Shown here: piece by piece, positions 1 through 59,706 of the stretch | Numbering within the stretch: position 1 is the first letter of the stretch | Layout of the letters: each line of letters begins with the position of its first letter | Source of the DNA: a virus | Lineage: Duplodnaviria; Caudoviricetes | Reading direction: 5' to 3' (one strand) | IMG/VR virus record: IMGVR_UViG_3300042905_003262 | Span: 1-59,706 of that record | DNA: 59,706 bases | Notes under the pieces: generated by a model | What the model was told of the DNA's origin: nothing | The model's database searches: none | The model's input: only the letters and a program-made list of their open reading frames with translations | Program-made: the position numbers and the translations under genes

Positions 1-464
1 CGCAGGCTTTCCGTGATGGTCTGCCGGTTTTCACAATACCACGCGCAGGACAACGGCAACGGCTCAACCAATGGCATCACAAGGCTTGCGCGTGCCTTCA
101 TCTTGCGCTCGCGTTCTGCATTGGCGTCATGTTGCGACTTACTCCAAGCAACTCGCGCCTCGCAGTCGTGCAGCACTTCGTTGAAACGGGTGATGAATGA
201 CTCGCGCCAATTCTCATCTGTCATCTCGACTCGACGCTTGATGGAGTTGGAACCGTATCCGCTATCAAGACAGATGCGTTTCACTACTTTTGAACCATAA
301 TGGATCAACGACATAGACTTGCCTCGCTTAAATGAAATGTGAAAGCCAAGCCGATACCATTCGACATCTCCGCGAATATCTCCAAATCGCTTTTCGACTT
401 CCTCCAGTTTGGCCGTTCGGATAAGCGTCAGGATGTCAGGGGTGAGGTAGGGATGTAAGTTCAT
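1..464 (-). CDS. hypothetical protein (truncated by window edge; alternative gene downstream of ssb)
   Basis: Read by hand: ATG at 464 (MNLHPYLTPDILTLIRTAKLEE...) stays open to base 1. Preceded by the ACCACCAACGACCAC leader. Confidence 0.6.
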   Translation of the reverse strand, partial: MNLHPYLTPDILTLIRTAKLEEVEKRFGDIRGDVEWYRLGFHISFKRGKSMSLIHYGSKVVKRICLDSGYGSNSIKRRVEMTDENWRESFITRFNEVLHDCEARVAWSKSQHDANAERERKMKARASLVMPLVEPLPLSCAWYCENRQTITESL

Positions 465-465
465 T

Positions 466-844
466 GTGGTCGTTGGTGGTGGATCAAAAAATATCATCGT
501 CTCCGTTGTCAGGCTGCGGCTCGGGATACTGGATCGTGCCCGGAGGCTGGCGGCGTGGAGCGTTCGGTCGAGGCGCTGGCCGGGTTTGCTGGCGAGGTGG
601 TGGCGCTTCTTCTTCTGGCAGCGTGAGGTTGCCAAGAATTGGCGCTTGAACGCCAGAGCCACGCGCTTCTTTGGGGATGTCCTGTGAGACGAAATGCGTG
701 TCACCAAACTGGCCGATTCCGTTTTTGTTCGGCCATGCGACGAGGTTTAGATACTTTCCGTTTTTGCCTTCAAAGATATAGTCTTTGAGAATCTTCGTGA
801 CGTTGATTTTGATTTTGATGGGACGTGCCATGATGTTCGTGTTT
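466..844. repeat. near-duplicate of 59319-59706; 779-844 identical to 59641-59706 (circular overlap)
   Basis: Direct comparison shows a 66-bp exact match at the contig end, with scattered substitutions and indels further into ssb. Confidence 0.95.
484..831 (-). CDS. single-stranded DNA-binding protein-like, variant copy A
   Basis: MARPIKIKINVTKI... has a small beta-rich N-domain, a Pro/Gln-rich linker and an acidic C-tail (GDDDIF) typical of phage SSBs. It lies next to rusA/recE/bet. Confidence 0.6.
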   Translation of the reverse strand: MARPIKIKINVTKILKDYIFEGKNGKYLNLVAWPNKNGIGQFGDTHFVSQDIPKEARGSGVQAPILGNLTLPEEEAPPPRQQTRPAPRPNAPRRQPPGTIQYPEPQPDNGDDDIF

Positions 845-847
845 TGG

Positions 848-1297
848 TTAGGCCGGGATGGCCGTGATGGTGATTTGAACGCCGGAAGGCTCGCCAAGTG
901 CGGCCCAGCGTTTAATGAGCATGCCGGAGCAGGCTTGGCGGTCGTCATGCCACATCTCAATTGAGGTGAGGGCATCAAGGATTGCCTTGTCGAGGTTGTC
1001 GCGGTCGGGCGTTTGCGTGTGCCATTTTGGGGCTGTGGATTTAATCTGTCCTTTGCTGGTGAAGTGCGCCTTTGGACGCGGGAAAACGCATTCCCAATCG
1101 ACGCGAACGGGGCCGTTGCCAAACAAAGGGTGTAGTGAATGGTTCCACATCGCATGTTTAGCGGCAGCCTGCACCGCCTCCTTGAAGTCGTCCGCCGTGT
1201 CTGGTGTATAGACCCGCGTGAACGCACCACGTCGGCAGGCTTTGACGCGAGGCTGGCCCTTGGGGATGCAGGGGGCAAAAAAGATGATGGGTTTCAT
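848..1297 (-). CDS. rusA: RusA-family Holliday junction resolvase
   Basis: PKGQPR N-terminus and TPDRDNLDKAILDAL...DDRQ catalytic motif. Its start overlaps the upstream stop (ATGA). Confidence 0.9.
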   Translation of the reverse strand: MKPIIFFAPCIPKGQPRVKACRRGAFTRVYTPDTADDFKEAVQAAAKHAMWNHSLHPLFGNGPVRVDWECVFPRPKAHFTSKGQIKSTAPKWHTQTPDRDNLDKAILDALTSIEMWHDDRQACSGMLIKRWAALGEPSGVQITITAIPA

Positions 1298-1704
1298 TGT
1301 TTGGAGCCTTTGTGGATCTTTGTGTGACAAGGCGGGCAGACCCATATAACCGCTAGCTTTTGGCTGTAATCTTCGTGATGCCCGTGGATCAATCCGCTAT
1401 TCCCGCATGCTTGGCAGCACTTCGGTTTTTGCAGTCTGCCGCTTTTTACAGCGTGCTTCACTGCATCCCGCGCTCTTGACTTCAAAGGCTCAAGTAAGCG
1501 TGCTTGGCGTAACGATAGGCGATTAGTCGCTTTTCTTTTTTCGGAATTTTTGTATTTTTCTTGGGCTTTTTTATAACCTTCCGTTTCCCTGTATTGAGCA
1601 GTGTATTTAGCTCGCTTGCCTTTACGCGGGTCGCCTGGGTGCTTTTTACGCCACTCTCTTGCTCGCTGCGCGTTCTTAGCCCTTCGTTCTTCAATGGTTT
1701 GCAT
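1294..1704 (-). CDS. HNH-like/zinc-finger protein
   Basis: Basic N-terminus followed by CQAC...HGHHEDY...VIWVCPPCH. Confidence 0.7.
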   Translation of the reverse strand: MQTIEERRAKNAQRAREWRKKHPGDPRKGKRAKYTAQYRETEGYKKAQEKYKNSEKRKATNRLSLRQARLLEPLKSRARDAVKHAVKSGRLQKPKCCQACGNSGLIHGHHEDYSQKLAVIWVCPPCHTKIHKGSKQ

Positions 1705-1764
1705 AACGCATTATGGAATGGTTTTAACAAATGTCCATGCCATAACAATCAATCGCGAAGATTT

Positions 1765-2067
1765 TCACTTCTCGCAAGCCTCCCAGAGTGTCGGGTTGCC
1801 GTCAGCGTCGCGGTGCTTGGGGCGGTTAATTTTCCAATGCTCTTTTAGTTCGGCCCATGTTATGCAGTCCCGGCCATTTATTTCGACACCTCTTGATTTA
1901 ACGCAAAAAACTTGGGTCCATTGCATCCCATTTACTCCACCAGATGAGGACAGCAGCACGCTTCCCGGTGTCACGTCCTGCGGCCCGAGCGGTTGTTTGG
2001 GGGCCTTTGCGGCGTCGAGTTCGTCCGCGAAGGCGCGAATCTGTTTGGTGATGTCGTGGATGTTCAT
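1765..2067 (-). CDS. hypothetical protein
   Basis: ORF MNIHDITKQ... with ATGA overlap to the nuclease gene. Confidence 0.6.
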   Translation of the reverse strand: MNIHDITKQIRAFADELDAAKAPKQPLGPQDVTPGSVLLSSSGGVNGMQWTQVFCVKSRGVEINGRDCITWAELKEHWKINRPKHRDADGNPTLWEACEK

Positions 2068-2924
2068 TGTGCAGATGTTTGGAGTTTTGCCTCTTCCTGG
2101 ATACTTGCCCACGTTGGGCGTGTGGTGGTTATGTTTTGCCCCTCAAACGCCATCGGCCATTTGTCAGAAGCGGTAGCCTCAATGAGGCGCTTAATGAGTG
2201 TCGAAGTGTAAAGCCATCCGGCTTCAATGTCGGGCGGAGAAAGCTCCGTCACGCACGTTTCAAAGGGCGCTTCGGATTCCTGCCACACGAATTTGAACCG
2301 CGTGCGCTGGTCGTTTGGGAACATAGCATTCCAAAGATTCAAGTACATACCTGCTTGAACGTGGTAGCCAAAGTTTGAAACTGCTTTAGCAAAGCCCTCG
2401 GCGCTGAAATCGTTGATCGTTTTCAAATCGGCCAGAAAGTCCTCACCTTCCGGTGCGAGGTCCACAAGGCCCTTGCATTTAACACCCAGCACACGGCCAG
2501 CAATGATAACCTGGGACTTAGACTTGGCGAAGATGTCGGCGGACGCTTTGCAGGTTTCGGTCAGCATCTTGGCGGCCTGTTGGGCAAGCTCTACGTCTTC
2601 CTTGGTGGCAAGAATGAGTTTCGCGGCCAGTTGTGCATCGCGCCACTCTCGCGCCTCCTTGGTCCGGTAGGAGTCATAGGGCGATATAGCGATGGACTCG
2701 CTCAAAAGCTCCGGCGTCGTAGCAAGGCAATCTACCAATGAACCCCACTGCATCGCAGCCGTTGGCTCCATCTTGCGAGGGTGGTAGCGCCACTTCCAGA
2801 GAGAGCGCGAATCAAGTTCGTAGATCACCGACTTTGACAAAAACGAGTCCGCCGCGTGGATGTTGGCGCGATTGCAAGTCAGTTTTGAATGGTAGTCGCG
2901 AGGGCTGATTTCAAAAAGATTCAT
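2064..2924 (-). CDS. RecE/exonuclease VIII-like PD-(D/E)XK nuclease (DUF3799-like)
   Basis: LSKS, TAAMQWGSLVD, CKGLVD...ADLKT and YHVQAGMY motifs. Paired with bet. Confidence 0.85.
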   Translation of the reverse strand: MNLFEISPRDYHSKLTCNRANIHAADSFLSKSVIYELDSRSLWKWRYHPRKMEPTAAMQWGSLVDCLATTPELLSESIAISPYDSYRTKEAREWRDAQLAAKLILATKEDVELAQQAAKMLTETCKASADIFAKSKSQVIIAGRVLGVKCKGLVDLAPEGEDFLADLKTINDFSAEGFAKAVSNFGYHVQAGMYLNLWNAMFPNDQRTRFKFVWQESEAPFETCVTELSPPDIEAGWLYTSTLIKRLIEATASDKWPMAFEGQNITTTRPTWASIQEEAKLQTSAQ

Positions 2925-3802
2925 GCTTCAAACCCTCCTTTTTCTTTGTTCCACTTCACACCAAGCACCTTAGCCCGTGCCACGATGGCTCTTTTGACCT
3001 TCTGCTGAGGTTCGCCCGAGAGCTGTTTATCTGCCTGCTCAATATAAGACGCGAGGCTTTGAGCATCGGACGCTTTCACATCTTCGATGATGTCGTTTGC
3101 CAGCATCTCGGCCTCAGTAGGCTCGGCATCTTCCGGCGCAGGTTCAACAACCTGGGCCTCGACTACTGGCGTGGCTTCGGCTGGCGCTGGCTCTCCGGGT
3201 AGCTTCGTGGGATCAAGCGGCGTGGCACGAGCGGGCTTCGGCGTCACGTCGCGAGCATTGGCAAGCCCTGGTGTAGCGGCTGCTTCGTCCTCGTCCGTGA
3301 TGCCGCTAAAACCAAACGCCACGCGAGCACCTTGAATGGTGGCCTTGTGGCGCAGCATGCGGCGTTCCATTTTCCAAGGCTCTGTATTACGGCGGCATTC
3401 CGCGAGGTACTCCGTTACCCGTGTCGGATGGCTGCGGTCCTTGCGGTAAATGATGGACGTGCAGGAAACGAGCCTACCCTGTTCGTCGTGCTCGAACTGG
3501 TAGTCGATGCCGTCAAACTGCGGATGGTCGTTCATCATGCGAATCCAGCCGTCGATTGAGACGACCGGCACAATGCCGCCGCCCTTGGCCGGAAAAGCAT
3601 AGATTTCCTTCGTGAGCGGATTGAGGCCGTATTCATTCGAGACAACCACGAGGGCAAGCAGTTCGTCGTTTGTTGCCCCGCGAAACACGGTGTTTTTGAG
3701 GGTTTCGAGGAGCTTGCTTGGCTCCACGTTGTATTTGCCAGCCATCAAAGCGAGGGCAGATGTTTGTTTTTGTGGCACTTGGGCCAGTTGGGTATCGCTC
3801 AT
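2921..3802 (-). CDS. bet: phage recombination (single-strand annealing) protein Bet
   Basis: YGLNPLTKEIYAFPAKGGGIVPVVSIDGW...HPQFDG...RMLRHKATIQGARVAFGFSGI matches the lambda Bet signature. Confidence 0.93.
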   Translation of the reverse strand: MSDTQLAQVPQKQTSALALMAGKYNVEPSKLLETLKNTVFRGATNDELLALVVVSNEYGLNPLTKEIYAFPAKGGGIVPVVSIDGWIRMMNDHPQFDGIDYQFEHDEQGRLVSCTSIIYRKDRSHPTRVTEYLAECRRNTEPWKMERRMLRHKATIQGARVAFGFSGITDEDEAAATPGLANARDVTPKPARATPLDPTKLPGEPAPAEATPVVEAQVVEPAPEDAEPTEAEMLANDIIEDVKASDAQSLASYIEQADKQLSGEPQQKVKRAIVARAKVLGVKWNKEKGGFEA

Positions 3803-3823
3803 AATGAAAATGGTGAGGTGGTG

Positions 3824-4738
3824 TTACTTGATGAGTTTTCTGGCAAGAAGATGCTTGCGGTGCAAAGCCTTTAGCTTGGCTGGCGTGATGCCAGGAATAC
3901 GTTTGAACGGTTCAAAGTCGATGGTGACCACTTTGAGCAGCAATTCACTCAGCGCGTAGTATTCCGGAAACTTGGCGACGAACTGGTCGCGAGTGAGCTG
4001 CGTTTGCTTATCGAACGAGATAACCTTCGGCTCTTTTACGCAAAAGAAACCTGCTGAGTAATTAGTCGCGTTGCCGTAGCCGGTGTTTCTGTTGCCGGTG
4101 TTTCTGTCGCCGGTGTTGCTGTAGCCGGTGTTGCTGTAGCCGGTGTTTCTGTAGCCGGTGTTGCCGTAGCCGGTGTTTCTGTAGCCGGTGTTGCCGTAGC
4201 CGGTGTTGCTGTTGCCGGTGTTTCTGTCGCCGGTGTTGCTGTAGCCGGTGTTGCTGTTGCCGGTGTTTCTGTCGCCGGTGTTGCTGTAGCCGGTGTTGCC
4301 GTAGCCGGCGTTGCCGTAGCCGGCGTTTCTGTCGCCGGTGTTTCTGTCGCCGGTGTTGCTGTCGCCGGTGTTTCTGTCGCCGGTGTTGCTGTAGCCGGTG
4401 TTGCTGTTGCCGGTGTTGGACTTGTCATTACCGACCTTGCCCGGCGTGATCTCCTCAACAAGTCGGATGCGACGAGCAACTAGTTTAAAATTTGCTCCCG
4501 CTTCGGTTGGAACTTCTAACACATCCTCGGCTTCGCATTGGAACACGCGAGTCGTTGACGAGTTGTAATAAGACCAAACACCGGAAGGCTGAACGCAGAA
4601 GTGATAACCTTTGACGCATAACTGCAAATCGCCCTCGATCACAGGCGACCATTCGCCAAGGATGAATTGATGATCGCGGCATTTGAGATCGCTGTCAGTG
4701 GCTTTATAGCCGGTCATTTTTTTTATGTAGGTGCTCAT
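3824..4738 (-). CDS. pentapeptide (NTGxx) repeat protein
   Basis: N-domain GYKATD..LKCR..F..G...LC..GYHFC, then ~23 NTG[D/N/Y][R/S/G] repeats, then a GFFC C-domain. Confidence 0.85.
   Translation of the reverse strand: MSTYIKKMTGYKATDSDLKCRDHQFILGEWSPVIEGDLQLCVKGYHFCVQPSGVWSYYNSSTTRVFQCEAEDVLEVPTEAGANFKLVARRIRLVEEITPGKVGNDKSNTGNSNTGYSNTGDRNTGDSNTGDRNTGDRNAGYGNAGYGNTGYSNTGDRNTGNSNTGYSNTGDRNTGNSNTGYGNTGYRNTGYGNTGYRNTGYSNTGYSNTGDRNTGNRNTGYGNATNYSAGFFCVKEPKVISFDKQTQLTRDQFVAKFPEYYALSELLLKVVTIDFEPFKRIPGITPAKLKALHRKHLLARKLIK
4067..4417 (-). repeat. 15-bp tandem coding repeat array (~23 units)
   Basis: Units AAC-(A/G)CC-GGC-(A/G/T)AC-(A/G)G(A/C) on the minus strand. Confidence 0.95.
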
Positions 4739-4752
4739 GGCGTGGTGGTCGT

Positions 4753-5220
4753 TTAGTTGTGGTAAATGACGGCATTCGTTGCCGCCAAAATGGTTTCAAG
4801 CGGCGTGCATGCCGTGAAGACCGCGCTCCAATCGGGGAATTTGTGGTCTTTGCCGCCGTGGACAATCACGACGGGGAGGCCGTTTTGCTCGCTGAAAATG
4901 AGGTGGCCCTTGTAGCCTGGGGCGAGGAATCGGAGGTTGTTGGCGCTGGCGATGGAAACGCCTTTCGCAGTGCGCTCGTGCTGAATGTCGCCGTCAACTT
5001 GCTTCCAGCCCGCGAGGGAATCAGAGACGGCTTCCATGCGTGAGCGGTCAAAGGGATTCTTGAGCGAGTCGAGCCAGACAAACCATGCGATTTCCAAATC
5101 AACCTCAAGGTGCAGCTCGCGGCACTTGGCACAGAGGCCGTCCTGCTCATTGCGGTCGTGGTCTGTCAGGTCGCGGCCACATTCACATGGCGCGGGAGGA
5201 AGGTCGTCGTTTGCTCTCAT
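4753..5220 (-). CDS. hypothetical protein with N-terminal CxC/CxxC zinc-ribbon
   Basis: ORF with CECG...CAKC; divergent from the plus-strand island. Confidence 0.6.
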   Translation of the reverse strand: MRANDDLPPAPCECGRDLTDHDRNEQDGLCAKCRELHLEVDLEIAWFVWLDSLKNPFDRSRMEAVSDSLAGWKQVDGDIQHERTAKGVSIASANNLRFLAPGYKGHLIFSEQNGLPVVIVHGGKDHKFPDWSAVFTACTPLETILAATNAVIYHN

Positions 5221-5289
5221 GGCCGGAACCTTGAAGCATCCCGGCGAATCGCGCAAATGATTTCCTCAACAAAATGAAGATTATTTTTC

Positions 5290-5318
5290 CTTGCCGGAAA
5301 TTGGAGAGTTGATAATAT
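5290..5318 (+). promoter_or_regulatory. sigma70-like promoter, probably leaderless transcript
   Basis: TTGCCG-N16-TAATAT with ATG 5 nt downstream and an AT-rich upstream segment. Confidence 0.5.
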
Positions 5319-5323
5319 GACGC

Positions 5324-5716
5324 ATGGAAACGACCAAAACAGATTACAGTTGTCCAAATTGCCGCCGCGTTCGCCGCCGTGAAAGCGGGGCCGAAACGAT
5401 GGTTTTCCGCTGCTCGTGCGTTGGTGGCCTCATCGAGTGCCATCGCGTGAAATGGGACTTGGCAGACTGGACACTTCTCGACCAACCGCTAGCTGATGAC
5501 CTGGGCGTTGGTGTTCATGCCGTTCGCGCCAAGCGGGCAGAGCTTGAACTGCAACGCGGCACAGTCGGCAGGAAGCCTCACAAGCGGCCTGCTCGCCGCG
5601 TGGATGCCAGTTTGATCGACCCTAAGAAGTCGGTGAAGGAGAACGCGAAGGCTCTTGGCTGCACACCACAGCGGATTCGACAAATTCAAAAAGAACTCAA
5701 CCAAACGACCCTATGA
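5324..5716 (+). CDS. putative DNA-binding protein (Zn ribbon + HTH-like segments)
   Basis: CPNC...CSC, LADDLGVGVHAVRAKR and VKENAKALGCTPQRIRQI helix-turn-helix-like patterns. Confidence 0.55.
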   Translation: METTKTDYSCPNCRRVRRRESGAETMVFRCSCVGGLIECHRVKWDLADWTLLDQPLADDLGVGVHAVRAKRAELELQRGTVGRKPHKRPARRVDASLIDPKKSVKENAKALGCTPQRIRQIQKELNQTTL

Positions 5717-6123
5717 TGACCCACGCCCAACTCGAACACTTGCGCAAGATCGACGCGCACCTTGAAAAGCTGCTCTCGCAAGCCGAGAAGCGGACGCCAG
5801 GGCGGTGGATTCGCAAAAGCTACGTTATTAAGCAGCCATCTGGCAGAGTATGCGCTGACGTGGGACCTCACCACACGCCACCAAACGAATATCCGCCTTC
5901 ATGTCAGCGAGCCGACGAACAAAACGGTGATTTCATCGCCTCATGCGCAGGCAACGCGGAAGCAGGGTGGAAGGCGACACGGGCGGCGATTAATGCGGCT
6001 CTTGAGTGCGAGTCTTGGGATGCCGACTTGCGCAAAATGTATCTACGACCAGACGCGGAACGGATTCTCGAAGACATCCTCGCCGCCTTCCCCCTCGAAC
6101 TGCTGTCCTTGCGTCTTGACTGA
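5713..6123 (+). CDS. hypothetical phage protein
   Basis: ORF with AEKRTPGRW...NGDFIAS pattern common in small phage accessory proteins. Has the AACGACC leader. Confidence 0.65.
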   Translation: MMTHAQLEHLRKIDAHLEKLLSQAEKRTPGRWIRKSYVIKQPSGRVCADVGPHHTPPNEYPPSCQRADEQNGDFIASCAGNAEAGWKATRAAINAALECESWDADLRKMYLRPDAERILEDILAAFPLELLSLRLD

Positions 6124-6253
6124 CCACTGAACCCAAATCCATGACGCCATAACCACCCCTGAAATCCGCCCTCGTGTATTTCTGGTTCGCCTCTGGCATC
6201 ACTTACAAGGGGCGCAGAATAAAAGATGCCTGGACATTTAAAACCCGCAAACT

Positions 6254-6571
6254 ATGAGCCGCCGCAAACCCAAAACGCACACGATCCGCACTTGGCCCGC
6301 ATTTTTTGGCCCTGTTCAGGATGGCTCTAAGCCTTTCGTGATTGGTGAGAATAAGCTCGATTTTCAAATCGGCGACACGCTTATTATTCGCGAATGGTGC
6401 CCGAAAGAGGACAAGGCGACAGGCCGCGAATGCCGGGCCGTTATTACCTACGCTTCCGAATGGCAGCAAATCCGAGGTAATGTCGTCCTCGGTATCCGAC
6501 TCCTGCCGCAGGACGCGGAATGCAGCCAGCTTGGCGAAGACTTCTCCAAACTTCCAATGTGCGCGGCATGA
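6254..6571 (+). CDS. DUF3850/ASCH-like (PUA-fold) protein
   Basis: HTIRTWPAFFGPVQDGSKPF...DFQIGDTLIIREW...TGRE...ITY...VVLGI. Confidence 0.8.
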   Translation: MSRRKPKTHTIRTWPAFFGPVQDGSKPFVIGENKLDFQIGDTLIIREWCPKEDKATGRECRAVITYASEWQQIRGNVVLGIRLLPQDAECSQLGEDFSKLPMCAA

Positions 6572-6771
6572 CTTCCTATGAGCAAATCCGAAACCTTTTC
6601 AATGCCTCCGCAACTTGTCGAAACGGAAAACAGCCACAGCTACATCACGATCCTGGATGCGATTTTGTCGAGTGCGCCGAAGGTGATAAGTGTCGTTGCC
6701 GACTTGCTGATGGCGACGGTGGACCCGTTTCCGCCTTCCTCATCCGCTGGCGGGAGCGTTTCGCCAAGTAA
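6568..6771 (+). CDS. hypothetical Cys-rich protein
   Basis: MTSYEQIRN... with ATGA coupling to the previous gene. Confidence 0.5.
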   Translation: MTSYEQIRNLFNASATCRNGKQPQLHHDPGCDFVECAEGDKCRCRLADGDGGPVSAFLIRWRERFAK

Positions 6772-6855
6772 GACCTGCCGCCGCTGTCTCGGCACGGGCC
6801 GGATTCTGCGCAATGCAGGAACGGGACTGTTGGGCGATTGTCACGTTTGCCGCTC

Positions 6856-6883
6856 TTGAATCACGCCGAAAACCATGTACCTT
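6856..6883 (+). promoter_or_regulatory. sigma70-like promoter for a leaderless gene
   Basis: TTGAAT-N16-TACCTT with ATG 6 nt downstream at 6890. Confidence 0.45.
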
Positions 6884-6889
6884 ACCACT

Positions 6890-7258
6890 ATGAAGCGCCT
6901 CCCACTCCTCGCCTTCCTTGCGTTTTCCACCCTCGCGCATGCCTACGATCCGTTGGCATCTCCAAAGCGCCCCGGCAAGGACGCTGGCCCTCACGAATGG
7001 GCCAACTACGAAAACGCCGTCGCGGCATGGAACCAACGCACCGCCGCAGCACAGCGGCAGGCCGTCGCAGATGCCGCACGTCAGCGCCAAATCGCCATTG
7101 CTGCCGCGCAGGCTGAACTCAGTCGCCGACTTGCAGCCAGGGAGGAACGCGAACAGCGGGAGGCCGATCTAGCTTACCGGCTCTGGCTGCGTGAGCGGCA
7201 GATTCAGGCAATGGAGCTTCAAGCGCAGGCTTTGGCGAGGATTGCGGCGGCAAAGTAA
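6890..7258 (+). CDS. exported coiled-coil protein
   Basis: Signal peptide MKRLPLLAFLAFSTLAHA (AHA cleavage site), then a long Ala/Gln/Arg helix. Confidence 0.7.
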   Translation: MKRLPLLAFLAFSTLAHAYDPLASPKRPGKDAGPHEWANYENAVAAWNQRTAAAQRQAVADAARQRQIAIAAAQAELSRRLAAREEREQREADLAYRLWLRERQIQAMELQAQALARIAAAK

Positions 7259-7262
7259 TTTT

Positions 7263-7607
7263 ATGGACACCACACAAAACCACACACCCGGACCTTGGCG
7301 CTGGCTTTCAGGCGCGGAGGCTGGCAATGGATTTAGCAACTGTGATTTATCTTACCTCGTTGGCCCGTTGTATGACACGTCTCTTAAATCGTGGGAAAGG
7401 AAGCAGGAAATTTGCAATTTCGGCAACGATGAAACCTACTATCCAACGGAAGGCGTAGAGCCATCGGATGCAGACAAGCTATTAATTGCCGCTGCTCCCG
7501 ACCTGCTAGCGGCTTGCCTCAGAGTGCTTAACCCTACGGATGAAGGTCCGACGCTGGATACAATAATCCGTGCCGCCGTTGCGAAAGCTCTCGGTCAAAA
7601 CCAGTGA
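7263..7607 (+). CDS. hypothetical phage protein (HTPGPW...LIAAAPDLL type)
   Basis: Characteristic terminal motifs of this common phage family. Confidence 0.75.
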   Translation: MDTTQNHTPGPWRWLSGAEAGNGFSNCDLSYLVGPLYDTSLKSWERKQEICNFGNDETYYPTEGVEPSDADKLLIAAAPDLLAACLRVLNPTDEGPTLDTIIRAAVAKALGQNQ

Positions 7608-7610
7608 TTT

Positions 7611-8243
7611 ATGAGAAACGTCAACCTGCCCAAAACGAAAGTATTTATCCGCCGCGATGCCTTCGGAGGCCCCGTGGATGAATTTGAACCCGCTTGGCTC
7701 GTCTCCGTGCGAGCCATGCGAAACCGCCCCTTTTGCTTTCAGGCATGGGTTGAGAAATACGCCGCATGCTATGACAAAATCCCGCCGCAGTGCGTCTATT
7801 GGTTTGAGCCGGACGACGATCATAAAGCCCTTCCGCTACACAAGGTCCAGATGTGGGAATGCTTGTCTGGCTCCGTTGAAGTCTGGCGCAAGGACCAACT
7901 CTCCGACGTGCCGGTTCTGGTAAACCTTGGCAAAGGCAATCCACCTATCGGCGGCCATTACTGGTTCACTATTGACTATCTACCCGAGGGACAAGCTGGT
8001 GGCACCCTTGACGTGGGAGATTCTGAACTGCTGGAAGAACACAAGGAGGGCAACGTCATCAAGCTCTCGAACGGCCAGATTGCCATTTACCCAAACAACC
8101 GCCTCAAGTGGCTTCCCGTTTCGCTTACCGGCAAAGATGCCGCCGCCGCTATTCCCGATTGGAGCGTCGCCACAAATGCCCAATGGGATGAGTGGTGGTC
8201 TGACTCGGACGAGATTCTAGGAGACGCCAAATGGGCTTATTGA
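7611..8243 (+). CDS. conserved hypothetical phage protein
   Basis: QMWEC, YWFTID and EHK...LSNGQIAIYPNNRLKW motifs, which I recognise from aquatic phage proteins of unknown function. Confidence 0.7.
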   Translation: MRNVNLPKTKVFIRRDAFGGPVDEFEPAWLVSVRAMRNRPFCFQAWVEKYAACYDKIPPQCVYWFEPDDDHKALPLHKVQMWECLSGSVEVWRKDQLSDVPVLVNLGKGNPPIGGHYWFTIDYLPEGQAGGTLDVGDSELLEEHKEGNVIKLSNGQIAIYPNNRLKWLPVSLTGKDAAAAIPDWSVATNAQWDEWWSDSDEILGDAKWAY

Positions 8244-8245
8244 CG

Positions 8246-8809
8246 TTAGCTTGTGGCTTGAAAGTGCATGGCGTCTCTTGACCAAAAAGCTCCCGCTGGC
8301 AGCCATCCTTCTTTTGCGAACTCCTCCATCACTTCTAGCGGCATCGTAGCTGAACTAGGCCAGTGTTGATGATTGGCGTTGTCGTCGGGATCAATGTCCA
8401 CGGCGGCTCCACGAGCATGAAGGCTCGGCAAACTGCCTCCACGCATGACGCGGTTGTTGTAGCAGCCCGCGTAACGGGTGAGAACGTATTTGTTAGGGCT
8501 TTTAGCAATAGCTTCCAAGACTCGGCGCAAACTAGCTCCGACTTTTCCGTGACAGCGAATGAGCTTTACCGGCTTGCCGTCGTATTTCAGCCCCAGGTCA
8601 GATACGTCAATAGGCACCAGTTTGGACTCGTCGCCTGCCCGTCCATAGAATTTACTCAGGCTGTTTTGATCGCTGGCGGGCCAAGGATTCGGTGACGGCA
8701 TGAGCTTTCGCAAATGAGCTTGGCAAGCTGCAATGCTTTTTGGGCCCCAAAAGCCGTCATCAAGGACGCCGATACGGCGCTGCATGATTTTGATTTTTTT
8801 CTGGTTCAT
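8246..8809 (-). CDS. endolysin, M15-family peptidase with N-terminal peptidoglycan-binding-like segment
   Basis: DDGFWGPKS; R...SLHARGAAVD (SxHxxGxAxD); DAMHFQ. Confidence 0.88.
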   Translation of the reverse strand: MNQKKIKIMQRRIGVLDDGFWGPKSIAACQAHLRKLMPSPNPWPASDQNSLSKFYGRAGDESKLVPIDVSDLGLKYDGKPVKLIRCHGKVGASLRRVLEAIAKSPNKYVLTRYAGCYNNRVMRGGSLPSLHARGAAVDIDPDDNANHQHWPSSATMPLEVMEEFAKEGWLPAGAFWSRDAMHFQATS

Positions 8810-8815
8810 AGTGCC

Positions 8816-11800
8816 TCAAATTTGCCCTTGCATGCTAAATAGCAATACCAAATCCCTCATGGCCCACTTCTTACTTTCCGCACCGATAATCTTGAGCTTC
8901 ACGCGGCATGCCGAATCGCTCAACATGAGGCTTGCGCGACAATTGCAGTTATCATTAACGTCGCCGTACACAAACACTTCTTCGTTTCCAGCCATGTCTA
9001 TGAATGTGACTTCCACGAGAGCGCGGCTGTCTTGAATAGTCCTCCAAAGGGCTGCCTGAAACGCTTTTTTCATGCCGGGCTGCCCCATGTCGAGCATACC
9101 TGTCTCGATCACAGCCTCATAGGCTCGGTAGTATCGCGAGCCGGAATAATCCACATACCCATAGCCCGCATACTGGTCCGGCATTGGCGTTGAAGTGCTG
9201 TAAGCCGTGAACGCCGATTGTGAGCCGAAGGAATTGCCAGCACTGTCCATTTGGGCGCTACTATCCCAAACGAATAAGCGGCCCGCCTCGTCGGCGAACA
9301 CGATTTCCGGCCTTCCAGGCTCCATTTGGGCGCTGGCGTAAATCTTGGGATAGGAGAACGGACCCACCATTCCGCGCCCCATAAGGTCAAAGGCAAACCC
9401 GATTAGCGAACCATCAAGGCCGGGGGCGAACATCCAGATATGTTGACTGGCGGCGTCTGGAAAGACCCATGTGCGGTCTGGCTGGCGCAAAATAGCATCG
9501 GTGTCGATATACTCGCGGAGCAATTCCAAAGCTCCAAGGGCCGCGAATTGGCTCGTTGCCACCGTGGAGGTGAAGTCTGCCGGGCGGGCCATATCGAGCG
9601 TGCGGAGCTGCAAATCTGCCGCCCAATAGTACATGGATTTGCCCTCGTAGATCGTGACGGCGCTCTGTGAGATGGCTCCGGCTGTCGAGGCCGGATAGAC
9701 ACGTTGCGCCGGATCAACCGGGTTGATGATGGCAAAACCCGCGAGCGTGTGAATCTGCAAATCAACGGCGGTAGCGATGAGGGCCGTGACCTGCTGGGAA
9801 CCGGCTGGCGTGCCGGGAATGGAAATCGTCTCGTAATCTGCCGCCAGCAAAGAGCAGCCTTCCGGCGCTACTTCGTCCACGGTGGCGACTTTGGACGCAT
9901 AGAGGCGGTCTGGATGATCCACGAGGCCGCCGCGAAACATTTGCTCGGCTGCGAAGGCGTGGAACTTGTGCGGAAGTGGGCGCTGTTGGTCCGCGCTCAT
10001 GTCGTCCTCGCCAAAGACGGTTGCAGTGCCGACAACTACCGCAGCGGGCGTGCCTGAGTTGTCAATGTCTGCCGTGCTGATTAGCTTCCATACGGCTTCG
10101 GAATCCTCTCCGAACTGCATGTAGAGCCGGATTTTGGTAAAACGCCCACCCTCGGCGGCAGCGTTAGCGGCAACCGTAATGCTGATGTCGTTATTGGCCG
10201 TGTTCGGGATGATGACCGTATTTGAGATGGGTGAGCTTGGCCCCTCGTAACCGTGGCCTTGATAGCCAGGGTCCCAATAGCGGGCATAAACGGTCACGGT
10301 TCGGCTGGTGTAACCTTCGCTCGCGCCGGAACCTACGCCTTGGCTGATGGTGACGTAAAGCGGCGTTCCGCTGCCTGCGCCCGGATAAGGCGTTGCAGAG
10401 CCAAAGGAGAAACCCGCCGTGACGAGCGTGAAAATTTCCGAACTGCTCGCACTAGCGGAAATGCTAATCAGACCCGTTACGAGCGGGTCAGCCGCCACAT
10501 AGGCGACGAACTGGTCAAAGGTGTTCGTGGTGCCGCCCGTGACAACGTAGAGGTAAGGGTTTGCCGCCGTTCCTGTTCCTGCGAGGGTGCTCGAAAACGG
10601 AACCGTGCCGGAGAGTTGGTTGTAGGCCAGTTTGAAACAGCTATTGCCGTCCACGCCTGCTTTCCACGCCGGAAGAGCTGAGACAGTCAGGCTTTGGGTG
10701 CCGTTGATGGTCCAGAGCCGGTTACTGAGCACGCCCGTGTTTCCAGTAATCGTGATCGCGCTTCCAGTTTGCTCCAGTGAAAGCTGGAAAGTGGTGAGGT
10801 TCGTGGATGCCGTGTAAGTGGCTCCAATGATGAAATAGATGATGTTCGCCGTAATGCCGGTCAGCGGCGTAAAGACGGTGGCGACGGTGAATTTATCGTT
10901 CACGGCCAGATTGTGCGCCGTGCGGGTGAAGACATCCGTCGTGATGTTGACCGTCAAGATTGCGCCCGTGACCTCGTAATCGAAGCTACCAGCGGAGCGA
11001 GTGCCGATATTGAGCGCCGAAGTGCCCGCCACGGTCGTCTTGATCGTGAACGTTGTCGGGGATGGAACGCTGTGGACGTAGTAGGTAACGCCAGCCGTGG
11101 AGCCGCTTGGAACAGTTCCGCTCAAAACCACCGCGTCATTCACGGCTAGATTGTGCGGGACGGTGCGAATAATCGTGTCTGATGCCGCATCCGAAGCGGC
11201 GGAATAGGCCACGTTGGTATAGAAGAAATCACCCGAACCATCGCTATCAATGTTAAAAACAGCACCTCCGCGTGTGGCCGAAATCTTGAAACTGTCTGCC
11301 GTTGGAACGCTTTCGACAAAATACTTCGTTCCGGCGACTAGATTGGTCGGCAGCGTGCCGGAGACAGTCGAGTATTTGAGGCCGTCGCCCGCTACTAGAT
11401 CATGCGCAACACGAGAAAACGTGTCGGAGCCGTGGGAAGCCGTGACCAGCCTTGACGCGCCCGTAATGGCAAAGTCTCCACGCCCCTCCGCCGTCACGTC
11501 GATCTGAGTCCCGCCCGAAGTAGCCGCAATGGTAAGCGTATTGGCAGAGGGGGCAGTTTTGACAAAATAGGACGTAGCAGCGGCTAACGGCGTCGGCAGC
11601 GTCACAGCATCTTGAAAGACCACCATGCCATTCACGAGCCTACCGCTGGCTTGAAGTGTGTTTGCCGTGCTGGTAAGCGAAAACGAGGTGTACCCAGGCA
11701 CCACAAAAGACGCCTGCGTATTGGCCGCACTAGCGGGAGCCACGAGGGAGATAACCGGCGCAGTAGGGGCCTCGTTTGTGCCTGCTTTACGCCAGATGCC

Positions 11801-12583
11801 CGGTATAGCGGTTCGCCCGAGCTGGACAATCACGTTTTCATCCACGCCATTCCCGAGGAACCATGCGCCCTGATTCGGGTAGCCATACCAGCGAGCGGCG
11901 GCATTTAGCCCCACGGCCAAGACGGTGTAAGTAGGCGTTCCAGTCGTAAAAGCATAGGCTCCGCTGGTGTAAGTGCCATCGTCGCCGAGATAAAACCATC
12001 CACGGCAGGCGCTTTCGATGGACGCCGTAAGGTCGTAGAGAAGCAGGAAGTTCTTGCCTTGCCGCTTGATCTGAATGGCGACGGTTTTGTTTGCTGTGCG
12101 GGCAGTGCTGTCAACTCCTACGCCGGTAGAATAGCCACTGAACGGCAAGGTGCGATAAATGCTTTGCACCGTAGTATAGATGCTATGCGTGCCAGTGCCG
12201 GTATCCGTGATGTCCCGTGTATCAACGCCATTGGCCGCAAAGAGCGTGAACGTGCTGGCTGAAGGGGTTGTTTTAACGGTGTATGTCGTGGACACTGCCA
12301 AACCTCCCGGCAGGGTTCCAGTAGTAACCACTTGGAGAGTGTCATTCACTGCTAACCCATGAGATGCCATCGTGAAAACATTCGTTCCCGCATCCACCGT
12401 AAAGGTTTTGCTGCCAGTTCCCATGGCCCAAAGGTTGTTGTAGATCGGTGGGCCGCTCCACCCGTCCTGTGGCCGCAAAACGATGTTTCGGCACTGCTCC
12501 AGCGCAATTCCCTTGTCCGTCGTCTCCTCAAGTCGGGACACCGGCTTAAAAGCTCGAATCGGATAGGATTGCTGGCGTGACAT
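8816..12583 (-). CDS. tail nozzle/stabilisation-type virion protein with repeated beta-domains
   Basis: 1255 aa downstream of the adaptor. C-terminal IETGMLDMGQPGMKK pattern of podoviral nozzle proteins; five HxLxxxD...TLP...T.Y.V..P...TF repeats. Confidence 0.65.
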   Translation of the reverse strand: MSRQQSYPIRAFKPVSRLEETTDKGIALEQCRNIVLRPQDGWSGPPIYNNLWAMGTGSKTFTVDAGTNVFTMASHGLAVNDTLQVVTTGTLPGGLAVSTTYTVKTTPSASTFTLFAANGVDTRDITDTGTGTHSIYTTVQSIYRTLPFSGYSTGVGVDSTARTANKTVAIQIKRQGKNFLLLYDLTASIESACRGWFYLGDDGTYTSGAYAFTTGTPTYTVLAVGLNAAARWYGYPNQGAWFLGNGVDENVIVQLGRTAIPGIWRKAGTNEAPTAPVISLVAPASAANTQASFVVPGYTSFSLTSTANTLQASGRLVNGMVVFQDAVTLPTPLAAATSYFVKTAPSANTLTIAATSGGTQIDVTAEGRGDFAITGASRLVTASHGSDTFSRVAHDLVAGDGLKYSTVSGTLPTNLVAGTKYFVESVPTADSFKISATRGGAVFNIDSDGSGDFFYTNVAYSAASDAASDTIIRTVPHNLAVNDAVVLSGTVPSGSTAGVTYYVHSVPSPTTFTIKTTVAGTSALNIGTRSAGSFDYEVTGAILTVNITTDVFTRTAHNLAVNDKFTVATVFTPLTGITANIIYFIIGATYTASTNLTTFQLSLEQTGSAITITGNTGVLSNRLWTINGTQSLTVSALPAWKAGVDGNSCFKLAYNQLSGTVPFSSTLAGTGTAANPYLYVVTGGTTNTFDQFVAYVAADPLVTGLISISASASSSEIFTLVTAGFSFGSATPYPGAGSGTPLYVTISQGVGSGASEGYTSRTVTVYARYWDPGYQGHGYEGPSSPISNTVIIPNTANNDISITVAANAAAEGGRFTKIRLYMQFGEDSEAVWKLISTADIDNSGTPAAVVVGTATVFGEDDMSADQQRPLPHKFHAFAAEQMFRGGLVDHPDRLYASKVATVDEVAPEGCSLLAADYETISIPGTPAGSQQVTALIATAVDLQIHTLAGFAIINPVDPAQRVYPASTAGAISQSAVTIYEGKSMYYWAADLQLRTLDMARPADFTSTVATSQFAALGALELLREYIDTDAILRQPDRTWVFPDAASQHIWMFAPGLDGSLIGFAFDLMGRGMVGPFSYPKIYASAQMEPGRPEIVFADEAGRLFVWDSSAQMDSAGNSFGSQSAFTAYSTSTPMPDQYAGYGYVDYSGSRYYRAYEAVIETGMLDMGQPGMKKAFQAALWRTIQDSRALVEVTFIDMAGNEEVFVYGDVNDNCNCRASLMLSDSACRVKLKIIGAESKKWAMRDLVLLFSMQGQI

Positions 12584-12592
12584 AGGGTGAAA

Positions 12593-13447
12593 TTAGTTCA
12601 TCATGTCGATTTGACGCCGCGCAAGTCCAGGGCCGCGTGAGTTTGCCCACGTCTGAGAGGCCATTTGAGCCATGGGGGCAATCTTGGCAACGTCGCCCGT
12701 GAAATCTGGATGGCTGCTGAACGCCATCAAAACAAGAGGCTTCAAAACGCTGTCATCGAGTCCGTTAGGCAAGAGGGCCGTGCGGGCATCGTCCCAGCTG
12801 GTCACGACAAGGGCGCGGACATCGGCCCGGAAATGCAGGATGTAAGCCTCGTCTGGCAGCGAATCAAACAGGATGCGCCGGGAAGGTGTTCCGCTGGCAT
12901 CAAGGGCGTCTTCCACGGCTGCCATGATAGGACGCTGGATGCGGCGGCGGTCCATTCCAAAACGAATCTGGTCAATGACGGCACGGTCAACTAGGCGCAT
13001 CTCCCATTTGCGATCCAAGCTCATCGGCTCGTAGATTTTGGCGATCTCGATTCCGACCGTGGTGCAGTCGAAGTGAATCGTTGCCGTGACATTCGTTCCC
13101 GTGCTGCCCATGTAAGGGTTTTCGAGCGTCACGGTGCCGTTGGACTTCACAAGCCGGTTCTCGCGGAAGTCTCCCGTGATTTGGATGGTGCAGCCGAGCA
13201 TGTATGACTGGTATCCGCTCGTGAACGTGATAGCCGTCGATTGCGCGGTGACGTTCTCGATGGTCACAGTAGCAGGGCTGCGAATCAGCGCCGTCTTGTT
13301 CTCCTGCTGGCCTCCCGAGTAAAGCTGCTGCAAGACCGCGTTCAGGTCCGAGAGCATCCGTTCACTCGTCAAGGTGGGCAATCGCGCCACGGATGTACAG
13401 CCCGCGTAAGGGAGTAGATGGGAGCGGATGGCGGCTGCGGCGGACAT
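12593..13447 (-). CDS. head-tail adaptor-like virion protein
   Basis: Position between capsid and nozzle genes; C-terminal PDEAYILHF...LLP pattern. Confidence 0.5.
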   Translation of the reverse strand: MSAAAAIRSHLLPYAGCTSVARLPTLTSERMLSDLNAVLQQLYSGGQQENKTALIRSPATVTIENVTAQSTAITFTSGYQSYMLGCTIQITGDFRENRLVKSNGTVTLENPYMGSTGTNVTATIHFDCTTVGIEIAKIYEPMSLDRKWEMRLVDRAVIDQIRFGMDRRRIQRPIMAAVEDALDASGTPSRRILFDSLPDEAYILHFRADVRALVVTSWDDARTALLPNGLDDSVLKPLVLMAFSSHPDFTGDVAKIAPMAQMASQTWANSRGPGLARRQIDMMN

Positions 13448-13450
13448 GGG

Positions 13451-13651
13451 TTAAAAGTTGGCGATTCGTTCACGCAGAACATCAAGGTATGCTCGCATCA
13501 TCGACTCTTGCCTGAATAGGCAATCGTTTTCATCGACTGAAACAGTCTTGATTTTGTCAGATAGAACAAAAGCGAGCAGTTTCGCGTGACGTTCAGCCAA
13601 TTCGGCTTCCTCGTTCAGGACGCGGAGTTGATGAGGGGTGGGAATAGTCAT
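13451..13651 (-). CDS. crAss001_48-like small helical protein
   Basis: HQLRVLNEEAEL..R..KL..F...Q...M..YL.VL.ERIANF. Confidence 0.75.
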   Translation of the reverse strand: MTIPTPHQLRVLNEEAELAERHAKLLAFVLSDKIKTVSVDENDCLFRQESMMRAYLDVLRERIANF

Positions 13652-13654
13652 AGT

Positions 13655-14752
13655 TCAGTCTTTCGGTTCACGACGCTTCACCCAGCCCGCATGGGCAAGT
13701 ACAACCGTCGATTCGGGGTCTTGAAGGGAGGCTTTGAGCTTGTCCGCGTCCACTTCAAGAGCGGCGGCTAAGTCTTTGAGGCGCATCGGAGCGTCGAGTA
13801 TGTCCCATGCGGCGGCGTAGAGAGGTTTTTCTTCCGGCTCCACGGGGGCGGTTTCCGGCTCCGGTTCTGCGATTGGCTCCGGCGTGGTCTCGGTTTGCTC
13901 CTCGGTGGCCGGTTCTTGAATGGTTGCAGGAACGGGATTTGAACCTACTCCATCTTGGTTTATCGAGACTCCCAATGCACTATCCTGTGGCAATTGCTGC
14001 ACAAAACTACGCATTTTAGAATTTCCTTCTCCACTGCGATTTTCCCCTTCGATAGCACCATTTCCCCAATGTTGTGCTCCTTGAATTTGGGGTCTTGGTG
14101 ATGGAAGTCCAATGTCGCTGGATGCGACTCCCCGCATCTGCTGCACCCTAGTTTCGTTTTGACCTCCGCTAACCAGTTTTTCAACTTCTGGCGCTGCTTT
14201 CTGTTTCGTAAGTGGTATTTGTCCTTGTGGGCTAAGTAATGTCTTCTCGCACATTCCGCCTGCTTCTTCTTGTCTTTGTATGGCATGAAGAACATTACCA
14301 CTTAGGCTCAAATCGTCAATAGGATATGAGCCTGACGACTTAACCTCTTGTCCATCCTGCGATGTGGAAACGATTTCGACGGCTTCACCTTCCGGTTCGG
14401 CTGGAGTTTCGGCAACTGCCACTTCCACGGTTGCGGGAGGCGCATATTCGCCGCCAGCCTCGCAAAGCACACGGCCAGCAGGCCCAGGCGGCAGGAGTGG
14501 ATCGACAAAGTGCGCGTAGGCGTGGAAAGAGTTCTGGTTTGCGATCTGCTTTGAGATTCCAGTCGTGAGGCGTTGCCATTCGGCCTCACTCTTGCACTCG
14601 TAGGAGCACACTTGGGGCAAATACGGGTCTTCCTTCGTTCGTGGAGTCGTGCCGTTAGAGATGCTTCCTTTGCAGGTGATGTTTTTCGAGCCGTATGATT
14701 TGGGGTTACAAATCAAAAGTCTGAGCTTCAAACGAGGGGCGTGTGTGTCCAT
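13655..14752 (-). CDS. hypothetical protein with acidic Glu/Pro linker; frame reads through an embedded tRNA and HNH gene
   Basis: Uninterrupted ORF from MDTHAPRL, with globular N- and C-termini flanking E/P-rich linkers. Confidence 0.65.
   Translation of the reverse strand: MDTHAPRLKLRLLICNPKSYGSKNITCKGSISNGTTPRTKEDPYLPQVCSYECKSEAEWQRLTTGISKQIANQNSFHAYAHFVDPLLPPGPAGRVLCEAGGEYAPPATVEVAVAETPAEPEGEAVEIVSTSQDGQEVKSSGSYPIDDLSLSGNVLHAIQRQEEAGGMCEKTLLSPQGQIPLTKQKAAPEVEKLVSGGQNETRVQQMRGVASSDIGLPSPRPQIQGAQHWGNGAIEGENRSGEGNSKMRSFVQQLPQDSALGVSINQDGVGSNPVPATIQEPATEEQTETTPEPIAEPEPETAPVEPEEKPLYAAAWDILDAPMRLKDLAAALEVDADKLKASLQDPESTVVLAHAGWVKRREPKD
13921..13954 (-). tRNA. tRNA-fMet(CAT)-like, 3' part (interrupted; weak T-stem)
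   Basis: GA-TGGA-GTAGG-TTCAAAT-CCCGT-TCCTGCA-ACCA. The acceptor pairs with the 5' part, with the initiator-type C1:A72 mismatch and an encoded CCA. Confidence 0.75.
13960..14286 (-). CDS. HNH endonuclease nested in tRNA/CDS
   Basis: CSRCG..HPATLDFHH.DP..K...I...EI.KC.VLCSNCHR..H. Confidence 0.88.
   Translation of the reverse strand: MPYKDKKKQAECARRHYLAHKDKYHLRNRKQRQKLKNWLAEVKTKLGCSRCGESHPATLDFHHQDPKFKEHNIGEMVLSKGKIAVEKEILKCVVLCSNCHRIVHWESR
14292..14319 (-). promoter_or_regulatory. promoter of the HNH cassette (leaderless)
   Basis: TTGACG-N16-TAATGT with ATG 5 nt downstream. Confidence 0.6.
14321..14361 (-). tRNA. tRNA-fMet(CAT)-like, 5' part (interrupted)
   Basis: CGCAGGA-TG-GAC-AAGAGGTTAA-GTC-G-TCAGG-CTCATAT-CCT; anticodon CAT at 14328-14326. 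Confidence 0.75.
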
Positions 14753-14812
14753 AGAGGTGAAGGAAGTATTGACGAGCCTAGCCGAAAACGCTAGTGTTTT
14801 CCTTGCGCCCAC

Positions 14813-14844
14813 AAAAAAGCGGCAGAGCCTTTCGACTCTGCCGC
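14813..14844 (-). terminator. intrinsic terminator after the major capsid gene
   Basis: GCGGCAGAG/CTCTGCCGC 9-bp stem followed by T6 on the minus strand. Confidence 0.85.
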
Positions 14845-14873
14845 CTAGATTTAGGTTTCTAACCTAACTCGTA

Positions 14874-16352
14874 CTACTCAATTTGCGGCATTCCGTCCAG
14901 ATTATATGCCGCGTATGCCATCACGAGGCCAGTGGGAACGCTGTTGGCGTTGATCTGAGTGGTGATGCCATATTGTTCCTCAAATCCGGGCTGGAAGATC
15001 AACTGCATGTTGTCGTCATTGTTGATCGTGATTTTGCCAGCGCCGGAGCCGCCCATGACAGCGCCGAAGCCGTGCATCAGCGCGTCCTGACCAAGACCCC
15101 ACAAGCGAACAAACGGCTGGCCGTAGCTGTTGCAGGGAACCACCTTGGAGCCGATGGCAAACGACTGAGTGTGCTTTCCAGCCCACACGCCGCTGTCATA
15201 GGTGACGTTACCGAGGGTGGCAAGACGTGCGTCGCTCGTAGTAGCGCCGAGGTGAGACACGCCCGTAATGGTGTTGCCATTCGTGGTCGTGTAGGAGATC
15301 ATGCCGAACTTGCCGGTGGTCTTGTCCTGAATCAGCGCATACTTCGTGGCGCTGGTTTCCTGCGTGATCTTCGTGACCTCGTGGGAGGTGAAGGCCGCGC
15401 CGGGGAAGAAGCGGAAGTAGAGATGATCCGTGAGGGCCGCAGCGGCAGCGGAAGCGCCGCCTTTGACAGTGCGAGCGGTGGTCTGCGTGAAGTCCAGCGC
15501 CTCGCCAAGGAAGGCCATCGGTTGAGCAAAGCAGCCTTGAGGGCCGTTCGCGGAATCGACCTCGACAGTCCAAGGAAGAACCGTGGAGCCGTTCCAGCTC
15601 GGGACGATGCCGGAGTACAGGTAGTTGCCTGCGCCGCGATCACCGGCCTGAGCCATGAGGGTCTGCCAGTTGTTGTCATTGCTCAGTTCATCGAGGCCGC
15701 GCTCGGGGGCTAGGATGACGTAGCGTTTCACCTCCTGCGCACCGGACTTGCCGACTGCGAAGGGCTTGGCCTGATTGTCAGCCAAACGGCCAGCCATGCG
15801 GCGGAACAGGGCGGAATCGGCGTAGTGCGAGCTGCGAAGACCTTCAATCGACGTGGCGGCACTGTTGGCATACACGCTATTGGAGGCACCGGCAGCGGCG
15901 CAAGCGCGGAGGATTTCGGCCTCCGTCATGGATTCACGCTCACGGGCAAACCAAGGAGCGAGTTTGCCACGGACACGGGTGTCAGCATCCTTGCCCACGA
16001 CAGACTGAGCCGCAGAAACGCGGTTCAGGATCACGGATTTGTGATGGTTGCCGAACGTGAGGGCGAACATTGCGCCCTTGATGTTTTCGCCGCCCGATTT
16101 GCGGTCTGCTAACGCGCCCTGTTCACCAGGGCCGCCGAGTCCGGCTTCGACGTAAAAGTTTTTGGTGACGCCTTGAAGGTTCTTCAAGCTGGAGACAGTC
16201 GCGATGGCGCGACCACCGGCATTACCGGCCATGAGTTTGAAGAAGATGGAGCGAGCGAGGGAGTCGAGAATTGTCCCGGCTGCCCACTGTTGCTCTTGCG
16301 AGGATGTGCCCATGTTCGAGACGATTTGGGCGGTCGTGAATGCAGTAGCCAT
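14874..16352 (-). CDS. major capsid protein
   Basis: 492 aa with strongly biased codons, after the scaffold and followed by a terminator. W.T....AGDRG..N.LYSG...WNG pattern of N4-gp56/DUF4043-like capsids. Confidence 0.8.
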   Translation of the reverse strand: MATAFTTAQIVSNMGTSSQEQQWAAGTILDSLARSIFFKLMAGNAGGRAIATVSSLKNLQGVTKNFYVEAGLGGPGEQGALADRKSGGENIKGAMFALTFGNHHKSVILNRVSAAQSVVGKDADTRVRGKLAPWFARERESMTEAEILRACAAAGASNSVYANSAATSIEGLRSSHYADSALFRRMAGRLADNQAKPFAVGKSGAQEVKRYVILAPERGLDELSNDNNWQTLMAQAGDRGAGNYLYSGIVPSWNGSTVLPWTVEVDSANGPQGCFAQPMAFLGEALDFTQTTARTVKGGASAAAAALTDHLYFRFFPGAAFTSHEVTKITQETSATKYALIQDKTTGKFGMISYTTTNGNTITGVSHLGATTSDARLATLGNVTYDSGVWAGKHTQSFAIGSKVVPCNSYGQPFVRLWGLGQDALMHGFGAVMGGSGAGKITINNDDNMQLIFQPGFEEQYGITTQINANSVPTGLVMAYAAYNLDGMPQIE

Positions 16353-16552
16353 AATGGTGAGGTGTAAAAAAGGTGGAAACTAACGAGGGTGGATTGGATT
16401 TGGGTATGCCAAGACGCGGCTATGCCGATCCCAGCGGTTTTGCGGGCGCAAACGGGGCAGGCAGGCCAGAACGCGGCCATCGTGGGCCGGGTGCATGACA
16501 TGACTCGGGGTGCCGTGGTGAACGGCTGCGTCAGGATCGACTCAGGAGAAGA

Positions 16553-17710
16553 CTAATTGGCGTCCTCGATAGAGTAGAATGCCATACCTTGGGACGGTGC
16601 GCCTCCAAGGTTGCGATCCAGTGCCGCCAGAATTTCGGACGCATCTCCACCGGCAATCGCTTGAGAAAGCTGCTGCTGCTGGACTTGAGCCGGTTCAGTA
16701 GGTTGGACCATAACGCGGTGCTCGCTAGTCGGCGTGTAACCTCCAGGAATGGCAGACATGGATGCAGGCGCAGGGGCCGTGCTCTTGGCTGCCGTGGAGG
16801 GTGTCGCCTGTGGCGTGCGGGAGGAAGGTGAAGCAGCGGGCGCATTGGCCGCGTTGTTCATCTTGAAAGGTGTTCCTTTGAGTAAAAACTCGCCCGCGAT
16901 TTGCGCAACAAGTTTCTGCTCATAGTCTTCATCGGCCAGGGCAGCGGCATCGGCTCGCACGTTGGCATTGTGAAGTTCAACGAATCGCTGGTGGAAAGGT
17001 GTCGTGGCGTCCCTGAGGTCTTCAAAGACGTTGGCAAGCGCCTGAAACTGCGCTTCTCCAGCTTGTGCGGCGGCGGAAACTTCCTCACGCTCCCGCAAGC
17101 TCTGCTCGAAGCGTTCGATGGCGCGGAGTTCCGCAAGGGCGGCAACTTTATCCTCGCGAAGGGCGATGACTTCGCGGTAGCGCACGTCGTCCATGACGGG
17201 ATCAAGCGTCTCAAACTCTTCGCGGAGGGCTTGGATTTCGGCATTCAGCGCTTCAAGGGGTGTGACTGGCGCTTCTGGCGTCTCAGCCTCCAGGTCTGGT
17301 TGCGCGGCAGGAATGGTAGCCGATGGCACCATGAGGCCAAGTTGGCGATATGCTTCCTGTTCGGCTTCGCCTAAAGACATCGTTTTGCCTTCGGCCTGCG
17401 CAGAGCGGCGAATCTTGAAGGCGGTTTGCTCCACGGCATTTTGGGCCGTCACGCGCACGTCTTCACCGACGCGCCAGTTCTTCGCAAGATTCGGGTCGAG
17501 TTCCTTCGTGGGATCGAAAGGCGCGGGAGCCGCTGGAATCTCAGGGGCAGGCTCGGGAGTCGCAACGGGAGCGGGCGCTTGAAATTCCTCAATCGTAGTA
17601 GCCGCAGATTCGACTTTCGCCACGTCAACACCGCCATCAAGCGCAGCAATCATGGCTCCAATGTCGTTTGGATCAATTTCGGCGGCTGGCGTTGGGGTGG
17701 CGTCTGGCAT
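16553..17710 (-). CDS. capsid scaffolding protein
   Basis: Acidic, Ala/Pro-rich, coiled-coil protein immediately upstream of the capsid gene. Confidence 0.65.
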   Translation of the reverse strand: MPDATPTPAAEIDPNDIGAMIAALDGGVDVAKVESAATTIEEFQAPAPVATPEPAPEIPAAPAPFDPTKELDPNLAKNWRVGEDVRVTAQNAVEQTAFKIRRSAQAEGKTMSLGEAEQEAYRQLGLMVPSATIPAAQPDLEAETPEAPVTPLEALNAEIQALREEFETLDPVMDDVRYREVIALREDKVAALAELRAIERFEQSLREREEVSAAAQAGEAQFQALANVFEDLRDATTPFHQRFVELHNANVRADAAALADEDYEQKLVAQIAGEFLLKGTPFKMNNAANAPAASPSSRTPQATPSTAAKSTAPAPASMSAIPGGYTPTSEHRVMVQPTEPAQVQQQQLSQAIAGGDASEILAALDRNLGGAPSQGMAFYSIEDAN

Positions 17711-17761
17711 GGTAAGTATTGGTTTCTCCAAACCTTACCGATGCAACTGGAATTTTCACAG

Positions 17762-18133
17762 TTATGCAACAGTTATGCAAGTGCGGCCAGGAGTAGGCCC
17801 GAAGAGGCAGTTTTGCCGCCGCTCCGCCATGTAATCCTCCTTGGTCATAGCTTTGTATAAGCCGGTAGTGATATTGTGGACAACCACGCAGTCGGCACGT
17901 TGCGCAACAGGAAGCGCCTCAATTATCTCCTTAGCTCTAGCTTCTTGGTGGCGCATCATCCACTCAATCAAACCCATTCCATATCGTTGCGGTTCTGCAC
18001 CAGCAAACAGCGGATTCGTAGCCGCTGCTGCCTTTGCGACCTGCAAGGACGCTGGAACCTTCACGGGCGCGGCGGGTAGCGATTTAGCGGCAAATAGGCC
18101 GGTGATGGCCTTGAAGATGTTGCGGCGCTTCAT
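17762..18133 (-). CDS. hypothetical protein
   Basis: Coupled ORF; N-terminus MKRRNIFK resembles a twin-arginine motif. Confidence 0.55.
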   Translation of the reverse strand: MKRRNIFKAITGLFAAKSLPAAPVKVPASLQVAKAAAATNPLFAGAEPQRYGMGLIEWMMRHQEARAKEIIEALPVAQRADCVVVHNITTGLYKAMTKEDYMAERRQNCLFGPTPGRTCITVA

Positions 18134-18342
18134 GTGGCTGTATTTTTAGAAACGGTAATGAAATTGTGAGAGTCAAACGTCTTTCCGTCTTTGAGTGATT
18201 TGGTGAATGTCATTACCCAACCACTCGCAGCTTCACGAAAGCTAATTTCACGACGACCCGGAGTGTCCACTTCGATTGCTTTAGTGAGTGAAATCTCGCG
18301 AGTCGAGCCGTCATTGAAGGCAAGAGTTAAAGTGGCGGTCAT
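18130..18342 (-). CDS. hypothetical protein
   Basis: ATGA-coupled ORF. Confidence 0.6.
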   Translation of the reverse strand: MTATLTLAFNDGSTREISLTKAIEVDTPGRREISFREAASGWVMTFTKSLKDGKTFDSHNFITVSKNTAT

Positions 18343-18890
18343 GGCTTGACGATCTTGTAGGCGATGATGTCGGATGCTTTGTCACTGTGGTTCCAGCGGA
18401 AAAATCCAGCGTTACCCGTATCACCAAAATCATTTGCTCGATATTGAACTTGAACCGTCACGTTGCGATCAACCGGGCTGAACATGCCGCCCGGCCAGTC
18501 TATCCAGCCGTCGTTTTCGGGCTGTTTGGCCGTTTGAGGAATAATCTCGTCTAAAGCTGACTGTGATTTAGCTTCATACACTTTTCGCAGTTCTTCGCGG
18601 CCTGTTTTCCACGCTTGGAATGCCAGTTCGCTTGTGCCAGCAGACGCCATCTGCGCCGAGCTATACCAAGCATTGAAAGCCTCGCGCTCAGGGTCCACGG
18701 GAAACTTGTAGCCGACTGCATCTAGCACGGCTTTGGCGAAGGCTTCACGGGCGGGTTGCTCTTGTTCCCAGTATTCGGAAGAAGAGAATACCGTGAGATG
18801 CCAAGACCCTTTAAGGGACGGGTCGAAAAAGGCAGCCGCCGCTCCGATGTTGGCAAGTAGGGAGAGAGTATGAGGTGTGGTCGTTGTCAT
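18339..18890 (-). CDS. hypothetical phage protein
   Basis: C-terminal GWIDWPGG..PV...V.V..R...W.H....DIIAY motif of a common phage domain. Confidence 0.7.
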   Translation of the reverse strand: MTTTTPHTLSLLANIGAAAAFFDPSLKGSWHLTVFSSSEYWEQEQPAREAFAKAVLDAVGYKFPVDPEREAFNAWYSSAQMASAGTSELAFQAWKTGREELRKVYEAKSQSALDEIIPQTAKQPENDGWIDWPGGMFSPVDRNVTVQVQYRANDFGDTGNAGFFRWNHSDKASDIIAYKIVKP

Positions 18891-18898
18891 AGGCGGAC

Positions 18899-18940
18899 AC
18901 AATAACGCCTTAGACCCACTCGCGCAAGTCTAAGGCGTTA
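18899..18940 (-). promoter_or_regulatory. promoter overlapped by a perfect 13-bp inverted repeat
   Basis: TAACGCCTTAGAC (18903-18915) / GTCTAAGGCGTTA (18928-18940). Minus strand TTGCGC-N17-TATTGT with ATG 8 nt downstream. Confidence 0.55.
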
Positions 18941-18991
18941 AGCAACCAGTTCGGACTGGCCAACGACCAGAAGTCCGCCCGAATGAGGTAA

Positions 18992-19744
18992 TTAGTTTAC
19001 GTCTGTGAACGTGCCGGAAGTGAAGAAAGCGCCCCAAGTAGTCGCGCTCAAGGCCACAAGTTCGATGGCGTTCCCGATGGTAGCCGCGCTCGAAATGGCA
19101 TCCCCGGCGGCATTGGTGAGCGCGAGGATTTGCGTGCTGTCTGCCGGGTTAATGTCCACGTCCTGCGCGGCGGTGAGATAGACGCGGAATCGCATCCCCA
19201 CCTGTGGAGCCGGGAGAGTCAGGACTATCGCGCCGGACGCTCCAGTGTTGATAAACGTGCTGCCGTAAAGCTGGTCTGCCGTCAGGGTCGCGGTAGTGGC
19301 CTGCGTGATGACACGTTGAACATGGTTTCGAGCCAAGATATGCCACGAGCTTTGCCCAGCTTGCAGGAAAACAGACTCGTTCGGGCTGGAGAGCGTAATC
19401 GTCGTGGTGCCGTCGATGGTTTCACTGCCGCTGCCGTCAATCGTGATGGCGTTTGCCGTGCTGTCGTTCTTCTGGATGCAGATGATCTGATTCGTCTGAT
19501 TCGTCCCAGCGGGCAGGAGGCCGATGGTGAAGGCCGCCGAGGTGGCGTTGGCGAGCAGCGTATGGTCAGAGCGCGTCATTGTGTAGGCGGCACTGATGGC
19601 TTTGGCGTTAGCCTTGTAGGCAATGCCGGTGCCGTTCTGCGGATCGGTGATGTTGACGAGGCGCTGAGCGGGGGCGTGACTGCACCAAAGCAGGGCGGTG
19701 GTGAGCACGAGAGCAAACAGGGAGGCGAGGCGAGGGTATTTCAT
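18992..19744 (-). CDS. signal-peptide protein with two tail-fibre-like beta-sandwich repeats
   Basis: MKYPRLASLFALVLTTALLWCSHAPA signal; two NATSAAFTIGLLPA / NTGASGAIVLTLPA repeat domains. Upstream TTGACA-N16-AATACT promoter. Confidence 0.7.
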   Translation of the reverse strand: MKYPRLASLFALVLTTALLWCSHAPAQRLVNITDPQNGTGIAYKANAKAISAAYTMTRSDHTLLANATSAAFTIGLLPAGTNQTNQIICIQKNDSTANAITIDGSGSETIDGTTTITLSSPNESVFLQAGQSSWHILARNHVQRVITQATTATLTADQLYGSTFINTGASGAIVLTLPAPQVGMRFRVYLTAAQDVDINPADSTQILALTNAAGDAISSAATIGNAIELVALSATTWGAFFTSGTFTDVN

Positions 19745-19988
19745 GGCGATTTTAGGATGGTTTCAGGGTGCGCTGGAGTATTCAGGAGCGGGGCGGAATG
19801 TCAAGCGCGGGGCATGTTCACGAAAACAGCGGGAATTTCGTGAACAAATGCGTGCTCACTGTCAGCACGTTCCCGTGCTTGCTGTCAAAGTAGCGCAAAA
19901 GCGCCCACATTGGGCGAATCGACTCCCTGAACCGGTCAGGGGAGTGACATTTGGAAAGTCCGCGCCGGTTGAGAGGACTTTTTTCCTG

Positions 19989-20016
19989 TTGACGATTCGA
20001 GGTGAAGCGGCATTAT
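19989..20016 (+). promoter_or_regulatory. sigma70-like promoter of the ncRNA/accessory island
   Basis: TTGACG-N16-CATTAT. Confidence 0.55.
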
Positions 20017-20021
20017 CGCGC

Positions 20022-20650
20022 TCACCAAATAGGTTTGCTCTGTGCGAAGGAGTAATCCGCTCCACTGGCAAACCCACTGAGGCCGACTTTTTCGCACAAG
20101 GTCGGCCTCTTTGTTTGCCGTTTTAGCGCCAACACTCTCACCTGAAAAGGAGGTCACTTGGCAAAGGTATTGAGAGTAGAGTTCAGCGGTGGCGTAATGT
20201 AAATCCGGCATAATCACGTCTAAACCGGGCCTCGCAAAAGGTTCGTAACGCACCGTCGCAAGCGGAGTTACTGGTTCAAGTCCAGTCCGCTGAACTCTAC
20301 TCTCCGAAGGTTGAATTGAGCGGAAGCTATGATACACACCGCCATAGATAGGGGCTTACCCGCCACAGAATGCGTGCCGAACAGTTCGGAACACCACGCA
20401 CCGCAAGCAGACGTTGTTACCTGCCCGCTCAATTCAGCCTTCAAATTCGGCGCATGGTGGATCGCAGTTCAGCCATGCAGAAGTCGCTACGGGAAACTGT
20501 AGGGCTGCGCTGAAAGCATTTGAGTCGTGTTCTACTGAGACAGCCGAGCGACGAGTTTTCAGCGGTGCGAAAGCATCAAAGCGATGATCCTGATTCCCGA
20601 CGAAACAGACAGCTTGCAGTTACCCGGCAACGGGACTGCTTTGCTCCGAA
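20022..20650 (+). ncRNA. large structured non-coding RNA candidate (multi-domain, includes a tRNA mimic)
   Basis: No credible ORF. 18-bp stems 20172-20189/20287-20304 and 20306-20323/20425-20442, T-arm ACTGG-TTCAAGT-CCAGT, and three GNRA hairpins. Confidence 0.75.
20079..20116 (+). terminator. terminator/attenuator-like hairpin
   Basis: GAGGCCGAC/GTCGGCCTC 9-bp stem followed by TTTGTTT. Confidence 0.5.
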
Positions 20651-20686
20651 GCCATCAAGCCCTCCGAAACATAACTCCAACGACCC

Positions 20687-20866
20687 ATGACCACCGCCCA
20701 AACCGCCATCAAAGCCGCCCGCGAAGCCAGCGACCAGCTTGATTTGCTCCACGTCGAGAAAGCCAAACTGGAGCGCGAGCACGATGAAAAGCTCAAACTG
20801 CTCAACGAGCGCATTTCGATTGAGCGGGCGAGGCTTTCGACGCTTCTAGCCATCGCGGATAAGTAA
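20687..20866 (+). CDS. small coiled-coil protein (59 aa)
   Basis: Read by hand: MTTAQTAIKAAREASDQLDLLHVEKAKLERE...; AACGACC leader. Confidence 0.7.
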   Translation: MTTAQTAIKAAREASDQLDLLHVEKAKLEREHDEKLKLLNERISIERARLSTLLAIADK

Positions 20867-20886
20867 TTCACCCCACAACGACCACC

Positions 20887-21144
20887 ATGAAAGAAGTCCA
20901 ACTTGTCACCCTTGTTCAAACGTCACTCACGACTCGCGGAGATGGCGAATCCACCCCAATACGGCGCGTCATGCAATGGTGGACCCAAGAAGGTGAACTT
21001 GTCGCAGAAAATGACCCCTGCTCAGTAATCGTCACCGAAGAAAAACGCCGTGAAATTCATCGGCTTTTTAATGCCGCTGGCCTGAGCCTGGATACTTACG
21101 GATTTCTTATCGAAAACGTCGCGAAGATTTTAAGCTCAAAGTAA
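20887..21144 (+). CDS. hypothetical phage protein
   Basis: RGDGESTPIRRVMQWWTQEGELVAENDP motif; AACGACC leader. Confidence 0.75.
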   Translation: MKEVQLVTLVQTSLTTRGDGESTPIRRVMQWWTQEGELVAENDPCSVIVTEEKRREIHRLFNAAGLSLDTYGFLIENVAKILSSK

Positions 21145-21157
21145 CCCCACGACGACC

Positions 21158-21472
21158 ATGCAAGACCAACAACCCCGAATGCTCCGCCTGACGCTCAAAC
21201 GCCAGTGGTTCGACATGATCGCAAGCGGCGAGAAAAAGGAGGAATACCGCACGCCTGGAAAGTGGATTCTCTCGCGCCTTGAAGGCAAAGAATACGATTA
21301 CGTCGAGTTTAAGAATGGTTACGGCCCCAATGTGCCAACTATGGTGGTTCAATACATAGGCTGGAAATACTCGCACGGGAAACGCGAATGGGGCGGTGGC
21401 TCGACTACGGGGGCGTTTGCCACGATCATGCTAGGCCGCGTCCTGTCTGTCAACAATTACGCGAAACTATGA
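21158..21472 (+). CDS. ASCH-domain protein
   Basis: LRLTLKRQWFDMIASGEKKEEYR (GxKxxExR) and F.NGY. Confidence 0.85.
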   Translation: MQDQQPRMLRLTLKRQWFDMIASGEKKEEYRTPGKWILSRLEGKEYDYVEFKNGYGPNVPTMVVQYIGWKYSHGKREWGGGSTTGAFATIMLGRVLSVNNYAKL

Positions 21473-21524
21473 ACACGCCAGACATCCCTAAACCCTGGAT
21501 GCCACTCCCAACACATCCGCAGGT

Positions 21525-21752
21525 ATGAATAGCTCTCAACAACCGGAAATTTACCTGCTGCTGGCAGACCTTGATGGAACCATGCGCTCGGGCCAGGACC
21601 CGTTTGGAGTCGCGGTCACTAGCGAGGAGGAGGCTAAACGTTTTGTTCAAGGGGGTAATGTTGGCTACTCTCATTCGTATCAAAAGCTCCAAATCTTTGA
21701 TAACATGGATGACGCTATCGCATTTCGGTATCCACGATATAAAAAACCATGA
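21525..21752 (+). CDS. hypothetical protein
   Basis: Coupled ORF. Confidence 0.55.
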   Translation: MNSSQQPEIYLLLADLDGTMRSGQDPFGVAVTSEEEAKRFVQGGNVGYSHSYQKLQIFDNMDDAIAFRYPRYKKP

Positions 21753-22174
21753 AAAACTGCGCCAACTGCATCCATTTTGGAACCCGCAAAGGCCACGCTG
21801 GCGTCGAGCTAGGCCATCTGTGCCTCGCACCCGTGACAACAGAACCGCCCAAAGATGGCGTCACACAAGCCAAGAACCCGTTTGTCTATGAGGCGACGGC
21901 GGAGGGGTGCTGTGAGATGTGGACTCCAGAACTGCCGGAGCAGCCAAGGCCACCTTTGAGCGACGAATTTAAAATGGCTCAAGAATACGCAAGATCGCAT
22001 TTTGGTAGCGCGACAGCCTTTCGTGTTGGGATTGCATTTGCTGCGCTTGGATACCCAATGCCCACCTTGCCCTCGCTGCCTTATCCGCATGATTCAAAAC
22101 TGGCTATTCATTTTGAAAAAGGATACAAACAGCATGCCATAAACGAGCGGTTGCGACAGGCTACCGAAGCCTGA
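21749..22174 (+). CDS. hypothetical protein with CxxC/Cys cluster
   Basis: MKNCANCIHF...C...CC; ATGA coupling. Confidence 0.6.
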   Translation: MKNCANCIHFGTRKGHAGVELGHLCLAPVTTEPPKDGVTQAKNPFVYEATAEGCCEMWTPELPEQPRPPLSDEFKMAQEYARSHFGSATAFRVGIAFAALGYPMPTLPSLPYPHDSKLAIHFEKGYKQHAINERLRQATEA

Positions 22175-22268
22175 AAAATCTAATCGCCGCCCAAATGAGC
22201 AGCGCAACCGCCGTGAACAGCAGCCCGCAAAACACCTGCAAGGACTCGTTGTAGATCGCGGCAATCAT
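22161..22268 (-). CDS. small single-TM membrane protein (35 aa)
   Basis: Read by hand: MIAAIYNESLQVFCGLLFTAVALLIWAAIRFFRLR; ATGA coupled to the amidase gene. Confidence 0.5.
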   Translation of the reverse strand: MIAAIYNESLQVFCGLLFTAVALLIWAAIRFFRLR

Positions 22269-22744
22269 GGCGGTCCAACTTGAATGAGCCAGGGTGAAAG
22301 CGGAATGTGCGACGGTGCGACTTCGGCACTTGGGATGCGTAGAAGTAGCCGCATCCCGGCATCCGCCAGGAACTTGAACACGAACTCGGAGCAGAACCAG
22401 CGTCCATTCTCACGGGCCGGTGACTTGGTTACGAATCGAAGCACGCTCAGGTAGTCGTAGGGCATCCCGAGTTGCCCTTTGGCTTCGTAGTAGGCTTGTT
22501 CATACTGCTCATCTGACATGCTCGGGATCGCGAACCAGTCGATGTGACGAAGCTCTGTTTCAGTCAGGTTATGATGCTGAACGCCTCGAAACTCGCGGGA
22601 TTCAATGACTCGATTTCGACTCCCCGGCACCAGCATGGCCGCATGGGAATAAACGCTTCGAGTCTGGCACTGGATCAACCACGACACGAGGCCGCGCCCC
22701 CGATAAAGGGCAATGCGCGGCTTCATGTTGGGTTCTTGCTGCAT
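22265..22744 (-). CDS. permuted papain-like amidase (YaeF/YiiX, NlpC/P60 C92-like)
   Basis: YSHAAM...GMPYDY...WFCSEFV (His before Cys). Confidence 0.85.
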   Translation of the reverse strand: MQQEPNMKPRIALYRGRGLVSWLIQCQTRSVYSHAAMLVPGSRNRVIESREFRGVQHHNLTETELRHIDWFAIPSMSDEQYEQAYYEAKGQLGMPYDYLSVLRFVTKSPARENGRWFCSEFVFKFLADAGMRLLLRIPSAEVAPSHIPLSPWLIQVGPP

Positions 22745-22746
22745 GG

Positions 22747-22947
22747 CTATTTACCGGAAGGCGCAGGAGCAATGAAGACTTGGCCGGTGGCCTTGATGAT
22801 TTCGGCGTCCTCGGGTTTGATGACCTTCTTGGCAACGAGGATGTCGAGGCCGATTTGGCTAATCGTAACGACCTTTTGAGTGTCGGCAGGGTTCTGGCAG
22901 CTTGTCAGGCTGGCGACGGCGAGGATGGAGAGCAAGGTACGTTTCAT
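22747..22947 (-). CDS. small lipoprotein (spanin-like candidate)
   Basis: MKRTLLSILAVASLTS-C lipobox. Confidence 0.75.
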   Translation of the reverse strand: MKRTLLSILAVASLTSCQNPADTQKVVTISQIGLDILVAKKVIKPEDAEIIKATGQVFIAPAPSGK

Positions 22948-22981
22948 GGTGTGTTCGTTAGGTTTGGAGTAAAGACTTTTG

Positions 22982-23368
22982 CTATTTTGCGTGCGTTCCC
23001 TCGACCCCGCGAGCCATGCGGTTCCGAGTGCGTTGCAGTAGCCACATTTGAGCTTCTTCGAGCTTTGTCAGCGCGAGGGCGTTTTCACGGCTCGCGAACT
23101 GCCCAGCTTGGAACGACTGGAGACGGTCTATAAGGATAGCCAGAAGCACCTCTTGAGTGATGCCGTTGACGCCAGCTTCCGCAATAGGCCCGTTTTGAAA
23201 GCTCAGAGTGACATGTACGGTGCCGTCTTTCGGATCGGTGCCGTTTGTCTCATCAAGATAGACCTGATAGACGTGGTTTGCGCCGCCTGATCCAGGTTCA
23301 TCAAGAACAGCGATTTTGAGCTTATCGTTGGCTGGATTGACGCGGTGTGATGTAAGTTCTCTAGTCAT
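22982..23368 (-). CDS. tad1: Tad1-family anti-defence nucleotide sponge
   Basis: GGANH.Y, FQNGPI.E.GVNG, LIDRLQ.FQ...F..RENA.A.TKLEEA..WL..RT..R..RGVEGTH. Confidence 0.85.
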   Translation of the reverse strand: MTRELTSHRVNPANDKLKIAVLDEPGSGGANHVYQVYLDETNGTDPKDGTVHVTLSFQNGPIAEAGVNGITQEVLLAILIDRLQSFQAGQFASRENALALTKLEEAQMWLLQRTRNRMARGVEGTHAK

Positions 23369-23390
23369 TGTGTTGGGTTTGGGGTGGAAA

Positions 23391-23522
23391 TCAAAAAGGC
23401 GCATCAAGCCACGGCAATAAATCGTGCCTAGTTGCATTTTTGACCGGCGCATTCATCGGAGCCTCAAAGATGTGCTGGCAGGCTCCAAGAGCCATAGTTG
23501 CGGCGAGAAAGGCGAGTTTCAT
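23391..23522 (-). CDS. small lipoprotein (43 aa)
   Basis: MKLAFLAATMALGA-C lipobox; ATGA coupled to the PAS gene. Confidence 0.6.
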   Translation of the reverse strand: MKLAFLAATMALGACQHIFEAPMNAPVKNATRHDLLPWLDAPF

Positions 23523-24175
23523 GCGTGGCGACGACGTGGTAAGGTTTGAGGTGAAGATTGAAGGGCAAGCGGGCGAAGATCGGTCACAAAGCCCACCCAG
23601 CCAGAAACGCGGCCCTGAGAGTCGAGCAAAACGGATGCCTGGGCGTGAACCGGGATGATTTCGCCGTCCTTGGTTTGCCAACGGTAGCGCATGTTGAACG
23701 GCCTGTGCTCCTTGACGGCACTGGTCCATTCTTCATAAACAGCGTGCTTGTCTTCGTGGTGAATCGACTGCTTCCATTGGTCGCCCGCAAGTTCTGAGAG
23801 CTGGAATCCGAGCATTTCCCGGTACATGACGTTGACGTGAATACACATCCCAAGGCTGTCAGACTGCCAAACGGCCAGCGAAAGCGTGTCCCATGTCGCC
23901 CGAGCAAGGCCGATTGTAGTGTGGAGATCGTGCCGGAGCGATTGCAGACTGGCGCGAATCTCCGCGTTCTCGGCTTTCAACTCCGCGATTCGCTGTGGAG
24001 CTTTGATGCCGTTCCAAAGCCATTTGAAGAATGCGCCAAGGCTGTGACGCCAAAGCCACACGAGGCCCGCTGCGATTGCGCCCCCGAGGGCAATCCAGTC
24101 GTTCATTTCACCCGGCTCAAGAACTCGCTCTTGGCTAGGCTCGATGGGGATAAAATGGCGTGTGGCAGTTGTCAT
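23519..24175 (-). CDS. membrane-anchored PAS-domain protein
   Basis: TM (WIALGGAIAAGLVWLW), coiled coil, then PAS/PAC (D..G.C..VN......G....EL.G..W...IH.ED...W......F...YR...DG...V......D..G...G.VG..TD). Confidence 0.85.
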   Translation of the reverse strand: MTTATRHFIPIEPSQERVLEPGEMNDWIALGGAIAAGLVWLWRHSLGAFFKWLWNGIKAPQRIAELKAENAEIRASLQSLRHDLHTTIGLARATWDTLSLAVWQSDSLGMCIHVNVMYREMLGFQLSELAGDQWKQSIHHEDKHAVYEEWTSAVKEHRPFNMRYRWQTKDGEIIPVHAQASVLLDSQGRVSGWVGFVTDLRPLALQSSPQTLPRRRHA

Positions 24176-24546
24176 GCGGGAGGGTCAAAAAGGTCGAGAG
24201 CGATGAGGGCGGACCAGTCATCGGGGATAAATTCTGGCGGCAGCTTGAGTTTCAATCCTTCCGGCAGGCCAAGATCGACATCGTGGTCAAGGCTGGTGAG
24301 TTCAGCGGTGAACTTCGGCACGTTCTCGGGCGGGATGTTGTATTGCCCCGGTTGATCTTCAACAGGCGTGCCGAGTTCCAGCAAGACTTTGTCGCGCACT
24401 TCATTGAAAGACTGCGCCTCGGCAGCAAAAACCTTGTCGAATTTTGCCAGCCAGTAGCCGGTGAGAGCCGGAGAACGGACAGCCAAGACTCGCTTGAACG
24501 AGTCCTGAAACGCAGGAGATACAATGGCGGAGAGGCGGATGGTCAT
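24172..24546 (-). CDS. hypothetical protein (fibre-associated position)
   Basis: Coupled ORF after the tail fibre. Confidence 0.65.
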   Translation of the reverse strand: MTIRLSAIVSPAFQDSFKRVLAVRSPALTGYWLAKFDKVFAAEAQSFNEVRDKVLLELGTPVEDQPGQYNIPPENVPKFTAELTSLDHDVDLGLPEGLKLKLPPEFIPDDWSALIALDLFDPPA

Positions 24547-24833
24547 CGTGGCGGGGAAAGGAGGGCTGCCTCGGCTGCGGCAATGGCGGCAGCTTGCTTG
24601 TTGGGTGGCGCAAGAGAGACGGCCTTACCGACTCGCATGAGGTCTTCGTTTTGAGCGAGGGCTGCGCGGATCGCTGCTTCCTTCTCGTCCGCGTAGGCAT
24701 CGAGACGCACACCGAGGAGGTCGGCGGCGAACTCATCTTCCGTCATAGGTGCCGCGTTTGGGTTTGAGGTGTTACGGGAGGCTGTGCCATAAGCAAGCCC
24801 TTCGAGTTGGCGAGGAGTGAGGGTGATGTTCAT
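24543..24833 (-). CDS. hypothetical protein (fibre-associated position)
   Basis: ORF MNITLTP... directly after the fibre gene. Confidence 0.6.
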   Translation of the reverse strand: MNITLTPRQLEGLAYGTASRNTSNPNAAPMTEDEFAADLLGVRLDAYADEKEAAIRAALAQNEDLMRVGKAVSLAPPNKQAAAIAAAEAALLSPPR

Positions 24834-24837
24834 AGGA

Positions 24838-26019
24838 TCAGATGATGCAGGGGATACGATAGGCTTGGCCTGTTGAGTCTTGGAGAACAATCGTGGCATT
24901 GGTTAAGGCTGCTTCAACGCCCGGTGTGAGTCCGGTTGTAGCCGCGTTACCAAGTCTGAGGGCGACACCACTGGAGAGAGTCACCAGCGTTGAGTTGGTA
25001 ATCTGCATCACCGTGACAGGAGAAGTGTTGACTGTGCTGCCAGAAGCCGCTGCCGCATGGCTGCGGAAGTTGAGCACGCCCGCGATGCCGGTGCCAGTGC
25101 CGCGACCAGCGGAGATGTTGAGGATGCCACCTGTGATGTTGGTGCCAAGGCCGTCGCAGCCTGAAAGCGTTTGCTCGACTGGAGACGCTGCTGCCGTGCC
25201 AAGGCCGAGCCATGCCGCCGCTCGACGGCGAATCATCAAATCCGCAGATGAGTTGGCAAAGGTATCGCCACCGAACGCATAATAGCCGTTATTGGCGACG
25301 ATTGCGCCGATTGTATCAATAGCAAATTTGCTTGCGAACTTGTTGTTCGACATGCCGAACCAGAAAGAAGATGAGGCCGTGTATTCACCGCAGAACAGAC
25401 CCGCCCCGATTTGGATCGCTGCGCTTGCCTGAGCATCGGCCACGGGAGCGAGCACAGCGAAGATGTTGGCTGCGCCCGTGGTAGTCCCGAGAAAACGAGC
25501 CAGTGCCGTCGTGGAGCCTGCTGCCGTCGTGGTCATCGCCACACGCAGGACGCTGGGATTGCCGCTGGTATTCAGGGTGCCCGCGATGTCAAAGGCGTTC
25601 GTGGCATTGCTTCCCGTGAGCGAGTAGCCCGTGGAGGAGAAAACGCCTGTGTTGGCTGCGCCTTGGGTGATCGCCAACGCGCCCGTCATGGTGTCGCCAT
25701 CAAGGCGGACCATGCCAGCGGTCCAAGCGGAGCCGTTGTGGAGTTGCAGGCGTGCGGCGGTCGTGTTCCAGATAGCCATGCCCGCCTGTGGCGACGCGAT
25801 GGCGTCACGCTGAACGGTGGTGAGGTTGTTCAGCCGAATCCCGGCATGCGTGGTGCCGCTAAAATTGATTAGTCCAGTAAAAGTATCCCCCGTGGCAGTA
25901 GCCTTTAAACTTAACGCTGTCATCATATCCGCGTTTAAGTCGGTCGTGTTGGCGATGCTGCCATTTGTGGCGATGCCACCTCCAGAGCTGCCAAGTTTAA
26001 TATCAAGAGAGCCAGTCAT
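24838..26019 (-). CDS. tail fibre/spike-like protein
   Basis: Gly/Ala/Thr-rich; LTT.QRDAIASP..GM.IWNTT...LQ..NGSAW and GDTMTG motifs. Confidence 0.75.
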   Translation of the reverse strand: MTGSLDIKLGSSGGGIATNGSIANTTDLNADMMTALSLKATATGDTFTGLINFSGTTHAGIRLNNLTTVQRDAIASPQAGMAIWNTTAARLQLHNGSAWTAGMVRLDGDTMTGALAITQGAANTGVFSSTGYSLTGSNATNAFDIAGTLNTSGNPSVLRVAMTTTAAGSTTALARFLGTTTGAANIFAVLAPVADAQASAAIQIGAGLFCGEYTASSSFWFGMSNNKFASKFAIDTIGAIVANNGYYAFGGDTFANSSADLMIRRRAAAWLGLGTAAASPVEQTLSGCDGLGTNITGGILNISAGRGTGTGIAGVLNFRSHAAAASGSTVNTSPVTVMQITNSTLVTLSSGVALRLGNAATTGLTPGVEAALTNATIVLQDSTGQAYRIPCII

Positions 26020-26023
26020 AGTG

Positions 26024-26326
26024 TTAGCGGGTCAGGATTTCGTAGCCGACGCCGGATGTAATGGCTCCGCCGCTGTTTTGGTAAATGAACACGCCAAGCT
26101 CGCTCGTGAGGGGGCGCGAAAAGTAATGCGTGACGTAATTGGGTGCCGCAGTCGTTCCACCAGGGAGCGGAATACCGAGCGTGGCACCACTTGCACCAGC
26201 AGCGCCACCCATGCGGAAGCGTAAATCGGCGGCGTTTTCATTCCAGAGAATGAATCCTGCCGCATTGGTTGGCGCAGTAAATGCCTGCGTGCTAGCGGCG
26301 TTAGTAAGAGAAGCGACGGCGGGCAT
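26024..26326 (-). CDS. small virion beta-protein
   Basis: MPAVASLTN... beta-rich; lies in the structural block. Confidence 0.55.
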   Translation of the reverse strand: MPAVASLTNAASTQAFTAPTNAAGFILWNENAADLRFRMGGAAGASGATLGIPLPGGTTAAPNYVTHYFSRPLTSELGVFIYQNSGGAITSGVGYEILTR

Positions 26327-26369
26327 AGTGGGGAAGAGTTGGCGGATTATGAGGGTTGAGCGGGAAAAG

Positions 26370-26690
26370 TCAAACGGAGGTAGGAGCGGGAGTTTCCGCA
26401 AAAGCGGACAAATCCTTGTGGAGGGACTTGGCATCGCGCCAACGGGAGATGTGAACGGCCATTTTTGCGAGGTCATTCAGCGGGGTTAGCTTGTCATCAA
26501 ACAGTACGTTCTCGGCATCTTCGATAAGCCCCGTTAAATAGCCTTTCTCGCCAAGCATGACACGTTGGAAAGCCGGGGAAGAGCAAAGGCTGGTGAGTTC
26601 CGCGATTCGTGCCGCTGCTTCGCGATTATGCCGCTCCTGCTGCTGCTTGAGGGCTTCCTGCTTTTTGGCGATTTCGTTGTGGTCTTCCAT
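26370..26690 (-). CDS. hypothetical protein following the portal
   Basis: Helical 106-aa ORF 2 nt after the portal stop. Confidence 0.65.
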   Translation of the reverse strand: MEDHNEIAKKQEALKQQQERHNREAAARIAELTSLCSSPAFQRVMLGEKGYLTGLIEDAENVLFDDKLTPLNDLAKMAVHISRWRDAKSLHKDLSAFAETPAPTSV

Positions 26691-26692
26691 GA

Positions 26693-28885
26693 TTATGCGA
26701 CGGGTTCTTGTTGTGCGGGCATCATCTCACCGCCTGCATCTGGAGGTAGCGGTTGACCATCCGGGCCAACGGGCGGCATCATGGCAGCTTCCATCTCAGC
26801 CATTGCATCGTCAATCTTCTCCAGTGCTCCGGCTGGGTCGTTGTGGTCGAGAGCTTGCAACATGCCCAAATAGCTATCATTCTGAGCCTTGCGAAGTGGC
26901 GCAGGTAACTTGGAATACTCATCAAGGAGCACTTTTACGTTTTGCTGCGTGGCTATGATCTGCGTGCTTCGCGACTTTGTGCGGACCACTTTGATAGCCG
27001 AGCGGGCTTTCCGTCCCTTGAGTCCGGCGAGCATCTGCATGACGAGCGTAGATTCCTTCACGGGCGCTGGCACGACGGCAACCGGCATAGCAGGATCGCC
27101 AGCCATTTCAGGCGCAACGGGCATCGGTTGCGGTTCCGGCTGAACGACGGCCCCGGCCAGCAACTCCTCAAGCTGGAGAAGGTCAGGATTGCGAACTTCA
27201 AGTTCCGTCCATGTTTCGAGAAGATCGTCAATTCCCTTCGTGATTTCGTCCTCCAAGTCGTCGTTCGCAATGGTCTTGGTCTTGTCGAGGATTTGCAGGC
27301 CGCCGAGAGTTTGAGCGGCATCAAGATTGGATGCCTCCGCCTCGCCCGGTGTGAGCATGCCGCCGCGTGATGTGAGGGCTTGCATGTTCTTTTCTAGGCA
27401 GCTTTCGATTTCCCGCGTTTGTGCCTGCACAGTAATGACTTCCAGAACGTCTTTGCCGGTGGCGTTACCAACTCTGCGGAATGCGGATGGACTGCGGAAA
27501 GACAGCGGAATCCCCGCTTTGCCCTCTTCGGTCATGTTGGGGTTTTCGAGAAGAATGTTGCCGCTCTTGGCTTTTTCGATGGAGAGGCGGCAAAGATCGC
27601 CGTCCACTTCTTCGCAAAGGTCCATGTGCTCCTCGAAGTGCCCCGTTCCCCACCAACGGCCCTCGACTTGGCGAGTCCTGATGCAGCCGTAAGGGTGCTT
27701 TCGCCCTTCGCCAAGGTTGAGTTCGTCCACTGGCCCATACCAGACCGGCCAAGCGTTTTCGACATCAAGGAGCATCATCAAATCCTGACGGCGACGTTTC
27801 CCGGAGGCGATTTTGACGGATGCGCCCGATTCGTCCATGGATGGGTCCCAGCGGAACCAAAATTCAGCGTAGTGATTGCGGCCTAGTGCGCCAGGGTCGG
27901 TGACTTCCTGCTTCCCTTCCTGCAATTCGCCTTTCACAAGCTGCGGCTGCAAGTGCTCCGTCTTGGCTCCCATGCTGCTCCCTTGGTGGAATTGGTCGTA
28001 GTATTCCTGCGCGGCTGGTGTCAGGAGATGATTCGGCAGCGTGTCGAAAAGGTCATCTACCTTCATTTCATACTCGTGGCCCTTCACTTCGGCGGCATCG
28101 AGGCTCTTGGCGTAGATGCTGGCAAAGAAATCACCCCAGAACGGGAAAGTCAGGTCGCATCCGCTTGGTTGCGCGGTGGTGATGAGCATTTCATAGGCTT
28201 GGTCACTGAGCGGGTAAGGCGTTCTCGCCACTTGGCGGATAACCTTCGGATCGCGCATCAAGAACTCACGAGTCGGATCGTCCGGCAAAACAAGCCAAAG
28301 GTCGAACTCTGTCACGACCTCACCCCGGCTGTCTTTCACGACTTTGCGCTCGCCGTCCAGCATCACGCGAGCTTTCCGCAGGACTCGCTCGGTCGTGCGG
28401 TTTGGAACGGCTCGATAAATGGACTCGCCACGAATCAGCGTTGCCCGGATGCCGTCATTGACGATCATCTCGTCAAGGCGCTGGTCGGCGGCTCGCATCT
28501 GGAAATATCGCTCGGATGGCTTCAAAGCAGGGTGCCCGTCCTCTACTCCCTCGGGAGCGACGGCAAACCATCGGCCCGTATAGTCGCGGGACATGCGAGC
28601 CTTGTTTTGGTTCGTGAAAACCTTGCACATATTCCACGTCAAATTCCTATTACGAAACACATTCGTGCTAGGATCGCTAAGTCGATCACGGTAATCGTTG
28701 TTATATCGCGCCGTGGCGATAGCTCTTCGCCACATCCATGAATCTCTTGTATATTGGCCTGGTCCAATATGACCTCGCTCTAGTTTGATAGCAGCAAGGG
28801 AGTTGACACAAAAAGCAATCAGCTCTTGCTCTCGGGCACCTGATAGCCTGAGACTTGACTGCACGATTACTTTAGGTTCTGACAT
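26693..28885 (-). CDS. portal protein
   Basis: 730 aa. Podoviral portal features (HPY...R....WWG.G, helical C-barrel, Pro-rich tail PPVGPDGQPLPP) and position. Confidence 0.75.
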   Translation of the reverse strand: MSEPKVIVQSSLRLSGAREQELIAFCVNSLAAIKLERGHIGPGQYTRDSWMWRRAIATARYNNDYRDRLSDPSTNVFRNRNLTWNMCKVFTNQNKARMSRDYTGRWFAVAPEGVEDGHPALKPSERYFQMRAADQRLDEMIVNDGIRATLIRGESIYRAVPNRTTERVLRKARVMLDGERKVVKDSRGEVVTEFDLWLVLPDDPTREFLMRDPKVIRQVARTPYPLSDQAYEMLITTAQPSGCDLTFPFWGDFFASIYAKSLDAAEVKGHEYEMKVDDLFDTLPNHLLTPAAQEYYDQFHQGSSMGAKTEHLQPQLVKGELQEGKQEVTDPGALGRNHYAEFWFRWDPSMDESGASVKIASGKRRRQDLMMLLDVENAWPVWYGPVDELNLGEGRKHPYGCIRTRQVEGRWWGTGHFEEHMDLCEEVDGDLCRLSIEKAKSGNILLENPNMTEEGKAGIPLSFRSPSAFRRVGNATGKDVLEVITVQAQTREIESCLEKNMQALTSRGGMLTPGEAEASNLDAAQTLGGLQILDKTKTIANDDLEDEITKGIDDLLETWTELEVRNPDLLQLEELLAGAVVQPEPQPMPVAPEMAGDPAMPVAVVPAPVKESTLVMQMLAGLKGRKARSAIKVVRTKSRSTQIIATQQNVKVLLDEYSKLPAPLRKAQNDSYLGMLQALDHNDPAGALEKIDDAMAEMEAAMMPPVGPDGQPLPPDAGGEMMPAQQEPVA

Positions 28886-28977
28886 AACGGTTGATCCTTG
28901 AAAAGGCTGGTTTATTTTGGGTGCATCGCCGTCCTCGTCAAAGGAGCGGCGATGCTAACCTCAATCCATGCACTACC

Positions 28978-29658
28978 ATGAACGAAGCTACTCAAACCGT
29001 GCCACGCGCACCCAAGGAAATCAAGTTTACTGAGAAGAATCTCAGGAACTTCTGGAAGAAAGTGAATAAAAACGGCCCCACGATGCCGCACATGAAAACA
29101 CCATGTTGGCCTTGGGTGGCTTTCAGAAAGAAATGCGGATACGGCAGATTTCTTTTAAAAGGCAAATCGTTCTTAGCTCATCGCATCGCGTGGACGCTTA
29201 CAAACGGCCAAATCCCACACGACGGCAGCTATCACGGCCTTTGCGTCTGCCACCGCTGCGATAATCCTTCATGCGTGAATCCGGCGCATTTATTTCTCGG
29301 GACGCATAAGGACAATATGGCTGATATGGCAGTCAAGGGTCGCAAGGTGGTAGCTCGCGGCGATAATCACCCCGCTCGCTTACATCCTGAGCGCCTAGCT
29401 CGCGGAAGCAAGCATGGCTCCCATCTGCACCCTGAAAGATGGTCACGCGGCAACAATCATTACACTCGGCTCCATCCTGAACTCGTGCTACGAGGGGAGG
29501 CGCAAGGGAGTTCAAAACTTACCGCATCTCAAGTTATCGAGATTCGCGCACTCCATGCAACTGGTAAAACGACGTATCCTAAACTCGGTGCGCAGTTCGG
29601 CGTGGACCGCTCGCTTATTGGCCTCATCGTTCGCCGCAAAATCTGGAAGCACATTTAA
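28978..29658 (+). CDS. HNH homing endonuclease (HNH_3-type) with C-terminal HTH
   Basis: [40 protein letters not shown]...V.EIR. Antisense to its neighbours. Confidence 0.93.
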
Positions 29659-29666
29659 GGCGCTGT

Positions 29667-32600
29667 TCATTTGCCGCCGTAGTTCAGGCGTTTTCGCGCT
29701 TCAATAAGTCGTGCCTTCGCCCTCTCGGCTGCATCGTCTTTCATCGGAACGGGGCGCGGTGGAGTGCTTGGAACTGGCATCGAAGGCGCTGGCGACGGCC
29801 TCGCGGAAGGTGTCGAAGGCGCTGCGGCTGGCGTTGTGGTGCCGAAACGCTCCTCGCGGCCCATGGAGCCGCGCACGGACTTGATGGCGTTGGTCCGAAC
29901 CTCTTTGATCGCGTCGATCATCTGCGGCGTGACCGGCTTACCTGGACGCCAACCAGCCGCCATTAGTTTTCTCCCGGCGTAGTCGGAAAACTTCTGGCCG
30001 ATTTCCTGTTCAAACTTAGTGATTTTGGCCGGGTCTTTGAGGGGAACCTGCTGCATCTTGCCGTCCACTTTCGGGCCGTAAACGTAAAGGTCTGCTTTCG
30101 TGAGCGGGTCGGGATTCCATTGCTGGTCCGGGTTGGTGGCGTTCCACTTTTTAAGCGCGGCGTCAAAAAGTTCCGTGCTGGCCTTGGATGCCACCGGGAA
30201 CAGAACGCGAGTGACGGCATTTCCGCCTCGCTGCACTGGCTGCCCGGCCTCGTTGACTTTGGGCTGACCAATGCCGAGCGAGCGGGAAAGCTCCGATTCG
30301 GCCTTTTTAGCGTCGGCGATTTCGTCTTGGCTGAGACGGTAGGGCTGGCGGATTAAATTCGGGATCGCGCCATTCATCAGGTTTTTCATCAAAAGCTCTT
30401 TAGCCGAGAAGTTTTTACTCCCAGCATCTTCATAAAATTGCATAATACCCGAAATGCCTTGCAGGAATGTCTTTTCCTTCGCCTGAGCGAGGACGTGCCG
30501 CATCATGGAACCGGCGAGCTTGTCGGTGGTGCGGTTTTCGGGCTGGAAGCGGGTCCACTCTTTGAACTCGCGAGCACCGTCAACAAGCGTTGAGAGAGCC
30601 AGCGCGATAGGTTCATAGCGCCCATAGGCAAATTGAATGGGTTTATCCAGTTTTTCGCCCGTGAGCGGGTTTTTGCGGATGATGATAAGGTTTGAGCCGC
30701 CCTCTTGCCGGAGCTGGGAGGCGCGTTCACCAGCATTTGCGACACCAAACGGGCGAGAGCCTGTGATTTCGATAGCCTTTTGGTTGTCGTCGTCGTCACC
30801 CTCAGACATTCCCATGACGATGAACCAAAGAGCCGTCGCCATGACGGATTCGGACACGTCTTTGACCATCGCGCCTTCGCGGTAGGATCGGAACTCGTTG
30901 TTATTGCCCTTGATGGCGTAGTAACCCGACTTGCCGAGGCGATAGAGCAGCATTCCGGCGCTTCCGCCTGCTTTGCGGATACCAGCGCGGTAAATGTTGG
31001 TCGGCGTGCGGACGAAGGGGAGCAGGTAGCGCATGAGGCCACCCACGAATTTAGCCCGCTTGAGCGCATTCGTGACGCCTTCAACGGCCTTCGTGATGTC
31101 GTTTTCGTCCTGGAACGTGAGTTCAGTAGCCTTCTCAAAGGCGTGCTGCCACGACTCGGAGCCGTGCGTTGCAATCTGAGACGCCATGAAGTTTGTCAGA
31201 GCCGCGCCTGCCAAGCCCTGTTTTTTGCCGAGTCGATACGCCATAGCGGCGCTTTCGGCGTGCATGATGAGCGTCTTAGCAAAAGCATCCTGGGCGACAA
31301 GGAAACGGCCTGGAACGCGGACGATACGGCCCAAGGTGCCGCCGAAAGAAGGACGGATGCCGCCCACCTTGTCGAGGTTGCCGCCTTGGAACATGACCGT
31401 GACGGGCTTATCGAGATATTGGTGCTCTACCGGGTCAGCCTCCGTGTCCCATGCGAGCGCAAAGTTGCGCAAGGCTGGCATGATGCCTTTGTAGAAACCG
31501 GCCCAAACGTGCCTAAACTCTCCAAACTGCGGAGCGTTGGGATTGCGGATTGCCACATTTGTGGTCGCTTCCGCGAACCACTGCGGCCCGTAGGCCCATG
31601 CGGTTGAGAGCAGGTTAGAAGCCGTGTTGACGACGTGCGTTTGAGGGCCGGACAAAATGCCGTTGATCCAGTATTCATAAGCCTTGTCGAGCTTGGTAGC
31701 CTCGCGGGTGGAAAGCTCGCGGGCGACACGATAGACCTGCTTCCAATCGGCGGCATTATAGGGCACAAACACCTTTTGGGTCTTTTTGCCGTATGTCCAT
31801 GTAGCCTCATGGAGCCAGTTGGAATTTCGCTGCGATTTCGTTGGGATTGCGGTATTAAGAATGGACTGCACTGCTTCCGCTACTTCTTGGGCGCTGGCGT
31901 TTCGCTTCTTAGCCCTCGTGTTTGCAAGGTCTTCGGCAAGATTGCGCCGTTTGCCGCTCGGAGTTGCCCGCAAGGCATCGTCCATCTCGCTAATGATGCG
32001 CTTACCCCACTGGATGAACTTGCTGAACGTGTTACCTTTGCCGACTTCCTTGGAAACGGCCTGCTTCGCTACGACGTTGCGGAAGTGCTCTGCTGTGTTG
32101 CTTACTTCGGCGACCGAAAGCCCGGTTTCCTTCGCGATAGCGTTGTCGGAGTAGCCGCGAACGCTCATTTCGATGGCCTTTTTGTGAGCCGCCGACTGCT
32201 GGGACAGGTGAACACGGGCGAGGCCAAGAATAGCCTCCTGCATGGCGAAACGGTCATCCACGGACAAGAACAGGTCCGTTTGAGTCAGGCCGTTGCGCTT
32301 CAAGATGGCGTCCACCTTGGCGTCATCCTCGCGGGCGAGTTCTTCCATGACCTCGTTTTGATCCTTGCGAGCCTGGGCTTTCTCAAGCTCACGCTGGGCA
32401 CGTTCGCGTTGAAGCGTGTCTTGTGTCGAGGCGAGGCGGCGCTTGAGTTCCTTGATGGCCGCGAGCTTTTCGGCTCCTGACCACACGTTGACGAGTCTTT
32501 CACGCACCGTCTTGGAACTTGGCGAGAGGATATTCCGCATTGCGTTATCAAGGCGCTGTTGCGGCGTCTCGACCTTATCGACACGAGAGCCGAGCTTGCG

Positions 32601-35600
32601 GGCTGTCTCGCTGGCCTCGCGCATATCGGCCATAAAGAGCAGTTTGGCCTTTGTGCGGCTGGCAGGATTGTCGTTGCCGTCGATCCAGAGCACGCGGGCA
32701 ATCATGCGGCGGGCAATGTCTTCCTCAAGCGAGAGGACGATTCCCTCGCGCATCTTGCCGACGATTTGGTTATAGAGGCGGTCAAAGCCTGCCTGTTCGG
32801 CAATTACCTCGTCAACGGCGGCTTCGATCTTCTGGTAAGAGGCCGTTTCGAGTTCCTTGTCCTCGTAGGTCTGGCTCAGTTTGTCCCATGCGTCACGCGC
32901 ACCGGGCAGGTTGGATGCCTGATTGGCGACGTTGCGGCGTGGTTTCTTGCCAGTGTCGCCCTCTTTGACGGTCGGAGTGGCAAAAAGCGCCTGTCCTGCA
33001 TCAACGCTAGTCCGCATTTGCGGCGTGATGTCCACGCGCCAGATGGGGGTGGTTTTAAAATCACCATCGCGAGGAATTGCAGCTAGCTTGTCCGCTTCGC
33101 TCATTGCGTAAAATTCATCGCGTGAAGTTAGCGCGTCGGGATCGACGTATTCAAGCCATGCCGAATAACTACTGACGTATTTTTTCAGGCTTTCTAAATC
33201 CTCAATCTCACCATTCACCACGCCCGCGCCCCACTGCTTCACATACTTGCCAATTTCTTTCGGCAGGATGGTATCGTAGAAGCCCTTCATGCCTTGGCCG
33301 CCGACTTTCAATTCGTCGCCAGAATAGACGCGGTATCCCATTCCTGGCATATCCGCGATGGCCTTCTCTGCTAACTCCTTGCCCACGGTGTCTGCTAGCT
33401 TGGAGTCAGATAATCCAGCTTGTGAAACAGTTTCGGAGCCGCCCTTAATCCCGATTACCGACCATAGCCCGTCTTGTTGCTTGCGGATATTGAGAGAATC
33501 AACCTGCTTACTGAGGTCAAACCGCTCTGCCTGCGTCTCGCCCGTCGTCCAGCCGATCCACTGCTTGCCAGCGGCCACCGCGTCCGCGAGGGCACGCTTG
33601 AACATCTGGAGCGGCCAGGTGGTGCGGAATGGGGCGTCAGGGATTCGAGCATTCGCAATGTTGTCCAATTTGGACGCCCAATCTTTAGCATATTCAATAG
33701 CCTCGTTTTCCGTGTTTTGAGTAGAAATTGGCTTGCCCGTTGATTTTCTAATAACTACCCAATCGCCAATAAATTGATTGTTGGATGGCTCATATTTAAT
33801 CTCGAAAGTATCATTATAATCAACTTCGCCCTGATACCCCTTCTTCCGCCCTGCCTGATGGCGGTCGCTCTGGATTTCCTCGATGAACGTCCCGGCCTGG
33901 CCCTCGGCGTCCGTGCGGTCGTTCACCCGCATGTGGGCGACGTAGTTCGGCACGTCGGGGAAGTGGCTGGAGGTGTATTCAGGTGGTTCGTTGTAGGCTT
34001 CAGCAGGCGTTTCCGTGATGATTTGGAGGCGCTGCGCTTCCGACAAATCGGCCCATTTGGGTTCACCTCCTCGGCGAACAAAGGTTTCGTAATAAGCGGC
34101 TGCCGCATCCGACATCCCACGCCTCGCTATCGGCATCGCCAGCACCACCTCGCGGTAGTTCTCGCCGCCTGAGAGTTGGTATTGGGAGAATTTGGTGTCC
34201 GTAACTTCGGCTTTGTCGTCACGCATGCGGATCAACCGTTCATGCTCGTTTTTCAAACGGGTGATTTCTGGTCCGTTGCGGACTTCGGTAGGCCATTTAC
34301 TGCGATCTTCTCCATAAACATTGGCTGCGTCTTCTCGGTAGATTCGCATTTGACGCGTCACTTCGTTAATTTGACGAACAAGTTCAGGGTCATACCGATT
34401 TCCTAGCTTTCCCCCCATCCGCACCTCCTCCAGCCTCACCGCGCCATCCGTCGCCAGATATTCCAGCACAGCCTGCTTGGTGATCGGTGACGCCTGCGCC
34501 TCAATCCACGGCAGAATCCCGCTCCATTTCAGTTCCTCGGCCTTGATGCCGGTCTGCGGATTGGTGATGAGGCCCTTGATCGTCGCCACGTCGGCGCGAT
34601 TTGGCATCTTTTGCTCGATAACTTGCGCCAGTTTGGAGTAGAAGGGTTCATTTCGGACAGTTGGGCTGGCCTGCAACGGCTCCTCTACGCCATCGGCGCG
34701 GGAGGATTCAGGGTTGCCAAAATACTTCTCCTCGACCAGTTCATTGAGTTCTGGAAAGAACGTGTCCGATAGATCAAGCCATGAAACATCGCCTGAATTT
34801 ATCTTCTCCACATCAAACTCGATGTCGGCGTGCGTAGCGGCGGAGTCGGTGGCTTCGTGATCAGAAACGCGAACATCAAAAGTCACGGTTAGTTTGCCAG
34901 TGTCTTCATCACGGTCCCAAGACAACCCTTCCCGATCTGCCCACACCTCAGCGTTTGGCCCTTGTTCCGTAGGTTCTGCCAAAACTGTGAAATAGGTCGA
35001 ATTGGAGATGCGGCTGCGTCCTGTCTTGATAATTTTGGCACGACTGAATGCAGAATGATAGGTGTCGCCACGCTGCCAGCCGCGACTCTTAACGCGATCA
35101 AGGAAATTGCGGAAGTAACCGGCGGCAATACGGTTTTGCTCTTTGGTGTCTTCTGCTTCTTGGGCAGCTAAGAACTTTGGATTCTCGTAAATCGGCACCT
35201 CCGCCTCAGAAAGACCGCCCGGTGAAGATTGCAACGGCTCCTTAGTCGCGGCCCACTCTTCTAAGATCGTTTCCGGCGTCTCGGTAGCATTTTCGGCAGC
35301 ATCCATGATTTCCGCGTCCGTGATAGGCGCGAGGGTCATTTTGCCGTCTTGGATCGTCACAAGGGGCGCATAGACGCCGCTTTGAACCGCCTGCATGAAC
35401 TCTTGGCGTGTCAGGTCTGGATTCTTCGACTTCGCGGCAGCATAGACGGCGCTGACTCGTGGCGTGTCGCCTTGCTGGCGTTTGGCGGTCACGAAAGCGG
35501 CGTGGAGGTCTGGAATGGAGACTTTGGGGGCGGCAGGGGTGGCTTGGATGGGTGCCACCTTGCGGCTTTCGGCGGAAGGCAGGCTTTTTGCCAAATCCTT

Positions 35601-38600
35601 TGCATTGCGCACCATTACCTCGCGGCCTGACACGTTGCCGGTAATGCTGTGCCAGCGGTTCCACTCATCCACAAACGACCGCGCCTGTTCAGTAACTTCA
35701 TCGGACTTGCCGAGTTTCGAGAACATTCCAGCCAGTCGATTTGTGAGTTGCGAGTTTGTCGTCCGTTTGGTCGCTATAACGTCAAACACATTGCCTGTTG
35801 ATGTCCTAAACGTGGCCGAGAACTCCGTGAAGTCCTTTTTGATGCTGTCCATGAACTCCTGTTGAACATCGGAAGGCTTTTCCTCGCGGCTTTCTGGTTC
35901 TGCGGCCTCATTGACTCCACGCCAATAAATTCCCCCTCCAGACTTTTCCATCACAACCTCAAATAATGCCAAGTTTGGCCCTGACAAAGTGGACAGAATA
36001 GAATCATCGCCCTTCTTGCGGCCAAGTTTTCTATCTGTTCCCCGCTCGATCCACTCGCCGTCAGAATTGCGCGTGACAATGATGCCGCTTGGCGATGTGC
36101 GATAGGTGCGGGCATATTCGGACTGCCTGTATTTATCGGCGGCGGCCTTCGATCTGGCGTTTTCGGCGGCATCTCGACTGGCTGTCTCCTCAACGATTTT
36201 CGCCATGACCTGCCTCCCTTCGTCTCGCGGCATGATGGCAGTTTTTCCTTCGGTGTCCATTTTAGCCAACGCCAGTGATTCGCGGTCTGCGGCTTGATTT
36301 GTGGAGTTGCGTTTTTCCACATAGACGGACGGATCGCCATTCAGGCGGTGAAAATAGACCGCACGGTTGAAGTCGCCCGTTTTAGCACGCTCTTTTGCCA
36401 CTGCTGCTTCAAGAGTCTCCATCATCGTTGTTTGCGCTGATGTAGGCGGAATAATTTCCGTTTCGGGTTCTGCGGCCATCTCGGGGGATTCGGGCGCGGG
36501 GGAGGCCCACTTCTCAAGTCTGACAGCCAGTTCGTCGGCGTTCAGTTGCCAGAACTTCGCATCCATCTCCAAGGCGCGGCGCATGCGGGACGCTGATGCG
36601 GCAATGTTGCGGTTGTAATCTGGCCCTTTGCGCTCGTATGGCGCGGCCATGGCGAGCAATTCCTGTGGTGTCTTGCCTGCAAGTGTCGTGTCAGCCTGGG
36701 TTTTGAGGCTTGCGGCTTGCGGCGTATCTTCCGCAGCAATAGGGGGGACGGTTTCAACCTTCGTATCCCTTTCCGGCATCGTCGGCTCTACGACCTGCGC
36801 CTTGACGCGCATGATGACAACCTCTGCATCTGGCGAGGTGAGCATGATTGGCCCCTCTCCGCGCTCTGTGCCGCTCTTGATGGCAACTTTCTCGTGTCCA
36901 AGTGCGCGAAAACCTGCCAGCGCATCCATGACGAGTTCAGCGTCAAACGAGCCGACCGCCTCGCCGCCTTCTTGAATGTTGTGCTCGTAGGTTTCGAGGT
37001 TCTGGTTGTTCAAGACTTGGCTCTTAACTCCAAGAGAGCCGTCCTGATTGATGGAAATGGCGACGTAAGGCGTCACGTCCTCGCCTTTGCCCCTAGCAGC
37101 CTTGAAATTGACATCACGAGCAAGAGAACTGGCCTGCTTGAGGATTTGCCACAAGCGCCCCGTGTCGATGCCTTTGTGAATCACTGGAATATCGGCAGGA
37201 ACCACGGCTTTCCAGCCTGGAGGGAATTTCCCAAGTTTTTCATTCTCGGACTGGAGGCCGAGCTTGTTGCCCTTGGTGTTGAACAACATCGGATCGTCTG
37301 CCTTGCCAAACCCTTCAAAGGGAATCGTGAATAGCATCTTTCCATTGGTGGCGACAAGCACATCACCAAAGTCTGCTACCTGCATGATTGTTTGGCGCGT
37401 TTCGTCAGTGCTGGCAAACATGCCCGCCACCTTTACAACGTCTGCCTTGCCAAGTTTGCCGCTTTTGAGTGTCGGGATACCAGACTGGCGAATAGGATTC
37501 AGGGTCGGCGCGTCTGCCGATGGCGTTGTTGTCGGAAAACTCTTGGCAATCTTGGCAAAATTCTGGAGCGTCTTCTTGTCGTTCCAAAGGGTAAAAGTGC
37601 CGTCGCCTGGAATCTCGATCACCACCTTGCTTTCAGATGGAACGCTGGCGCGCACAGCCGCTTCAATATCGACTTTTTTGGCTTTGGGGTCGAGATTGTA
37701 TTTCTCGCGCAGTTTCGCCATTGCTATCCCGACATTTGGCGTGGTCGATTTGTCGCTAAGGCCCATCAGTTCAACCAAGTCTTTGCGAACGTCGCCAAGT
37801 TTGGCCTCGTCCGGCGCTGCCGCAATAGCATCGTCCAGTTTTTCGAGAAGATAGGTCTTCATGGCCCGCAACGCCTTTGTGTCGGCGGGCTTCTTTTCCT
37901 TCACAGGCTCCGGCATCGCCTCTTCCTTGGCTACGGCGGCAGCTTGGGGCGGTGTGAGGTCTGGCAGGGCGGCTAGTTGCGTGGAAACTTTGTCTTTTTC
38001 CGTTCCCATGCCTTTTCGCAGAGTGTAGCGAAGGGCTTCGCGCAACTCGTTGTAAATCTTCTGGTGTGGGGTGTTGAAAATTAGCTGCCCGTCTGCGGTC
38101 TTGGCTCCGACATCTTGCACTAGCTGCATCACGGCCTCCGTGTCGGCCTGATTGACAGCCAAGCGGATTACACGTTGCGGCATGTCCACGCGGCTTTGTT
38201 GGCTAGCGTTCATACCTAGCCACTCGCCAACGAATTGAGCCAGCGGCGAGGCGTAAGGCTCGGACTTGGTTTCTGCTGCGGCTGGCTCGGTATCATTTGA
38301 TACCTCGCGGGTGGTTTCTGACTCGGTGAACGCGGCCTTGATTTTTGCAAAGTCCACATTGCCGTTTTCAGGGTTCATTGCCCCCAACTTGGTCAATCCT
38401 TGCTGCCACTTCGGAGACATGCCGCCTTCAAACTTGGCAGTCTTGCCGCTAATGAAGTCAGCCAGCTTTGCAGTGTTGTAGGCATTGGCAAACTCGTCTC
38501 CAAATATTTCGTTGATCCACGCTACCGCCTTAGAGTCGGCATTGGCAATTAGAGAGCGATCAGATGCCAGTTTATCAGCCTCTTTAGATGCTTGGCTCGA

Positions 38601-41600
38601 TTCCCTTGCCTGTGACTCAGACTCGAAAATAACCGTCTGGAGCATCCTGAGGGCATCAGAATCCATGATGGTGAGTTCCGACTGCAAACGCTCGCCCTTC
38701 TGGTTCATGCGCGACGGCTTTAGACCTGCGTCAGTAAATGCGGTGTGCATCATGTCGCGCTCGTCAATCGTCCAACGGGTGTTGAAGCCCGGCTTCACTA
38801 AACGATCCTTGCGAAGCGTCCATGTTTTGCCATAGCCATCCATCAACGCGACGATTTTTGCGCGGAGTTTAGCAAAGTTTTCTTCGTAGGCTGCATTAAG
38901 TCGTTTCCGTGCTGCCGCATTCGCGTCCTCGGTGGAAACTTCTTCATCCTCCTCTTTCACGAGCATTTGACTGTCACCAAACGGAACACCGTTCAAAACC
39001 TGCTGGTCGGTGAGCTTACTGATGCTGTAGAGGCCATAGAGCGAGTCGCCAATCTTGAACAATCCTGGTAGAACCTTCGTCACGGGCGCATTGCCCCCGT
39101 AGTAGGCGCGAAACCACTTGGAAACCATTTCCTCTGTCACGGGAATGTTCGCCTCTGCGGTTGCGGGCGTGTCGGCTTTGGCTTTCGATTTGGTAACTAC
39201 ATCCAGCGCAGCCTTAATGTCGTCGGGGTGCTCCGTAACAAGAATAGCATCAATCTTCGCCGATGACGGTTGGCGCAAGAGTTCCTTATTGAGTTGCGAA
39301 AGCTGATTGGCGCTCAGTTTATCGAGACGATCTTTGTTGTTGACTGTCAAGGCGTCGAGTCGTGCGCTTTCCTCGTCGGAGATGATGCCGGTTGGCGGCT
39401 GATTGGCCCCTAGAAACTCAATGGCGCGTTGCAGCGTCTCGAATGGCATTCCGCCGACAAGCTCTGCGCCGGATGGCGTGTCATAGGCATGGAAGATGGG
39501 GCTGCCGCGAATACCAGTCTTCTCAACGATCACGAACTTGGCATCTCGATACGCTTCGGTAGCGCCTCTCTTGATGGCCCTGGACAACTCGGTTGATTTG
39601 CCTTCGTCCTGCTCATTCGCGAAAGCTGGAGCCGCCCCCTGTTCAGGAGACGACTCCGTAACTCCTTCCGCGCTTGGTGGACGAGATGAAACTTGGTCAA
39701 GCTCCCCGTAGATCGTAGGCCAGTGCGGATTCTCTTCGAGCGTCGAGTCAAAGCCAGACATCAAGCGCCAGAAAGCTCTGGTGTACTGCCGGAGTGCGCC
39801 ATTCGGAGCAAGTTTGTCGAGCCGTTGCGCCAGTTCTTCCGGCTTGCGAAGTCCGAGATCAATCAAGGTGCTCGCAGCCTTCATCATGGCATCGCGTCGA
39901 TCCTTGGGCAGGTCAGACTGAGCCAATGGCTTTACGGTCGGAGATGCGAACAGGCCAGCAAATGCTTCACCAAGGGCAGCATCGCCTTCGTCCATTTCCT
40001 GCGCTTTTGGCGCTTCTGCTGTCGGTTTGGCGACTTCGGGGGCAGGCGACTCCAGTTTCCACCCTCCAACGGCGGCTTGCGGCTCAACATCGCCTTCGTT
40101 CTCGCCTTCCATGCCCATGACTGGCGTTTCACCCTCAAACGAGATGACTGGCCCCATGCTGCCCTGACTGTCCATGATGATGTCGCCAATCTTGACGGTT
40201 GGGCTATCAAGGTCGGTGCGTTCCCGCTTCTTGGGCGGAGTTGAGTCATTTGGCAGGGCGTTCACCTCGGCCATGGTCATGCCTGAAACCTTTGCGACCT
40301 GCGCAGGCTCCATGCTGGTCTTATCTGGCCCAATCTGAACGTCAAAATTGCCGCCTCCTGTCCGATAAAGCACAAGCATGGGTGTTCCGTTGCGAGTCTT
40401 GCCACGCCACACGGCTGGCGTCTTGAGGAAGGCTAGGCGCTTTTGCCACGCCTCTAGGCGCTTGCCCGCCGCCTGCATGGATTCGGTCATTTCTGGCGGC
40501 GTTCCAGCGCGAGGCTTACCGTTCTTGAAGAAGTACTTGGCAGCGCGGGCGTTGTGATCTGCCACCATTTGAGCCAGAGCCTTCTCTTGAGCCTCAACGG
40601 TTGCCTCGCCTTTCGTCATCGTTTTGGCGTTTGTTGGCATTGTGCTACCGCCTTCGGTCATCACCTGCATGAACCCTTGCGAGTTTGGCGGCGAAATGAC
40701 GATGAATTGATTACCATTCGCGTCCGTAGCCGCATCACCGACAGTCCAGCCTGCCTCATCATTGCCACTTGACTCTTTCTCAGTATTGATAGAAACTGGA
40801 TTCGCAACGGTTGTTGACGACCCTTCAACCGGCTTACCGGAAGTGCTCACGGCCCCGGCGTTTTGAGTTTGCGCAGGCTCAGCGTCGGGGCTGATGCTTT
40901 TCTCGAAGGCGTCGAGGGCATCCGAGACGAGCTTAATGTCTTGATCCACCTGGGCAATCAGGTCATTCCGGGCGGACTCGGACTTGATGCTCGCGAACTG
41001 CTTCCGCAAGTCTCTCAAAAGTGCGAGAACGTCGTCAAGAAACTTGCGCCACTTGTCGGCGAGGTCTTTACCGATGACCTGCTCCGTCATGGTGCCGTCC
41101 TTCATAGCTTCGAGCATGGCGCGATAATACTCGTGGCCGCCGTGGTCTGGATTGAGCGGCTTCGGTTCGAGATCGCGAGCAACACGGCGAACCGAATATG
41201 CCTTCTCGATCTTCTTTTGGACATCTTCTGGAAGCTGGCCCCAAATGTCTTTCACGCGGGCGTCGCCAAGCTGCTCAACTACGAACTTGTGAATCAGCTC
41301 GTGGCGGAAGAATTGGCGGGCCTGAGCAGCGGCGTTGTCGGCGTCGGTGGAATCGCCAACAAAACGAGCCAATGCCGTCTCGGGATTGATAATCAACGCC
41401 TGTTCACGGCGGCCCCATGCGAAGTCAAAGGCCGGATCATCGGTGAGCACAATGGGGAGATGCCCATTGTAGCGGCGCAGACCATCAATGATGGCCTTGG
41501 CGGCAGCGGTGGCTTTGGGCTTATCGCCAGCGGATGCGGCCTGGACAATAGCAGCCATGCGAGCGTGTGCTTGCCCGATGAGTTCGCGGCCTTTGGGCGC

Positions 41601-44600
41601 TTCCGTGTCCACTTCCGCAGGTGCCGTTTCTCCTACTGTCGGGGCGGTTTCGGCGGCTGGAATGTCCGCTTTCGTGGCGGTTTGCGGCTGGCTGGCCTGC
41701 ATGAACTCCGCCAGCGTCGGGGCATAGAAGGATTCACCCTCGCGAACGGCTTTGGCTTGAGTGCGGACAGCCTCGTTGTAGTTCACCAGTATGGTGCGCA
41801 GCACGCCGGGGCCGATCTTCATTTTGGCGGCAAGGCGCGTGATGATGTCTTTCGCGGCTTCCGCATCCGCCATAGAGCCTTTGTCGGTCTGGCTTTTCTT
41901 GATCTTGGCCGCGTAAGCAAAAGCGTCGGCATCGTCTACGGTGGCAAATTCCGCGTAAGACGCTTGGCCTCCTGCGCCTTTACCAATGGCCTTGCGTTGC
42001 AATGGGGGTGCTTTGCCAAGTGCGGGGCGAGTAGCTACTGCTTTAGCGGCTCCCGGCGTCGGTGCAACCTTGGCTTGCCGGTCTGGTGAAGCGCCTTCCA
42101 CCGCCCCCTCCGATGCGGATGGACCCGACTGCACTTTGGGGGCGGTTTCAGGCGCGGGAGCGGGTTGTTTGGCTTGCTTTGGCGTGACTTTCAAGGAGTC
42201 TGCGTGCATGGAGAACTCACCAGATAGATTTGTGTATAAGTAATCCTGTGCGACATTACCTTCAGTGGTGTCTCTCACCACCTTTGATCCATCTAGCTGA
42301 ATCTCAACTCGGCCCGTGCGAGCGTTGCCATTGCCATCTACCCATTCTACGGTATCGCCTTTGTTTAGAGCTTTGAAGAAATCTTCATTAGCCTTTACGT
42401 TGAGCGCAGCCTGCATGTCTTCCCAAGCATCGCGGGTCATCCCAGCGGCTTTTGCAGCGGCTTCTCTTTTTTCTTTTGTTGCTTGGCGGTCTATATCCCC
42501 ATCAGCATCTCTTACAATATAGGATTTTCTTTCAGCATTACGCTTCCGATGAATTTCCGATGGATCGGCTGGCGTTGCTGCTGGCGTGGCGGCGGCTTCT
42601 GGCTCGGAAATGATGGTTGTGGCAGACTTGAGTTTTACCCCATATTTGTCTGCAATCGCTTGAGTATTGTTGTCTGCGAGATGCTTGTCCAAAAATTCAA
42701 GCTCGGCCTCTTCATCTTTGGACAATTGGCGTGAGATAGTGGCAATCGTTTTAGCATCTCCAGCTTTTCCATCTCTCTTCCACGTTAGTTCGTTCTGGCG
42801 ATTTTGCGCGAGCTTGCGAAGGCGGGTGCCAGACATCTCTTGTTTGGGCTTAGGCTTTGGTTTCGGCCTATTGATCGCCTGGATTCGCTCGGCTTCGGAC
42901 TGCCCGATGGTGAGGTCAGGCAACGCGCCCTTGAGCCAGTCGCGGGCCTCATCCGTGATAATGATTTGATCGACTCCGGCCTTGTTTGTGCGGGTATAGA
43001 TGAGCGGCGCGGGAGAATTTGCACCACCGGCAGGAACAAGTTTGCGGTTTTTGTCGAGCTTGACACCAAGTGCGCGCATCTGCGTCTCTGTGAGGGATGC
43101 AGAATCGGTGATTTCGCCGGATGCAATACCGGCCACTGCATCCATGGCAGCGCGAGCTTTGGCGTTGATTCCGCTCTCTTGGCCTTTCGGCACGGTGCGA
43201 ATCACGGCAGGCATCGCTTGGATGGACTCAGGAGCCGTAGGGTTGAAAGCCGCAATCGCAGCCTGAACGGCAGCCCTTTCTTCGGGAAGTGGTCCGGCGT
43301 AGGGATTTGTAGCTTCGGGAGCTTCGGGAGCTTCCGGCGCAATGTCTGGAGGCAAACCACCTGCACGGCGATCCATCCTGTCCTTCAAGGCTTGCATACC
43401 GCCACCCATGAGGCCAGAGGCAACGACAAGCTCAGGCAAGCCGGTGATAAAATCGCGCACTACATCATCAGGATTTCGCCCTTCCGCGTAGCCCTGTGCG
43501 AGCTGCGACATGGCCTCGTCAATGACCTCTTCGGGGATTTCATCAAGCGCACCTTTGGTGATAGCTTTCCCGCTGGACATAAAACCGGCCACCATGGCGC
43601 GGACCGAAGCGCGGGCCTCGGGATTGTTGGCAAGAGCCGTGACACCACCGGGGAAGAGCTTTGTAAGTCCCGCCGTCATGGCTCCGGCTGCGAGCGATGC
43701 AGGCGCAGAGGCTTTCCATGCTTCCATGTGGCTTTTACCCTCGTTGCGAAGGGTGTTGTAAGCCTCACCGTAGAGCGAGCCTGCCGTTTGCGCCCCGCCA
43801 AAGATCATGCCACCTGCCATGGAACCAGTGGCGACCGTGGCAGCGACACCGGGAGCCATGCGGGCAATCGTGCCCGCAATGCTGCCGGCCAAGCCCGTGT
43901 TGGAGAGTTGCTCTTGGGTGTTGACCAGTGAGGCCGCGTTTTCGGCGTTTGCTGCCGCCAATTTAGACCAACCTTCTCCAGCCACAGGAATGTTGCCCGT
44001 CAAAGCCGCAGTCGTGCCGAGAACTGCCTGCGTGACATCCATGAAGCCTGCCGTGACGTTGGAGGCGATCAAATCAGCCCATCGGCGGAAGAACGAACGC
44101 CCCTTCATTTGCTCCTGATACATCAAGGCTTGATCCACGGCATCCATGGCGGCGAATCCGTTCTTGCCGCCTACCTTTTGGTCCTCCTCAATCAAATGGT
44201 CGCGCCATTCGTTGAAATCAGTTCCAAAAGCTGATTGTTTCGCAAAGGCGGTAAGCAAGCCTTCGCCGTATTGGCGACGGTAGGACGGCCAGAGCTTCAT
44301 TGCCTCGGCCTTTTGTTCCGGCGTGCCGTCTGCGGCTTCGATGACTTTCTTGAATGCCTCCTCGTCACCGCCAAGGACAGGATTCGGAATGATGGCACCG
44401 TTTGGCAGCCTGCGAACCGGCTCCAGCATATCCGTAATGCCGAGCTTTTCGCGCAATGGCCGCGTCAATTCGGCGGACTTCTCGGCTTTCTCGGGGTCCA
44501 ACGGACTCGACCAATCAAGTTGACGGCGAGTCTCCATGTAGTTTCGGGCCTCTTTCTCATCAAGTCCCATCTCTTTGACCTTGGCCTTGAAGTTTGCAGG

Positions 44601-46079
44601 CATGGAGGAAACGCCTCCAAGTTTGTCATATTCGGGATCGGTGGACTTGTCCGCTACCCAATCACGCATGGTCGCCGTGCCGAAGTCGCCAGCGCCGAAC
44701 TGATTCCAGAGCTTTTCCAGATTGTCAGACTTTGCTTTCTGCGTCGTTTCGATTTTGGCGTTCAGCCCGTCCAGCTTGCCGGTGATGTCCTGTTCCAGCG
44801 CCGTGAACGCGGCCTTGGCTTCGGGCGCATCTTCGCGGCCTGCATACTTGGTCCGAATCGCATCGGCCCGCTTATCGCTGTCGTCGAGGATGGCCTGATA
44901 TTCCTTGCCCATGCCGGGCGCGACCTTCTCAAAGTCCTGATAGGCGGCTTCACGGGCTGCGGCTTGCTCGGCTTTCGCCTGCTCGTTGGCGGCCTTAGCT
45001 TGGGCGTTTATGGCCGTTGCGCTCTCGTTGAGCACCTTGGCCTGCTCCTGGATGCGCTGCTGTTTGGCCTGCCATTCGGGGCTGCGACTCTGCATCGCTT
45101 GGTTGAGCGCATTGATTTGCGGAATCACGTCCTTATGCCATTTTCCATCTGTACTCACGTCGGCGGCGCTGTGCGGAAGGCTCATCAACCGCTCGTTCTC
45201 GGCCTCCAGTGCGTCAAATTTGGCCTGCTGTTGGGCCTGCTCGGCGTTGAACTGCTGAACTTCCTGCTCGTGCTGTGCGGCGCTTTGCTCGAACTCCACC
45301 GGATCAGCAATCAGCGGCTCCGGCGAGGGCGTTGGAGCTTCACCGCGCTTGATAGCGGCTTCGCGCTTCCGCAGGAGGGCCTCGCGCTCATCTTGGGCGG
45401 TGTCGAACTTGAGGGATTCCTTCTGCTTCTCAAACTTCGCGGTGTCGAGGTCAGCGAGGCGCTTCTTGACGTTTTCGATGGTGCCAACGGTGGCTTGCCG
45501 CTGCTCGGGAGTAAGGTCCAACTCCAAATCGTCGGCGGCTTTGAGGCGCTTCTCGTATTCCTCTTGAATGCCTTTGAGTTTACGGCGCTTTTCCTCGCGC
45601 TCCAACTCCTCGCGCTGTTGATTGCGCTGGATGCTCTTTTCGTTCTCGCGCAAAACGGCCTCATCGGCAGTCACCTTGTCGAGTTCAGTCTTTTGCCGCG
45701 CTTCCTCCTTCTTTTTAGCCTCCGCTTCTTGGAGTTTGCGTCCCTTCTCGGCTTTCGCGGCTGCAAATTCCTCGTCGGACTGGAGCGGCCTTGGCTCGCC
45801 GGTCACGCGGTCGAGGTGGTAGCGGCGACCTTGTGCCAATAGCTCATTGGTTCGCTGGGCATTTGCCAGCTTGCGCTCATCATCGGCCTGTTTGGCGGCA
45901 TCCTCAATAGCTTTTTGCTCGGCATCCGCTGCGGCCTTGTTGGCGCGGGCTTGCTGCTCGTAGGCGTCACGCTCAATCCTGGCTAGCTGCGTTGCTCGGC
46001 TCGTGGATTGTCCGGCATTGGCACCGTAGAGGCGGCGGCGGGCTTCGGAGAGAGCGGAGGGCGAAAACGTGACGGGCAT
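29667..46079 (-). CDS. giant (5470 aa) polyvalent internal virion/ejection-type protein
   Basis: N-terminal coiled coil, HELIH zincin motif, beta-clamp-like domain, EEIQSD domain, and C-terminal INGILSGPQTHVVN...PFVRTPTNI region typical of podoviral internal virion proteins. Confidence 0.8.
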   Translation of the reverse strand: MPVTFSPSALSEARRRLYGANAGQSTSRATQLARIERDAYEQQARANKAAADAEQKAIEDAAKQADDERKLANAQRTNELLAQGRRYHLDRVTGEPRPLQSDEEFAAAKAEKGRKLQEAEAKKKEEARQKTELDKVTADEAVLRENEKSIQRNQQREELEREEKRRKLKGIQEEYEKRLKAADDLELDLTPEQRQATVGTIENVKKRLADLDTAKFEKQKESLKFDTAQDEREALLRKREAAIKRGEAPTPSPEPLIADPVEFEQSAAQHEQEVQQFNAEQAQQQAKFDALEAENERLMSLPHSAADVSTDGKWHKDVIPQINALNQAMQSRSPEWQAKQQRIQEQAKVLNESATAINAQAKAANEQAKAEQAAAREAAYQDFEKVAPGMGKEYQAILDDSDKRADAIRTKYAGREDAPEAKAAFTALEQDITGKLDGLNAKIETTQKAKSDNLEKLWNQFGAGDFGTATMRDWVADKSTDPEYDKLGGVSSMPANFKAKVKEMGLDEKEARNYMETRRQLDWSSPLDPEKAEKSAELTRPLREKLGITDMLEPVRRLPNGAIIPNPVLGGDEEAFKKVIEAADGTPEQKAEAMKLWPSYRRQYGEGLLTAFAKQSAFGTDFNEWRDHLIEEDQKVGGKNGFAAMDAVDQALMYQEQMKGRSFFRRWADLIASNVTAGFMDVTQAVLGTTAALTGNIPVAGEGWSKLAAANAENAASLVNTQEQLSNTGLAGSIAGTIARMAPGVAATVATGSMAGGMIFGGAQTAGSLYGEAYNTLRNEGKSHMEAWKASAPASLAAGAMTAGLTKLFPGGVTALANNPEARASVRAMVAGFMSSGKAITKGALDEIPEEVIDEAMSQLAQGYAEGRNPDDVVRDFITGLPELVVASGLMGGGMQALKDRMDRRAGGLPPDIAPEAPEAPEATNPYAGPLPEERAAVQAAIAAFNPTAPESIQAMPAVIRTVPKGQESGINAKARAAMDAVAGIASGEITDSASLTETQMRALGVKLDKNRKLVPAGGANSPAPLIYTRTNKAGVDQIIITDEARDWLKGALPDLTIGQSEAERIQAINRPKPKPKPKQEMSGTRLRKLAQNRQNELTWKRDGKAGDAKTIATISRQLSKDEEAELEFLDKHLADNNTQAIADKYGVKLKSATTIISEPEAAATPAATPADPSEIHRKRNAERKSYIVRDADGDIDRQATKEKREAAAKAAGMTRDAWEDMQAALNVKANEDFFKALNKGDTVEWVDGNGNARTGRVEIQLDGSKVVRDTTEGNVAQDYLYTNLSGEFSMHADSLKVTPKQAKQPAPAPETAPKVQSGPSASEGAVEGASPDRQAKVAPTPGAAKAVATRPALGKAPPLQRKAIGKGAGGQASYAEFATVDDADAFAYAAKIKKSQTDKGSMADAEAAKDIITRLAAKMKIGPGVLRTILVNYNEAVRTQAKAVREGESFYAPTLAEFMQASQPQTATKADIPAAETAPTVGETAPAEVDTEAPKGRELIGQAHARMAAIVQAASAGDKPKATAAAKAIIDGLRRYNGHLPIVLTDDPAFDFAWGRREQALIINPETALARFVGDSTDADNAAAQARQFFRHELIHKFVVEQLGDARVKDIWGQLPEDVQKKIEKAYSVRRVARDLEPKPLNPDHGGHEYYRAMLEAMKDGTMTEQVIGKDLADKWRKFLDDVLALLRDLRKQFASIKSESARNDLIAQVDQDIKLVSDALDAFEKSISPDAEPAQTQNAGAVSTSGKPVEGSSTTVANPVSINTEKESSGNDEAGWTVGDAATDANGNQFIVISPPNSQGFMQVMTEGGSTMPTNAKTMTKGEATVEAQEKALAQMVADHNARAAKYFFKNGKPRAGTPPEMTESMQAAGKRLEAWQKRLAFLKTPAVWRGKTRNGTPMLVLYRTGGGNFDVQIGPDKTSMEPAQVAKVSGMTMAEVNALPNDSTPPKKRERTDLDSPTVKIGDIIMDSQGSMGPVISFEGETPVMGMEGENEGDVEPQAAVGGWKLESPAPEVAKPTAEAPKAQEMDEGDAALGEAFAGLFASPTVKPLAQSDLPKDRRDAMMKAASTLIDLGLRKPEELAQRLDKLAPNGALRQYTRAFWRLMSGFDSTLEENPHWPTIYGELDQVSSRPPSAEGVTESSPEQGAAPAFANEQDEGKSTELSRAIKRGATEAYRDAKFVIVEKTGIRGSPIFHAYDTPSGAELVGGMPFETLQRAIEFLGANQPPTGIISDEESARLDALTVNNKDRLDKLSANQLSQLNKELLRQPSSAKIDAILVTEHPDDIKAALDVVTKSKAKADTPATAEANIPVTEEMVSKWFRAYYGGNAPVTKVLPGLFKIGDSLYGLYSISKLTDQQVLNGVPFGDSQMLVKEEDEEVSTEDANAAARKRLNAAYEENFAKLRAKIVALMDGYGKTWTLRKDRLVKPGFNTRWTIDERDMMHTAFTDAGLKPSRMNQKGERLQSELTIMDSDALRMLQTVIFESESQARESSQASKEADKLASDRSLIANADSKAVAWINEIFGDEFANAYNTAKLADFISGKTAKFEGGMSPKWQQGLTKLGAMNPENGNVDFAKIKAAFTESETTREVSNDTEPAAAETKSEPYASPLAQFVGEWLGMNASQQSRVDMPQRVIRLAVNQADTEAVMQLVQDVGAKTADGQLIFNTPHQKIYNELREALRYTLRKGMGTEKDKVSTQLAALPDLTPPQAAAVAKEEAMPEPVKEKKPADTKALRAMKTYLLEKLDDAIAAAPDEAKLGDVRKDLVELMGLSDKSTTPNVGIAMAKLREKYNLDPKAKKVDIEAAVRASVPSESKVVIEIPGDGTFTLWNDKKTLQNFAKIAKSFPTTTPSADAPTLNPIRQSGIPTLKSGKLGKADVVKVAGMFASTDETRQTIMQVADFGDVLVATNGKMLFTIPFEGFGKADDPMLFNTKGNKLGLQSENEKLGKFPPGWKAVVPADIPVIHKGIDTGRLWQILKQASSLARDVNFKAARGKGEDVTPYVAISINQDGSLGVKSQVLNNQNLETYEHNIQEGGEAVGSFDAELVMDALAGFRALGHEKVAIKSGTERGEGPIMLTSPDAEVVIMRVKAQVVEPTMPERDTKVETVPPIAAEDTPQAASLKTQADTTLAGKTPQELLAMAAPYERKGPDYNRNIAASASRMRRALEMDAKFWQLNADELAVRLEKWASPAPESPEMAAEPETEIIPPTSAQTTMMETLEAAVAKERAKTGDFNRAVYFHRLNGDPSVYVEKRNSTNQAADRESLALAKMDTEGKTAIMPRDEGRQVMAKIVEETASRDAAENARSKAAADKYRQSEYARTYRTSPSGIIVTRNSDGEWIERGTDRKLGRKKGDDSILSTLSGPNLALFEVVMEKSGGGIYWRGVNEAAEPESREEKPSDVQQEFMDSIKKDFTEFSATFRTSTGNVFDVIATKRTTNSQLTNRLAGMFSKLGKSDEVTEQARSFVDEWNRWHSITGNVSGREVMVRNAKDLAKSLPSAESRKVAPIQATPAAPKVSIPDLHAAFVTAKRQQGDTPRVSAVYAAAKSKNPDLTRQEFMQAVQSGVYAPLVTIQDGKMTLAPITDAEIMDAAENATETPETILEEWAATKEPLQSSPGGLSEAEVPIYENPKFLAAQEAEDTKEQNRIAAGYFRNFLDRVKSRGWQRGDTYHSAFSRAKIIKTGRSRISNSTYFTVLAEPTEQGPNAEVWADREGLSWDRDEDTGKLTVTFDVRVSDHEATDSAATHADIEFDVEKINSGDVSWLDLSDTFFPELNELVEEKYFGNPESSRADGVEEPLQASPTVRNEPFYSKLAQVIEQKMPNRADVATIKGLITNPQTGIKAEELKWSGILPWIEAQASPITKQAVLEYLATDGAVRLEEVRMGGKLGNRYDPELVRQINEVTRQMRIYREDAANVYGEDRSKWPTEVRNGPEITRLKNEHERLIRMRDDKAEVTDTKFSQYQLSGGENYREVVLAMPIARRGMSDAAAAYYETFVRRGGEPKWADLSEAQRLQIITETPAEAYNEPPEYTSSHFPDVPNYVAHMRVNDRTDAEGQAGTFIEEIQSDRHQAGRKKGYQGEVDYNDTFEIKYEPSNNQFIGDWVVIRKSTGKPISTQNTENEAIEYAKDWASKLDNIANARIPDAPFRTTWPLQMFKRALADAVAAGKQWIGWTTGETQAERFDLSKQVDSLNIRKQQDGLWSVIGIKGGSETVSQAGLSDSKLADTVGKELAEKAIADMPGMGYRVYSGDELKVGGQGMKGFYDTILPKEIGKYVKQWGAGVVNGEIEDLESLKKYVSSYSAWLEYVDPDALTSRDEFYAMSEADKLAAIPRDGDFKTTPIWRVDITPQMRTSVDAGQALFATPTVKEGDTGKKPRRNVANQASNLPGARDAWDKLSQTYEDKELETASYQKIEAAVDEVIAEQAGFDRLYNQIVGKMREGIVLSLEEDIARRMIARVLWIDGNDNPASRTKAKLLFMADMREASETARKLGSRVDKVETPQQRLDNAMRNILSPSSKTVRERLVNVWSGAEKLAAIKELKRRLASTQDTLQRERAQRELEKAQARKDQNEVMEELAREDDAKVDAILKRNGLTQTDLFLSVDDRFAMQEAILGLARVHLSQQSAAHKKAIEMSVRGYSDNAIAKETGLSVAEVSNTAEHFRNVVAKQAVSKEVGKGNTFSKFIQWGKRIISEMDDALRATPSGKRRNLAEDLANTRAKKRNASAQEVAEAVQSILNTAIPTKSQRNSNWLHEATWTYGKKTQKVFVPYNAADWKQVYRVARELSTREATKLDKAYEYWINGILSGPQTHVVNTASNLLSTAWAYGPQWFAEATTNVAIRNPNAPQFGEFRHVWAGFYKGIMPALRNFALAWDTEADPVEHQYLDKPVTVMFQGGNLDKVGGIRPSFGGTLGRIVRVPGRFLVAQDAFAKTLIMHAESAAMAYRLGKKQGLAGAALTNFMASQIATHGSESWQHAFEKATELTFQDENDITKAVEGVTNALKRAKFVGGLMRYLLPFVRTPTNIYRAGIRKAGGSAGMLLYRLGKSGYYAIKGNNNEFRSYREGAMVKDVSESVMATALWFIVMGMSEGDDDDNQKAIEITGSRPFGVANAGERASQLRQEGGSNLIIIRKNPLTGEKLDKPIQFAYGRYEPIALALSTLVDGAREFKEWTRFQPENRTTDKLAGSMMRHVLAQAKEKTFLQGISGIMQFYEDAGSKNFSAKELLMKNLMNGAIPNLIRQPYRLSQDEIADAKKAESELSRSLGIGQPKVNEAGQPVQRGGNAVTRVLFPVASKASTELFDAALKKWNATNPDQQWNPDPLTKADLYVYGPKVDGKMQQVPLKDPAKITKFEQEIGQKFSDYAGRKLMAAGWRPGKPVTPQMIDAIKEVRTNAIKSVRGSMGREERFGTTTPAAAPSTPSARPSPAPSMPVPSTPPRPVPMKDDAAERAKARLIEARKRLNYGGK

Positions 46080-46185
46080 GGTGGTAATGCTGGCTGAAAG
46101 GGATCGTGATCCATCGCAGCGGCCTTGGCCTGCCTCGCTGGTTGTGTGACTAGACGCTCACACGGGCGGTTGAAAGAATTGCGAC

Positions 46186-47259
46186 TTAAGAACCAAAAAA
46201 GCGCGAGGCTTTACTGGCTAGGCCGGTTGGGTTTTTGCGAGCTTGCGACATGATCTTAGAACGCGCATACCCCAATCCTTCGCCTATTTTGCGACCTGCC
46301 CACAAGACTGGCTTGGCTATCGGGTCTTCTTCTAGCGTTTTCGGCTTTGCTCCCGGTGGATTCATGCGGGCAGACAAACCTTGAGGATTTTTGATTGCTT
46401 GAGCTTGCGCGGCAGACATTCGAGACTCGACGGGCTTTTGCGGCATTGGCGCAGTAGATTTTTGCTCGGCTTTAGGAGCAGTTGATGCCACTGCTGATGG
46501 TTTTGACGGTGCAAAACGGCGGTAAAACTCCGAACTAAAGCCGCTAGATGCAGGTTTTGGCTCTGCTTTTTTGGCTACTGGAGCCTGCTTCGTTGCTTTG
46601 TCCGCAACGGCTTGAGCGTTTGCTTTTTTTGCTTTCGCCCATGCGCGATCATCATCGGTAATCATTGATCCTGGAGCCTTGCTTGGCGCAGGCGATGGCT
46701 GCATGGCAGGCTCTTGACGCGGTTGCGGCGGCTTTGCTTCGTTGGCTTTTTCGGCCTCATAGCGAGCGCGAGCTTTTGCCCGGTCGGCCTTAGCAGCATC
46801 GGCGGCACTCATTGGAGCAGGAGGCTTGCCAGTGCCAAACGCGGCAACACCTGCGGCGTTTTTGGCTGACATATCCATTGTCCTGCGGGCCTGCTTGCGA
46901 GCTTGAGCTTTAGCGCGGTCCATAGCGTCCAGCTCTGCGCCGGATGCCCATTTGCTGCCACCTCCTGCGGTTGGGACGAGTTGGCCTTGGCGTTTTGGCG
47001 CGGATGGCTGCGATTGACTCGCTCCACCTCCCGCTGCGGCCATACCGCGTGCGGCTGCGGATTCCTGCTCGGCACGATCTTGGCGAATTGCCTCTTTTTC
47101 AGCCTCTTCGCGCATGTTGTAACGACGCTCCGAGAGTGGACCCTGCGAAGGTCCGCCCATGTAACGCCGGGCTTTCACGCCGCCGATCTTGCTTCCGCGA
47201 AACGGCTCTCCGAATGCGTTGAGGCGCTGGTATTGCTGGAGTTGGCGTGGCTGTGGCAT
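46186..47259 (-). CDS. basic low-complexity protein (probable internal virion protein)
   Basis: Ala/Lys/Pro-rich; lies between TerL and the giant protein. Confidence 0.6.
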   Translation of the reverse strand: MPQPRQLQQYQRLNAFGEPFRGSKIGGVKARRYMGGPSQGPLSERRYNMREEAEKEAIRQDRAEQESAAARGMAAAGGGASQSQPSAPKRQGQLVPTAGGGSKWASGAELDAMDRAKAQARKQARRTMDMSAKNAAGVAAFGTGKPPAPMSAADAAKADRAKARARYEAEKANEAKPPQPRQEPAMQPSPAPSKAPGSMITDDDRAWAKAKKANAQAVADKATKQAPVAKKAEPKPASSGFSSEFYRRFAPSKPSAVASTAPKAEQKSTAPMPQKPVESRMSAAQAQAIKNPQGLSARMNPPGAKPKTLEEDPIAKPVLWAGRKIGEGLGYARSKIMSQARKNPTGLASKASRFFGS

Positions 47260-47264
47260 GGTGA

Positions 47265-47729
47265 TTAGAGGTAGAGGACACCGTTACGGAAACCAATCTC
47301 GCGGTTGGCAAAGGAGGCATTGGCCGCCTTCGCTTCCATCTCCTGCTTTTTGGCCTCGTCGGCATCGAAGGCGGTGTAGGCAGCCTTTTTGCGGGCTTCG
47401 ACTCGCGCTTTGGAGTTCGCGGCATCCAGACCGCTTCCACCGGGCGAAAACAGGCCACGGCGACGATAACGACCACCACCTGCTCGCGTTCCTTCGCGGT
47501 TCAGCATCGCGTTTTGGTTCTGGCGCATGGCTGTAGCCTCGTTGCGCCGGGCAAGCTCATCTTGGGCGGAGGCGTCGATGCTGGCATCAATCGCGGCCAG
47601 TGACGTTTTCCGGCGCGTGTCAGCCATTGCAGCGGACCCGGCCTGCCATTGGGCTAGCCGCGTGTCGTTGTAGGGCTGAAACGAGGCCGGTTGATAGGCG
47701 GGCATGGCGTATTGACCTTGGATGGGCAT
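47265..47729 (-). CDS. hypothetical (probable internal virion) protein
   Basis: Ala-rich helical ORF. Confidence 0.6.
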   Translation of the reverse strand: MPIQGQYAMPAYQPASFQPYNDTRLAQWQAGSAAMADTRRKTSLAAIDASIDASAQDELARRNEATAMRQNQNAMLNREGTRAGGGRYRRRGLFSPGGSGLDAANSKARVEARKKAAYTAFDADEAKKQEMEAKAANASFANREIGFRNGVLYL

Positions 47730-47759
47730 AAAAAGCAGCGGTGAAGGTTTGAGCAGTGT

Positions 47760-49586
47760 TCAGGACAACATGCTTCTACCGCTCCCGTTGTCAAACATCC
47801 CGCGTGAACCGCCCGCGAAAAAGTCGTTTACGCCGGAAACGCCGTCTTGGCGGATCACAACCGGCGTGTTTCGCGTCATCCGGGTAGCGGCTGGCATGCA
47901 CAAGAGGGCTATAACGCTCATCATCACCCAGTCATCGTGATACCCGCCAGCGGCCTCTTTTCGGCCTGATGCGAGCGTGATGAAATTGGCGTATTCCTCA
48001 ACCAATCGCGGACACGGGGCTTCAAATTCCTGCTCACGCACATACATCTGAGCGTTGGAAATCATCTGCTCACGGGTTCGCTCGTTGGTCAGGAATCCAC
48101 GTTTGCGGACCTGCTTACCCTCACCCACCCGGCGCTCTTCCATGCTCTGCTCGCGCTGAAACACGTTCTGGACGCCCTTGGTTTCCAGTAGGGCGATGAT
48201 CCCGAAGGCGCTGTTGACCTCCGGCACGACGAGACATTCGCCGTACCAGCGGTAAAGCTCGCCGATCCAGTCAGCGAGGATGTCGATATTGACGCGGCAC
48301 TCGGGGCGGATGGCGCAGACCATCTTAGCCCTGTGGTGCCGCCCGTTTTCGTCCACAAATGGAGCACGCCAGACCGCTACGGCGTGGCAGTCCTGCTCTT
48401 TCTTGCCTGCGGACTGCTCACCCTCCATGAAGTCGGCGGCGATGAGGTAGCTTCTGCCCACCATCGGGCGCTCCCAAAGCCTGAACGTGGCCTCGGTGAT
48501 ACTGGTTTCTGTCCAAATGCCATTTTGGAAGCGCCCCGTTGTCGGCAGATCGTTCTCACTCTGCCGTTTCAGGGCCTCCACGCCGTCAGGGTCGAACACC
48601 TGGACGCCGGACGAAACGAAAGCGATGTCCATGTCAGAGGGGTATTCTTGATCGAATTTGTCTTCATCGCCGCTGAAATTCGGCTCGATGAGCTTCCGTC
48701 GCCTCCACGCCAACCGTCCCGGCGTGATCTTGACTGGTCCATACTTCTCAATCAGCCGCGTTTCCCGTTCTGTCAGGCTGTCGAGAATCATTCCGGCCTC
48801 GCGTTGAGTGATGCGCTTGGTGTCGTCGTAATCGGCGTTCTCAAACCACGCCGCAAAGCACTTGATGTAACCGTTTCCGCGTAACCCGCTCACCCATTGC
48901 GCCAGTGTGACAGCCTTCTGGTAGGTCTTGTAATACACGCCCTGCTTCCCGTTCGCGGTGGATTCAAGAGCGATCCACGTTCCCGGAAGGTCCGGCACCG
49001 AGTTGGCGATGGACTGGAATACCGCCTCGCCTGTGCTTTGCCCCTTGCTCTTGTAGTGCGCCGTTTCCGACGAGATGAGCACCTGCGGCGTTCCGCCCTG
49101 GCCTGCGCGGGGATCGTTCGCTGTTTCCTCCCAAAGCTGTGTTCCGTGACCGAATTTTCGCGGGAAGCCGTCGCACGAGACTTTATTCCCCCACCTGTGA
49201 TCCCCAAACTTATCCTCTTTGTGGGCAATTTCCCACATGTTCAGGAGGCGCGGCGTTGTCTTGAGGTCATCCCCGATGATGGCGACCTCGATAGGGTAGT
49301 TTCGGCCCATCCAGTAGGCCCGGTTCATGTGGTAGCGGCTGGAGCCATCCTGCCGGACCTTCACGGCCAGCGTTCGCATCGGCACCTTGTCGGCCTGCTG
49401 CTGCTCCAGCGCGGTTTCGAGCCTGTCCTGGAGCGGCGTCATCACCGGGAAATCGAGGTTTCCGTCCTCGCCGAAAGCGTTTTTCAGGGGGATTCGGCAG
49501 CATCCTTGCCACCAGTAGCGAAACGAATGCCTTCCAGCCGCGATGTGAATGCGCTCGACTTCCTCTTGCTGTGCTTTGTCGCTCAT
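47760..49586 (-). CDS. terL: terminase large subunit
   Basis: KVRQDGSS Walker-A variant, ISSETAH Walker B, ESTANG, QEYP, AADFMEG and HDDWVM nuclease motifs. Confidence 0.93.
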   Translation of the reverse strand: MSDKAQQEEVERIHIAAGRHSFRYWWQGCCRIPLKNAFGEDGNLDFPVMTPLQDRLETALEQQQADKVPMRTLAVKVRQDGSSRYHMNRAYWMGRNYPIEVAIIGDDLKTTPRLLNMWEIAHKEDKFGDHRWGNKVSCDGFPRKFGHGTQLWEETANDPRAGQGGTPQVLISSETAHYKSKGQSTGEAVFQSIANSVPDLPGTWIALESTANGKQGVYYKTYQKAVTLAQWVSGLRGNGYIKCFAAWFENADYDDTKRITQREAGMILDSLTERETRLIEKYGPVKITPGRLAWRRRKLIEPNFSGDEDKFDQEYPSDMDIAFVSSGVQVFDPDGVEALKRQSENDLPTTGRFQNGIWTETSITEATFRLWERPMVGRSYLIAADFMEGEQSAGKKEQDCHAVAVWRAPFVDENGRHHRAKMVCAIRPECRVNIDILADWIGELYRWYGECLVVPEVNSAFGIIALLETKGVQNVFQREQSMEERRVGEGKQVRKRGFLTNERTREQMISNAQMYVREQEFEAPCPRLVEEYANFITLASGRKEAAGGYHDDWVMMSVIALLCMPAATRMTRNTPVVIRQDGVSGVNDFFAGGSRGMFDNGSGRSMLS

Positions 49587-50047
49587 GCGGTCGTGACGCC
49601 TGCTAGTTTTAGGATGCTCGCGAGGTCCACACCCTTACCAAGTAGCCGCTCCATGGCCTTCTTGGGCGGTTCATAGCCCACCATGACGTTGACCTCTTCC
49701 GGCGCATACCACGCGGAGGCTTTGCCCACCTTGTCGAGAGCGTTCTGAGCGGCTGAAAAGTCCTCCGCATTCTCGGCTTTGTCAGCGATTGTCACAAGGC
49801 GGTTAAGCCATTTCTCCTTCGTGAGGTCGAATTTCTTGTCCGCCGCTGCCGCTACCTTGCCCCGCAATTCTTCAATCCTTGCCTTTACCTTGCTATCTCC
49901 GGCAAGTTTGGACGCCTTTGGATCAATCGACAACGCGGACCCGTTTGGGTCCTTGGCAACATGAGCACGATACGCCTGGGCAGCGGGCACGTTGAGGGCC
50001 ACGTCCTGCGCAAATGCTTCATATTTCGGGTTCTCCAATGCTGGCAT
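49583..50047 (-). CDS. terS: terminase small subunit
   Basis: LENPKYEAFAQ...A.QAY...ASKL....VKARIEEL HTH pattern; ATGA coupled to terL. Confidence 0.85.
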   Translation of the reverse strand: MPALENPKYEAFAQDVALNVPAAQAYRAHVAKDPNGSALSIDPKASKLAGDSKVKARIEELRGKVAAAADKKFDLTKEKWLNRLVTIADKAENAEDFSAAQNALDKVGKASAWYAPEEVNVMVGYEPPKKAMERLLGKGVDLASILKLAGVTTA

Positions 50048-50190
50048 TCGGCACTGTTCATCCGAGCCAGAAAGAGGCAAGCGGGAATTACTATGATACT
50101 TTTGAGGCGTGTTTTCTGGTCAAACGCCGCGTTTTTGGTGCCTCACTGATCTTTTTGTGACCAATTCCGCCTATTTCCTCAAAATTCAAT

Positions 50191-50218
50191 TTGCACGATA
50201 CGGGCTTGCTTGTATGCT
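50191..50218 (+). promoter_or_regulatory. sigma70-like promoter of the early/accessory island
   Basis: TTGCAC-N16-TATGCT followed by a GTGCTC/GAGCGC hairpin. Confidence 0.6.
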
Positions 50219-50267
50219 GTCCGTGCTCACCACGAGCGCAACATCAACAAACTAACGACCTAACACC

Positions 50268-50660
50268 ATGGGAGACAGAGCTAACATCAAACTCAAGATC
50301 GAGTCCGACAAACCCGCCCTTTACATCTACTCGCACTGGAGCGGTAGTGAGCTGCCTACACTGCTGCAATCCGCCCTCAAGGCGGCTATGCCACGCAAAG
50401 GCGACTGGAGTTACTTCACCCGCATCCTTGTGGATCAAGTGACCGCTGGCGGACGCGATGAGGAAACCGGCTGGGGGCTTGGATTCTCGCCGGATGACAA
50501 CGAGCACAACCTGCTTGTCGTCGATTACACGGCGGGAACCGTCACGGCGTGCGCCTTCGATGACGATTCCGACGAGCATGAGGGCGCGGTTATCGCCACC
50601 GTGACGTTTGAGGAGTTCGTGGCGCTGCCTGACCCGAACGGCTGGCGCGATCCGCAGTAA
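50268..50660 (+). CDS. hypothetical phage protein
   Basis: MGDRAN...LYIYSHWSG...D.SY..RI...E.G.G motif family; AACGACC leader. Confidence 0.8.
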   Translation: MGDRANIKLKIESDKPALYIYSHWSGSELPTLLQSALKAAMPRKGDWSYFTRILVDQVTAGGRDEETGWGLGFSPDDNEHNLLVVDYTAGTVTACAFDDDSDEHEGAVIATVTFEEFVALPDPNGWRDPQ

Positions 50661-50717
50661 CCACCCCACGGGGGCCGCGCATCCTACACGCGGGCAACAT
50701 CTCACCAACGACCACCT

Positions 50718-51200
50718 ATGCAACTTCCTAACGCCTTCCACAGCCTGCCTCGCGAGTTTACTCTGAGGGCCATTAAGTCTGACTATTCATTGAGTGCCCG
50801 TGACATCACGTTCGAGGTGAATGCCTCATACTATGTAAATGGTGAGGCGAATAAAAGCGGGCGCACGGTGCTAACCGGCTGGGGTAAAAGCGCCTCCATC
50901 CGCTTCCTGTTCTGCATTCGTAATCCTCTAAATGAGAGGATAGCGCAAGACACGCTGAAAGCTGCTTTGCGTGCATTGAGCGCTACGATTCGTTGGAGGT
51001 CTGAGATTATCCCCGATTACATGAGTGACCTCATCATCGGTATTCCGCTGGGGTTCGTTGCGGGTAAAGTGACGCAGACCGACAAGCGCAAAGTCAAAAG
51101 CGGGGCGATCTTGCATGACTCAATCAGCGACCTTCGGGACGCTCTTAATACTCGAATAAAAGAGGTCGAAGCATTCCTAGTGGCACCGATAAGCCAATAA
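50718..51200 (+). CDS. hypothetical protein
   Basis: ORF with AACGACC leader and lower GC. Confidence 0.65.
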   Translation: MQLPNAFHSLPREFTLRAIKSDYSLSARDITFEVNASYYVNGEANKSGRTVLTGWGKSASIRFLFCIRNPLNERIAQDTLKAALRALSATIRWRSEIIPDYMSDLIIGIPLGFVAGKVTQTDKRKVKSGAILHDSISDLRDALNTRIKEVEAFLVAPISQ

Positions 51201-51216
51201 CTACACCTTTAACATC

Positions 51217-51363
51217 ATGCCCCGCTACTCCGTCACCTACTCAATCGGTGCCCGCTCCTACTGGTTCACGATCCCGGCTCCCAACGCTGCCCACATCTGG
51301 CGCGGCTGGGACCGGCCCGGCTCGAAGTTGCTCCAAGTCGAAGAAATCCCCGTAAACGCCTAA
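51217..51363 (+). CDS. small hypothetical protein (48 aa)
   Basis: Read by hand: MPRYSVTYSIGARSYWFTIPAPNAAHIW... Confidence 0.55.
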   Translation: MPRYSVTYSIGARSYWFTIPAPNAAHIWRGWDRPGSKLLQVEEIPVNA

Positions 51364-51375
51364 CCTCACACGACC

Positions 51376-51603
51376 ATGACCACCCTACCACCTGACCACC
51401 TCCGCCACATCGACCTTACGGCTCGCCTCGTCTCGCTCAAATCCAGCCTCACGCCCGACTGCAAACTGTTCGAGCCTGCCCCGCCGCTTTATGTCTGCCG
51501 CCGCTCCGACGAAGACCCGCCGCGCTGGGCTGTCCGGCTGTTTGTCGCGTTTCTCATCATCAACGCGGCTGTTTTGGCTGCTTACCTTATTGCTGCCCAA
51601 TGA
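51376..51603 (+). CDS. small C-terminally anchored membrane protein
   Basis: Hydrophobic C-terminal helix WAVRLFVAFLIINAAVLAAYLIAA. Confidence 0.65.
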   Translation: MTTLPPDHLRHIDLTARLVSLKSSLTPDCKLFEPAPPLYVCRRSDEDPPRWAVRLFVAFLIINAAVLAAYLIAAQ

Positions 51604-51755
51604 GTGCCACCTGCCCCAAATGCGGCCACCCAACCTCCGACATGCAGCGCAACGGCGGGAAAGCTCGCTGGGCTGGCGTCTCGGCTGCTGACCGCTCGGC
51701 TGCGATGCGGAAGGCTGTCCAGGCGAGGTGGGCCAAGAAGAAAGCCAAAGCCTAA
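51600..51755 (+). CDS. small basic protein (CxxC + GGKARW...RKA..ARW motif)
   Basis: Read by hand: MSATCPKCGHPTSDMQRNGGKARWAGVSAADRSAAMRKAVQARWAKKKAKA. Confidence 0.65.
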   Translation: MSATCPKCGHPTSDMQRNGGKARWAGVSAADRSAAMRKAVQARWAKKKAKA

Positions 51756-51770
51756 CCCGCGCTTCTCAAA

Positions 51771-51799
51771 GCCCTCGCCTTAGCTGGCGGGGGTTTTTT
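51771..51799 (+). terminator. intrinsic terminator
   Basis: GCCCTCGCC/GGCGGGGGT stem plus T-run, at the convergence of the two strands. Confidence 0.8.
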
Positions 51800-51854
51800 G
51801 CGTCGAACCGTGGCGCTGCGGCAAACAGACTCGCCAAGGCTCGCAGTTGCCGAG

Positions 51855-52214
51855 CTAGGTGTTCGTATCTGTCACCAAAACCAGCAAGCCGCGCTCTTTC
51901 GCCCACGCCGGGTTATCATGCACCCTTCGGTGACACGGGGCGCAGAGCTGGCGGAAAAACTCCACGTCCAGGAGCCTCTTACCCTGCCGTCCGCAGGCGT
52001 GGTGAATCTCCGTCGCCTGCCCTTTGCAGACGAGGCAGGTCGGATGCGCTACCAAAAACTCGCGCCGGAGCTTCGTGTACTCCGCGTTTTCGGCTTTCCT
52101 TCGCGTGCTAACGGGCTTGATGCGCTGGCGTGGCTTCCGGCTCACAAGTCCAGCCAGAACCCTTTCGCGGTAGGTCTGGCGCTTGGTTGGCTTGGCTTGG
52201 GGTGGGGAGATCAT
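51855..52214 (-). CDS. HNH-like nuclease
   Basis: CLVC...ATEIHH..GR...LCAPCHRRVH.NP.WA...GLL. Confidence 0.75.
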   Translation of the reverse strand: MISPPQAKPTKRQTYRERVLAGLVSRKPRQRIKPVSTRRKAENAEYTKLRREFLVAHPTCLVCKGQATEIHHACGRQGKRLLDVEFFRQLCAPCHRRVHDNPAWAKERGLLVLVTDTNT

Positions 52215-53359
52215 AGGGTTACGGCTTCGAGGAACGCCTCAATGAAGGCTTGCGCACACTGAGGAACGATTGCATTGCCGTAACCGCGCAGTCGCACCAC
52301 TCGGGCGGGAATCCCATGAGCCAGCGGGAAAAATGCGGGTTCAGTTGGAACGCGGCGGGTTTTCCCGTCTCGGCAGGCGACGAGTCGGGAGGCATTCCAG
52401 CATCGAAGCAGTCCCTCGCCAGACATCGGTTGTCCCGGCTTTGCGGCGTCAGTTTGTTCGCTGTTGGAGTTGCCCATCCATCCAAGTGCATTGGACTCGG
52501 CCAGCCCGTGATTGTCTGCACCTGAATCGCAATCGGCATTCCGGCCCCGTTGCCATTCCCGTGCTTCGCCTTGTTCTTGATCTGGCGGGCGTCCCACGTC
52601 TCCAGCCCCTCCCCGTCGTTCATGTTGTTGGCATTGGGTGTCGCCCACCCGGATATTGTCGCCACTTGCCGAGGTAGGTTGGCCGACCCCTTCTCTGAGT
52701 CCATTGCCCGAATCAACGCTTCCGAACTCGCTGAATCCTTGTAGTCCCGCGCATTCGGAGTCGTCCACCCTATCACTGCATCTTGCAACCTCATCGCGTG
52801 CCTCCCCGCTTGTGACGGGCCTGTTCCTCCCGCGCAAGTGTCTGGTGTGGGCCACCCAGTACAGCCTTTGTCGGATGTGCGGCGAGCCGACGCTGTGTGC
52901 GCCCAATACGGTCGCCCCGCAGGCGTAACCTTCTGACTCCAAGTCTGCTGATACTCCGTCGAGCCAGCCGTGCCCAATCGCGCTTGCAACCTGCTCGCCA
53001 AAGACTGTGTTAGCCCACGGCTGGCCGTCGTCCCTACAGGCGCAGATGAGGGTAAAGAAGACTGGCCAGAGGTGTCTCTCGTCTTTTTGCGCGAGTCCTT
53101 TACCGGCTGTGCTGAATGGCTGGCAGGGGCATGATCCAGTTCCAACAGACTTTGACGCAGGCCATCCGGCGAGTTGGAGGGCAAGGGGCCATCCGCCAAT
53201 ACCAGCGAAGAAATGACACTGAGTATATCCGCGCAAGTCCCCTGGAGTGACTTCGGTAATAGATCGCTCATCGACAATACCGTTCGGGATGAGTCCGCGT
53301 TTGATGAGTTCTCGCAGCCATGCGGCGGCTTTTGGGTCGTGTTCATTATAATAATTCAT
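52211..53359 (-). CDS. DNA (cytosine-5) methyltransferase, alpha-like chain (motifs I-VIII, X)
   Basis: FFAGIGG, GSCPCQPFS, GEQV, HIRQRLY, GYGNAIVP. Confidence 0.9.
   Translation of the reverse strand: MNYYNEHDPKAAAWLRELIKRGLIPNGIVDERSITEVTPGDLRGYTQCHFFAGIGGWPLALQLAGWPASKSVGTGSCPCQPFSTAGKGLAQKDERHLWPVFFTLICACRDDGQPWANTVFGEQVASAIGHGWLDGVSADLESEGYACGATVLGAHSVGSPHIRQRLYWVAHTRHLRGRNRPVTSGEARDEVARCSDRVDDSECAGLQGFSEFGSVDSGNGLREGVGQPTSASGDNIRVGDTQCQQHERRGGAGDVGRPPDQEQGEAREWQRGRNADCDSGADNHGLAESNALGWMGNSNSEQTDAAKPGQPMSGEGLLRCWNASRLVACRDGKTRRVPTEPAFFPLAHGIPARVVRLRGYGNAIVPQCAQAFIEAFLEAVTL
52219..53346 (-). CDS. overlapping alternative-frame ORF supplying motif IX (beta-like chain; true start uncertain)
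   Basis: W(P/T/A)TP repeats and LNPHFSRWLMGFPPEW. Confidence 0.65.
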   Translation of the reverse strand: MNTTQKPPHGCENSSNADSSRTVLSMSDLLPKSLQGTCADILSVISSLVLADGPLPSNSPDGLRQSLLELDHAPASHSAQPVKDSRKKTRDTSGQSSLPSSAPVGTTASRGLTQSLASRLQARLGTAGSTEYQQTWSQKVTPAGRPYWAHTASARRTSDKGCTGWPTPDTCAGGTGPSQAGRHAMRLQDAVIGWTTPNARDYKDSASSEALIRAMDSEKGSANLPRQVATISGWATPNANNMNDGEGLETWDARQIKNKAKHGNGNGAGMPIAIQVQTITGWPSPMHLDGWATPTANKLTPQSRDNRCLARDCFDAGMPPDSSPAETGKPAAFQLNPHFSRWLMGFPPEWCDCAVTAMQSFLSVRKPSLRRSSKP

Positions 53360-53363
53360 AGGG

Positions 53364-53558
53364 TTAAAAGTCTGCCGCGCCTTTTCCTGCCTCCCATTGT
53401 GCAAAGGCGCACATGCCGTTGCGGAAACGTGGCTTTCGCTCCTTTTTCGGTGGAGGATCAACCGGCGGGATAGCGAGCATGGCGGCGATTTTGGCCTCCA
53501 GTTGCGCGGCGAGGTCTGGCGGGTCGGGCTGGACAAGTGGGCGAGGAAGAAAGTTCAT
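53364..53558 (-). CDS. hypothetical protein
   Basis: ATGA coupled to dnaB. Confidence 0.5.
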   Translation of the reverse strand: MNFLPRPLVQPDPPDLAAQLEAKIAAMLAIPPVDPPPKKERKPRFRNGMCAFAQWEAGKGAADF

Positions 53559-54876
53559 GGTTCGCGGAATTGAAAGATTGAGCCAAGGAACAAAAGCGGA
53601 AGCTCCCAGTGACGCTTCCCGCCCCGGTTCTTCTCACACCAAAGGTTGCGCTTTTCGTCGTTGAAGCCGGTTTCCGAGTCCTCGTCGGCAAACTTCTTGA
53701 GCATCATCACCTTGTCGGCGTCCTGTCCAATGGCCCGGCTTTCGCGTAGTTTGCCGCTGTCGTTGAGCTGCGAGGCTGTCAGGATGACTTTCCCTGTCCG
53801 GCGAGCCAAACGCTTCTGACGGCGACTGATTGAGGCCAAAACGCCCTCCCGCGTGTCGGACTTCCGGGCGCTGGTATCCTCCATGAGTTGCAAGTAGTCC
53901 ACCACCACCACGGCGGCGTCGCTTCGCTCAATGTCGGCGAAAATGTCGGTCGCGCTAGCGTCCTCAACATCCACAAGCTCAATGGTCGATCTTTGGCGAA
54001 TCTTCGCGCAGGAGGCCGTTAGCGACATCATCTCACCGTTTGTCAGGTCGCCCCGGTAGAGATTGCCGTTATCAACGCGAGCGTGAGAGGCCAGCAGGCG
54101 CAAGGATTGCTCATTGTGCGGCATCTCCAGCGGATACCACCGAACCTTGTGCCCGTCTTCGGCGGCGTTCTCGGCGCAGTTTTGGATGATGGTCGATTTG
54201 CCGTCTCCCGGCTCCCCGGCGAAAACCCAAACTTGCCCAGGCATCATGCCGCCCGTGTGCTTGTCGATAGTCGGAAACCCGGTGCGGATGCCAGGAAGGC
54301 GGCCAGGATTCTCGGCCCGAATCTGGATTTCAGCCAAGAGCGGGTCGATGGCCTCGCGTAGTGACACGCTCTTGAGTAGCTGGCCGGGCATCTTTCCTGC
54401 CTCTTCCATGAGTCCTTTGATGGTGTCGAGCGTTTCGGCCACCTCGCCGTCACGGGCTTGGAACAGGAAATTCAGGCTTCGGGCGTGGGCCTCGATGTGT
54501 TTTCGCTGCCCGTAAAGCTCGCGCAACACGGTCAGGTAGTGGTGAAAGTGCGACGGAATCGGGACGAAGGTGTAAACGTCCGAGACAGCCGCAGCCCCGC
54601 CCACGAACTCCAAACGGCCAAGATTCCGCAGCCGGTGAGTCAGGGAGATGGGATCAATGGGCCGCCCTGCCGTCACCTCGTCAACCATCGTGCAGAAGAT
54701 TTCCCGGCTGACATCGTGATAGAACAGGGCCGGGGGCGTGGCGTGCAGGCAAGTAATCAACCGTTGCGGCTCCTGCATGAAGCACGAAAGCGCCCCGCGT
54801 TCTGCTTCGTCGCTGTATGGCATGGGTTTGTTTAGCCCGGCCAGTAGCTCCTCAACCGTTGCATGTTTTTCTTGGT

Positions 54877-54880
<4 letters not shown>
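53555..54880 (-). CDS. dnaB: DnaB-like replicative helicase
   Basis: P.S.EAE N-domain, TGFPTID, AGEPGDGKS, LEM, VVDYLQL, SQLN, LRESRAIGQDAD, KNRGG. Confidence 0.93.
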
Positions 54881-55557
<677 letters not shown>

Positions 55558-55560
55558 AAC

Positions 55561-56547
55561 TCAATCCTCGCTTTCGCTTTCGTTCAGATTGCCAAAAAGC
55601 GGCATTTCCTCGCGGGCGATGCCCTCGGCTGCCGCTGTGCAGTTTAAGACGGCCTGCTTGTAGTAAGCCTCCTTCAACTCGATACCGATGGCGCGGCGTC
55701 CATTGATGATTGCGCCGTAAGCCTCGCTCCCAACGCCAAGAAATGGCGTCAAGACCACTTCACCAGGATTTGAGCGCAGGACCACGACTCGCTCGATAAC
55801 GTCAAGTTGAAGCGGGTGAACGTGTTTTTCATCGTCCGGGTCTTTGCATTCCTTGTAGGGCAGGACGCGCTCAATCCGAACATCGTCCCAAAAGGCGCTG
55901 GCGTATTGCCGCCAGATCCAATGCGAGAAACGATTCTCAGTCTGCTTTCCGGTGTGGCCTTTGTAGGCCAGAAGCTCATGCGGCATCTGGCGCGAACCGG
56001 CGTAGCTGTGAAGTCCTGTCGGATGAGCCACAGGCACTTCGTTCTCACCATCACGGCGGAACAAAAGCAGATAATCGGCGCTCGCCACGTCGCATAGGCT
56101 GGAGTCGTCCACGATGGTTTTGTGAGCGAGTCCCTTCGCCATCGTTCGGAGACGAACGGCAAGAGGTTCTTTCCACACGGAGTGACGAGCGATGAACTTG
56201 AAACCGTTCGCCAAATGGAGGCGGATGATGTCGCCGGGAAAGTCTGTCAGCGTGCATCCGGCATTGCATGAACTTGGAATGTCCATGCAATGAACGGCGG
56301 TAATCCGGCCCGGCTTCGTGAGTCGTGCAATCTGCGAGACGACAAACCCGTAATGCTCAAAGAACTCTTCATAGTTCCGGCAGTTTGACAAATCCCGCTC
56401 GTCGGAACTGTAATTGTATAGCCCGCAGAACGGCGGCGAATAGACAGACAGATCAACAGACCTGTCTGGTAGTGATTGCATGACCTCGCAGCAGTCTCCG
56501 TTATAGAGGGCGAATTGGTCCGTTACTTTTTGTGTGATTACAGCCAT
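55561..56547 (-). CDS. N4/N6 DNA methyltransferase (beta class)
   Basis: SPPF catalytic motif, HVHPLQ, SNPGEVVLTPFLGVGSE, GIELK. Confidence 0.9.
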   Translation of the reverse strand: MAVITQKVTDQFALYNGDCCEVMQSLPDRSVDLSVYSPPFCGLYNYSSDERDLSNCRNYEEFFEHYGFVVSQIARLTKPGRITAVHCMDIPSSCNAGCTLTDFPGDIIRLHLANGFKFIARHSVWKEPLAVRLRTMAKGLAHKTIVDDSSLCDVASADYLLLFRRDGENEVPVAHPTGLHSYAGSRQMPHELLAYKGHTGKQTENRFSHWIWRQYASAFWDDVRIERVLPYKECKDPDDEKHVHPLQLDVIERVVVLRSNPGEVVLTPFLGVGSEAYGAIINGRRAIGIELKEAYYKQAVLNCTAAAEGIAREEMPLFGNLNESESED

Positions 56548-57908
56548 GATGGTGTGATTTCGTTGGTGGTTGGTTTCTCTTTCTTTTCAATCCGCAACTC
56601 ATTGTTCATAAGCTGAACAAGATGCGAAAACATTTCCTCGGCTTGCGCCGCTTTGCGCTGGAGATTTTGCAGGACTCCACGCTCGCCTTCGGATGTCACT
56701 ACGTCGATTGTGACGGCGTGCTTTTGACCAAAGCGCCAGCTTCTACGGATGGATTGGTACCACTGCTCGAAGCTATGCGAGGGGAAAAATGTTTGGTGGT
56801 GGCAGTGCTGCCAGTTCAAGCCAAAGCCTGCGATTTTTGGCTTGCTGATGAGCACGCGGATTTGACCGCTAGCAAAGGCGTCAAACCGCTCTTCCTTTAC
56901 CTCATCGGGATCGTCGCCGGATACTTGGACGGAATCCTTGATGATTTTTTCCAGCCTGTCGCCCTCGCTGTTCAGGTGGCACCACATGACCGCACTCTTG
57001 CCGGAGTTCTCCACGCACGCGGCAGCCATCGCGCAACGCTCTTCAATGGTGCGGCTTCGCTCTTGGCGCTGTTCGGCTAGACCGTGAGCAGGCATCGAAA
57101 ACAGCATGCCCTCAAGTGGCGCTTTCGCCTCAACTATGTGCTCGCGGGTTATAAGTTCAGGCAGCTTAAATTTACCATCGCTAAAGCCAAGATCGGACGG
57201 CTTGCGCACAGCCCGCGCCCATGAGCATACCCATCGCCAGAAATCGCGCTCGGCATGTCCACGAAAGCGATAGATGCCGGAGCGGTGCTCTTGGCTTCGT
57301 GAGGTTGTAGCCTCCGCCTTCTTGAAGAACTTGCCAAGCATATCCATGAATCCAAGATAGCCTAAAGCCTCGCTGGATGTTCCAAGTTCAATGTGATCGT
57401 TTGGCGCGGCGGTAGCGGTGCAAAGAAGACCGAATTTTTGCTTTCGCATGAAGTCGGTCACGGCTGATTTTGTCACGCCGTCAAAGTTTTTCAAAATGCT
57501 TGACTCATCGCATACAGTCCCGGCGAAATCATTCGCATCAAATAAGTGGAGCTTCTCATAGTTTGTGATGACGACCTTAGCGCCCGGGTGAAACTTACCC
57601 GTTGTTGAGCGTGATGCAAAGATGCCAAACTTGGCGGCCTCTTTGACCATTTGCGCACCAACAGCCAGCGGAGTCAGGATGAGCACGGGCTTGTTAGTGT
57701 GCCGGACAATGTTCTCAGCATAGCTTAACTGCATCATCGACTTTCCAAGTCCGCAGTCTGCAAACAAGGCAGCCCTGCCTTTCATTACGCTCCATTCGAT
57801 AAGGCTCCGTTGAAAGTCGAATGCCGCATCAGGAATGAATGTCGGCTTGAATCCGTAGTTGCCTCCAAGGTGGGTCTTACGATTGATAAACTCTGAATAA
57901 GTTGTCAT
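56538..57908 (-). CDS. SNF2/SF2 helicase-like protein
   Basis: ADCGLGKS, DESS, TATAAPND, GFGLNWQ, Q..RRSWRFGQ. Confidence 0.9.
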   Translation of the reverse strand: MTTYSEFINRKTHLGGNYGFKPTFIPDAAFDFQRSLIEWSVMKGRAALFADCGLGKSMMQLSYAENIVRHTNKPVLILTPLAVGAQMVKEAAKFGIFASRSTTGKFHPGAKVVITNYEKLHLFDANDFAGTVCDESSILKNFDGVTKSAVTDFMRKQKFGLLCTATAAPNDHIELGTSSEALGYLGFMDMLGKFFKKAEATTSRSQEHRSGIYRFRGHAERDFWRWVCSWARAVRKPSDLGFSDGKFKLPELITREHIVEAKAPLEGMLFSMPAHGLAEQRQERSRTIEERCAMAAACVENSGKSAVMWCHLNSEGDRLEKIIKDSVQVSGDDPDEVKEERFDAFASGQIRVLISKPKIAGFGLNWQHCHHQTFFPSHSFEQWYQSIRRSWRFGQKHAVTIDVVTSEGERGVLQNLQRKAAQAEEMFSHLVQLMNNELRIEKKEKPTTNEITPSWL

Positions 57909-57914
57909 ATCTTC

Positions 57915-58020
57915 AAAAAGGTGCTCCCCACGAAACCAAGGCTAGAAATCCGATATGCGCGGGTTCCTTGGAGTGTGGGGAGCATTTTGAGATGTGGCAT
58001 ATTGACTGGCCGTTTCTAGT
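57915..58020 (-). promoter_or_regulatory. structured leader/attenuator upstream of the helicase-methylase genes
   Basis: TGCTCCCCAC/GTGGGGAGCA plus CCAAGG/CCTTGG stem followed by T5; extra CTAGAAA/TTTCTAG pairing. Confidence 0.6.
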
Positions 58021-58041
58021 CGGCGTGCGTTGACTATTGCG

Positions 58042-58296
58042 TTACAGACTCGGCTGGCAAGGGGTTTTTGGTGGCGAAAAGCCGATGGCATCTTTCAGGC
58101 GCTTGAGCGTGCAAACGTCGCCATCCGCCAAATGTAGATTTTCCATCAGGGTTTGCTGAATCGCTGCCCGTAAGGCTTCGTTTTCGCGCTCAAGCTCCGC
58201 CATCTTGGCGCAAAGGTAAGCAGTGCCGCAAGCGCCGCGTGAAAAGGCATCAAATGCGGCATCGGTAATTGGCGTTGGTCGTTCTGTGGTGTTCAT
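58042..58296 (-). CDS. hypothetical protein (TPxTDA...LERE type)
   Basis: TPITDA...ELERE motif; ATGA coupling. Confidence 0.7.
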   Translation of the reverse strand: MNTTERPTPITDAAFDAFSRGACGTAYLCAKMAELERENEALRAAIQQTLMENLHLADGDVCTLKRLKDAIGFSPPKTPCQPSL

Positions 58297-58715
58297 GGTT
58301 GTTTTGTGGCTTCAATGCGTCGGCGTTCTTCGGCCTCTTTGGCGAGGGTGCGCAGCGTGGTGGTGACAAAGTGAGCGGCCACTTTCAAAAGGCGCTCTTT
58401 CTCGGGGTGTTGAATCTGGCGGCGGTAACGATAAAACATGCGCCACACCTGCGCGGCCTGCTTTTCGGTGATGTCCGTCGTCAGCAACTCGCGGGCAAAA
58501 CGCTTGTCCCAAGATGCGGGTAGATAGTTGACCTGCTCCTTCAGGCACTTCACGGCTTGACGCTCGTCTTCGGTTTGATCCCGGCGAGGAACTGACGCTT
58601 TCTTTGGCGCTTCCAGCTTCACCTTCACGGGATTGGCAGTGACTTCGCGGTTGCCACACGGGAGCGCCGTGGTGGCGAGGGCGTCGAATAGGAACTCGGG
58701 AGGGGCGGTGTTCAT
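58293..58715 (-). CDS. hypothetical protein
   Basis: MNTAPPE... coupled ORF with SWDKRFAR...YRRQI. Confidence 0.65.
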   Translation of the reverse strand: MNTAPPEFLFDALATTALPCGNREVTANPVKVKLEAPKKASVPRRDQTEDERQAVKCLKEQVNYLPASWDKRFARELLTTDITEKQAAQVWRMFYRYRRQIQHPEKERLLKVAAHFVTTTLRTLAKEAEERRRIEATKQP

Positions 58716-59002
58716 GGCATCAAGATTCCGCTGTCGATGATTTTGCCGAGCCATTCGCGCCCGTCGTCGGTGGCCTCGTATTGCTTGGCGTCTGGATTGA
58801 GTCGAGCCAGCCCGGCAGCAATGAGCTTGCCCATGCTCTTGAGCGTGGATGGCGCTTTGCTGCGATCTTCCCAGCCTGCTTTTGCAACGCAAGGGAATGG
58901 CGTTTGGACAACCTGGGCGAGTTCCGCGACGGCATCCGGGCCGATGTATCTGCGATGCAGCCCGAGCTTGCGGGTGCGGTTTGTGAAGGTGGTGGGTGTC
59001 AT
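58712..59002 (-). CDS. winged-helix-like small protein
   Basis: KLIAAGL......YEATDDGREWL wing pattern. Confidence 0.6.
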   Translation of the reverse strand: MTPTTFTNRTRKLGLHRRYIGPDAVAELAQVVQTPFPCVAKAGWEDRSKAPSTLKSMGKLIAAGLARLNPDAKQYEATDDGREWLGKIIDSGILMP

Positions 59003-59316
59003 GGAAGGTCGATGACGTAGGTTTGGCCGCTCGTGACAGTGTTGACGTATGCGATGGCTCGCCAGTCGCCGACTTGGACGTTCTTCACGTTCTGGTACAC
59101 GCTTTCGGAACTGGAATACTCAGGTTTGCGTACCTGAGTCTCGGCATCTTGCCACGGTATGACAAAAATGGCGCATCCTGGAGCCGGTTTGGCGACGCAA
59201 TAAGCACGCGGGAAGATGTGGCGGACGGAGAGGCATCCTTCGACCTGCTTTTTGGCAGCGGCTTTTATGCGCTTGATGATGTCGCGGGAGTAGGCGGATT
59301 TTGGTTCTTGTTTCAT
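58999..59316 (-). CDS. hypothetical protein
   Basis: MKQEPKS... with AACGACC leader. Confidence 0.6.
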   Translation of the reverse strand: MKQEPKSAYSRDIIKRIKAAAKKQVEGCLSVRHIFPRAYCVAKPAPGCAIFVIPWQDAETQVRKPEYSSSESVYQNVKNVQVGDWRAIAYVNTVTSGQTYVIDLP

Positions 59317-59336
59317 GCGTGGTCGTTGGTGGTGGA

Positions 59337-59693
59337 TCAAAAGGGAATGTCGTCGGTTTCCATGCCGCCCTCGATTTGCGGCTCGTCATACTGGATCGTC
59401 CCTGGAGGCTGACGGCGTGGTGCATTCGGGCGAGGCGCTGGCCGGGTTTGCTGGCGAGGCGGTGGCGCTTCTTCTTCTGGTAGCGTGAGGTTGCCGAGAA
59501 TTGGCGCTTGAACGCCAGAATCACGCGCTTCCTTTGGCAAATCCTGCGAGACGAAATGCGTATCGCCATACTGGCCAGTGCCGTTTTTGTTCGGCCATGC
59601 GACGAGGTTAAGGTACTTGCCGTTTTTACCCTCAAAGATGTAGTCTTTGAGAATCTTCGTGACGTTGATTTTGATTTTGATGGGACGTGCCAT
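59337..59693 (-). CDS. single-stranded DNA-binding protein-like, variant copy B
   Basis: Same protein as 484-831 with the canonical SSB C-terminal tip DDIPF. Confidence 0.7.
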   Translation of the reverse strand: MARPIKIKINVTKILKDYIFEGKNGKYLNLVAWPNKNGTGQYGDTHFVSQDLPKEARDSGVQAPILGNLTLPEEEAPPPRQQTRPAPRPNAPRRQPPGTIQYDEPQIEGGMETDDIPF

Positions 59694-59706
59694 GATGTTC
59701 GTGTTT

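Follow-up and report, generated by a model that had tools for sequence, protein, structure and literature searches.

How can an endonuclease gene lie inside a tRNA sequence that itself lies inside a protein gene, all on one strand, while the frame of the protein gene stays open from end to end? This question is raised by a locus in a 59,706-nt stretch of viral DNA (Duplodnaviria; Caudoviricetes; IMG/VR record IMGVR_UViG_3300042905_003262), hereafter called the window. As judged from sequence comparisons, the locus probably consists of three layers, namely a protein gene, a tRNA nested in it and a stop-free HNH cassette, with the protein read through the cassette and the tRNA dead. In the open-access full-text literature that we searched, we found no earlier description of such nesting of an HNH gene in a tRNA in an open protein frame, nor any report of an in-frame tRNA nested in a phage coding sequence or of an endonuclease gene within one.

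The outer layer is an ORF of 365 aa (13655..14752, minus strand, like all features located below), counted from the ATG at 14752; if a GTG start is used, it reaches 14812..13655. Based on the ORF list, 33 homologues and alignment A1, the N-terminal domain of its product is rich in Cys and the C-terminal domain (13658..13840; about 55 aa) is conserved; between them runs a long Glu/Pro-rich linker, with poor conservation in A1, in which both the tRNA and the insert are located. The C-terminal domain shows coding-type evolution (identity at 317/585 third codon positions vs 920/1170 first and second positions), and its frame is the sole open frame of the tRNA. Between loci with capsid proteins only 24-30% identical, this domain is 55-73% identical. 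An HTH_17-type domain was considered here and not established: in profile comparisons against A1, the probabilities were 0.2% and 4.9%. One related locus (L025) carries HTH_17 about 55 aa past its tRNA.

Upstream of the outer ORF lies the major capsid protein gene (14874..16352; phrog_334 major head protein, E 8.3e-5). Its product also matched Pfam Phage_capsid_3 at E 0.0014, under the cut-off of that family. An intrinsic-terminator-like hairpin (14817..14846), which gave weak Rfam matches too, is located 3' of the capsid gene and upstream of the outer ORF. The downstream neighbour is a 66-aa crAss001_48-like gene (13451..13651; PF21825, E 4.2e-15), and this family is found fused to the outer-protein homologues P0016 and P0021. 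Related loci keep the order of capsid gene, outer-ORF gene and homologue of a 284-aa gene. No DNA similarity to 13400-15100 was found among 50,697 phage records, and no solved structure was matched by sequence at E<=1.

The second layer is the tRNA. ARAGORN called 0 tRNA genes in the window as it stands, and Rfam RF00005 had no match there, because 366 nt interrupt the anticodon stem. In its intron mode, ARAGORN called no tRNA-Met in the unjoined region. When the two halves were joined in silico by coordinates, ARAGORN at default settings called a tRNA-Met(CAT) of 75 nt, with or without flanks. The 5' half (14321..14361; 41 nt, tRNA positions 1-41) comprises the acceptor 5' strand, the D arm, the anticodon stem 5' strand, the CAT loop and three bases at the start of the 3' strand; the 3' half (13921..13954; 34 nt, tRNA positions 42-76) comprises the last two anticodon-stem bases, the variable loop, a T arm with a weakened stem, the acceptor 3' strand and ACCA. 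In the drawing of the joined tRNA, C1 stands opposite A72, the CCA end is present, and the T stem contains one A:C mismatch and two G:T pairs. Model R1, a covariance model for which 13 uninterrupted relatives were used, matched both halves, scoring 44.1 bits (E 1.5e-12) for the 5' half and 20.1 bits (E 4.5e-5) for the 3' half. Each half is unique in the window, 0/100 shuffles produced a match, and the first 26 bases of the 5' half are identical to those of an intact nested copy, L024. The earlier note on this DNA, which had read tRNA-fMet-like halves at 14361-14321 and 13954-13921 within the Glu/Pro linker of a protein and had proposed a tRNA finder on the joined 75-mer as the check, was right on each of these points. 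Lowered-threshold ARAGORN calls, including a 'tRNA-Ser' with the same ends and another junction, were judged spurious.

Bacterial initiator tRNA-fMet has a 1:72 mismatch, an A11:U24 pair in the D stem and, where the anticodon stem meets its loop, a run of three G:C pairs. The window has the CAT anticodon and the 1:72 mismatch, and alignment A2 shows no variation at A11 or T24. The three G:C pairs are not present: pair 29:41 is A:T in the window and in 10/13 sequences, and among the 13 sequences mostly only pairs 30:40 and 31:39 are G:C.

The same arrangement was found in relatives. ARAGORN identified a tRNA-Met(CAT) in frame within the ORF at 13/16 loci reached via the C-terminal domain; the other three were a contig starting inside the T arm, a locus with decayed in-frame remnants and a locus with no tRNA. 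A search of IMG/VR with a pattern of the tRNA 5' end gave 13 matches, 11 of them tRNAs: 3 free-standing ones and 8 inside long ORFs (up to >4969, 2047 and 1886 aa). The 5470-aa ORF of the window was tried as a homologue of these giant ORFs and rejected, with a single weak match only. At the protein level, a tRNA-shaped peptide was recognised by patterns in 19/32 non-self homologues and by eye in 3 more. Of 12 loci compared with Rfam, each of the five of type A scored 48.5-57.5 bits as a tRNA, above the cut-off of 29. Nested copy L051 is in a Verrucomicrobia MAG, whose own tRNA-Met shares the type B acceptor-stem letters; the binning may be wrong.

The intact nested copies are under RNA-type constraint. 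Across 13 sequences, 247/247 stem cells were paired, and 8 of the 19 pairs had changed on both sides, with the compensatory changes falling in three stems; 0/500 shuffles reached the real value, and slid controls were paired at 37-51%. Third codon positions in the tRNA part were conserved like the others (278/330 vs 572/660). The 1:72 mismatch was kept in 13/13 relatives, as C:A, C:T or C:C. The larger finding is the nesting of a tRNA in a coding sequence, which is conserved across many phages with constraint at the RNA level.

Is the tRNA-shaped stretch used as a tRNA at all? It could instead be a DNA-level site (a hot spot of recombination or homing, or an attachment site comparable to the tRNA-derived attP within the fusellovirus integrase gene) or else an element of the mRNA, marked as a target by the HNH. 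Such a role would fit the behaviour of the 'tRNA + linker + C-terminal domain' module, which is joined to unrelated N-terminal parts and is well conserved between phages with diverged capsids. It would also fit the occupation of one linker by three tRNA types and mixed remnants across loci, the odd loop bases in several nested copies (C33, G55), and the lineages in which the tRNA is decayed or absent and the ORF persists. However, a DNA site does not explain the compensatory changes in three stems with every cell paired. The 1:72 mismatch is retained, as is the entire tRNA rather than just a 3' part. Free-standing members of this tRNA lineage are found as well, in phage tRNA arrays of the ordinary kind (L019, L021). 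When 185,579 species genomes were scanned with the 5' pattern, a single additional nested copy and 19 chance matches turned up, and no tRNA of a host. In SSV-type archaeal viruses, a tRNA-derived attP lies inside the integrase ORF, and a tRNA sequence is likewise found within a reading frame; there, a partial host tRNA serves as a DNA site, whereas the phage group has a whole cloverleaf with compensatory changes and no matching host tRNA by the 5' pattern. Another likeness is offered by animal mitochondria, in which tRNAs overlap coding regions (10.1101/001875). We consider a DNA site or mRNA element unlikely and favour nested genes for putatively functional tRNAs in the relatives.

The tRNA of the window is interrupted by an insert of 366 nt, equal to 122 codons of the outer frame (13955..14320), which is missing from 15/15 aligned homologues. 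Its G+C content is 46%, vs about 58-63% in the flanks. The ARAGORN join places it between tRNA positions 41 and 42, i.e., in the anticodon stem, in agreement with the proposed split of the 3' strand of this stem by 366 bp. The exact junction had been regarded as ambiguous; when a cloverleaf is required it is not, because the letters at the borders differ and the junction cannot slide. The insert 5' end had also been described as complementary to the D/anticodon arm. Pairing does exist, in the form of a hairpin in the fold (14308..14346) between D/anticodon-arm bases (14346-14335) and the insert start (14319-14308), just upstream of the HNH start; its strength is only modest (-23.3 kcal/mol, z -1.8, 9/200 shuffles as good). 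The promoter that the earlier note had seen in the insert was not reproduced, as a sigma-70 scan of 13400-15000 gave 0 sites. Two pseudo-acceptors that model R1 matched in the insert (7 of the first eight tRNA bases at 13989-13982 and 6 of 7 near the HNH start) were judged to be chance, because about 0.14 such 7-of-8 matches are expected per 366 nt.

The third layer is the HNH endonuclease gene in the insert (13960..14286; 108 aa plus stop, or 113 aa from an alternative GTG at 14301), which leaves only 39 nt of the insert non-coding. As proposed before, it is read in another frame, +1 relative to the outer ORF. Its product matches phrog_3106 (E 2e-24) and phrog_2255 (E 2.3e-23), with the CxxC...HH...N...CxxCH motifs intact; a Pfam search gave no match, and no clear ribosome-binding site precedes the gene. 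The family has 382 small homologues. Relatives adjoin or overlap tRNA genes in phage tRNA arrays at 4/5 related IMG/VR loci, two of the five loci looking like one sequence. No second occupied site of the cassette was found in IMG/VR or the related loci, and the best non-self relative is 50-51% identical over its full length; no recent mobility is documented for these two reasons.

HNH-less alleles, which the earlier note had suggested seeking, were found as proteins. All 15 aligned homologues lack the HNH block at the same point of the tRNA-shaped peptide and read through the intact tRNA-shaped stretch. In the empty alleles P0003 and P0011, the peptide is ...GSYPEN(T/E)GS..., vs ...GSYP[122 aa]DGVGS... 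in the window. The three codons just 3' of the insert are thus changed (DGV vs ENT/ENE), which is a hint of co-conversion of the flank; the empty alleles are known from proteins only, and the exact junction and the 9-nt patch are deduced from peptides. A pattern for the donor of the changed 3' junction had 0 matches in IMG/VR.

An insert in a tRNA gene may be removed from RNA. Cyanobacterial tRNA-fMet is a case of a tRNA with a group I intron. Bacterial tRNA genes are classic homes of such introns, which lie in the anticodon loop and in some cases carry endonuclease ORFs (PMC3984707), and the window resembles them in having a tRNA-Met-type gene interrupted by an endonuclease-bearing element. 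A T precedes the insert (14321), as at group I 5' splice sites, and the 441-nt precursor folds (z -2.3) with its acceptor stem still paired. However, no intron family of Rfam, group I and group II included, matched 13300-15000 at E<=10, and no known RNA family reached its gathering score in the whole window. With only 39 nt outside the HNH ORF, there is no room for a group I core, as had been argued earlier. The insert ends in A (13955), not G, at a border that cannot slide, and the site 41/42 is in the anticodon stem, not the loop. Moreover, a spliced insert needs no stop-free host frame, yet the openness is selected (see below). A 151-nt contig from an RNA library, with 100% identity, spans the border between the insert and the 3' half unspliced; this is weak evidence against splicing, as the contig may be DNA carry-over and contigs cannot show RNA processing. 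Joints representing HNH-less DNA or a spliced form were absent from the contigs of four sequencing runs, a result that says little. A second RNA run (X24) contained only diverged pieces. We regard a minimal or unknown self-splicing or host-spliced intron, whose removal would restore the tRNA and a short mRNA, as very unlikely. A group I intron was rejected for its unmatched catalytic core and missing terminal G; an intein, which would have its endonuclease in the host frame and Cys/Ser/Thr...His-Asn splice residues, was rejected as well, the HNH being in the +1 frame and the host-frame insert starting with Ile and ending with Ile-Asn-Gln, followed by Asp.

Could the two halves work without being rejoined in cis? 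The earlier note had offered an unusual split tRNA, or a deliberate source of tRNA halves, as the alternative. Both halves are little changed, each matching model R1, and the 5' half agrees with intact L024 in its first 26 bases, as would be expected if they were processed and then joined or paired in trans. However, what they share is limited to the acceptor stem and two pairs of the anticodon stem; the insert ends have no long leaders complementary to each other; the T stem has a mismatch; and a sister sequence, P0039, is altered at the conserved base 10. We know of no bacterial system for joining such tRNA halves. This alternative is without support and is extremely unlikely, and the split tRNA of the window is most likely inactivated. 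The reading that we favour is that proposed first in the earlier note, an intron-less, homing-type HNH gene in a tRNA-Met sequence tolerated by dual coding, with homing as a putative property. It is favoured because of the lack of a ribozyme, the 39 non-coding nt, the empty alleles, the tRNA-adjoining relatives and a host frame purged of stops.

The outer ORF has 0 stops across the 366-nt insert in the ORF list, which had been thought unlikely by chance. The calculation agreed: the frame stayed open in 48/20000 dinucleotide shuffles, in 24/20000 synonymous resamplings with the phage codon usage, in 258/20000 with the usage of the HNH gene itself and in 666/20000 synonymous permutations of the HNH gene's own codons (p only ~0.03). 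The equivalent frame of four relatives' HNH genes contains 13, 15, 19 and 26 stops. T was found at the third position of 0/40 codons preceding AA/AG/GA codons, vs 10/72 elsewhere (one-sided p ~0.01), and the cassette is stop-free in the host frame because third-position T is avoided before codons starting with these letters. The stop-free host frame is non-random and selected to be open. The outer protein is most likely translated through the cassette.

Homing endonuclease genes split genes in T4-like phages, and the outer ORF might be open yet not translated through, yielding an N-terminal polypeptide and a C-terminal one with a start of its own. Exactly such a division is encoded by one variant contig, from which 13 nt are absent (13978..13990, deduced from P0038/P0040/P0042/P0043 vs the window proteins). 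As deduced from these proteins, the loss takes away the last HNH His motif, and the outer frame is shifted so that it runs into the stop of the HNH gene; gene callers place a TTG start for the C-terminal piece inside the insert. The long, poorly conserved linker also speaks for the division. On the other hand, avoidance of third-position T would be pointless in a frame that is not read, and the intact 365-aa protein is on 32 contigs vs 1 contig for the frame-broken variant. Homologues with separate N- and C-terminal genes had been named earlier as evidence against the nesting; instead, all homologues keep both parts in one ORF. Division into two products is thus quite unlikely in the window, and translation through the insert is preferred. 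The variant would indicate that frame continuity is not absolute, unless it is an assembly error or a defective genome. The whole stretch was present in 22 lake-water DNA runs (2020-2024), all 22 being possible sources of this DNA and not independent.

We propose the following model. A structural-module gene after the capsid gene encodes a two-domain protein with a long acidic linker. In this phage group, a full initiator-like tRNA-Met(CAT) gene is written into this linker on the same strand, in the tRNA's only stop-free frame, with the same bases serving as the tRNA and as about 25 linker codons. In relatives, host tRNA-processing enzymes may cut the tRNA from part of the late transcripts, and unprocessed transcripts would yield the full-length protein. 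The lineage of the window would have acquired the 366-bp cassette with a small free-standing HNH gene of a tRNA-associated family, the product of which may be active in DNA cleavage and homing. Transcripts of this locus would remain unspliced, because there is no ribozyme; the outer protein would gain 122 linker residues, and the HNH would be translated from its own start in the +1 frame.

More tentatively, and with somewhat less than even confidence, we suggest that dual use through nested in-frame tRNAs is a regular feature of the genomes of a broad freshwater phage group, in which the tRNAs would be released from late mRNAs and act as a portable junction of protein modules, with the HNH specialised for this niche. 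Disordered linkers, both in structural and in giant virion proteins, would then carry initiator-type tRNAs, and the homing endonuclease gene of the window would have evolved stop-free in the host frame, placing three functional layers on one strand. If the tRNA is released, every processing event destroys an mRNA, a trade-off between tRNA supply and protein yield. The position of the tRNA at the border of swapped protein modules suggests that tRNAs and the endonucleases targeting them may drive mosaicism inside genes, not only between them. Because annotation pipelines treat a tRNA call inside a coding sequence as an error, nested tRNA genes are probably discarded systematically.

The locus shares features with several known systems. 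In phage T4, SegB is a free-standing homing endonuclease encoded in the tRNA gene cluster, and it promotes inheritance of the region (PMC2330249). Relatives of the window HNH occur in similar settings, as free-standing endonuclease genes among phage tRNA genes without an intron; SegB, however, is a GIY-YIG enzyme encoded between tRNA genes, whereas the window HNH is inside a tRNA inside a protein gene. In Aeromonas phage Aeh1, mobE reportedly splits nrdA without an intron, and in T4, mobA is said to be associated with the gene 60 bypass, in which ribosomes hop over the gap. In these cases, too, an intron-less endonuclease gene lies within a coding gene that survives by a work-around, but theirs are split polypeptides or hopping, whereas that of the window would be overprinting, with the nested tRNA as the direct target. 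T4 also has a mobE (PMC2790892). The window would be a clear natural case in which overprinting, and not an intron, an intein or gene splitting, lets a coding gene tolerate a foreign gene; overprinting would then be a fourth work-around, besides these three, by which homing endonuclease genes are accommodated. As in viral overprinting (PMC8227390), two proteins are encoded on the same strand in different frames, here over about 330 nt; the overlap in the window differs in that it arose from an inserted foreign gene, not from a new frame in an old gene, and in that it carries an extra layer at the RNA level.

The locus lies on the minus strand of a linear record of 59.7 kb with an estimated completeness of 65%. 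Downstream of the major capsid gene (16352-14874) come a terminator-like hairpin (14846-14817) and then an outer ORF of 365 aa that runs from an ATG at 14752 to a stop at 13655; 3' of it are a crAss001_48-like gene (66 aa) and a 284-aa gene. The search for homologues of this protein gave 33, the window's own copy included. It matched no family in Pfam or PHROG, and a search of solved structures returned no relative. In two homologues (P0016 and P0021), the protein is fused to the crAss001_48-like family, which is a separate downstream gene in the window.

Within the outer ORF, on the same strand, there are a 5' part (14361-14321) and a 3' part (13954-13921) of a tRNA-Met(CAT), separated by 366 nt. 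ARAGORN called zero tRNAs and Rfam gave zero matches in the window as it stands. When the two parts were joined by script according to their coordinates, ARAGORN at default settings called a 75-nt tRNA-Met(CAT), with flanks present or absent. In the drawing of the joined molecule, C1 stands opposite A72, the D stem has 3 bp, the anticodon stem 5 bp and the 3' end is CCA; one A:C and two G:T pairs make the T stem weak. With a covariance model derived from 13 relatives whose tRNA is uninterrupted, the scores were 44.1 bits (E 1.5e-12) for the 5' part and 20.1 bits (E 4.5e-5) for the 3' part; each part occurs once in the window. The earlier note had described a split tRNA-fMet-like sequence with the CAT anticodon, the C1:A72 mismatch and the CCA end and had proposed the tRNA finder on the joined 75-mer as a check; both the description and the check held.

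The insert has a G+C content of 46%, compared with ~58-63% in the surrounding DNA. It contains an HNH ORF of 108 aa (minus strand, ATG at 14286) that lies in frame +1 with respect to the outer ORF; an alternative GTG start at 14301 would give 113 aa. The ORF matched two HNH families of PHROG (E 2e-24 and 2.3e-23) and none in Pfam, and its translation shows paired Cys as well as the His/Asn/His residues, confirming the HNH gene that had been read in another frame. Searching 5.8 billion proteins (E<=1e-5), we obtained 382 small HNH proteins. Of the 120 matches listed, most have 106-140 aa and span 96-100% of the query; by this measure the gene is full length within its family. The best non-self match listed is only 50-51% identical. 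At the 5' border of the insert, a hairpin (z -1.8) pairs tRNA bases 14346-14335 with the insert's first bases, as expected from the complementarity to the D/anticodon arm noticed earlier. This hairpin may be a gate on the HNH start.

The outer frame has no stop in the 122 codons across the insert. Dinucleotide shuffling left it open in 48/20000 cases; it was also open in 24/20000 synonymous resamplings with phage codon usage, in 258/20000 with the HNH gene's own usage and in 666/20000 permutations of its own synonymous codons. A stop arises in this frame where a T-ending HNH codon precedes a codon starting with AA, AG or GA; T-ending codons were found before 0/40 such codons and before 10/72 other codons. 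The same frame in the HNH genes of four relatives contains 13, 15, 19 and 26 stops. The openness is not due to chance, in agreement with the earlier note, which had judged chance unlikely. An insert removed by splicing would not need a stop-free host frame, and this is our main argument for translation of the protein across the cassette. Removal by splicing would leave both the protein and the tRNA uninterrupted, and several features argue against it: none of the intron families searched matches, the HNH ORF leaves just 34 + 5 nt of the insert as non-coding sequence (which bears out the earlier remark that there is no room for a group I core), its last base is A, the insertion site lies in a stem, and the fold of the precursor is only modestly better than those of shuffles (z -2.3). 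On the features tested, the cassette does not look like a group I intron, an intein or an archaeal-type split tRNA.

The 122-aa block is absent from all 15 homologues aligned with the window, so that the HNH-less alleles sought as a check were found at the protein level. Two close homologues, P0003 and P0011, read ...STSQDGQE(V/A)KSSGSYPEN(T/E)GS(N/T)P(V/S)PATI..., the peptide that the window's type of tRNA encodes when uninterrupted, whereas in the window ...GSYP is followed by 122 residues and these by DGVGSNPVPATI. Comparison of these peptides places the insertion between positions 41 and 42, with three bases of the anticodon stem's 3' strand lying before it. As read from the peptides, the three codons just 3' of the insert are changed relative to the empty alleles, which would account for the T-stem mismatch in the window.

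tRNA genes in frame inside ORFs were also found in other phages. A search with the C-terminal domain of the outer protein gave 16 loci (6 from IMG/VR and 10 metagenome contigs, one contig being common to both sets), and ARAGORN called a tRNA-Met(CAT) in 13 of them. All 13 are on the coding strand inside an ORF that continues through into the conserved domain, and the other two reading frames are closed or short. The three loci without a call are L007, which begins inside the T arm; L016, in whose homologous ORF no tRNA was found; and L009 (1-1163), whose ORF carries the first bases of a type-B tRNA and, further on, a type-A tRNA with internal deletions, its D-arm bases gone and its anticodon stem fused to the acceptor 3' strand. 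Since these remnants are in frame in a homologous ORF, the tRNA decays there while the ORF survives. Type A, the window's type, is 75 nt long and scores 48.5-57.5 bits against Rfam tRNA (cut-off 29); type B, which has 72 nt and whose D arm is short, scores 26.6 bits, just below the cut-off. A third tRNA-shaped type, known from peptides alone, is common among the window's closest homologues and can be threaded on a cloverleaf.

A context-blind scan of IMG/VR with the first 22-25 bases of type A found 13 loci, comprising 11 tRNAs and 2 chance matches. Three of the 11 are free-standing, two of these in ordinary tRNA arrays; the other 8 are in frame inside long ORFs (two contigs that the C-terminal domain had already turned up; L026; and L017, L018, L023, L024 and L025). 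The ORFs of L017 (>633 aa), L018 (>4969), L023 (>960), L024 (>2047) and L025 (>1886) run off their loci and are unrelated to the window's outer gene. A scan of 185,579 species, one genome each, gave 20 matches, 19 by chance and one further nested copy in a Verrucomicrobia MAG. All nested copies share the peptide form (S/P)QDGQ..KS.GSYP...GS.P.PAT, and no conservation between contexts was found in residues beyond the tRNA borders. The contig with the Verrucomicrobia copy (L051:230-303) was binned into the MAG; the acceptor 5' strand of the MAG's own tRNA-Met (L080:1498-1572) is identical to that of phage type B, and the 3' strand differs at one base, a possible host clue. In the giant ORF of L025, an HTH_17 domain (4437-4571, aa 1479-1523; E 4e-6) begins ~55 residues beyond the nested tRNA. 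A faintly similar motif is present in the C-terminal domain of the window's outer protein, but the profile comparison was not significant. A single ORF of 5470 aa in the window (29667-46079, minus) shows only one weak similarity to the giant nested-tRNA ORFs, and a search of it for remnants of a tRNA gave none.

We aligned 13 distinct type-A sequences, 10 nested and 3 free. The 19 cloverleaf pairs are standard in 247 of 247 cells, with two-sided changes in 8 pairs across the D, anticodon and T stems. These values were reached in none of 500 shuffles; when the partners were slid by 1-3 columns, pairing fell to 37-51%. Several double changes are between nested copies, in the T stem (L006/L014) and in the anticodon stem (L010, L017, L024, L051). 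A 1:72 mismatch and A11:T24, marks of initiator tRNA, are present in 13/13 and invariant, respectively; the third mark, three G:C pairs in the anticodon stem, does not hold, pair 29:41 being A:T in 10 of the 13. In six loci with the same C-terminal domain, identity in the tRNA part was 278/330 at third codon positions and 572/660 at the first two, compared with 317/585 and 920/1170 in the domain itself, the usual coding pattern (the locus pairs are not independent). By stem co-variation and third-position conservation, the same DNA behaves as a structured RNA gene inside sequence coding on both sides. Some nested tRNAs (L004, L006, L014 and L032) have C33 instead of the near-universal U, and G55 instead of U in the T loop, which is odd for working tRNAs. 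This is reminiscent of the anticodon-loop changes that have been proposed as evasion of host nucleases (PMC10264068).

In related loci, the capsid gene is likewise followed by the tRNA-bearing gene and then by a homologue of the 284-aa gene. In L001-L015, identity is 55-73% in the C-terminal domain (window 13658-13840) and only 24-30% in the capsid protein (14874-16352), and N-terminal parts of at least two unrelated kinds are attached to the domain. These sequence comparisons point to a tRNA-plus-domain module that may be exchanged between phages. The identity contrast and the differing N-terminal parts, along with the occurrence of three tRNA types and of mixed remnants in one place, suggest that the tRNA marks the junction of exchange.

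Relatives of the HNH gene (39-46% identity) were found at five loci in IMG/VR, of which L029 and L030 are apparently the same sequence. In L027 (1765-2330), the HNH gene lies 45 nt 3' of a tRNA-Pro and is directly followed by a second, slightly different copy of the last ~28 bases of this tRNA plus trailer, as if the cassette had entered the T-loop region, bringing or displacing a 3' end. In L028 (1157-1646), the HNH stop codon is inside the first bases of a downstream tRNA-Pro; in L029/L030 (L029:2001-2422), the HNH ORF reaches into a tRNA-Asn up to the anticodon loop, in an array of 15 tRNAs. No tRNA was found near the gene in L031. A further HNH copy in L029, at 786-1020, is broken. These neighbourhoods show that the window's HNH gene belongs to a tRNA-associated family of free-standing HNH genes. 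Neither a second occupied site nor a close HNH relative was found, IMG/VR included, so mobility is suggested only by the habits of the family and the presence/absence pattern.

Intron-less insertions into coding genes are known from T4-like phages, and the cassette resembles them. It may also work like SegB, a free-standing homing endonuclease gene of the T4 tRNA region (PMC2330249). Unlike in these cases, the site in the window is a tRNA itself nested in a CDS, and the tolerance would be by read-through in another frame. In the open-access full texts searched, neither in-frame nested tRNAs in phage genes nor the three-layer arrangement was described, and the broader phenomenon is possibly new. 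The stop-free frame, the lack of an intron match, the tRNA-associated HNH family and the empty alleles all agree with the earlier proposal of an intron-less homing-type element in tRNA-Met tolerated by dual coding, and we consider an HNH cassette read through within a CDS-nested tRNA the probable explanation of the locus.

The stretch is present whole in 22 lake-water DNA runs from 2020-2024, all flagged as possible sources of this DNA. Among four runs compared at the level of contigs, two DNA runs contain the occupied form in one piece, and no joint of an HNH-less or spliced form was seen. In one lake sample with the window's phage (run X1), another contig (record 2, 10.6 kb) has a related uninterrupted tRNA, aligned to window 14320-14361, at ~3x the depth of the window's phage. 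One RNA-library contig of 151 nt (13848-13998), identical to the window, crosses the border of the insert and the 3' half; it is weak evidence, because DNA may be in the library and contigs cannot show processing. A 15.8-kb contig lacks 13 nt (13990-13978; P0038, P0040, P0042 and P0043 in the outer protein's 90% cluster). By this loss, the outer frame slips into the HNH frame and stops, the HNH protein loses its last His motif, and the C-terminal piece is started separately by gene callers; a split form of the outer protein is thus present in the data, which counts against our reading. The intact protein is on 32 contigs against this one, which may stem from misassembly or from a defective or minor variant. 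P0039, a sister sequence, has a change at tRNA base 10, which fits relaxed constraint on the broken tRNA.

What the first reader, a model, noticed from the sequence alone, without database searches (positions are those of the whole stretch)
20022..20650. Candidate novel large structured ncRNA (~630 nt) built from consecutive long-stem-closed domains
Seen: in a gene-dense genome this stretch has no credible ORF and follows a promoter. Domain A is closed by a perfect 18-bp stem (20172-20189/20287-20304). One nt later, domain B is closed by another 18-bp stem with a U-G wobble that favours the + strand (20306-20323/20425-20442). Three nt later, domain C is closed by TTCGGCGCA/TGCTCCGAA (20446-20650). 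Domain C contains GCATGG/CCATGC, CTACGG-GAAA-CTGTAG (20487-20502), CGCTGAAAGC/GTTTTCAGCG, GTGC-GAAA-GCAT and GCAGT..CCCG-GCAA-CGGG-ACTGC (20616-20639). GNRA loops and wobble pairs are hallmarks of functional RNA. Large phage ncRNAs exist (GOLLD, ROOL), but I do not recognise this as one. Inference: one large RNA, or an array of small RNAs released by RNase III-type cuts in the long stems, possibly as anti-defence decoys. Best candidate for an undescribed system.
Basis: partly seen in the sequence, partly recalled or inferred. Interest (0 to 1): 0.9.

Follow-up and report, generated by a model that had tools for sequence, protein, structure and literature searches.

The report
Swappable tRNA-derived RNA cassettes in phage leader
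The gene-free stretch of this lake phage is a mosaic of folded non-coding RNA modules, including two decayed tRNA-like cores held in long, almost invariant stems whose contents are exchanged between related phages; what they do is not yet known.

Summary
The stems and hairpins are real and far beyond chance. But the stretch is a mosaic of separable + strand RNA modules, not one 630-nt RNA. (1) A promoter and a ~90-nt leader whose first hairpin loop is complementary to the loop of an intrinsic terminator; this covaries in 11 of 11 relatives. (2) A small covarying linker hairpin. (3) Cassettes A and B: 18-bp "clamp" helices that extend a tRNA-type acceptor stem. (4) Domain C, a conserved ~205-nt fold.

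I found the clamps in 11 distinct phage contig lineages. They are almost invariant, and their non-Watson-Crick pairs are mostly G·U on the + strand. The cores inside them are mostly non-homologous, 57-172 nt, even where the flanks are 95-99% identical. Loci carry 0-3 cassettes. Three relatives' cores score at or just under the Rfam tRNA threshold (one is called tRNA-Met). The window's own cores do not, although A keeps a canonical T-arm.

Release by RNase III or RNase P/Z is inferred. There is no transcription evidence, and the anti-defence idea is untested. No Rfam family or paper matches. Earlier notes of this scan describe the same kind of constant-stem cassette on other phage DNA, with different stem sequences.

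The parts
19989..20016 (+). Promoter-like site (-35 TTGACG, 16-nt spacer, -10 CATTAT) of the non-coding leader
   Evidence: Consensus scan. A -35/-10-like pair lies at the same distance upstream of the conserved AAAUAGG start in relatives (read by eye in the sequences). L275 carries the identical promoter sequence.
20032..20058 (+). Hairpin HP1 of the leader ('pre'): stem GGUUUGCUC/GAGUAAUCC, loop 20041-20049
   Evidence: RNAalifold consensus on 10 sequences, 8 pairs, mostly invariant.
20041..20048 (+). HP1 loop strand UGUGCGAA, complementary to the terminator loop (kissing loop or pseudoknot)
   Evidence: 11 of 11 loci keep at least 6 contiguous Watson-Crick pairs (mean 7.2), with 9 distinct loop sequences. 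In the cross-locus control the mean is 3.9, and 4 of 106 pairs reach 6.
20079..20119 (+). Intrinsic-terminator-like hairpin (12 pairs, loop UUCGCAC; partner strand of the kissing interaction at 20091-20098) followed by UUUGUUUGCC
   Evidence: Compensatory changes in the stem in relatives (5 of 15 predicted pairs changed on both sides).
20136..20153 (+). Linker hairpin: 4-bp helix UCUC/GAGG around ACCUGAAAAG
   Evidence: Three covarying versions (UCUC/GAGG, UCGC/GCGG, UCGA/UCGG) in 7 of 7 sequences that have the linker. Read from the strings printed; the script's own register was off by two bases.
20172..20304 (+). Cassette A: 18-bp clamp (20172-20189 / 20287-20304) around a 97-nt decayed tRNA-like core. 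T-arm ACUGG-UUCAAGU-CCAGU at 20270-20286 abuts the 3' clamp strand
   Evidence: Clamp covariation U-A / U.G / C-G at position 6. The core's 3' part aligns with the L086 core that scores as tRNA. The window core itself gets no tRNA call.
20306..20442 (+). Cassette B: 18-bp clamp (20306-20323 / 20425-20442, U.G at position 6) around a 101-nt core without a recognisable T-loop
   Evidence: The same slot holds tRNA-like cores in L118 (34.1 bits; ARAGORN tRNA-Met CAT) and in L275 (28.8 bits).
20446..20650 (+). Domain C: conserved multi-helix RNA ending 36 nt before the first ORF
   Evidence: On 5 sequences, 83.5% of cells pair in the window's fold, against 32-41% with slid partners. 12 pairs changed on both sides; 1 of 500 shuffles reaches that number.
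20687..20866 (+). First downstream ORF (59 aa); context only
   Evidence: No Pfam or PHROG family.

Best explanation
The stretch is a modular non-coding locus read on the + strand, at the head of the rightward genes, whose timing was not established. It is built from independently exchangeable RNA modules.

Shown:
(a) A promoter-proximal leader in which the loop of hairpin HP1 pairs with the loop of an intrinsic terminator.
(b) A small linker hairpin.
(c) Two cassettes. In each, a tRNA-derived core is clamped by an 18-bp helix formed by its 5' leader and 3' trailer, which prolongs the acceptor stem.
(d) A conserved 205-nt fold, domain C, in front of the first ORF.

Also shown: the clamps are nearly invariant across phage lineages, while the cores are replaced, lost or gained at exactly the base of the clamp.

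Inferred mechanism:
- Most transcripts stop at the terminator and give a ~90-nt RNA.
- Read-through transcripts carry A, B and C.
- Each clamp is 18 bp. In cassette A the 5-bp T-stem stacks on it (cassette B has no recognisable T-arm), giving about two helical turns, which is the size of an RNase III substrate. The clamp is cut by host RNase III, or the minihelix is cut by RNase P/Z.
- That cut releases a stem-protected small RNA and separates the leader from the domain C-mRNA part. Processing stalks around rRNAs, and tRNA punctuation, work in the same way.
- The constant clamps also serve as short homology arms. Co-infecting phages can therefore exchange cores by recombination.

In this window both cores are decayed tRNA derivatives. 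What the released RNAs do is unknown.
For: - The stems are real and rare.
- The same clamps occur in 11 distinct lineages: WIN, L084, L085/86, L087-89, L090/99/140, L091, L092, L118, L108, L274 and L273/275/276/279. They also occur in a contig of run X23.
- The clamp pair table for 18 cassettes x 18 positions gives 304 Watson-Crick, 16 G.U, 3 A.C and 1 other. Position 6 of A reads U-A (3), U.G (2) and C-G (3).
- L275_A keeps pairing through changes on both sides at positions 15-16.
- By my count, about 10 distinct G.U events inside the stems stand against 2 A.C events on the + strand.
- The cores are mostly unrelated. Among 231 pairs of the 22 cores, only L086_B/L274_B align over the whole core; the rest share at most a T-arm or a 3' half.
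- Exchange happens in near-identical backgrounds.
  - L118 and L108 are 96.7% identical in the leader and 94.6% in domain C. Yet L118 has A plus a 57-nt tRNA-like B core, while L108 has no A and an unrelated 123-nt B core.
  - The X23 contig is 96-99% identical to the window in its flanks. It carries 173 and 65 other letters in place of the two 97-nt stretches between the aligned flanks.
- The empty site in L122 joins ..AAGGUA directly to AAAUC...
- tRNA origin:
  - RF00005 scores are 32.0 bits (L086_A), 34.1 bits (L118_B) and 28.8 bits (L275_B).
  - ARAGORN calls tRNA-Met(CAT) in L118.
  - A T-arm-like hairpin abuts the 3' clamp strand in 7 of 22 cassettes by script. L108_B and L275_B add two more by eye.
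- The other modules covary as RNA on the same strand.
- One core, L086_B/L274_B, is conserved in two different genomic contexts.
Against: - There is no transcription evidence.
- The cores alone are not more stable than shuffles, so many may be filler.
- The clamps are conserved in sequence far more than a structural or RNase III role requires. That is not explained.
- Two clamp mismatches are A.C on the + strand: L108_B position 8 and L275_B position 6. Ten G.U against two A.C is suggestive, not decisive; the one-sided binomial is about 0.02 and the events were counted by me.
- A terminator lies upstream of the cassettes, and I saw no conserved promoter between it and A. Expression of A, B and C therefore needs read-through.
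- The window's own cores fail the tRNA model and ARAGORN.
- The host is unknown, so its RNases are unknown. The record itself encodes no RNase III (the record is 65% complete).
Confidence: 0.5

Rival explanations
1. It is one large functional RNA of the GOLLD/ROOL kind. The leader, the embedded tRNA-like modules (as a 'linker') and the conserved 3' domain C act together as a single ornate, perhaps multimeric, molecule.
For: [quoted passage not shown]
- All parts lie on one strand with no ORF between them.
- Domain C holds conserved unpaired stretches that could make tertiary contacts.
Against: - No match to any Rfam family, GOLLD and ROOL included, even at E up to 10.
- A terminator lies after the first ~95 nt.
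- The cassettes occur without the leader and without domain C in L085-L089.
- Leader and domain C occur without cassettes in L122.
- In L275 the cassettes lie upstream of the promoter that drives the leader and domain C.
Confidence: 0.12
2. The inverted repeats act at the DNA level. They would be recombination or inversion sites, ends of miniature transposable elements, or hairpins in single-stranded DNA, and the RNA folds would be incidental.
For: - The clamps are conserved in sequence, not only in pairing.
- Cassettes are gained, lost and replaced exactly at the clamp boundaries.
- The cores are not thermodynamically special.
- G.T wobbles could also be tolerated in a folded single DNA strand.
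Against: - The slot order D0-A-B is fixed, and each clamp type occurs once per locus, unlike a transposon family.
- No core appears in inverted orientation in another locus. No strand-changing joints appear at the clamps in four runs of contigs.
- The record encodes no tyrosine or serine recombinase and no reverse transcriptase (the record is 65% complete).
- I saw no target-site duplication by eye.
- The cores are tRNA-derived, and they share their orientation with flanking RNA modules that covary.
Confidence: 0.1
3. It is simply a decaying phage tRNA gene cluster. The clamps are a lineage-specific pre-tRNA processing signal. In this window both tRNAs are dead, and the cassettes no longer do anything.
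For: - Some relatives hold near-canonical tRNAs in the same slots.
- The window's cores lack a 7-nt anticodon loop and fail tRNA detection.
- The core z-scores are about zero.
Against: - The clamps stay intact around cores with no tRNA features at all, some as long as 172 nt.
- A dead gene should lose its flanking helix as fast as its body, yet the clamp is the most conserved part of the locus. Clamp positions are nearly invariant, while leader and domain C are 55-82% identical between lineages.
- One non-canonical core is conserved across two contexts.
Confidence: 0.15
4. The exchangeable cores are specificity determinants under diversifying selection. They would be anti-defence decoys or aptamers, or RNA-based immunity or exclusion factors between competing phages.
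For: - Cores turn over rapidly in backgrounds that are 95-99% identical.
- The neighbouring kissing-loop pair also exists in 9 sequence versions among 11 loci. Specificity pairs in antisense-RNA control systems vary in this way (recalled).
Against: - No complementarity of the cores to the rest of the 59.7-kb record beyond shuffles.
- No known defence or anti-defence partner was identified.
- Turnover can be explained by recombination at the clamps without any selection.
Confidence: 0.1

Closest known systems
Phage tRNA gene clusters and their accompanying stable small RNAs (phage T4 RNAC/RNAD)
   Same: Small, stable, tRNA-linked phage RNAs of unknown function. [quoted passage not shown] That their ends pair like an acceptor stem is recalled, not checked.
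   Different: Here each unit sits in a long 18-bp leader-trailer helix that is conserved across phages while the body is exchanged. The units lie in the non-coding leader ahead of the rightward genes or behind the terminase gene, not in a tRNA island. No sequence comparison with T4 was made.
mascRNA at the 3' end of MALAT1 (tRNA-like processing module with leader-trailer pairing)
   Same: A tRNA-like element embedded in a longer transcript. Its acceptor stem is extended by pairing of leader and trailer, and the extension is needed for efficient RNase P processing (abstract read, PMC8457004).
   Different: That system is eukaryotic and nuclear, with a single module, a short extension carrying a bulged A, and no exchange of the body. 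Processing of the phage cassettes has not been shown.
RNase III processing stalks (helices flanking 16S/23S rRNA; phage T7 early-RNA sites)
   Same: A long helix made by the sequences flanking an RNA releases that RNA from a polycistronic precursor. This is textbook knowledge, recalled.
   Different: The cargo here is small (57-172 nt), variable and tRNA-derived. The helices are perfect and conserved in sequence. Cleavage was not tested.
GOLLD and ROOL large phage RNAs
   Same: Phage-borne, often near tRNA islands. GOLLD has a variable 5' region and a conserved 3' region, and tRNAs sometimes lie in its linker (preprint 10.1101/2024.12.08.627333, passages read).
   Different: No covariance-model match. 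Domain C is only ~205 nt. The modules occur apart from one another.
Bacterial Y RNAs (YrlA) with a tRNA-like module
   Same: A long helix formed by the two ends plus a tRNA-like domain (PMC4201824; only the title and the start of the abstract were seen, in the listing).
   Different: As I recall the topology, the ends of YrlA lie where the anticodon stem would be. Here the T-arm abuts the 3' strand of the closing helix, so the ends lie at the acceptor stem. No Rfam match. No Ro (TROVE) gene in the record.
Constant-stem RNA cassettes in phage tRNA arrays, as noted earlier by this scan (AI notes e1-6104796, e1-5980223, e1-5765815 and others)
   Same: A nearly constant 17-19-bp stem encloses a different small RNA in each copy. 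The elements are phage-only and exchangeable, and those notes call them undescribed.
   Different: No short words are shared with this window's stretch, so the stem family differs. Those stems are said to start on the CCA end of a preceding tRNA. Here the stem is the prolonged acceptor stem of the cargo itself. I could not see their sequences.

Membership tests
tRNA (Rfam RF00005) | Covariance-model score at or above the gathering score of 29 bits | tested here: not met
   Window cassettes A and B give no RF00005 match even at E up to 10. ARAGORN finds 0 genes in the window. Relatives' cassettes do score: L086_A 32.0 bits, L118_B 34.1 bits, L275_B 28.8 bits.
tRNA (Rfam RF00005) | T-arm (5-bp stem, 7-nt UUCRANY loop) directly stacked on the acceptor stem | tested here: met
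   Met for cassette A: ACUGG-UUCAAGU-CCAGU at 20270-20286 abuts the 3' clamp strand. Not met for cassette B.
tRNA (Rfam RF00005) | Anticodon arm with a 5-bp stem and a 7-nt loop carrying U33 | tested here: not met
   In cassette A's fold the corresponding arm is 7 bp with a 6-nt loop CGCAAA. Cassette B has none.
GOLLD / ROOL / other large ornate RNAs in Rfam | Match to the family covariance model | tested here: not met
   0 matches at gathering score over the whole window. Over 19900-20750 at E up to 10, only two chance-level hits to unrelated families.
Bacterial Y RNA (YrlA) with Ro | Rfam match; a Ro (TROVE) protein gene nearby | tested here: not met
   No Rfam match. No TROVE match in the 59.7-kb record (the record is 65% complete).
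Retron non-coding RNA (msr-msd) | Flanking inverted repeats next to a reverse transcriptase gene | tested here: not met
   Inverted repeats are present, but there is no RVT_1 match in the record. The downstream ORFs are small proteins of unknown function.
Invertible DNA segments / integron-type recombination sites | A site-specific recombinase; both orientations or excised forms in a population | tested here: not met
   No Phage_integrase or Resolvase match in the record. No strand-changing joints at the clamps in four runs of contigs. No core found inverted in another locus. Contigs can hide rare forms.
RNase III processing stalk | Staggered cleavage of both strands of the helix by RNase III | not testable with these tools
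   Only the geometry fits: 16-21 bp of continuous pairing in 19 of 22 cassettes. Where a T-arm is present (7 of 22 by script; 9 of 22 with two added by eye), a 5-bp T-stem stacks on the helix.

The most novel reading that the evidence does not exclude
The clamps are a universal 'socket' for small RNAs. One constant leader-trailer helix supplies expression, processing and protection. Diverse RNA cargos (tRNAs, tRNA mimics and unrelated folds) are plugged into it and exchanged between phages by recombination at the helix. This would work as an integron-like cassette system for RNAs rather than for protein genes. The cargo would be under diversifying selection in phage-host or phage-phage conflict. 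The neighbouring kissing-loop leader, with its 9 sequence versions, would be a second, RNA-based specificity switch, giving immunity-like control of read-through into the locus.
Probability: 0.2. Interest if true: 0.85.

Novelty: new variant of a known kind. Interest (0 to 1): 0.7.

Why it matters
Phage tRNA genes and tRNA-like RNAs are usually treated as codon-usage helpers or as curiosities. Here a tRNA-type frame (acceptor helix, often with the T-arm) is kept almost letter for letter across phage lineages, while everything inside it is replaced. That suggests the frame itself is a reusable device for making or presenting small RNAs.

If the clamps are processing and stabilising signals, they offer a natural and portable way to express arbitrary small RNAs in bacteria. 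If the cargos matter in conflict with hosts or other phages, this is a new class of rapidly exchanged RNA weapons.

The kissing interaction between a leader hairpin and the loop of its own terminator covaries in every relative. It is a directly testable new candidate for RNA-controlled termination of transcription at the head of a phage operon.

Tried and rejected
Known families and annotated phages.
- Rfam at gathering score over the whole window: 0 matches.
- Rfam at E up to 10 over 19900-20750: only two chance-level hits.
- ARAGORN on the window: 0 genes.
- blastn of 19900-20700 against GenBank phages: no match.

Looking for relatives through neighbouring proteins.
- The 250-aa upstream protein gave 2 loci. 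The 104-aa downstream protein gave 80 loci kept of 547 confirmed relatives among 560 pattern-matching stretches. The capsid-like protein gave none.
- nhmmer of the region against these 82 loci found nothing.
- The closest one, L004, has no comparable gene-free gap and no long inverted repeats.
- An exact 24-nt T-arm pattern found nothing in viral contigs.
- The junction pattern found nothing in genome contigs.
- The leader pattern in genome contigs gave 120 stretches. None matched the arrays by blastn, so I treat them as chance hits. No host was identified.

Transcription.
- The only certain RNA run, X22, has two 151-nt contigs at depth 2 over 18949-19235 and nothing over the stretch.
- X23 and X24 are labelled RNA, but the tool judges X23 'probably DNA'.
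- These are contigs, so this is no evidence for or against expression.

Antisense targets. Complementarity of at least 11 nt between leader, cores or domain C and the rest of the window is no more frequent than with shuffled queries.

DNA inversion. No core matches the reverse complement of another beyond background.

Core stability. No signal.

Partner genes. No reverse transcriptase, Ro/TROVE, RNase III, tyrosine or serine recombinase in the record (the record is 65% complete). No array-linked protein is shared between the two kinds of context.

Further copies. No further clamp-like sequence in the window, apart from one 2-mismatch hit that is within chance.

Papers. Seven searches found no description of long conserved leader-trailer helices around exchangeable tRNA-like cores in phages. 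Subscription journals and supplementary files were not searchable, so older phage tRNA literature may hold relevant cases.

Slips.
- One search aligned L091 on the wrong strand; it was repeated correctly.
- The script used a register off by two bases, so I read the helix from its printed strings.
- The script missed two T-arms because their clamps have an internal mismatch.
Full report
**What the window is.** The window is a whole IMG/VR virus record of 59,706 bases, estimated 65% complete. Near-identical DNA occurs in many lake-water metagenome runs: 21 of 24 listed runs hold at least half of the sampled words, and three of them may be the source sample. The stretch lies in a gene-free gap of about 940 bases. 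On one side is a leftward gene that starts at 19744. On the other are small rightward ORFs that begin at 20687. The upstream neighbours are structural-type genes, and the downstream ORFs have no known function.

**Checking the observation.** Stem A is perfect, and stem B has one U.G on the + strand. The + strand fold of 20022-20650 is -245.1 kcal/mol against -196.5 +/- 5.9 for shuffles (z = -8.2). The - strand gives z = -3.3. Every hairpin listed for domain C appears in the fold.

The window has no other stem of at least 16 bp enclosing 40-260 nt, whereas 1.91 Mb of unrelated fetched loci have 45. A promoter-like site lies at 19989-20016. No ORF in the stretch has a Pfam match.

Two things were missed.
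- First, a terminator-like hairpin with a T-run lies at 20079-20119.
- Second, the cores inside the clamps are not more stable than dinucleotide shuffles. Over the 18 cassettes then in hand (of the final 22), mean z was -0.27 and 3 of 18 were below -2; both window cores scored about 0. The striking overall z-score therefore rests on the clamps, the terminator and domain C.

**Finding relatives.** Rfam, ARAGORN, GenBank phages and synteny through neighbouring proteins gave nothing.

The break came from laying metagenome contigs on the window. A 1,129-nt contig of run X23 matches three pieces of the window:
- 19989-20189, with 2 differences and 1 gap;
- 20287-20323, with no differences;
- 20421-20625, with 7 differences and 2 gaps.

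In place of the two 97-nt stretches between these aligned pieces, that contig carries 173 and 65 other letters.

I then searched for the junction of A's 3' arm and B's 5' arm, for a degenerate two-clamp pattern, for the leader motif and for B's 3' arm. These searches brought in the other clamp-bearing loci. They were sorted by blastn and by inspection.

The distinct lineages that hold clamps are WIN, L084, L085/86, L087-89, L090/99/140, L091, L092, L118, L108, L274 and L273/275/276/279. L122, L148 and L106 have the leader but no cassette.

**The cassettes.** In all of these loci the clamp sequences are nearly the same, and a third slot, D0, exists in L085-L089. The three clamp types are related to one another. 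The 5' arms of A and B agree at 12 of 18 positions (my count), and all three types end in AGCGG/CCGCU.

Over 18 cassettes x 18 clamp positions there are 304 Watson-Crick pairs, 16 G.U, 3 A.C and 1 other. Position 6 of clamp A reads U-A in three cassettes, U.G in two and C-G in three, which is a classic compensatory series. L275_A changes both sides at positions 15-16 and keeps pairing. A population variant in run X21 turns G-C into G.U at 20426.

I counted distinct events inside the stems. About ten are G.U on the + strand and two are A.C (L108_B position 8 and L275_B position 6). This favours pairing of the + strand as single-stranded nucleic acid. Given the context it is most simply RNA, but this is not proof.

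By contrast the cores are 57-172 nt and mostly unrelated. Among 231 pairs of the 22 cores only one pair, L086_B/L274_B, aligns over its whole length. A few others share a T-arm or a 3' half.

Replacement happens in nearly identical backgrounds.
- L118 and L108 are 96.7% identical in the leader and 94.6% in domain C. Yet L118 has A plus a 57-nt B core, while L108 lacks A and has an unrelated 123-nt B core.
- The X23 contig shows the same pattern against the window.
- In L122 the site is empty. The linker end ..AAGGUA runs straight into the AAAUC that elsewhere follows the last cassette.

Cassettes are therefore discrete units bounded by the base of the clamp. A locus carries 0 to 3 of them, always in the order D0-A-B.

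**tRNA origin.** The inner seven pairs of each clamp act as an acceptor stem. A 5-bp hairpin with a UUCRANY loop abuts the 3' clamp strand in 7 of 22 cassettes by script. L108_B and L275_B add two more by eye. The window's cassette A is among them, with its T-arm at 20270-20286.

Three cores in relatives reach or nearly reach the Rfam tRNA threshold of 29 bits:
- L086_A scores 32.0 bits, with a 53-nt insertion in the D-loop and an 8-nt anticodon loop.
- L118_B scores 34.1 bits, and ARAGORN calls it tRNA-Met(CAT).
- L275_B scores 28.8 bits.

The window's core A aligns with L086_A over the variable-loop and T-arm part. It has no 7-nt anticodon loop and gets no tRNA call. Core B has no T-loop. 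Both window cassettes are thus decayed or remodelled tRNA derivatives in an intact frame.

**The other modules.** The first ~95 nt form a separate element found in 11 loci. It has hairpin HP1 and a terminator hairpin, and their loops are complementary. All 11 loci keep at least 6 contiguous Watson-Crick pairs (mean 7.2) with 9 different loop sequences. Loops taken from different loci give a mean of 3.9, and only 4 of 106 pairs reach 6. This is the strongest covariation in the locus.

A 4-bp linker helix exists in three compensated versions in 7 of 7 sequences (read from the printed strings).

Domain C is shared by WIN, L091, L092, L118, L108 and L275. On five sequences 83.5% of cells pair in the window's fold, against 32-41% for slid partners. 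Twelve pairs changed on both sides, and 1 of 500 shuffles reaches that number. The structure was derived from the window itself, which biases the cells-paired figure. The hairpin at 20487-20502 is replaced in X21, X23, L118, L108 and L275 by a different hairpin of the same length with compensated pairs.

**One RNA or several.** The modules occur apart from one another.
- The D0-A-B array stands alone behind a terminase-like gene in L085-L089.
- Leader and domain C occur without cassettes in L122.
- In L275 a degenerate leader, the linker, A and B lie upstream of a promoter identical to the window's, which is followed by its own leader and domain C.

Together with the terminator after the leader, this argues against one obligatory 630-nt RNA. 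It favours a mosaic of autonomous RNA modules in a hyperplastic region.

**How it most likely works (inference).** Transcription starts at the promoter. Most transcripts stop at the terminator and give a ~90-nt RNA. The kissing interaction may set how much reads through.

Read-through RNA carries the cassettes. In 19 of 22 cassettes the clamp has 16-21 continuous pairs. Where a T-stem is stacked on it, the helix spans about two turns, which is the size of an RNase III substrate (textbook knowledge). The minihelix of acceptor stem plus T-arm is what RNase P and RNase Z recognise.

Cleavage would release clamp-protected small RNAs and separate the leader from the domain C-mRNA part. Two known cases work in a similar way:
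- the stalks around rRNAs;
- mascRNA, where an extended acceptor stem made by leader-trailer pairing is required for efficient RNase P processing (abstract of PMC8457004).

The constant 18-37-nt clamp sequences would also act as homology arms for exchange between co-infecting phages. None of these steps has been tested. No RNA data cover the stretch.

The near-invariance of the clamp sequence goes beyond what pairing alone needs, and it remains unexplained.

**Rivals.**
- A single GOLLD-like RNA. GOLLD has a variable 5' part and a conserved 3' part, and sometimes has tRNAs in its linker. This fits the layout, but it does not fit the separability of the modules or the lack of a model match.
- DNA-level recombination sites. 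These would explain the sequence conservation and the exact boundaries. However, there is no recombinase or reverse transcriptase in the record, no inverted core and no transposon-like copy pattern.
- A merely decaying tRNA cluster. This does not explain intact clamps around cores that are not tRNA-like at all.
- Decoy or immunity functions. These are possible but have no supporting evidence.

**Comparison and novelty.** No Rfam family matches the window. Seven literature searches found no description of this arrangement. Supplements and subscription journals were out of reach.

The nearest known things are:
- phage tRNA clusters with their stable small RNAs of unknown function (T4 RNAC/RNAD, passage in PMC9697503);
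- mascRNA;
- RNase III stalks;
- GOLLD.

Earlier AI notes of this scan describe constant-stem cassettes with exchangeable cargo in the tRNA arrays of other uncultured phages, and a structured cassette array behind an early promoter. Those notes are unchecked by me. They share no short words with this stretch. I take them as independent sightings of the same kind of thing, with a different stem family. I rate this a new variant of a known kind: tRNA-linked phage small RNAs and processing stalks, with an unusual, testable cassette logic.

Noticed in passing
window 20041-20048 with 20091-20098; same element in L084, L090, L091, L092, L106, L108, L118, L122, L148, L275: The loop of the first leader hairpin is complementary to the loop of the terminator hairpin in 11 of 11 loci, with 9 different sequences. 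It could be a cis pseudoknot that tunes termination. It could also be a trans-acting specificity pair, as in antisense-RNA immunity systems.
   Followed up: partly
L275 5990-6720 (same lineage: L273, L276, L279): Here cassettes A and B lie upstream of a promoter identical to the window's, and that promoter has its own leader and domain C. So array and domain C can be separate transcription units. In this lineage clamp B has a C.A mismatch at position 6.
   Followed up: partly
L274 700-1175: An ORF end that reads like the C-terminus of a tyrosine integrase (by eye) is followed by a tRNA-like sequence (RF00005, 26.2 bits, below threshold). Cassettes A and B come next. Clamp A has a 2-nt bulge and two U.G pairs.
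   Followed up: no
L087 7123-7330 and 7332-7509: The long non-tRNA cores contain short ATG-started frames of 35 and 22 codons by eye, the first with a GAAGG eight bases upstream. This may be chance, and conservation was not checked.
   Followed up: no
window 20687, 20887 (starts of the first two rightward ORFs): No Shine-Dalgarno-like purine run precedes these ATG codons (by eye). The only strong AAGGAGG in the region (20147-20153) lies inside the covarying linker hairpin, and it is not conserved as a sequence in relatives.
   Followed up: no
window 29667-46079, - strand: A single open frame of 5,470 codons, more than a quarter of the record.
   Followed up: no
window 21158-21472: This 104-aa protein of unknown function (phrog_625) has at least 547 relatives in IMG/VR. 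The closest of them do not carry the non-coding locus.
   Followed up: partly
L041 3180-5280, L210 3018-5700, L026 6600-7510: Unrelated fetched loci hold their own clusters of repeated stems of 16-41 bp enclosing 50-210 nt. They may be other stem-closed element families.
   Followed up: no
window 22265-22744, - strand: This ORF matches a PHROG annotated enoyl-CoA hydratase/carnithine racemase-like, in the category moron/auxiliary metabolic gene (E = 1.3e-26).
   Followed up: no

Follow-up and report, generated by a model that had tools for sequence, protein, structure and literature searches.

The window studied here, a whole 59.7-kb stretch covering the DNA of a lake-water phage record that is 65% complete, houses in a gene-free gap of 1.1 kb a clamped tRNA-like RNA module, el1 (20172-20304; all features are given on the plus strand). 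Judging from its sequence and those of its relatives, we give a probability of about 55% to the explanation that el1 is a non-decoding tRNA-derived RNA, which would be excised or stabilised by its clamp and whose core would act as a protein-binding mimic. The comparison with related loci suggests that the clamped modules are a phage RNA family not described before.

tRNA character of module el1

With 18/18 positions paired, the clamp of el1 is a perfect inverted repeat and longer than any other in the window; in 40 dinucleotide-shuffled versions of the window the longest arms had 11-14 bp. Its 5' arm (20172-20189; clamp class GAGAGYAGARTTCAGCGG) and 3' arm (20287-20304) form a closing helix of two parts, a 7-bp acceptor-like stem of TCAGCGG (20183-20189) with CCGCTGA (20287-20293) and an 11-bp leader/trailer extension, in which GAGAGTAGAGT (20172-20182) pairs with ACTCTACTCTC (20294-20304). 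Inside the clamp are a TG linker (20190-20191), a D-arm analogue (20192-20251) with the stem GCGT (20192-20195)/ACGC (20248-20251) and an insert with inner hairpins, a vestigial anticodon arm CCG-TCGCAAG-CGG (20253-20265), a variable region AGTT (20266-20269) and a T-arm ACTGG-TTCAAGT-CCAGT (20270-20286), whose 5-bp stem joins the clamp without a spacer. The preliminary description had recognised all of these stems and the 11-bp extension of the acceptor; every one was recovered in place, with a D-loop of 52 nt. A tRNA-type T-arm with the T-loop consensus thus sits directly on a 7-bp acceptor in el1. A scan for this combination in the window and 83 other loci gave 8 ordinary tRNA-like matches with 0-1 extra pairs, and el1 was the sole element with 11.

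The 151-nt stretch with el1 has a minimum free energy (MFE) of -57.3 kcal/mol (z = -5.0; 0/200 shuffles equally stable), and the signal is attributed to the clamp because the 97-nt core alone is not thermodynamically unusual (z = +0.2). Two folds are nearly isoenergetic, namely an unconstrained five-way junction (-56.5 kcal/mol) and a fold with the D-stem and its large loop enforced (-54.8 kcal/mol), the latter within 1.7 kcal/mol of the MFE; the anticodon arm takes a 4-bp stem and a 5-nt loop in the MFE structure. Since the minus strand folds equally well (-56.3), the strand of el1 must come from homologues.

With regard to its origin, el1 is, as far as sequences tell, derived from a tRNA, and this ancestry is real. 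The homologous el1 of L085/L086, the only loci with which the exact architecture is common, scores 32.0 bits with the Rfam tRNA model (RF00005; threshold 29), and the model places its 53-nt D-loop insertion where the 52-nt insert of the window's el1 sits. Moreover, both the D-stems (GCGT/ACGC in the window vs GCTC/GAGC in L085) and the T-stems (ACTGG/CCAGT vs GCGGG/CCCGC) are compensated, while the T-loops are identical. A decaying tRNA pseudogene with no conserved pairing, named in the preliminary description as what would speak against its reading, is not what the homologues present, because compensatory changes keep the pairing. Similarly, el2 modules of two further loci score 34.1 bits (L092) and 28.8 bits (L087) with the same model, and Rfam at E<=1 gave, in 10 related loci, tRNA matches only besides two irrelevant ones; at E<=5 nothing relevant was found in L110, L099 or L084 (6850-7600).

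The same module has lost what a tRNA needs for decoding. It has no unpaired discriminator or CCA, as the acceptor is followed by 11 nt that all pair with the 5' leader, and its anticodon arm is a 3-4-bp stem with a TCGCAAG loop that carries C, not U, at position 33. ARAGORN found no tRNA or tmRNA gene in the window, Rfam 15 at the gathering score gave no match in the whole window (tRNA, tmRNA, YrlA, GOLLD and ROOL included), and at E<=10 the interval 19700-20900 gave no tRNA, YrlA, GOLLD or ROOL match, only three weak irrelevant ones, two of them on the minus strand. These results agree with the earlier view of el1 as a non-decoding tRNA look-alike; the ARAGORN search and the YrlA and tmRNA covariance models proposed along with it gave no call at el1, and the suggested kinship with tmRNA or bacterial Y RNA found no support, either there or in the gene content of the record, which has no Ro/TROVE gene. 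That el1 is a functional tRNA gene with an atypical precursor, whose clamp is removed, whose insert is tolerated or excised, and which then receives CCA and is charged, is highly improbable. Many bacterial tRNA genes encode no CCA, and the el2 of L092 is a complete cloverleaf of 70-74 nt that ARAGORN calls tRNA-Met(CAT). However, even this el2 has G at position 33 in the Rfam tRNA-model alignment, it was the only tRNA that ARAGORN called across 11 related loci, the anticodon arm of el1 and its lack of any tRNA call point the other way, and we know of no D-loop introns in bacteria or their phages.

The family of clamped modules and their cores

A paralogous clamped module overlooked by the preliminary description, el2 (20306-20442; inverted repeat I2, z = -5.3, clamp class GAAGGYTGAATTGAGCGG), starts 1 nt downstream of el1. 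Its clamp has 18 pairs (17 Watson-Crick and one G.U), 12/18 positions of the arms are identical to those of el1, and its last hairpin, GCAG-10 nt-CTGC, is without a T-loop. The class of el2 also occurs in relatives, and that of el1 is conserved with compensatory and G.U changes. Exact-arm searches and blastn gave a family of 24 phage or metagenome loci including the window, with 50 elements, 31 of them unique. The arrays, carried by uncultivated phages, consist of 2-3 modules with three sequence-conserved clamp classes in the fixed order el0-el1-el2, and the spacers of 1 nt and 7 nt are also fixed across loci. Watson-Crick pairs fill 522 of the 558 clamp pair cells, G.U pairs as read on the plus strand 27, A.C combinations 6 and others 3, and several columns show double compensatory changes; the G.U excess of 27 vs 6 cells shrinks, by our count, to roughly 10 vs 4 independent events. 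The last hairpin lies directly on the clamp (spacer 0) in 21 of the 31 unique elements, and a T-arm is present in about a third of the cores.

Membership was decided by similarity beyond the search motif. Seven of 18 metagenome stretches (L095, L097, L098, L103-L106) were set aside with similarity confined to the motif, as were 19 of 20 new stretches from a search with the leader motif, which left L141 as the sole relative. A 19-nt junction motif matched 13 stretches in 185,579 species genomes, 12 of them without wider similarity and L126 over only 21 nt; this is the chance level, since about 9 were expected by our own estimate. No such elements were found described in the full-text literature, although PMC10690425, which catalogues 10,006 candidate structured RNAs of viruses, may list the motif in its supplementary tables.

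Conserved terminal inverted repeats around variable interiors recall families of miniature transposons (MITEs). A DNA-level element of this kind, or a recombination site, cruciform or single-strand initiation signal, would also suit the equal folding of the minus strand and an island that is portable among phages, as the flanking proteins are scarcely common (20 window proteins, compared with 27 loci, gave 1 match). We nevertheless regard it as very unlikely: the order of modules and their spacers are fixed, no target-site duplications were seen by eye, no further clamped copy exists in the window, the junction motif is at chance level in genomes, the non-Watson-Crick clamp cells are mostly one-strand G.U, and the tRNA covariance model accepts two modules on this G.U-favoured strand. 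MITE membership in particular was rejected with the single locus in the record, the order and spacers kept everywhere and the lack of visible duplications. A retron non-coding RNA was also rejected, as reverse transcriptase (PF00078) had 0 matches in the record.

It is evident that the cores differ from the clamps in their conservation. By blastn the 31 unique cores form 24 clusters; they are mostly non-homologous and range from 57 to 172 nt. Cores of the same type, on the other hand, keep their helices: the type found in L089, L102 and L110 has 44 predicted pairs, 15 of them with double compensatory changes (3 sequences). This type of el1 core is joined in L089 with the el2 core type of L085 and in L102 with the el2 type of L110, and a contig from run X19 carries an L088-type core in its el1 clamp beside a window-type el2 that differs at 1/160 nt. 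Moreover, L117 shares module A (88% identical) and module C (95%) of the island described below with the window around an unrelated core, and a different core within 95%-identical flanks indicates replacement rather than drift. As a part of the whole best explanation, and with no more confidence than we give to it, the sequences thus suggest that the cores are individually structured, selected and exchanged between lineages, while the clamps stay constant. With regard to the earlier proposal of a tRNA mimic, its tRNA-like domain is confirmed in el1, but what the relatives conserve is the clamp, and most cores are not tRNA-like; tRNA mimicry cannot be the function of the whole family because about two thirds of the cores lack this likeness.

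The same observations could be read in another way, namely that the clamps are processing or stability hairpins (RNase III sites or 3'-exonuclease barriers) and the cores neutral filler, with that of el1 a decaying tRNA. Conserved clamps around non-homologous cores of so variable length fit with this, and so do the ordinary z values of both window cores (about +0.2 to +0.3). Five arrays (L084, L085, L086, L096, L107) moreover lie alone within an operon, flanked by the genes for the terminase large subunit and the portal, and in L084/L085 a Shine-Dalgarno-like GGGGAG after el2 offers an alternative pairing partner to the 3' arm of el1. The helices kept by compensation within one core type, the compensated T-arm and D-stem between the window and L085, the cores that travel intact among clamp contexts and the wholly different core between the flanks of L117 all argue against neutral filler, and we hold this reading to be rather unlikely. 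Loci of the L087 type had also been considered to lie next to a terminase, but this was dropped: their upstream 608-aa ORF is family-less and unrelated to the 608-aa terminase-like protein of the window, and as this ORF may be spurious, these loci were not counted there.

The non-coding island and its setting

In the window, the clamped modules sit in a portable non-coding island together with two other covarying structured RNAs. The island opens with a promoter-like site, TTGACG-16 nt-CATTAT (19989-20016), kept in L090, L100, L101, L113, L114 and L117. Next comes module A (20017-20120), a pseudoknotted small-RNA-like unit, with a helix of 20032-20038 with 20068-20074, a hairpin GGA-GTAA-TCC (20049-20058) and an intrinsic terminator (20079-20109), whose loop (20091-20098) pairs with 20041-20048; 11 aligned loci, with 8 different sequence versions between them, maintain this pseudoknot. 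A conserved leader before el1 (20121-20171), 84-89% identical in 11 loci, contains a hairpin CTC-ACCTGAAAAG-GAG (20137-20152), whose stem covaries (CTC/GAG, CGA/TCG, CGC/GCG, CGCC/GGCG), followed by GGTCACTTGGCAAAGG (20152-20167). Downstream of el2, module C (20443-20680) is a structured RNA of ~235 nt, in which 14 of 62 predicted pairs show compensatory double changes in 9 sequences and for which Rfam gave no match.

Four adjacent covarying structured units in one gene-free gap, occurring together in the window, L088, L092, L099, L110 and L117, raise the possibility that a single structured RNA of ~680 nt (20017-20680), comparable to GOLLD or ROOL and including the leader, has el1 and el2 as its variable arms at the periphery. 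This possibility is remote enough to rank below that of neutral filler, because the units come apart: L113-L115 have modules A and C but no clamped modules, L084-L086, L096 and L107 have the clamped array by itself, and in L090, L100 and L101 the array precedes module A. In addition, an intrinsic terminator closes module A, and no Rfam GOLLD or ROOL match was found in the window or in the related loci scanned.

The gap is read as non-coding since the lengths of modules vary among relatives (93 to 208 nt) without a preserved frame, and since the five ORFs (>=60 aa) overlapping it have no Pfam or PHROG family; on the latter ground a protein-coding reading was rejected. An antisense reading was rejected as well, with no complementarity longer than 12 nt between either core, module A or module C and the rest of the window. 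Among cultured phages (50,697 phage records), blastn with the window gap and with the islands of L092 and L084 gave 0 matches. No nucleotide similarity to the gap was found in 2 loci with relatives of the 250-aa neighbour or in 80 of the 547 loci with relatives of the 104-aa neighbour, the major-head-like protein had no relative among the viral contigs searched, and a 21-mer spanning the T-arm and acceptor had 0 matches in viral contigs. Genes for RNase III, a CCA-adding enzyme, Ro or a reverse transcriptase are absent from the 65%-complete record. An Acb2/Tad1-like anti-defence gene lies 2.5 kb away from the array of the window.

Proposed processing and comparison with known RNAs

In the mechanism that we propose for the clamp-excised tRNA-derived RNA, el1 and el2 would be parts of a longer, polycistronic RNA that codes for no protein; in the window, transcription from the promoter at 19989 would reach them by read-through. 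The 11-bp extension, the 7-bp acceptor and the 5-bp T-stem would stack into a continuous helix of ~23 bp, which matches the substrates of bacterial RNase III in size. The 18-bp clamp and the abutting T-stem do supply the about two turns of uninterrupted helix that suit RNase III geometry, and from this helix length we infer RNase III processing of the clamp. Cleavage near the middle of the helix may set free an end-protected, tRNA-shaped RNA, whose core would be a mimic or decoy for host proteins recognising tRNA-like shapes; other cores of the family would have other binding partners. Pieces of the island occur as assembled contigs in RNA-library runs X19, X20, X22 and X24. These contigs, which may derive from DNA, cross the clamps uncut and carry no information on transcription, RNA ends or level; they place relatives in samples of freshwater, wastewater and vents, where the modules stand in shuffled order.

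It is also conceivable, though about as doubtful as neutral cores, that the clamps are a scaffold for display and exchange of RNA and that the swapped cores are decoys against host RNA-binding or RNA-sensing proteins, a counter-defence arsenal. The clamps would then be fixed double-stranded 'sockets', the array would evolve by cassette exchange, and a role in host takeover may be added. A constant helix with a replaced fold, in at least 24 core types among 31 unique elements, suggests a modular route by which phages deploy small structured RNAs of many kinds. Should the cores be decoys for defence nucleases or for enzymes that recognise tRNAs, the array would be the RNA equivalent of anti-defence islands made of proteins; should the clamps be processing sites only, they would still define a new way in which non-coding transcripts of phages are processed. 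Modules A and C add two more unclassified structured RNAs with strong covariation.

Non-decoding RNAs of tRNA shape are known from cells (Y RNAs, tmRNA) and eukaryotic viruses, and few from phages. To our knowledge, none of them has its acceptor stem locked in a long duplex, nor did searches of the full-text literature bring one up. Module el1 is like a tRNA (RF00005) in its 7-bp acceptor-like stem, U-purine linker, 4-bp D-stem, 4-nt variable region and 5-bp T-stem with the TTCAAGT loop stacked on the acceptor, and relatives in the same clamp reach the family threshold; it is unlike a tRNA in the 52-nt D-loop insert, the 3-4-bp anticodon arm without U33 and the 11-bp continuation of the acceptor.

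YrlA is a bacterial Y RNA bound by the Ro60 orthologue Rsr, and it occurs in some phages. It joins a long helix of its 5' and 3' ends with a non-decoding tRNA-like domain that bears a T-arm, and el1 resembles it in all these respects. However, the terminal helix of YrlA enters at the position of the anticodon stem and its acceptor is closed by a loop, whereas that of el1 is the extended acceptor. No Rfam YrlA match was obtained for el1 at E<=10, and the TROVE/Ro domain (PF05731) had 0 matches in the 65%-complete 59.7-kb record, compared with matches in 2 of 14 control genomes.

The vtRNA/TMERs of murine gammaherpesvirus 68 and the mascRNA of MALAT1 are uncharged tRNA-shaped units in longer non-coding transcripts, thought to be handles for host tRNA-processing enzymes; they belong to eukaryotic systems, where RNase P and RNase Z cut them, and their flanks are single-stranded. 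In el1 the shape is shared but the flanks are paired throughout, an arrangement that should work against RNase P and in favour of a nuclease specific for double strands. RNase III stems, which are leader/trailer duplexes around structured RNA, are found in rRNA operons and in transcripts of phages T4 and T7, and a role of RNase III was reported for processing of the T4 tRNA cluster. The long leader/trailer duplexes of el1 and el2 are like them but enclose variable cores of ~60-170 nt, not rRNA. Finally, GOLLD and ROOL are elaborate, covarying large RNAs of phages that may adjoin or contain tRNAs. Our island shares with them the covariation and the tRNA-like sequence of a phage non-coding RNA, but its units are small, separable and reorderable.

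Two paralogous clamped elements

The element el1 (20172-20304, + strand) contains all the stems from which the preliminary description had drawn a tRNA mimic. Its clamp, the helix that closes the element, is formed by 20172-20189 and 20287-20304 and joins an acceptor-like 7 bp to 11 further pairs in a perfect inverted repeat (18/18). This is the longest perfect inverted repeat of the window, against a maximum of 11-14 bp in 40 dinucleotide shuffles. The whole stretch folds with -57.3 kcal/mol (z = -5.0), while the core of 97 nt enclosed by the clamp is no more stable than its shuffles (z = +0.2); only the clamp exceeds chance. Moreover, the enforced cloverleaf with a swollen D-loop (-54.8 kcal/mol) is nearly isoenergetic with the free five-way junction (-56.5 kcal/mol), and the minus strand folds equally well (-56.3 kcal/mol). 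Thus, the tRNA-like reading of the core requires comparative support.

A second element, el2 (20306-20442), begins one base after el1. It has an 18-pair clamp (17 Watson-Crick and one G.U) and four inner hairpins (z = -5.3), lacks the T-loop and ends in the hairpin GCAG, 10 nt, CTGC. Its clamp arms are identical to those of el1 at 12 of 18 positions and the differences are compensated, indicating that el1 and el2 are paralogues.

The window is a linear, complete IMG/VR virus record of 59,706 bases with a completeness estimate of 65%. It encodes a major-head-like protein, a terminase-like protein, an exonuclease/RecT pair, a DnaB-like helicase, methyltransferases and an endolysin. Near-identical DNA is present in lake-water metagenomes, with at least half of the sampled words in 18 of the 24 listed runs, though 13 of these 18 are possibly the source sample. 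The gap that holds the element measures 1.1 kb (19745-20886); a leftward structural operon lies on one side and three small rightward genes on the other, and none of the five overlapping ORFs of 60 aa or more matched a Pfam or PHROG family. At 2.5 kb from the RNA island, a 156-aa protein (22982-23452, -) carries an Acb2/Tad1 hairpin domain (Pfam PF24729, 29.7 bits against a cut-off of 27), and its gene adjoins a C92-family amidase-like gene (22265-22744). Acb2 and Tad1 are anti-defence proteins acting as sponges for cyclic-nucleotide signals. In addition, 29667-46079 (-) is one ORF of 5,470 codons, an exceptional length for a phage of about 60-90 kb.

Relatives and separable modules of the island

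Protein synteny gave no relatives of the gap, since the flanking proteins have no close relatives or lie beside unrelated DNA. Contigs of four RNA-library runs from freshwater, wastewater and vent samples carry parts of the gap in rearranged order, and this recurrence suggested a search with the clamp arms themselves. The exact 3' arms of el1 and el2 retrieved three and eight stretches of viral contigs, respectively, all kept as relatives. The el1/el2 junction motif found 18 stretches in metagenome contigs (11 kept, confirmed by blastn), and a motif from the downstream RNA found nine in viral contigs, which gave five new island-bearing loci. A leader motif matched 28 stretches of viral contigs (20 new) and added one relative, the locus L141. 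None of the 13 stretches with the junction motif in 185,579 species genomes was kept: 12 had no similarity outside the motif and one had 21 nt. The island was absent from the cultured phages searched.

Upstream of el1, a promoter-like site (19989-20016) and an intrinsic terminator (20079-20109) bound module A (20017-20120, about 100 nt). Its terminator loop (20091-20098) pairs with 20041-20048 in a pseudoknot which, as read from the alignments of eleven loci, is retained by eight different variants; conservation extends to a hairpin GGA-GNRA-TCC. Module A might be a riboregulator or antitermination element governing read-through into el1 and el2. It is followed by a leader (20121-20171, about 50 nt) with a covarying hairpin. 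Within the leader, a strong Shine-Dalgarno-like AAGGAGG (20146-20152) stands 5 nt before a TTG (20158), from which a 14-codon frame (TAA at 20200-20202) extends into the el1 clamp. This is probably not a start site, because relatives replace AAGGAGG by AAGGCGG or AAGTCGG and there it forms one side of the covarying hairpin. Downstream of el2, module C (20443-20680, about 235 nt) has 62 predicted pairs, 14 of them compensated among nine sequences, and shows 77-95% identity among phages whose flanking proteins are otherwise almost entirely different. Neither module A nor module C has an Rfam match.

In loci of the L087 type, another promoter-like sequence (TTGACGCTTTGAGG...TATACC) immediately precedes the leader (L087 2370-2400; L090 5970-6000). 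It shares TTGACGNTTYGAGG with the window site at 19989, and this extended motif may be the signature of a class of promoters specific to phages.

Judged from their arrangement in the relatives, the modules of the island are separable. In L113-L115, modules A and C are present and the clamped array is missing; L084-L086, L096 and L107 have the array by itself, and in L090, L100 and L101 it stands upstream of A. This independence, together with the terminator in module A, weakens the idea that el1 and el2 are parts of a single large RNA. The relatives have almost no flanking proteins in common with the window (one match for 20 window proteins against 27 loci). In seven loci (L084, L085, L086, L096, L107, L088, L092) the gene for the terminase large subunit stands on one side of the island and the portal gene on the other.

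Clamp family, tRNA likeness and exchange of cores

From 24 loci, window included, we extracted 50 clamped elements, 31 of them unique. They fall into the clamp classes el0 (GAAAACAGAATCCAGCGG), el1 (GAGAGYAGARTTCAGCGG) and el2 (GAAGGYTGAATTGAGCGG), with an invariant order el0-el1-el2 and fixed spacers (7 nt for el0/el1, 1 nt for el1/el2). The clamps comprise 558 pair cells: 522 Watson-Crick, 27 G.U in the + strand reading, six A.C and three other. Double compensatory changes are found at clamp columns 3, 4, 6, 7, 10 and 13 and at the L087-type inner end. This surplus of G.U pairs favours the + strand as the one read into RNA; by our count, just about 10 independent events stand against 4. L084 (7324-7517) and L085 (5887-6008, -) have three-module arrays, in which the terminal CTCTCC of the el1 3' arm has an alternative partner in a Shine-Dalgarno-like GGGGAG directly after el2. 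This pairing lengthens the el2 clamp to 23-26 bp and could be a switch that ties translation of the small ORF that follows to the state of the clamp.

The cores differ widely, with lengths of 57-172 nt, and blastn sorts those of the 31 unique elements into 24 clusters; tRNA is the only Rfam family that they matched. In the window itself, ARAGORN found no tRNA or tmRNA, and Rfam 15 gave no match at the gathering score and none relevant at E ≤ 10 over 19700-20900. These searches speak against kinship with the tmRNA and bacterial Y RNAs that had been mentioned as precedents. On the Rfam tRNA model, two relatives reached the threshold of 29 bits, namely L092 el2 (34.1 bits, full cloverleaf; tRNA-Met(CAT) by ARAGORN) and L085 el1 (32.0 bits), and L087 el2 scored 28.8 bits. 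L085 el1 has a D-loop insertion of 53 nt at the same position as the 52-nt insert of window el1. Otherwise the two have only architecture in common: a U-purine linker, a D-stem (GCGT/ACGC in the window, GCTC/GAGC in L085), a short anticodon arm, a variable region of 4 nt, a T-stem (ACTGG/CCAGT and GCGGG/CCCGC) and the identical T-loop TTCAAGT. This match and the tRNA-model scores bear out the tRNA look-alike comparatively and also fix the strand. The tRNA-model matches, the fixed order and the strand bias of the wobble pairs also make an element acting at the level of DNA less likely.

As predicted from its sequence, the el1 RNA cannot decode, since its anticodon arm is a 3-4-bp stub with C33 and, as in all members, the acceptor continues into the clamp, leaving no free 3' end; a working tRNA is thereby excluded for the window element. 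L092 el2 has G33. Judged by model matches, structural features and linked genes, el1 is not a member of the decoding tRNA, tmRNA, YrlA, GOLLD/ROOL or retron families. Only about a third of the cores retain a T-loop-like last hairpin (UUCRANU in the MFE fold in 6/31; near-variants in L087 el2, L085 el0, L099 el2 and L088). The last hairpin abuts the clamp without spacer in 21/31, which would preserve a coaxial stack of the acceptor/T-arm style.

According to the main rival, function resides in the clamps alone and the cores serve as filler, a view weakened by cores that covary and reassort intact. In the el1 core type of L089, L102 and L110, with about 75% identity, 44 pairs are predicted and 15 of them are doubly compensated in just three sequences; the el2 core type common to L102 and L110 adds six more double compensatory changes. 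L089 combines this el1 type with the tRNA-like el2 type of L085, and L102 combines it with a different el2 type. Similarly, the L088 core lies in an el2-type clamp with two changes in the 5' arm, and in a contig of the RNA-library run X19 it lies inside an el1 clamp, beside a window-type el2 differing at 1 of 160 positions. In L117, the flanking modules are 88% and 95% identical to those of the window and the core of its single clamped element is unrelated, indicating replacement rather than drift. The comparisons thus suggest cores that are functional and exchanged, not the decaying tRNA pseudogene without conserved pairing that had been considered as the counter-case. Overall, we consider el1 a real, + strand, tRNA-derived non-decoding RNA within a clamp family, with a probability of about 0.85.

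A possible processing route and known systems

Together, the extension (11 bp), the acceptor (7 bp) and the T-stem that abuts it (5 bp) would form a continuous helix of about 23 bp, or about two turns, the size class cut by bacterial RNase III, with its middle at the acceptor end. A cut in mid-helix would release an RNA of tRNA shape that bears a 5' phosphate and a short 3' overhang and has its ends shielded in duplex. Because the flanks are paired throughout, RNase P is an unlikely enzyme for the first cut. Genes for RNase III, a CCA-adding enzyme, a Ro protein or a reverse transcriptase were not found in the window record (65% complete), which would leave the processing to host enzymes. The released core may be a protein-binding mimic or decoy, which best fits conserved sockets with diverse, selected and exchangeable cores; no antisense targets were found within the phage sequence. 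We regard the RNase III and decoy steps as tentative and rather doubtful, and the explanation as a whole, RNA identity included, as slightly favoured.

Full-text literature searches gave no description of a tRNA-shaped unit combined with an rRNA-type stem, though the supplement of a catalogue of viral candidate RNAs (PMC10690425) could list it. In its mode of working, el1 would most resemble virus-encoded tRNA-shaped processing units and the processing stems of rRNA type.
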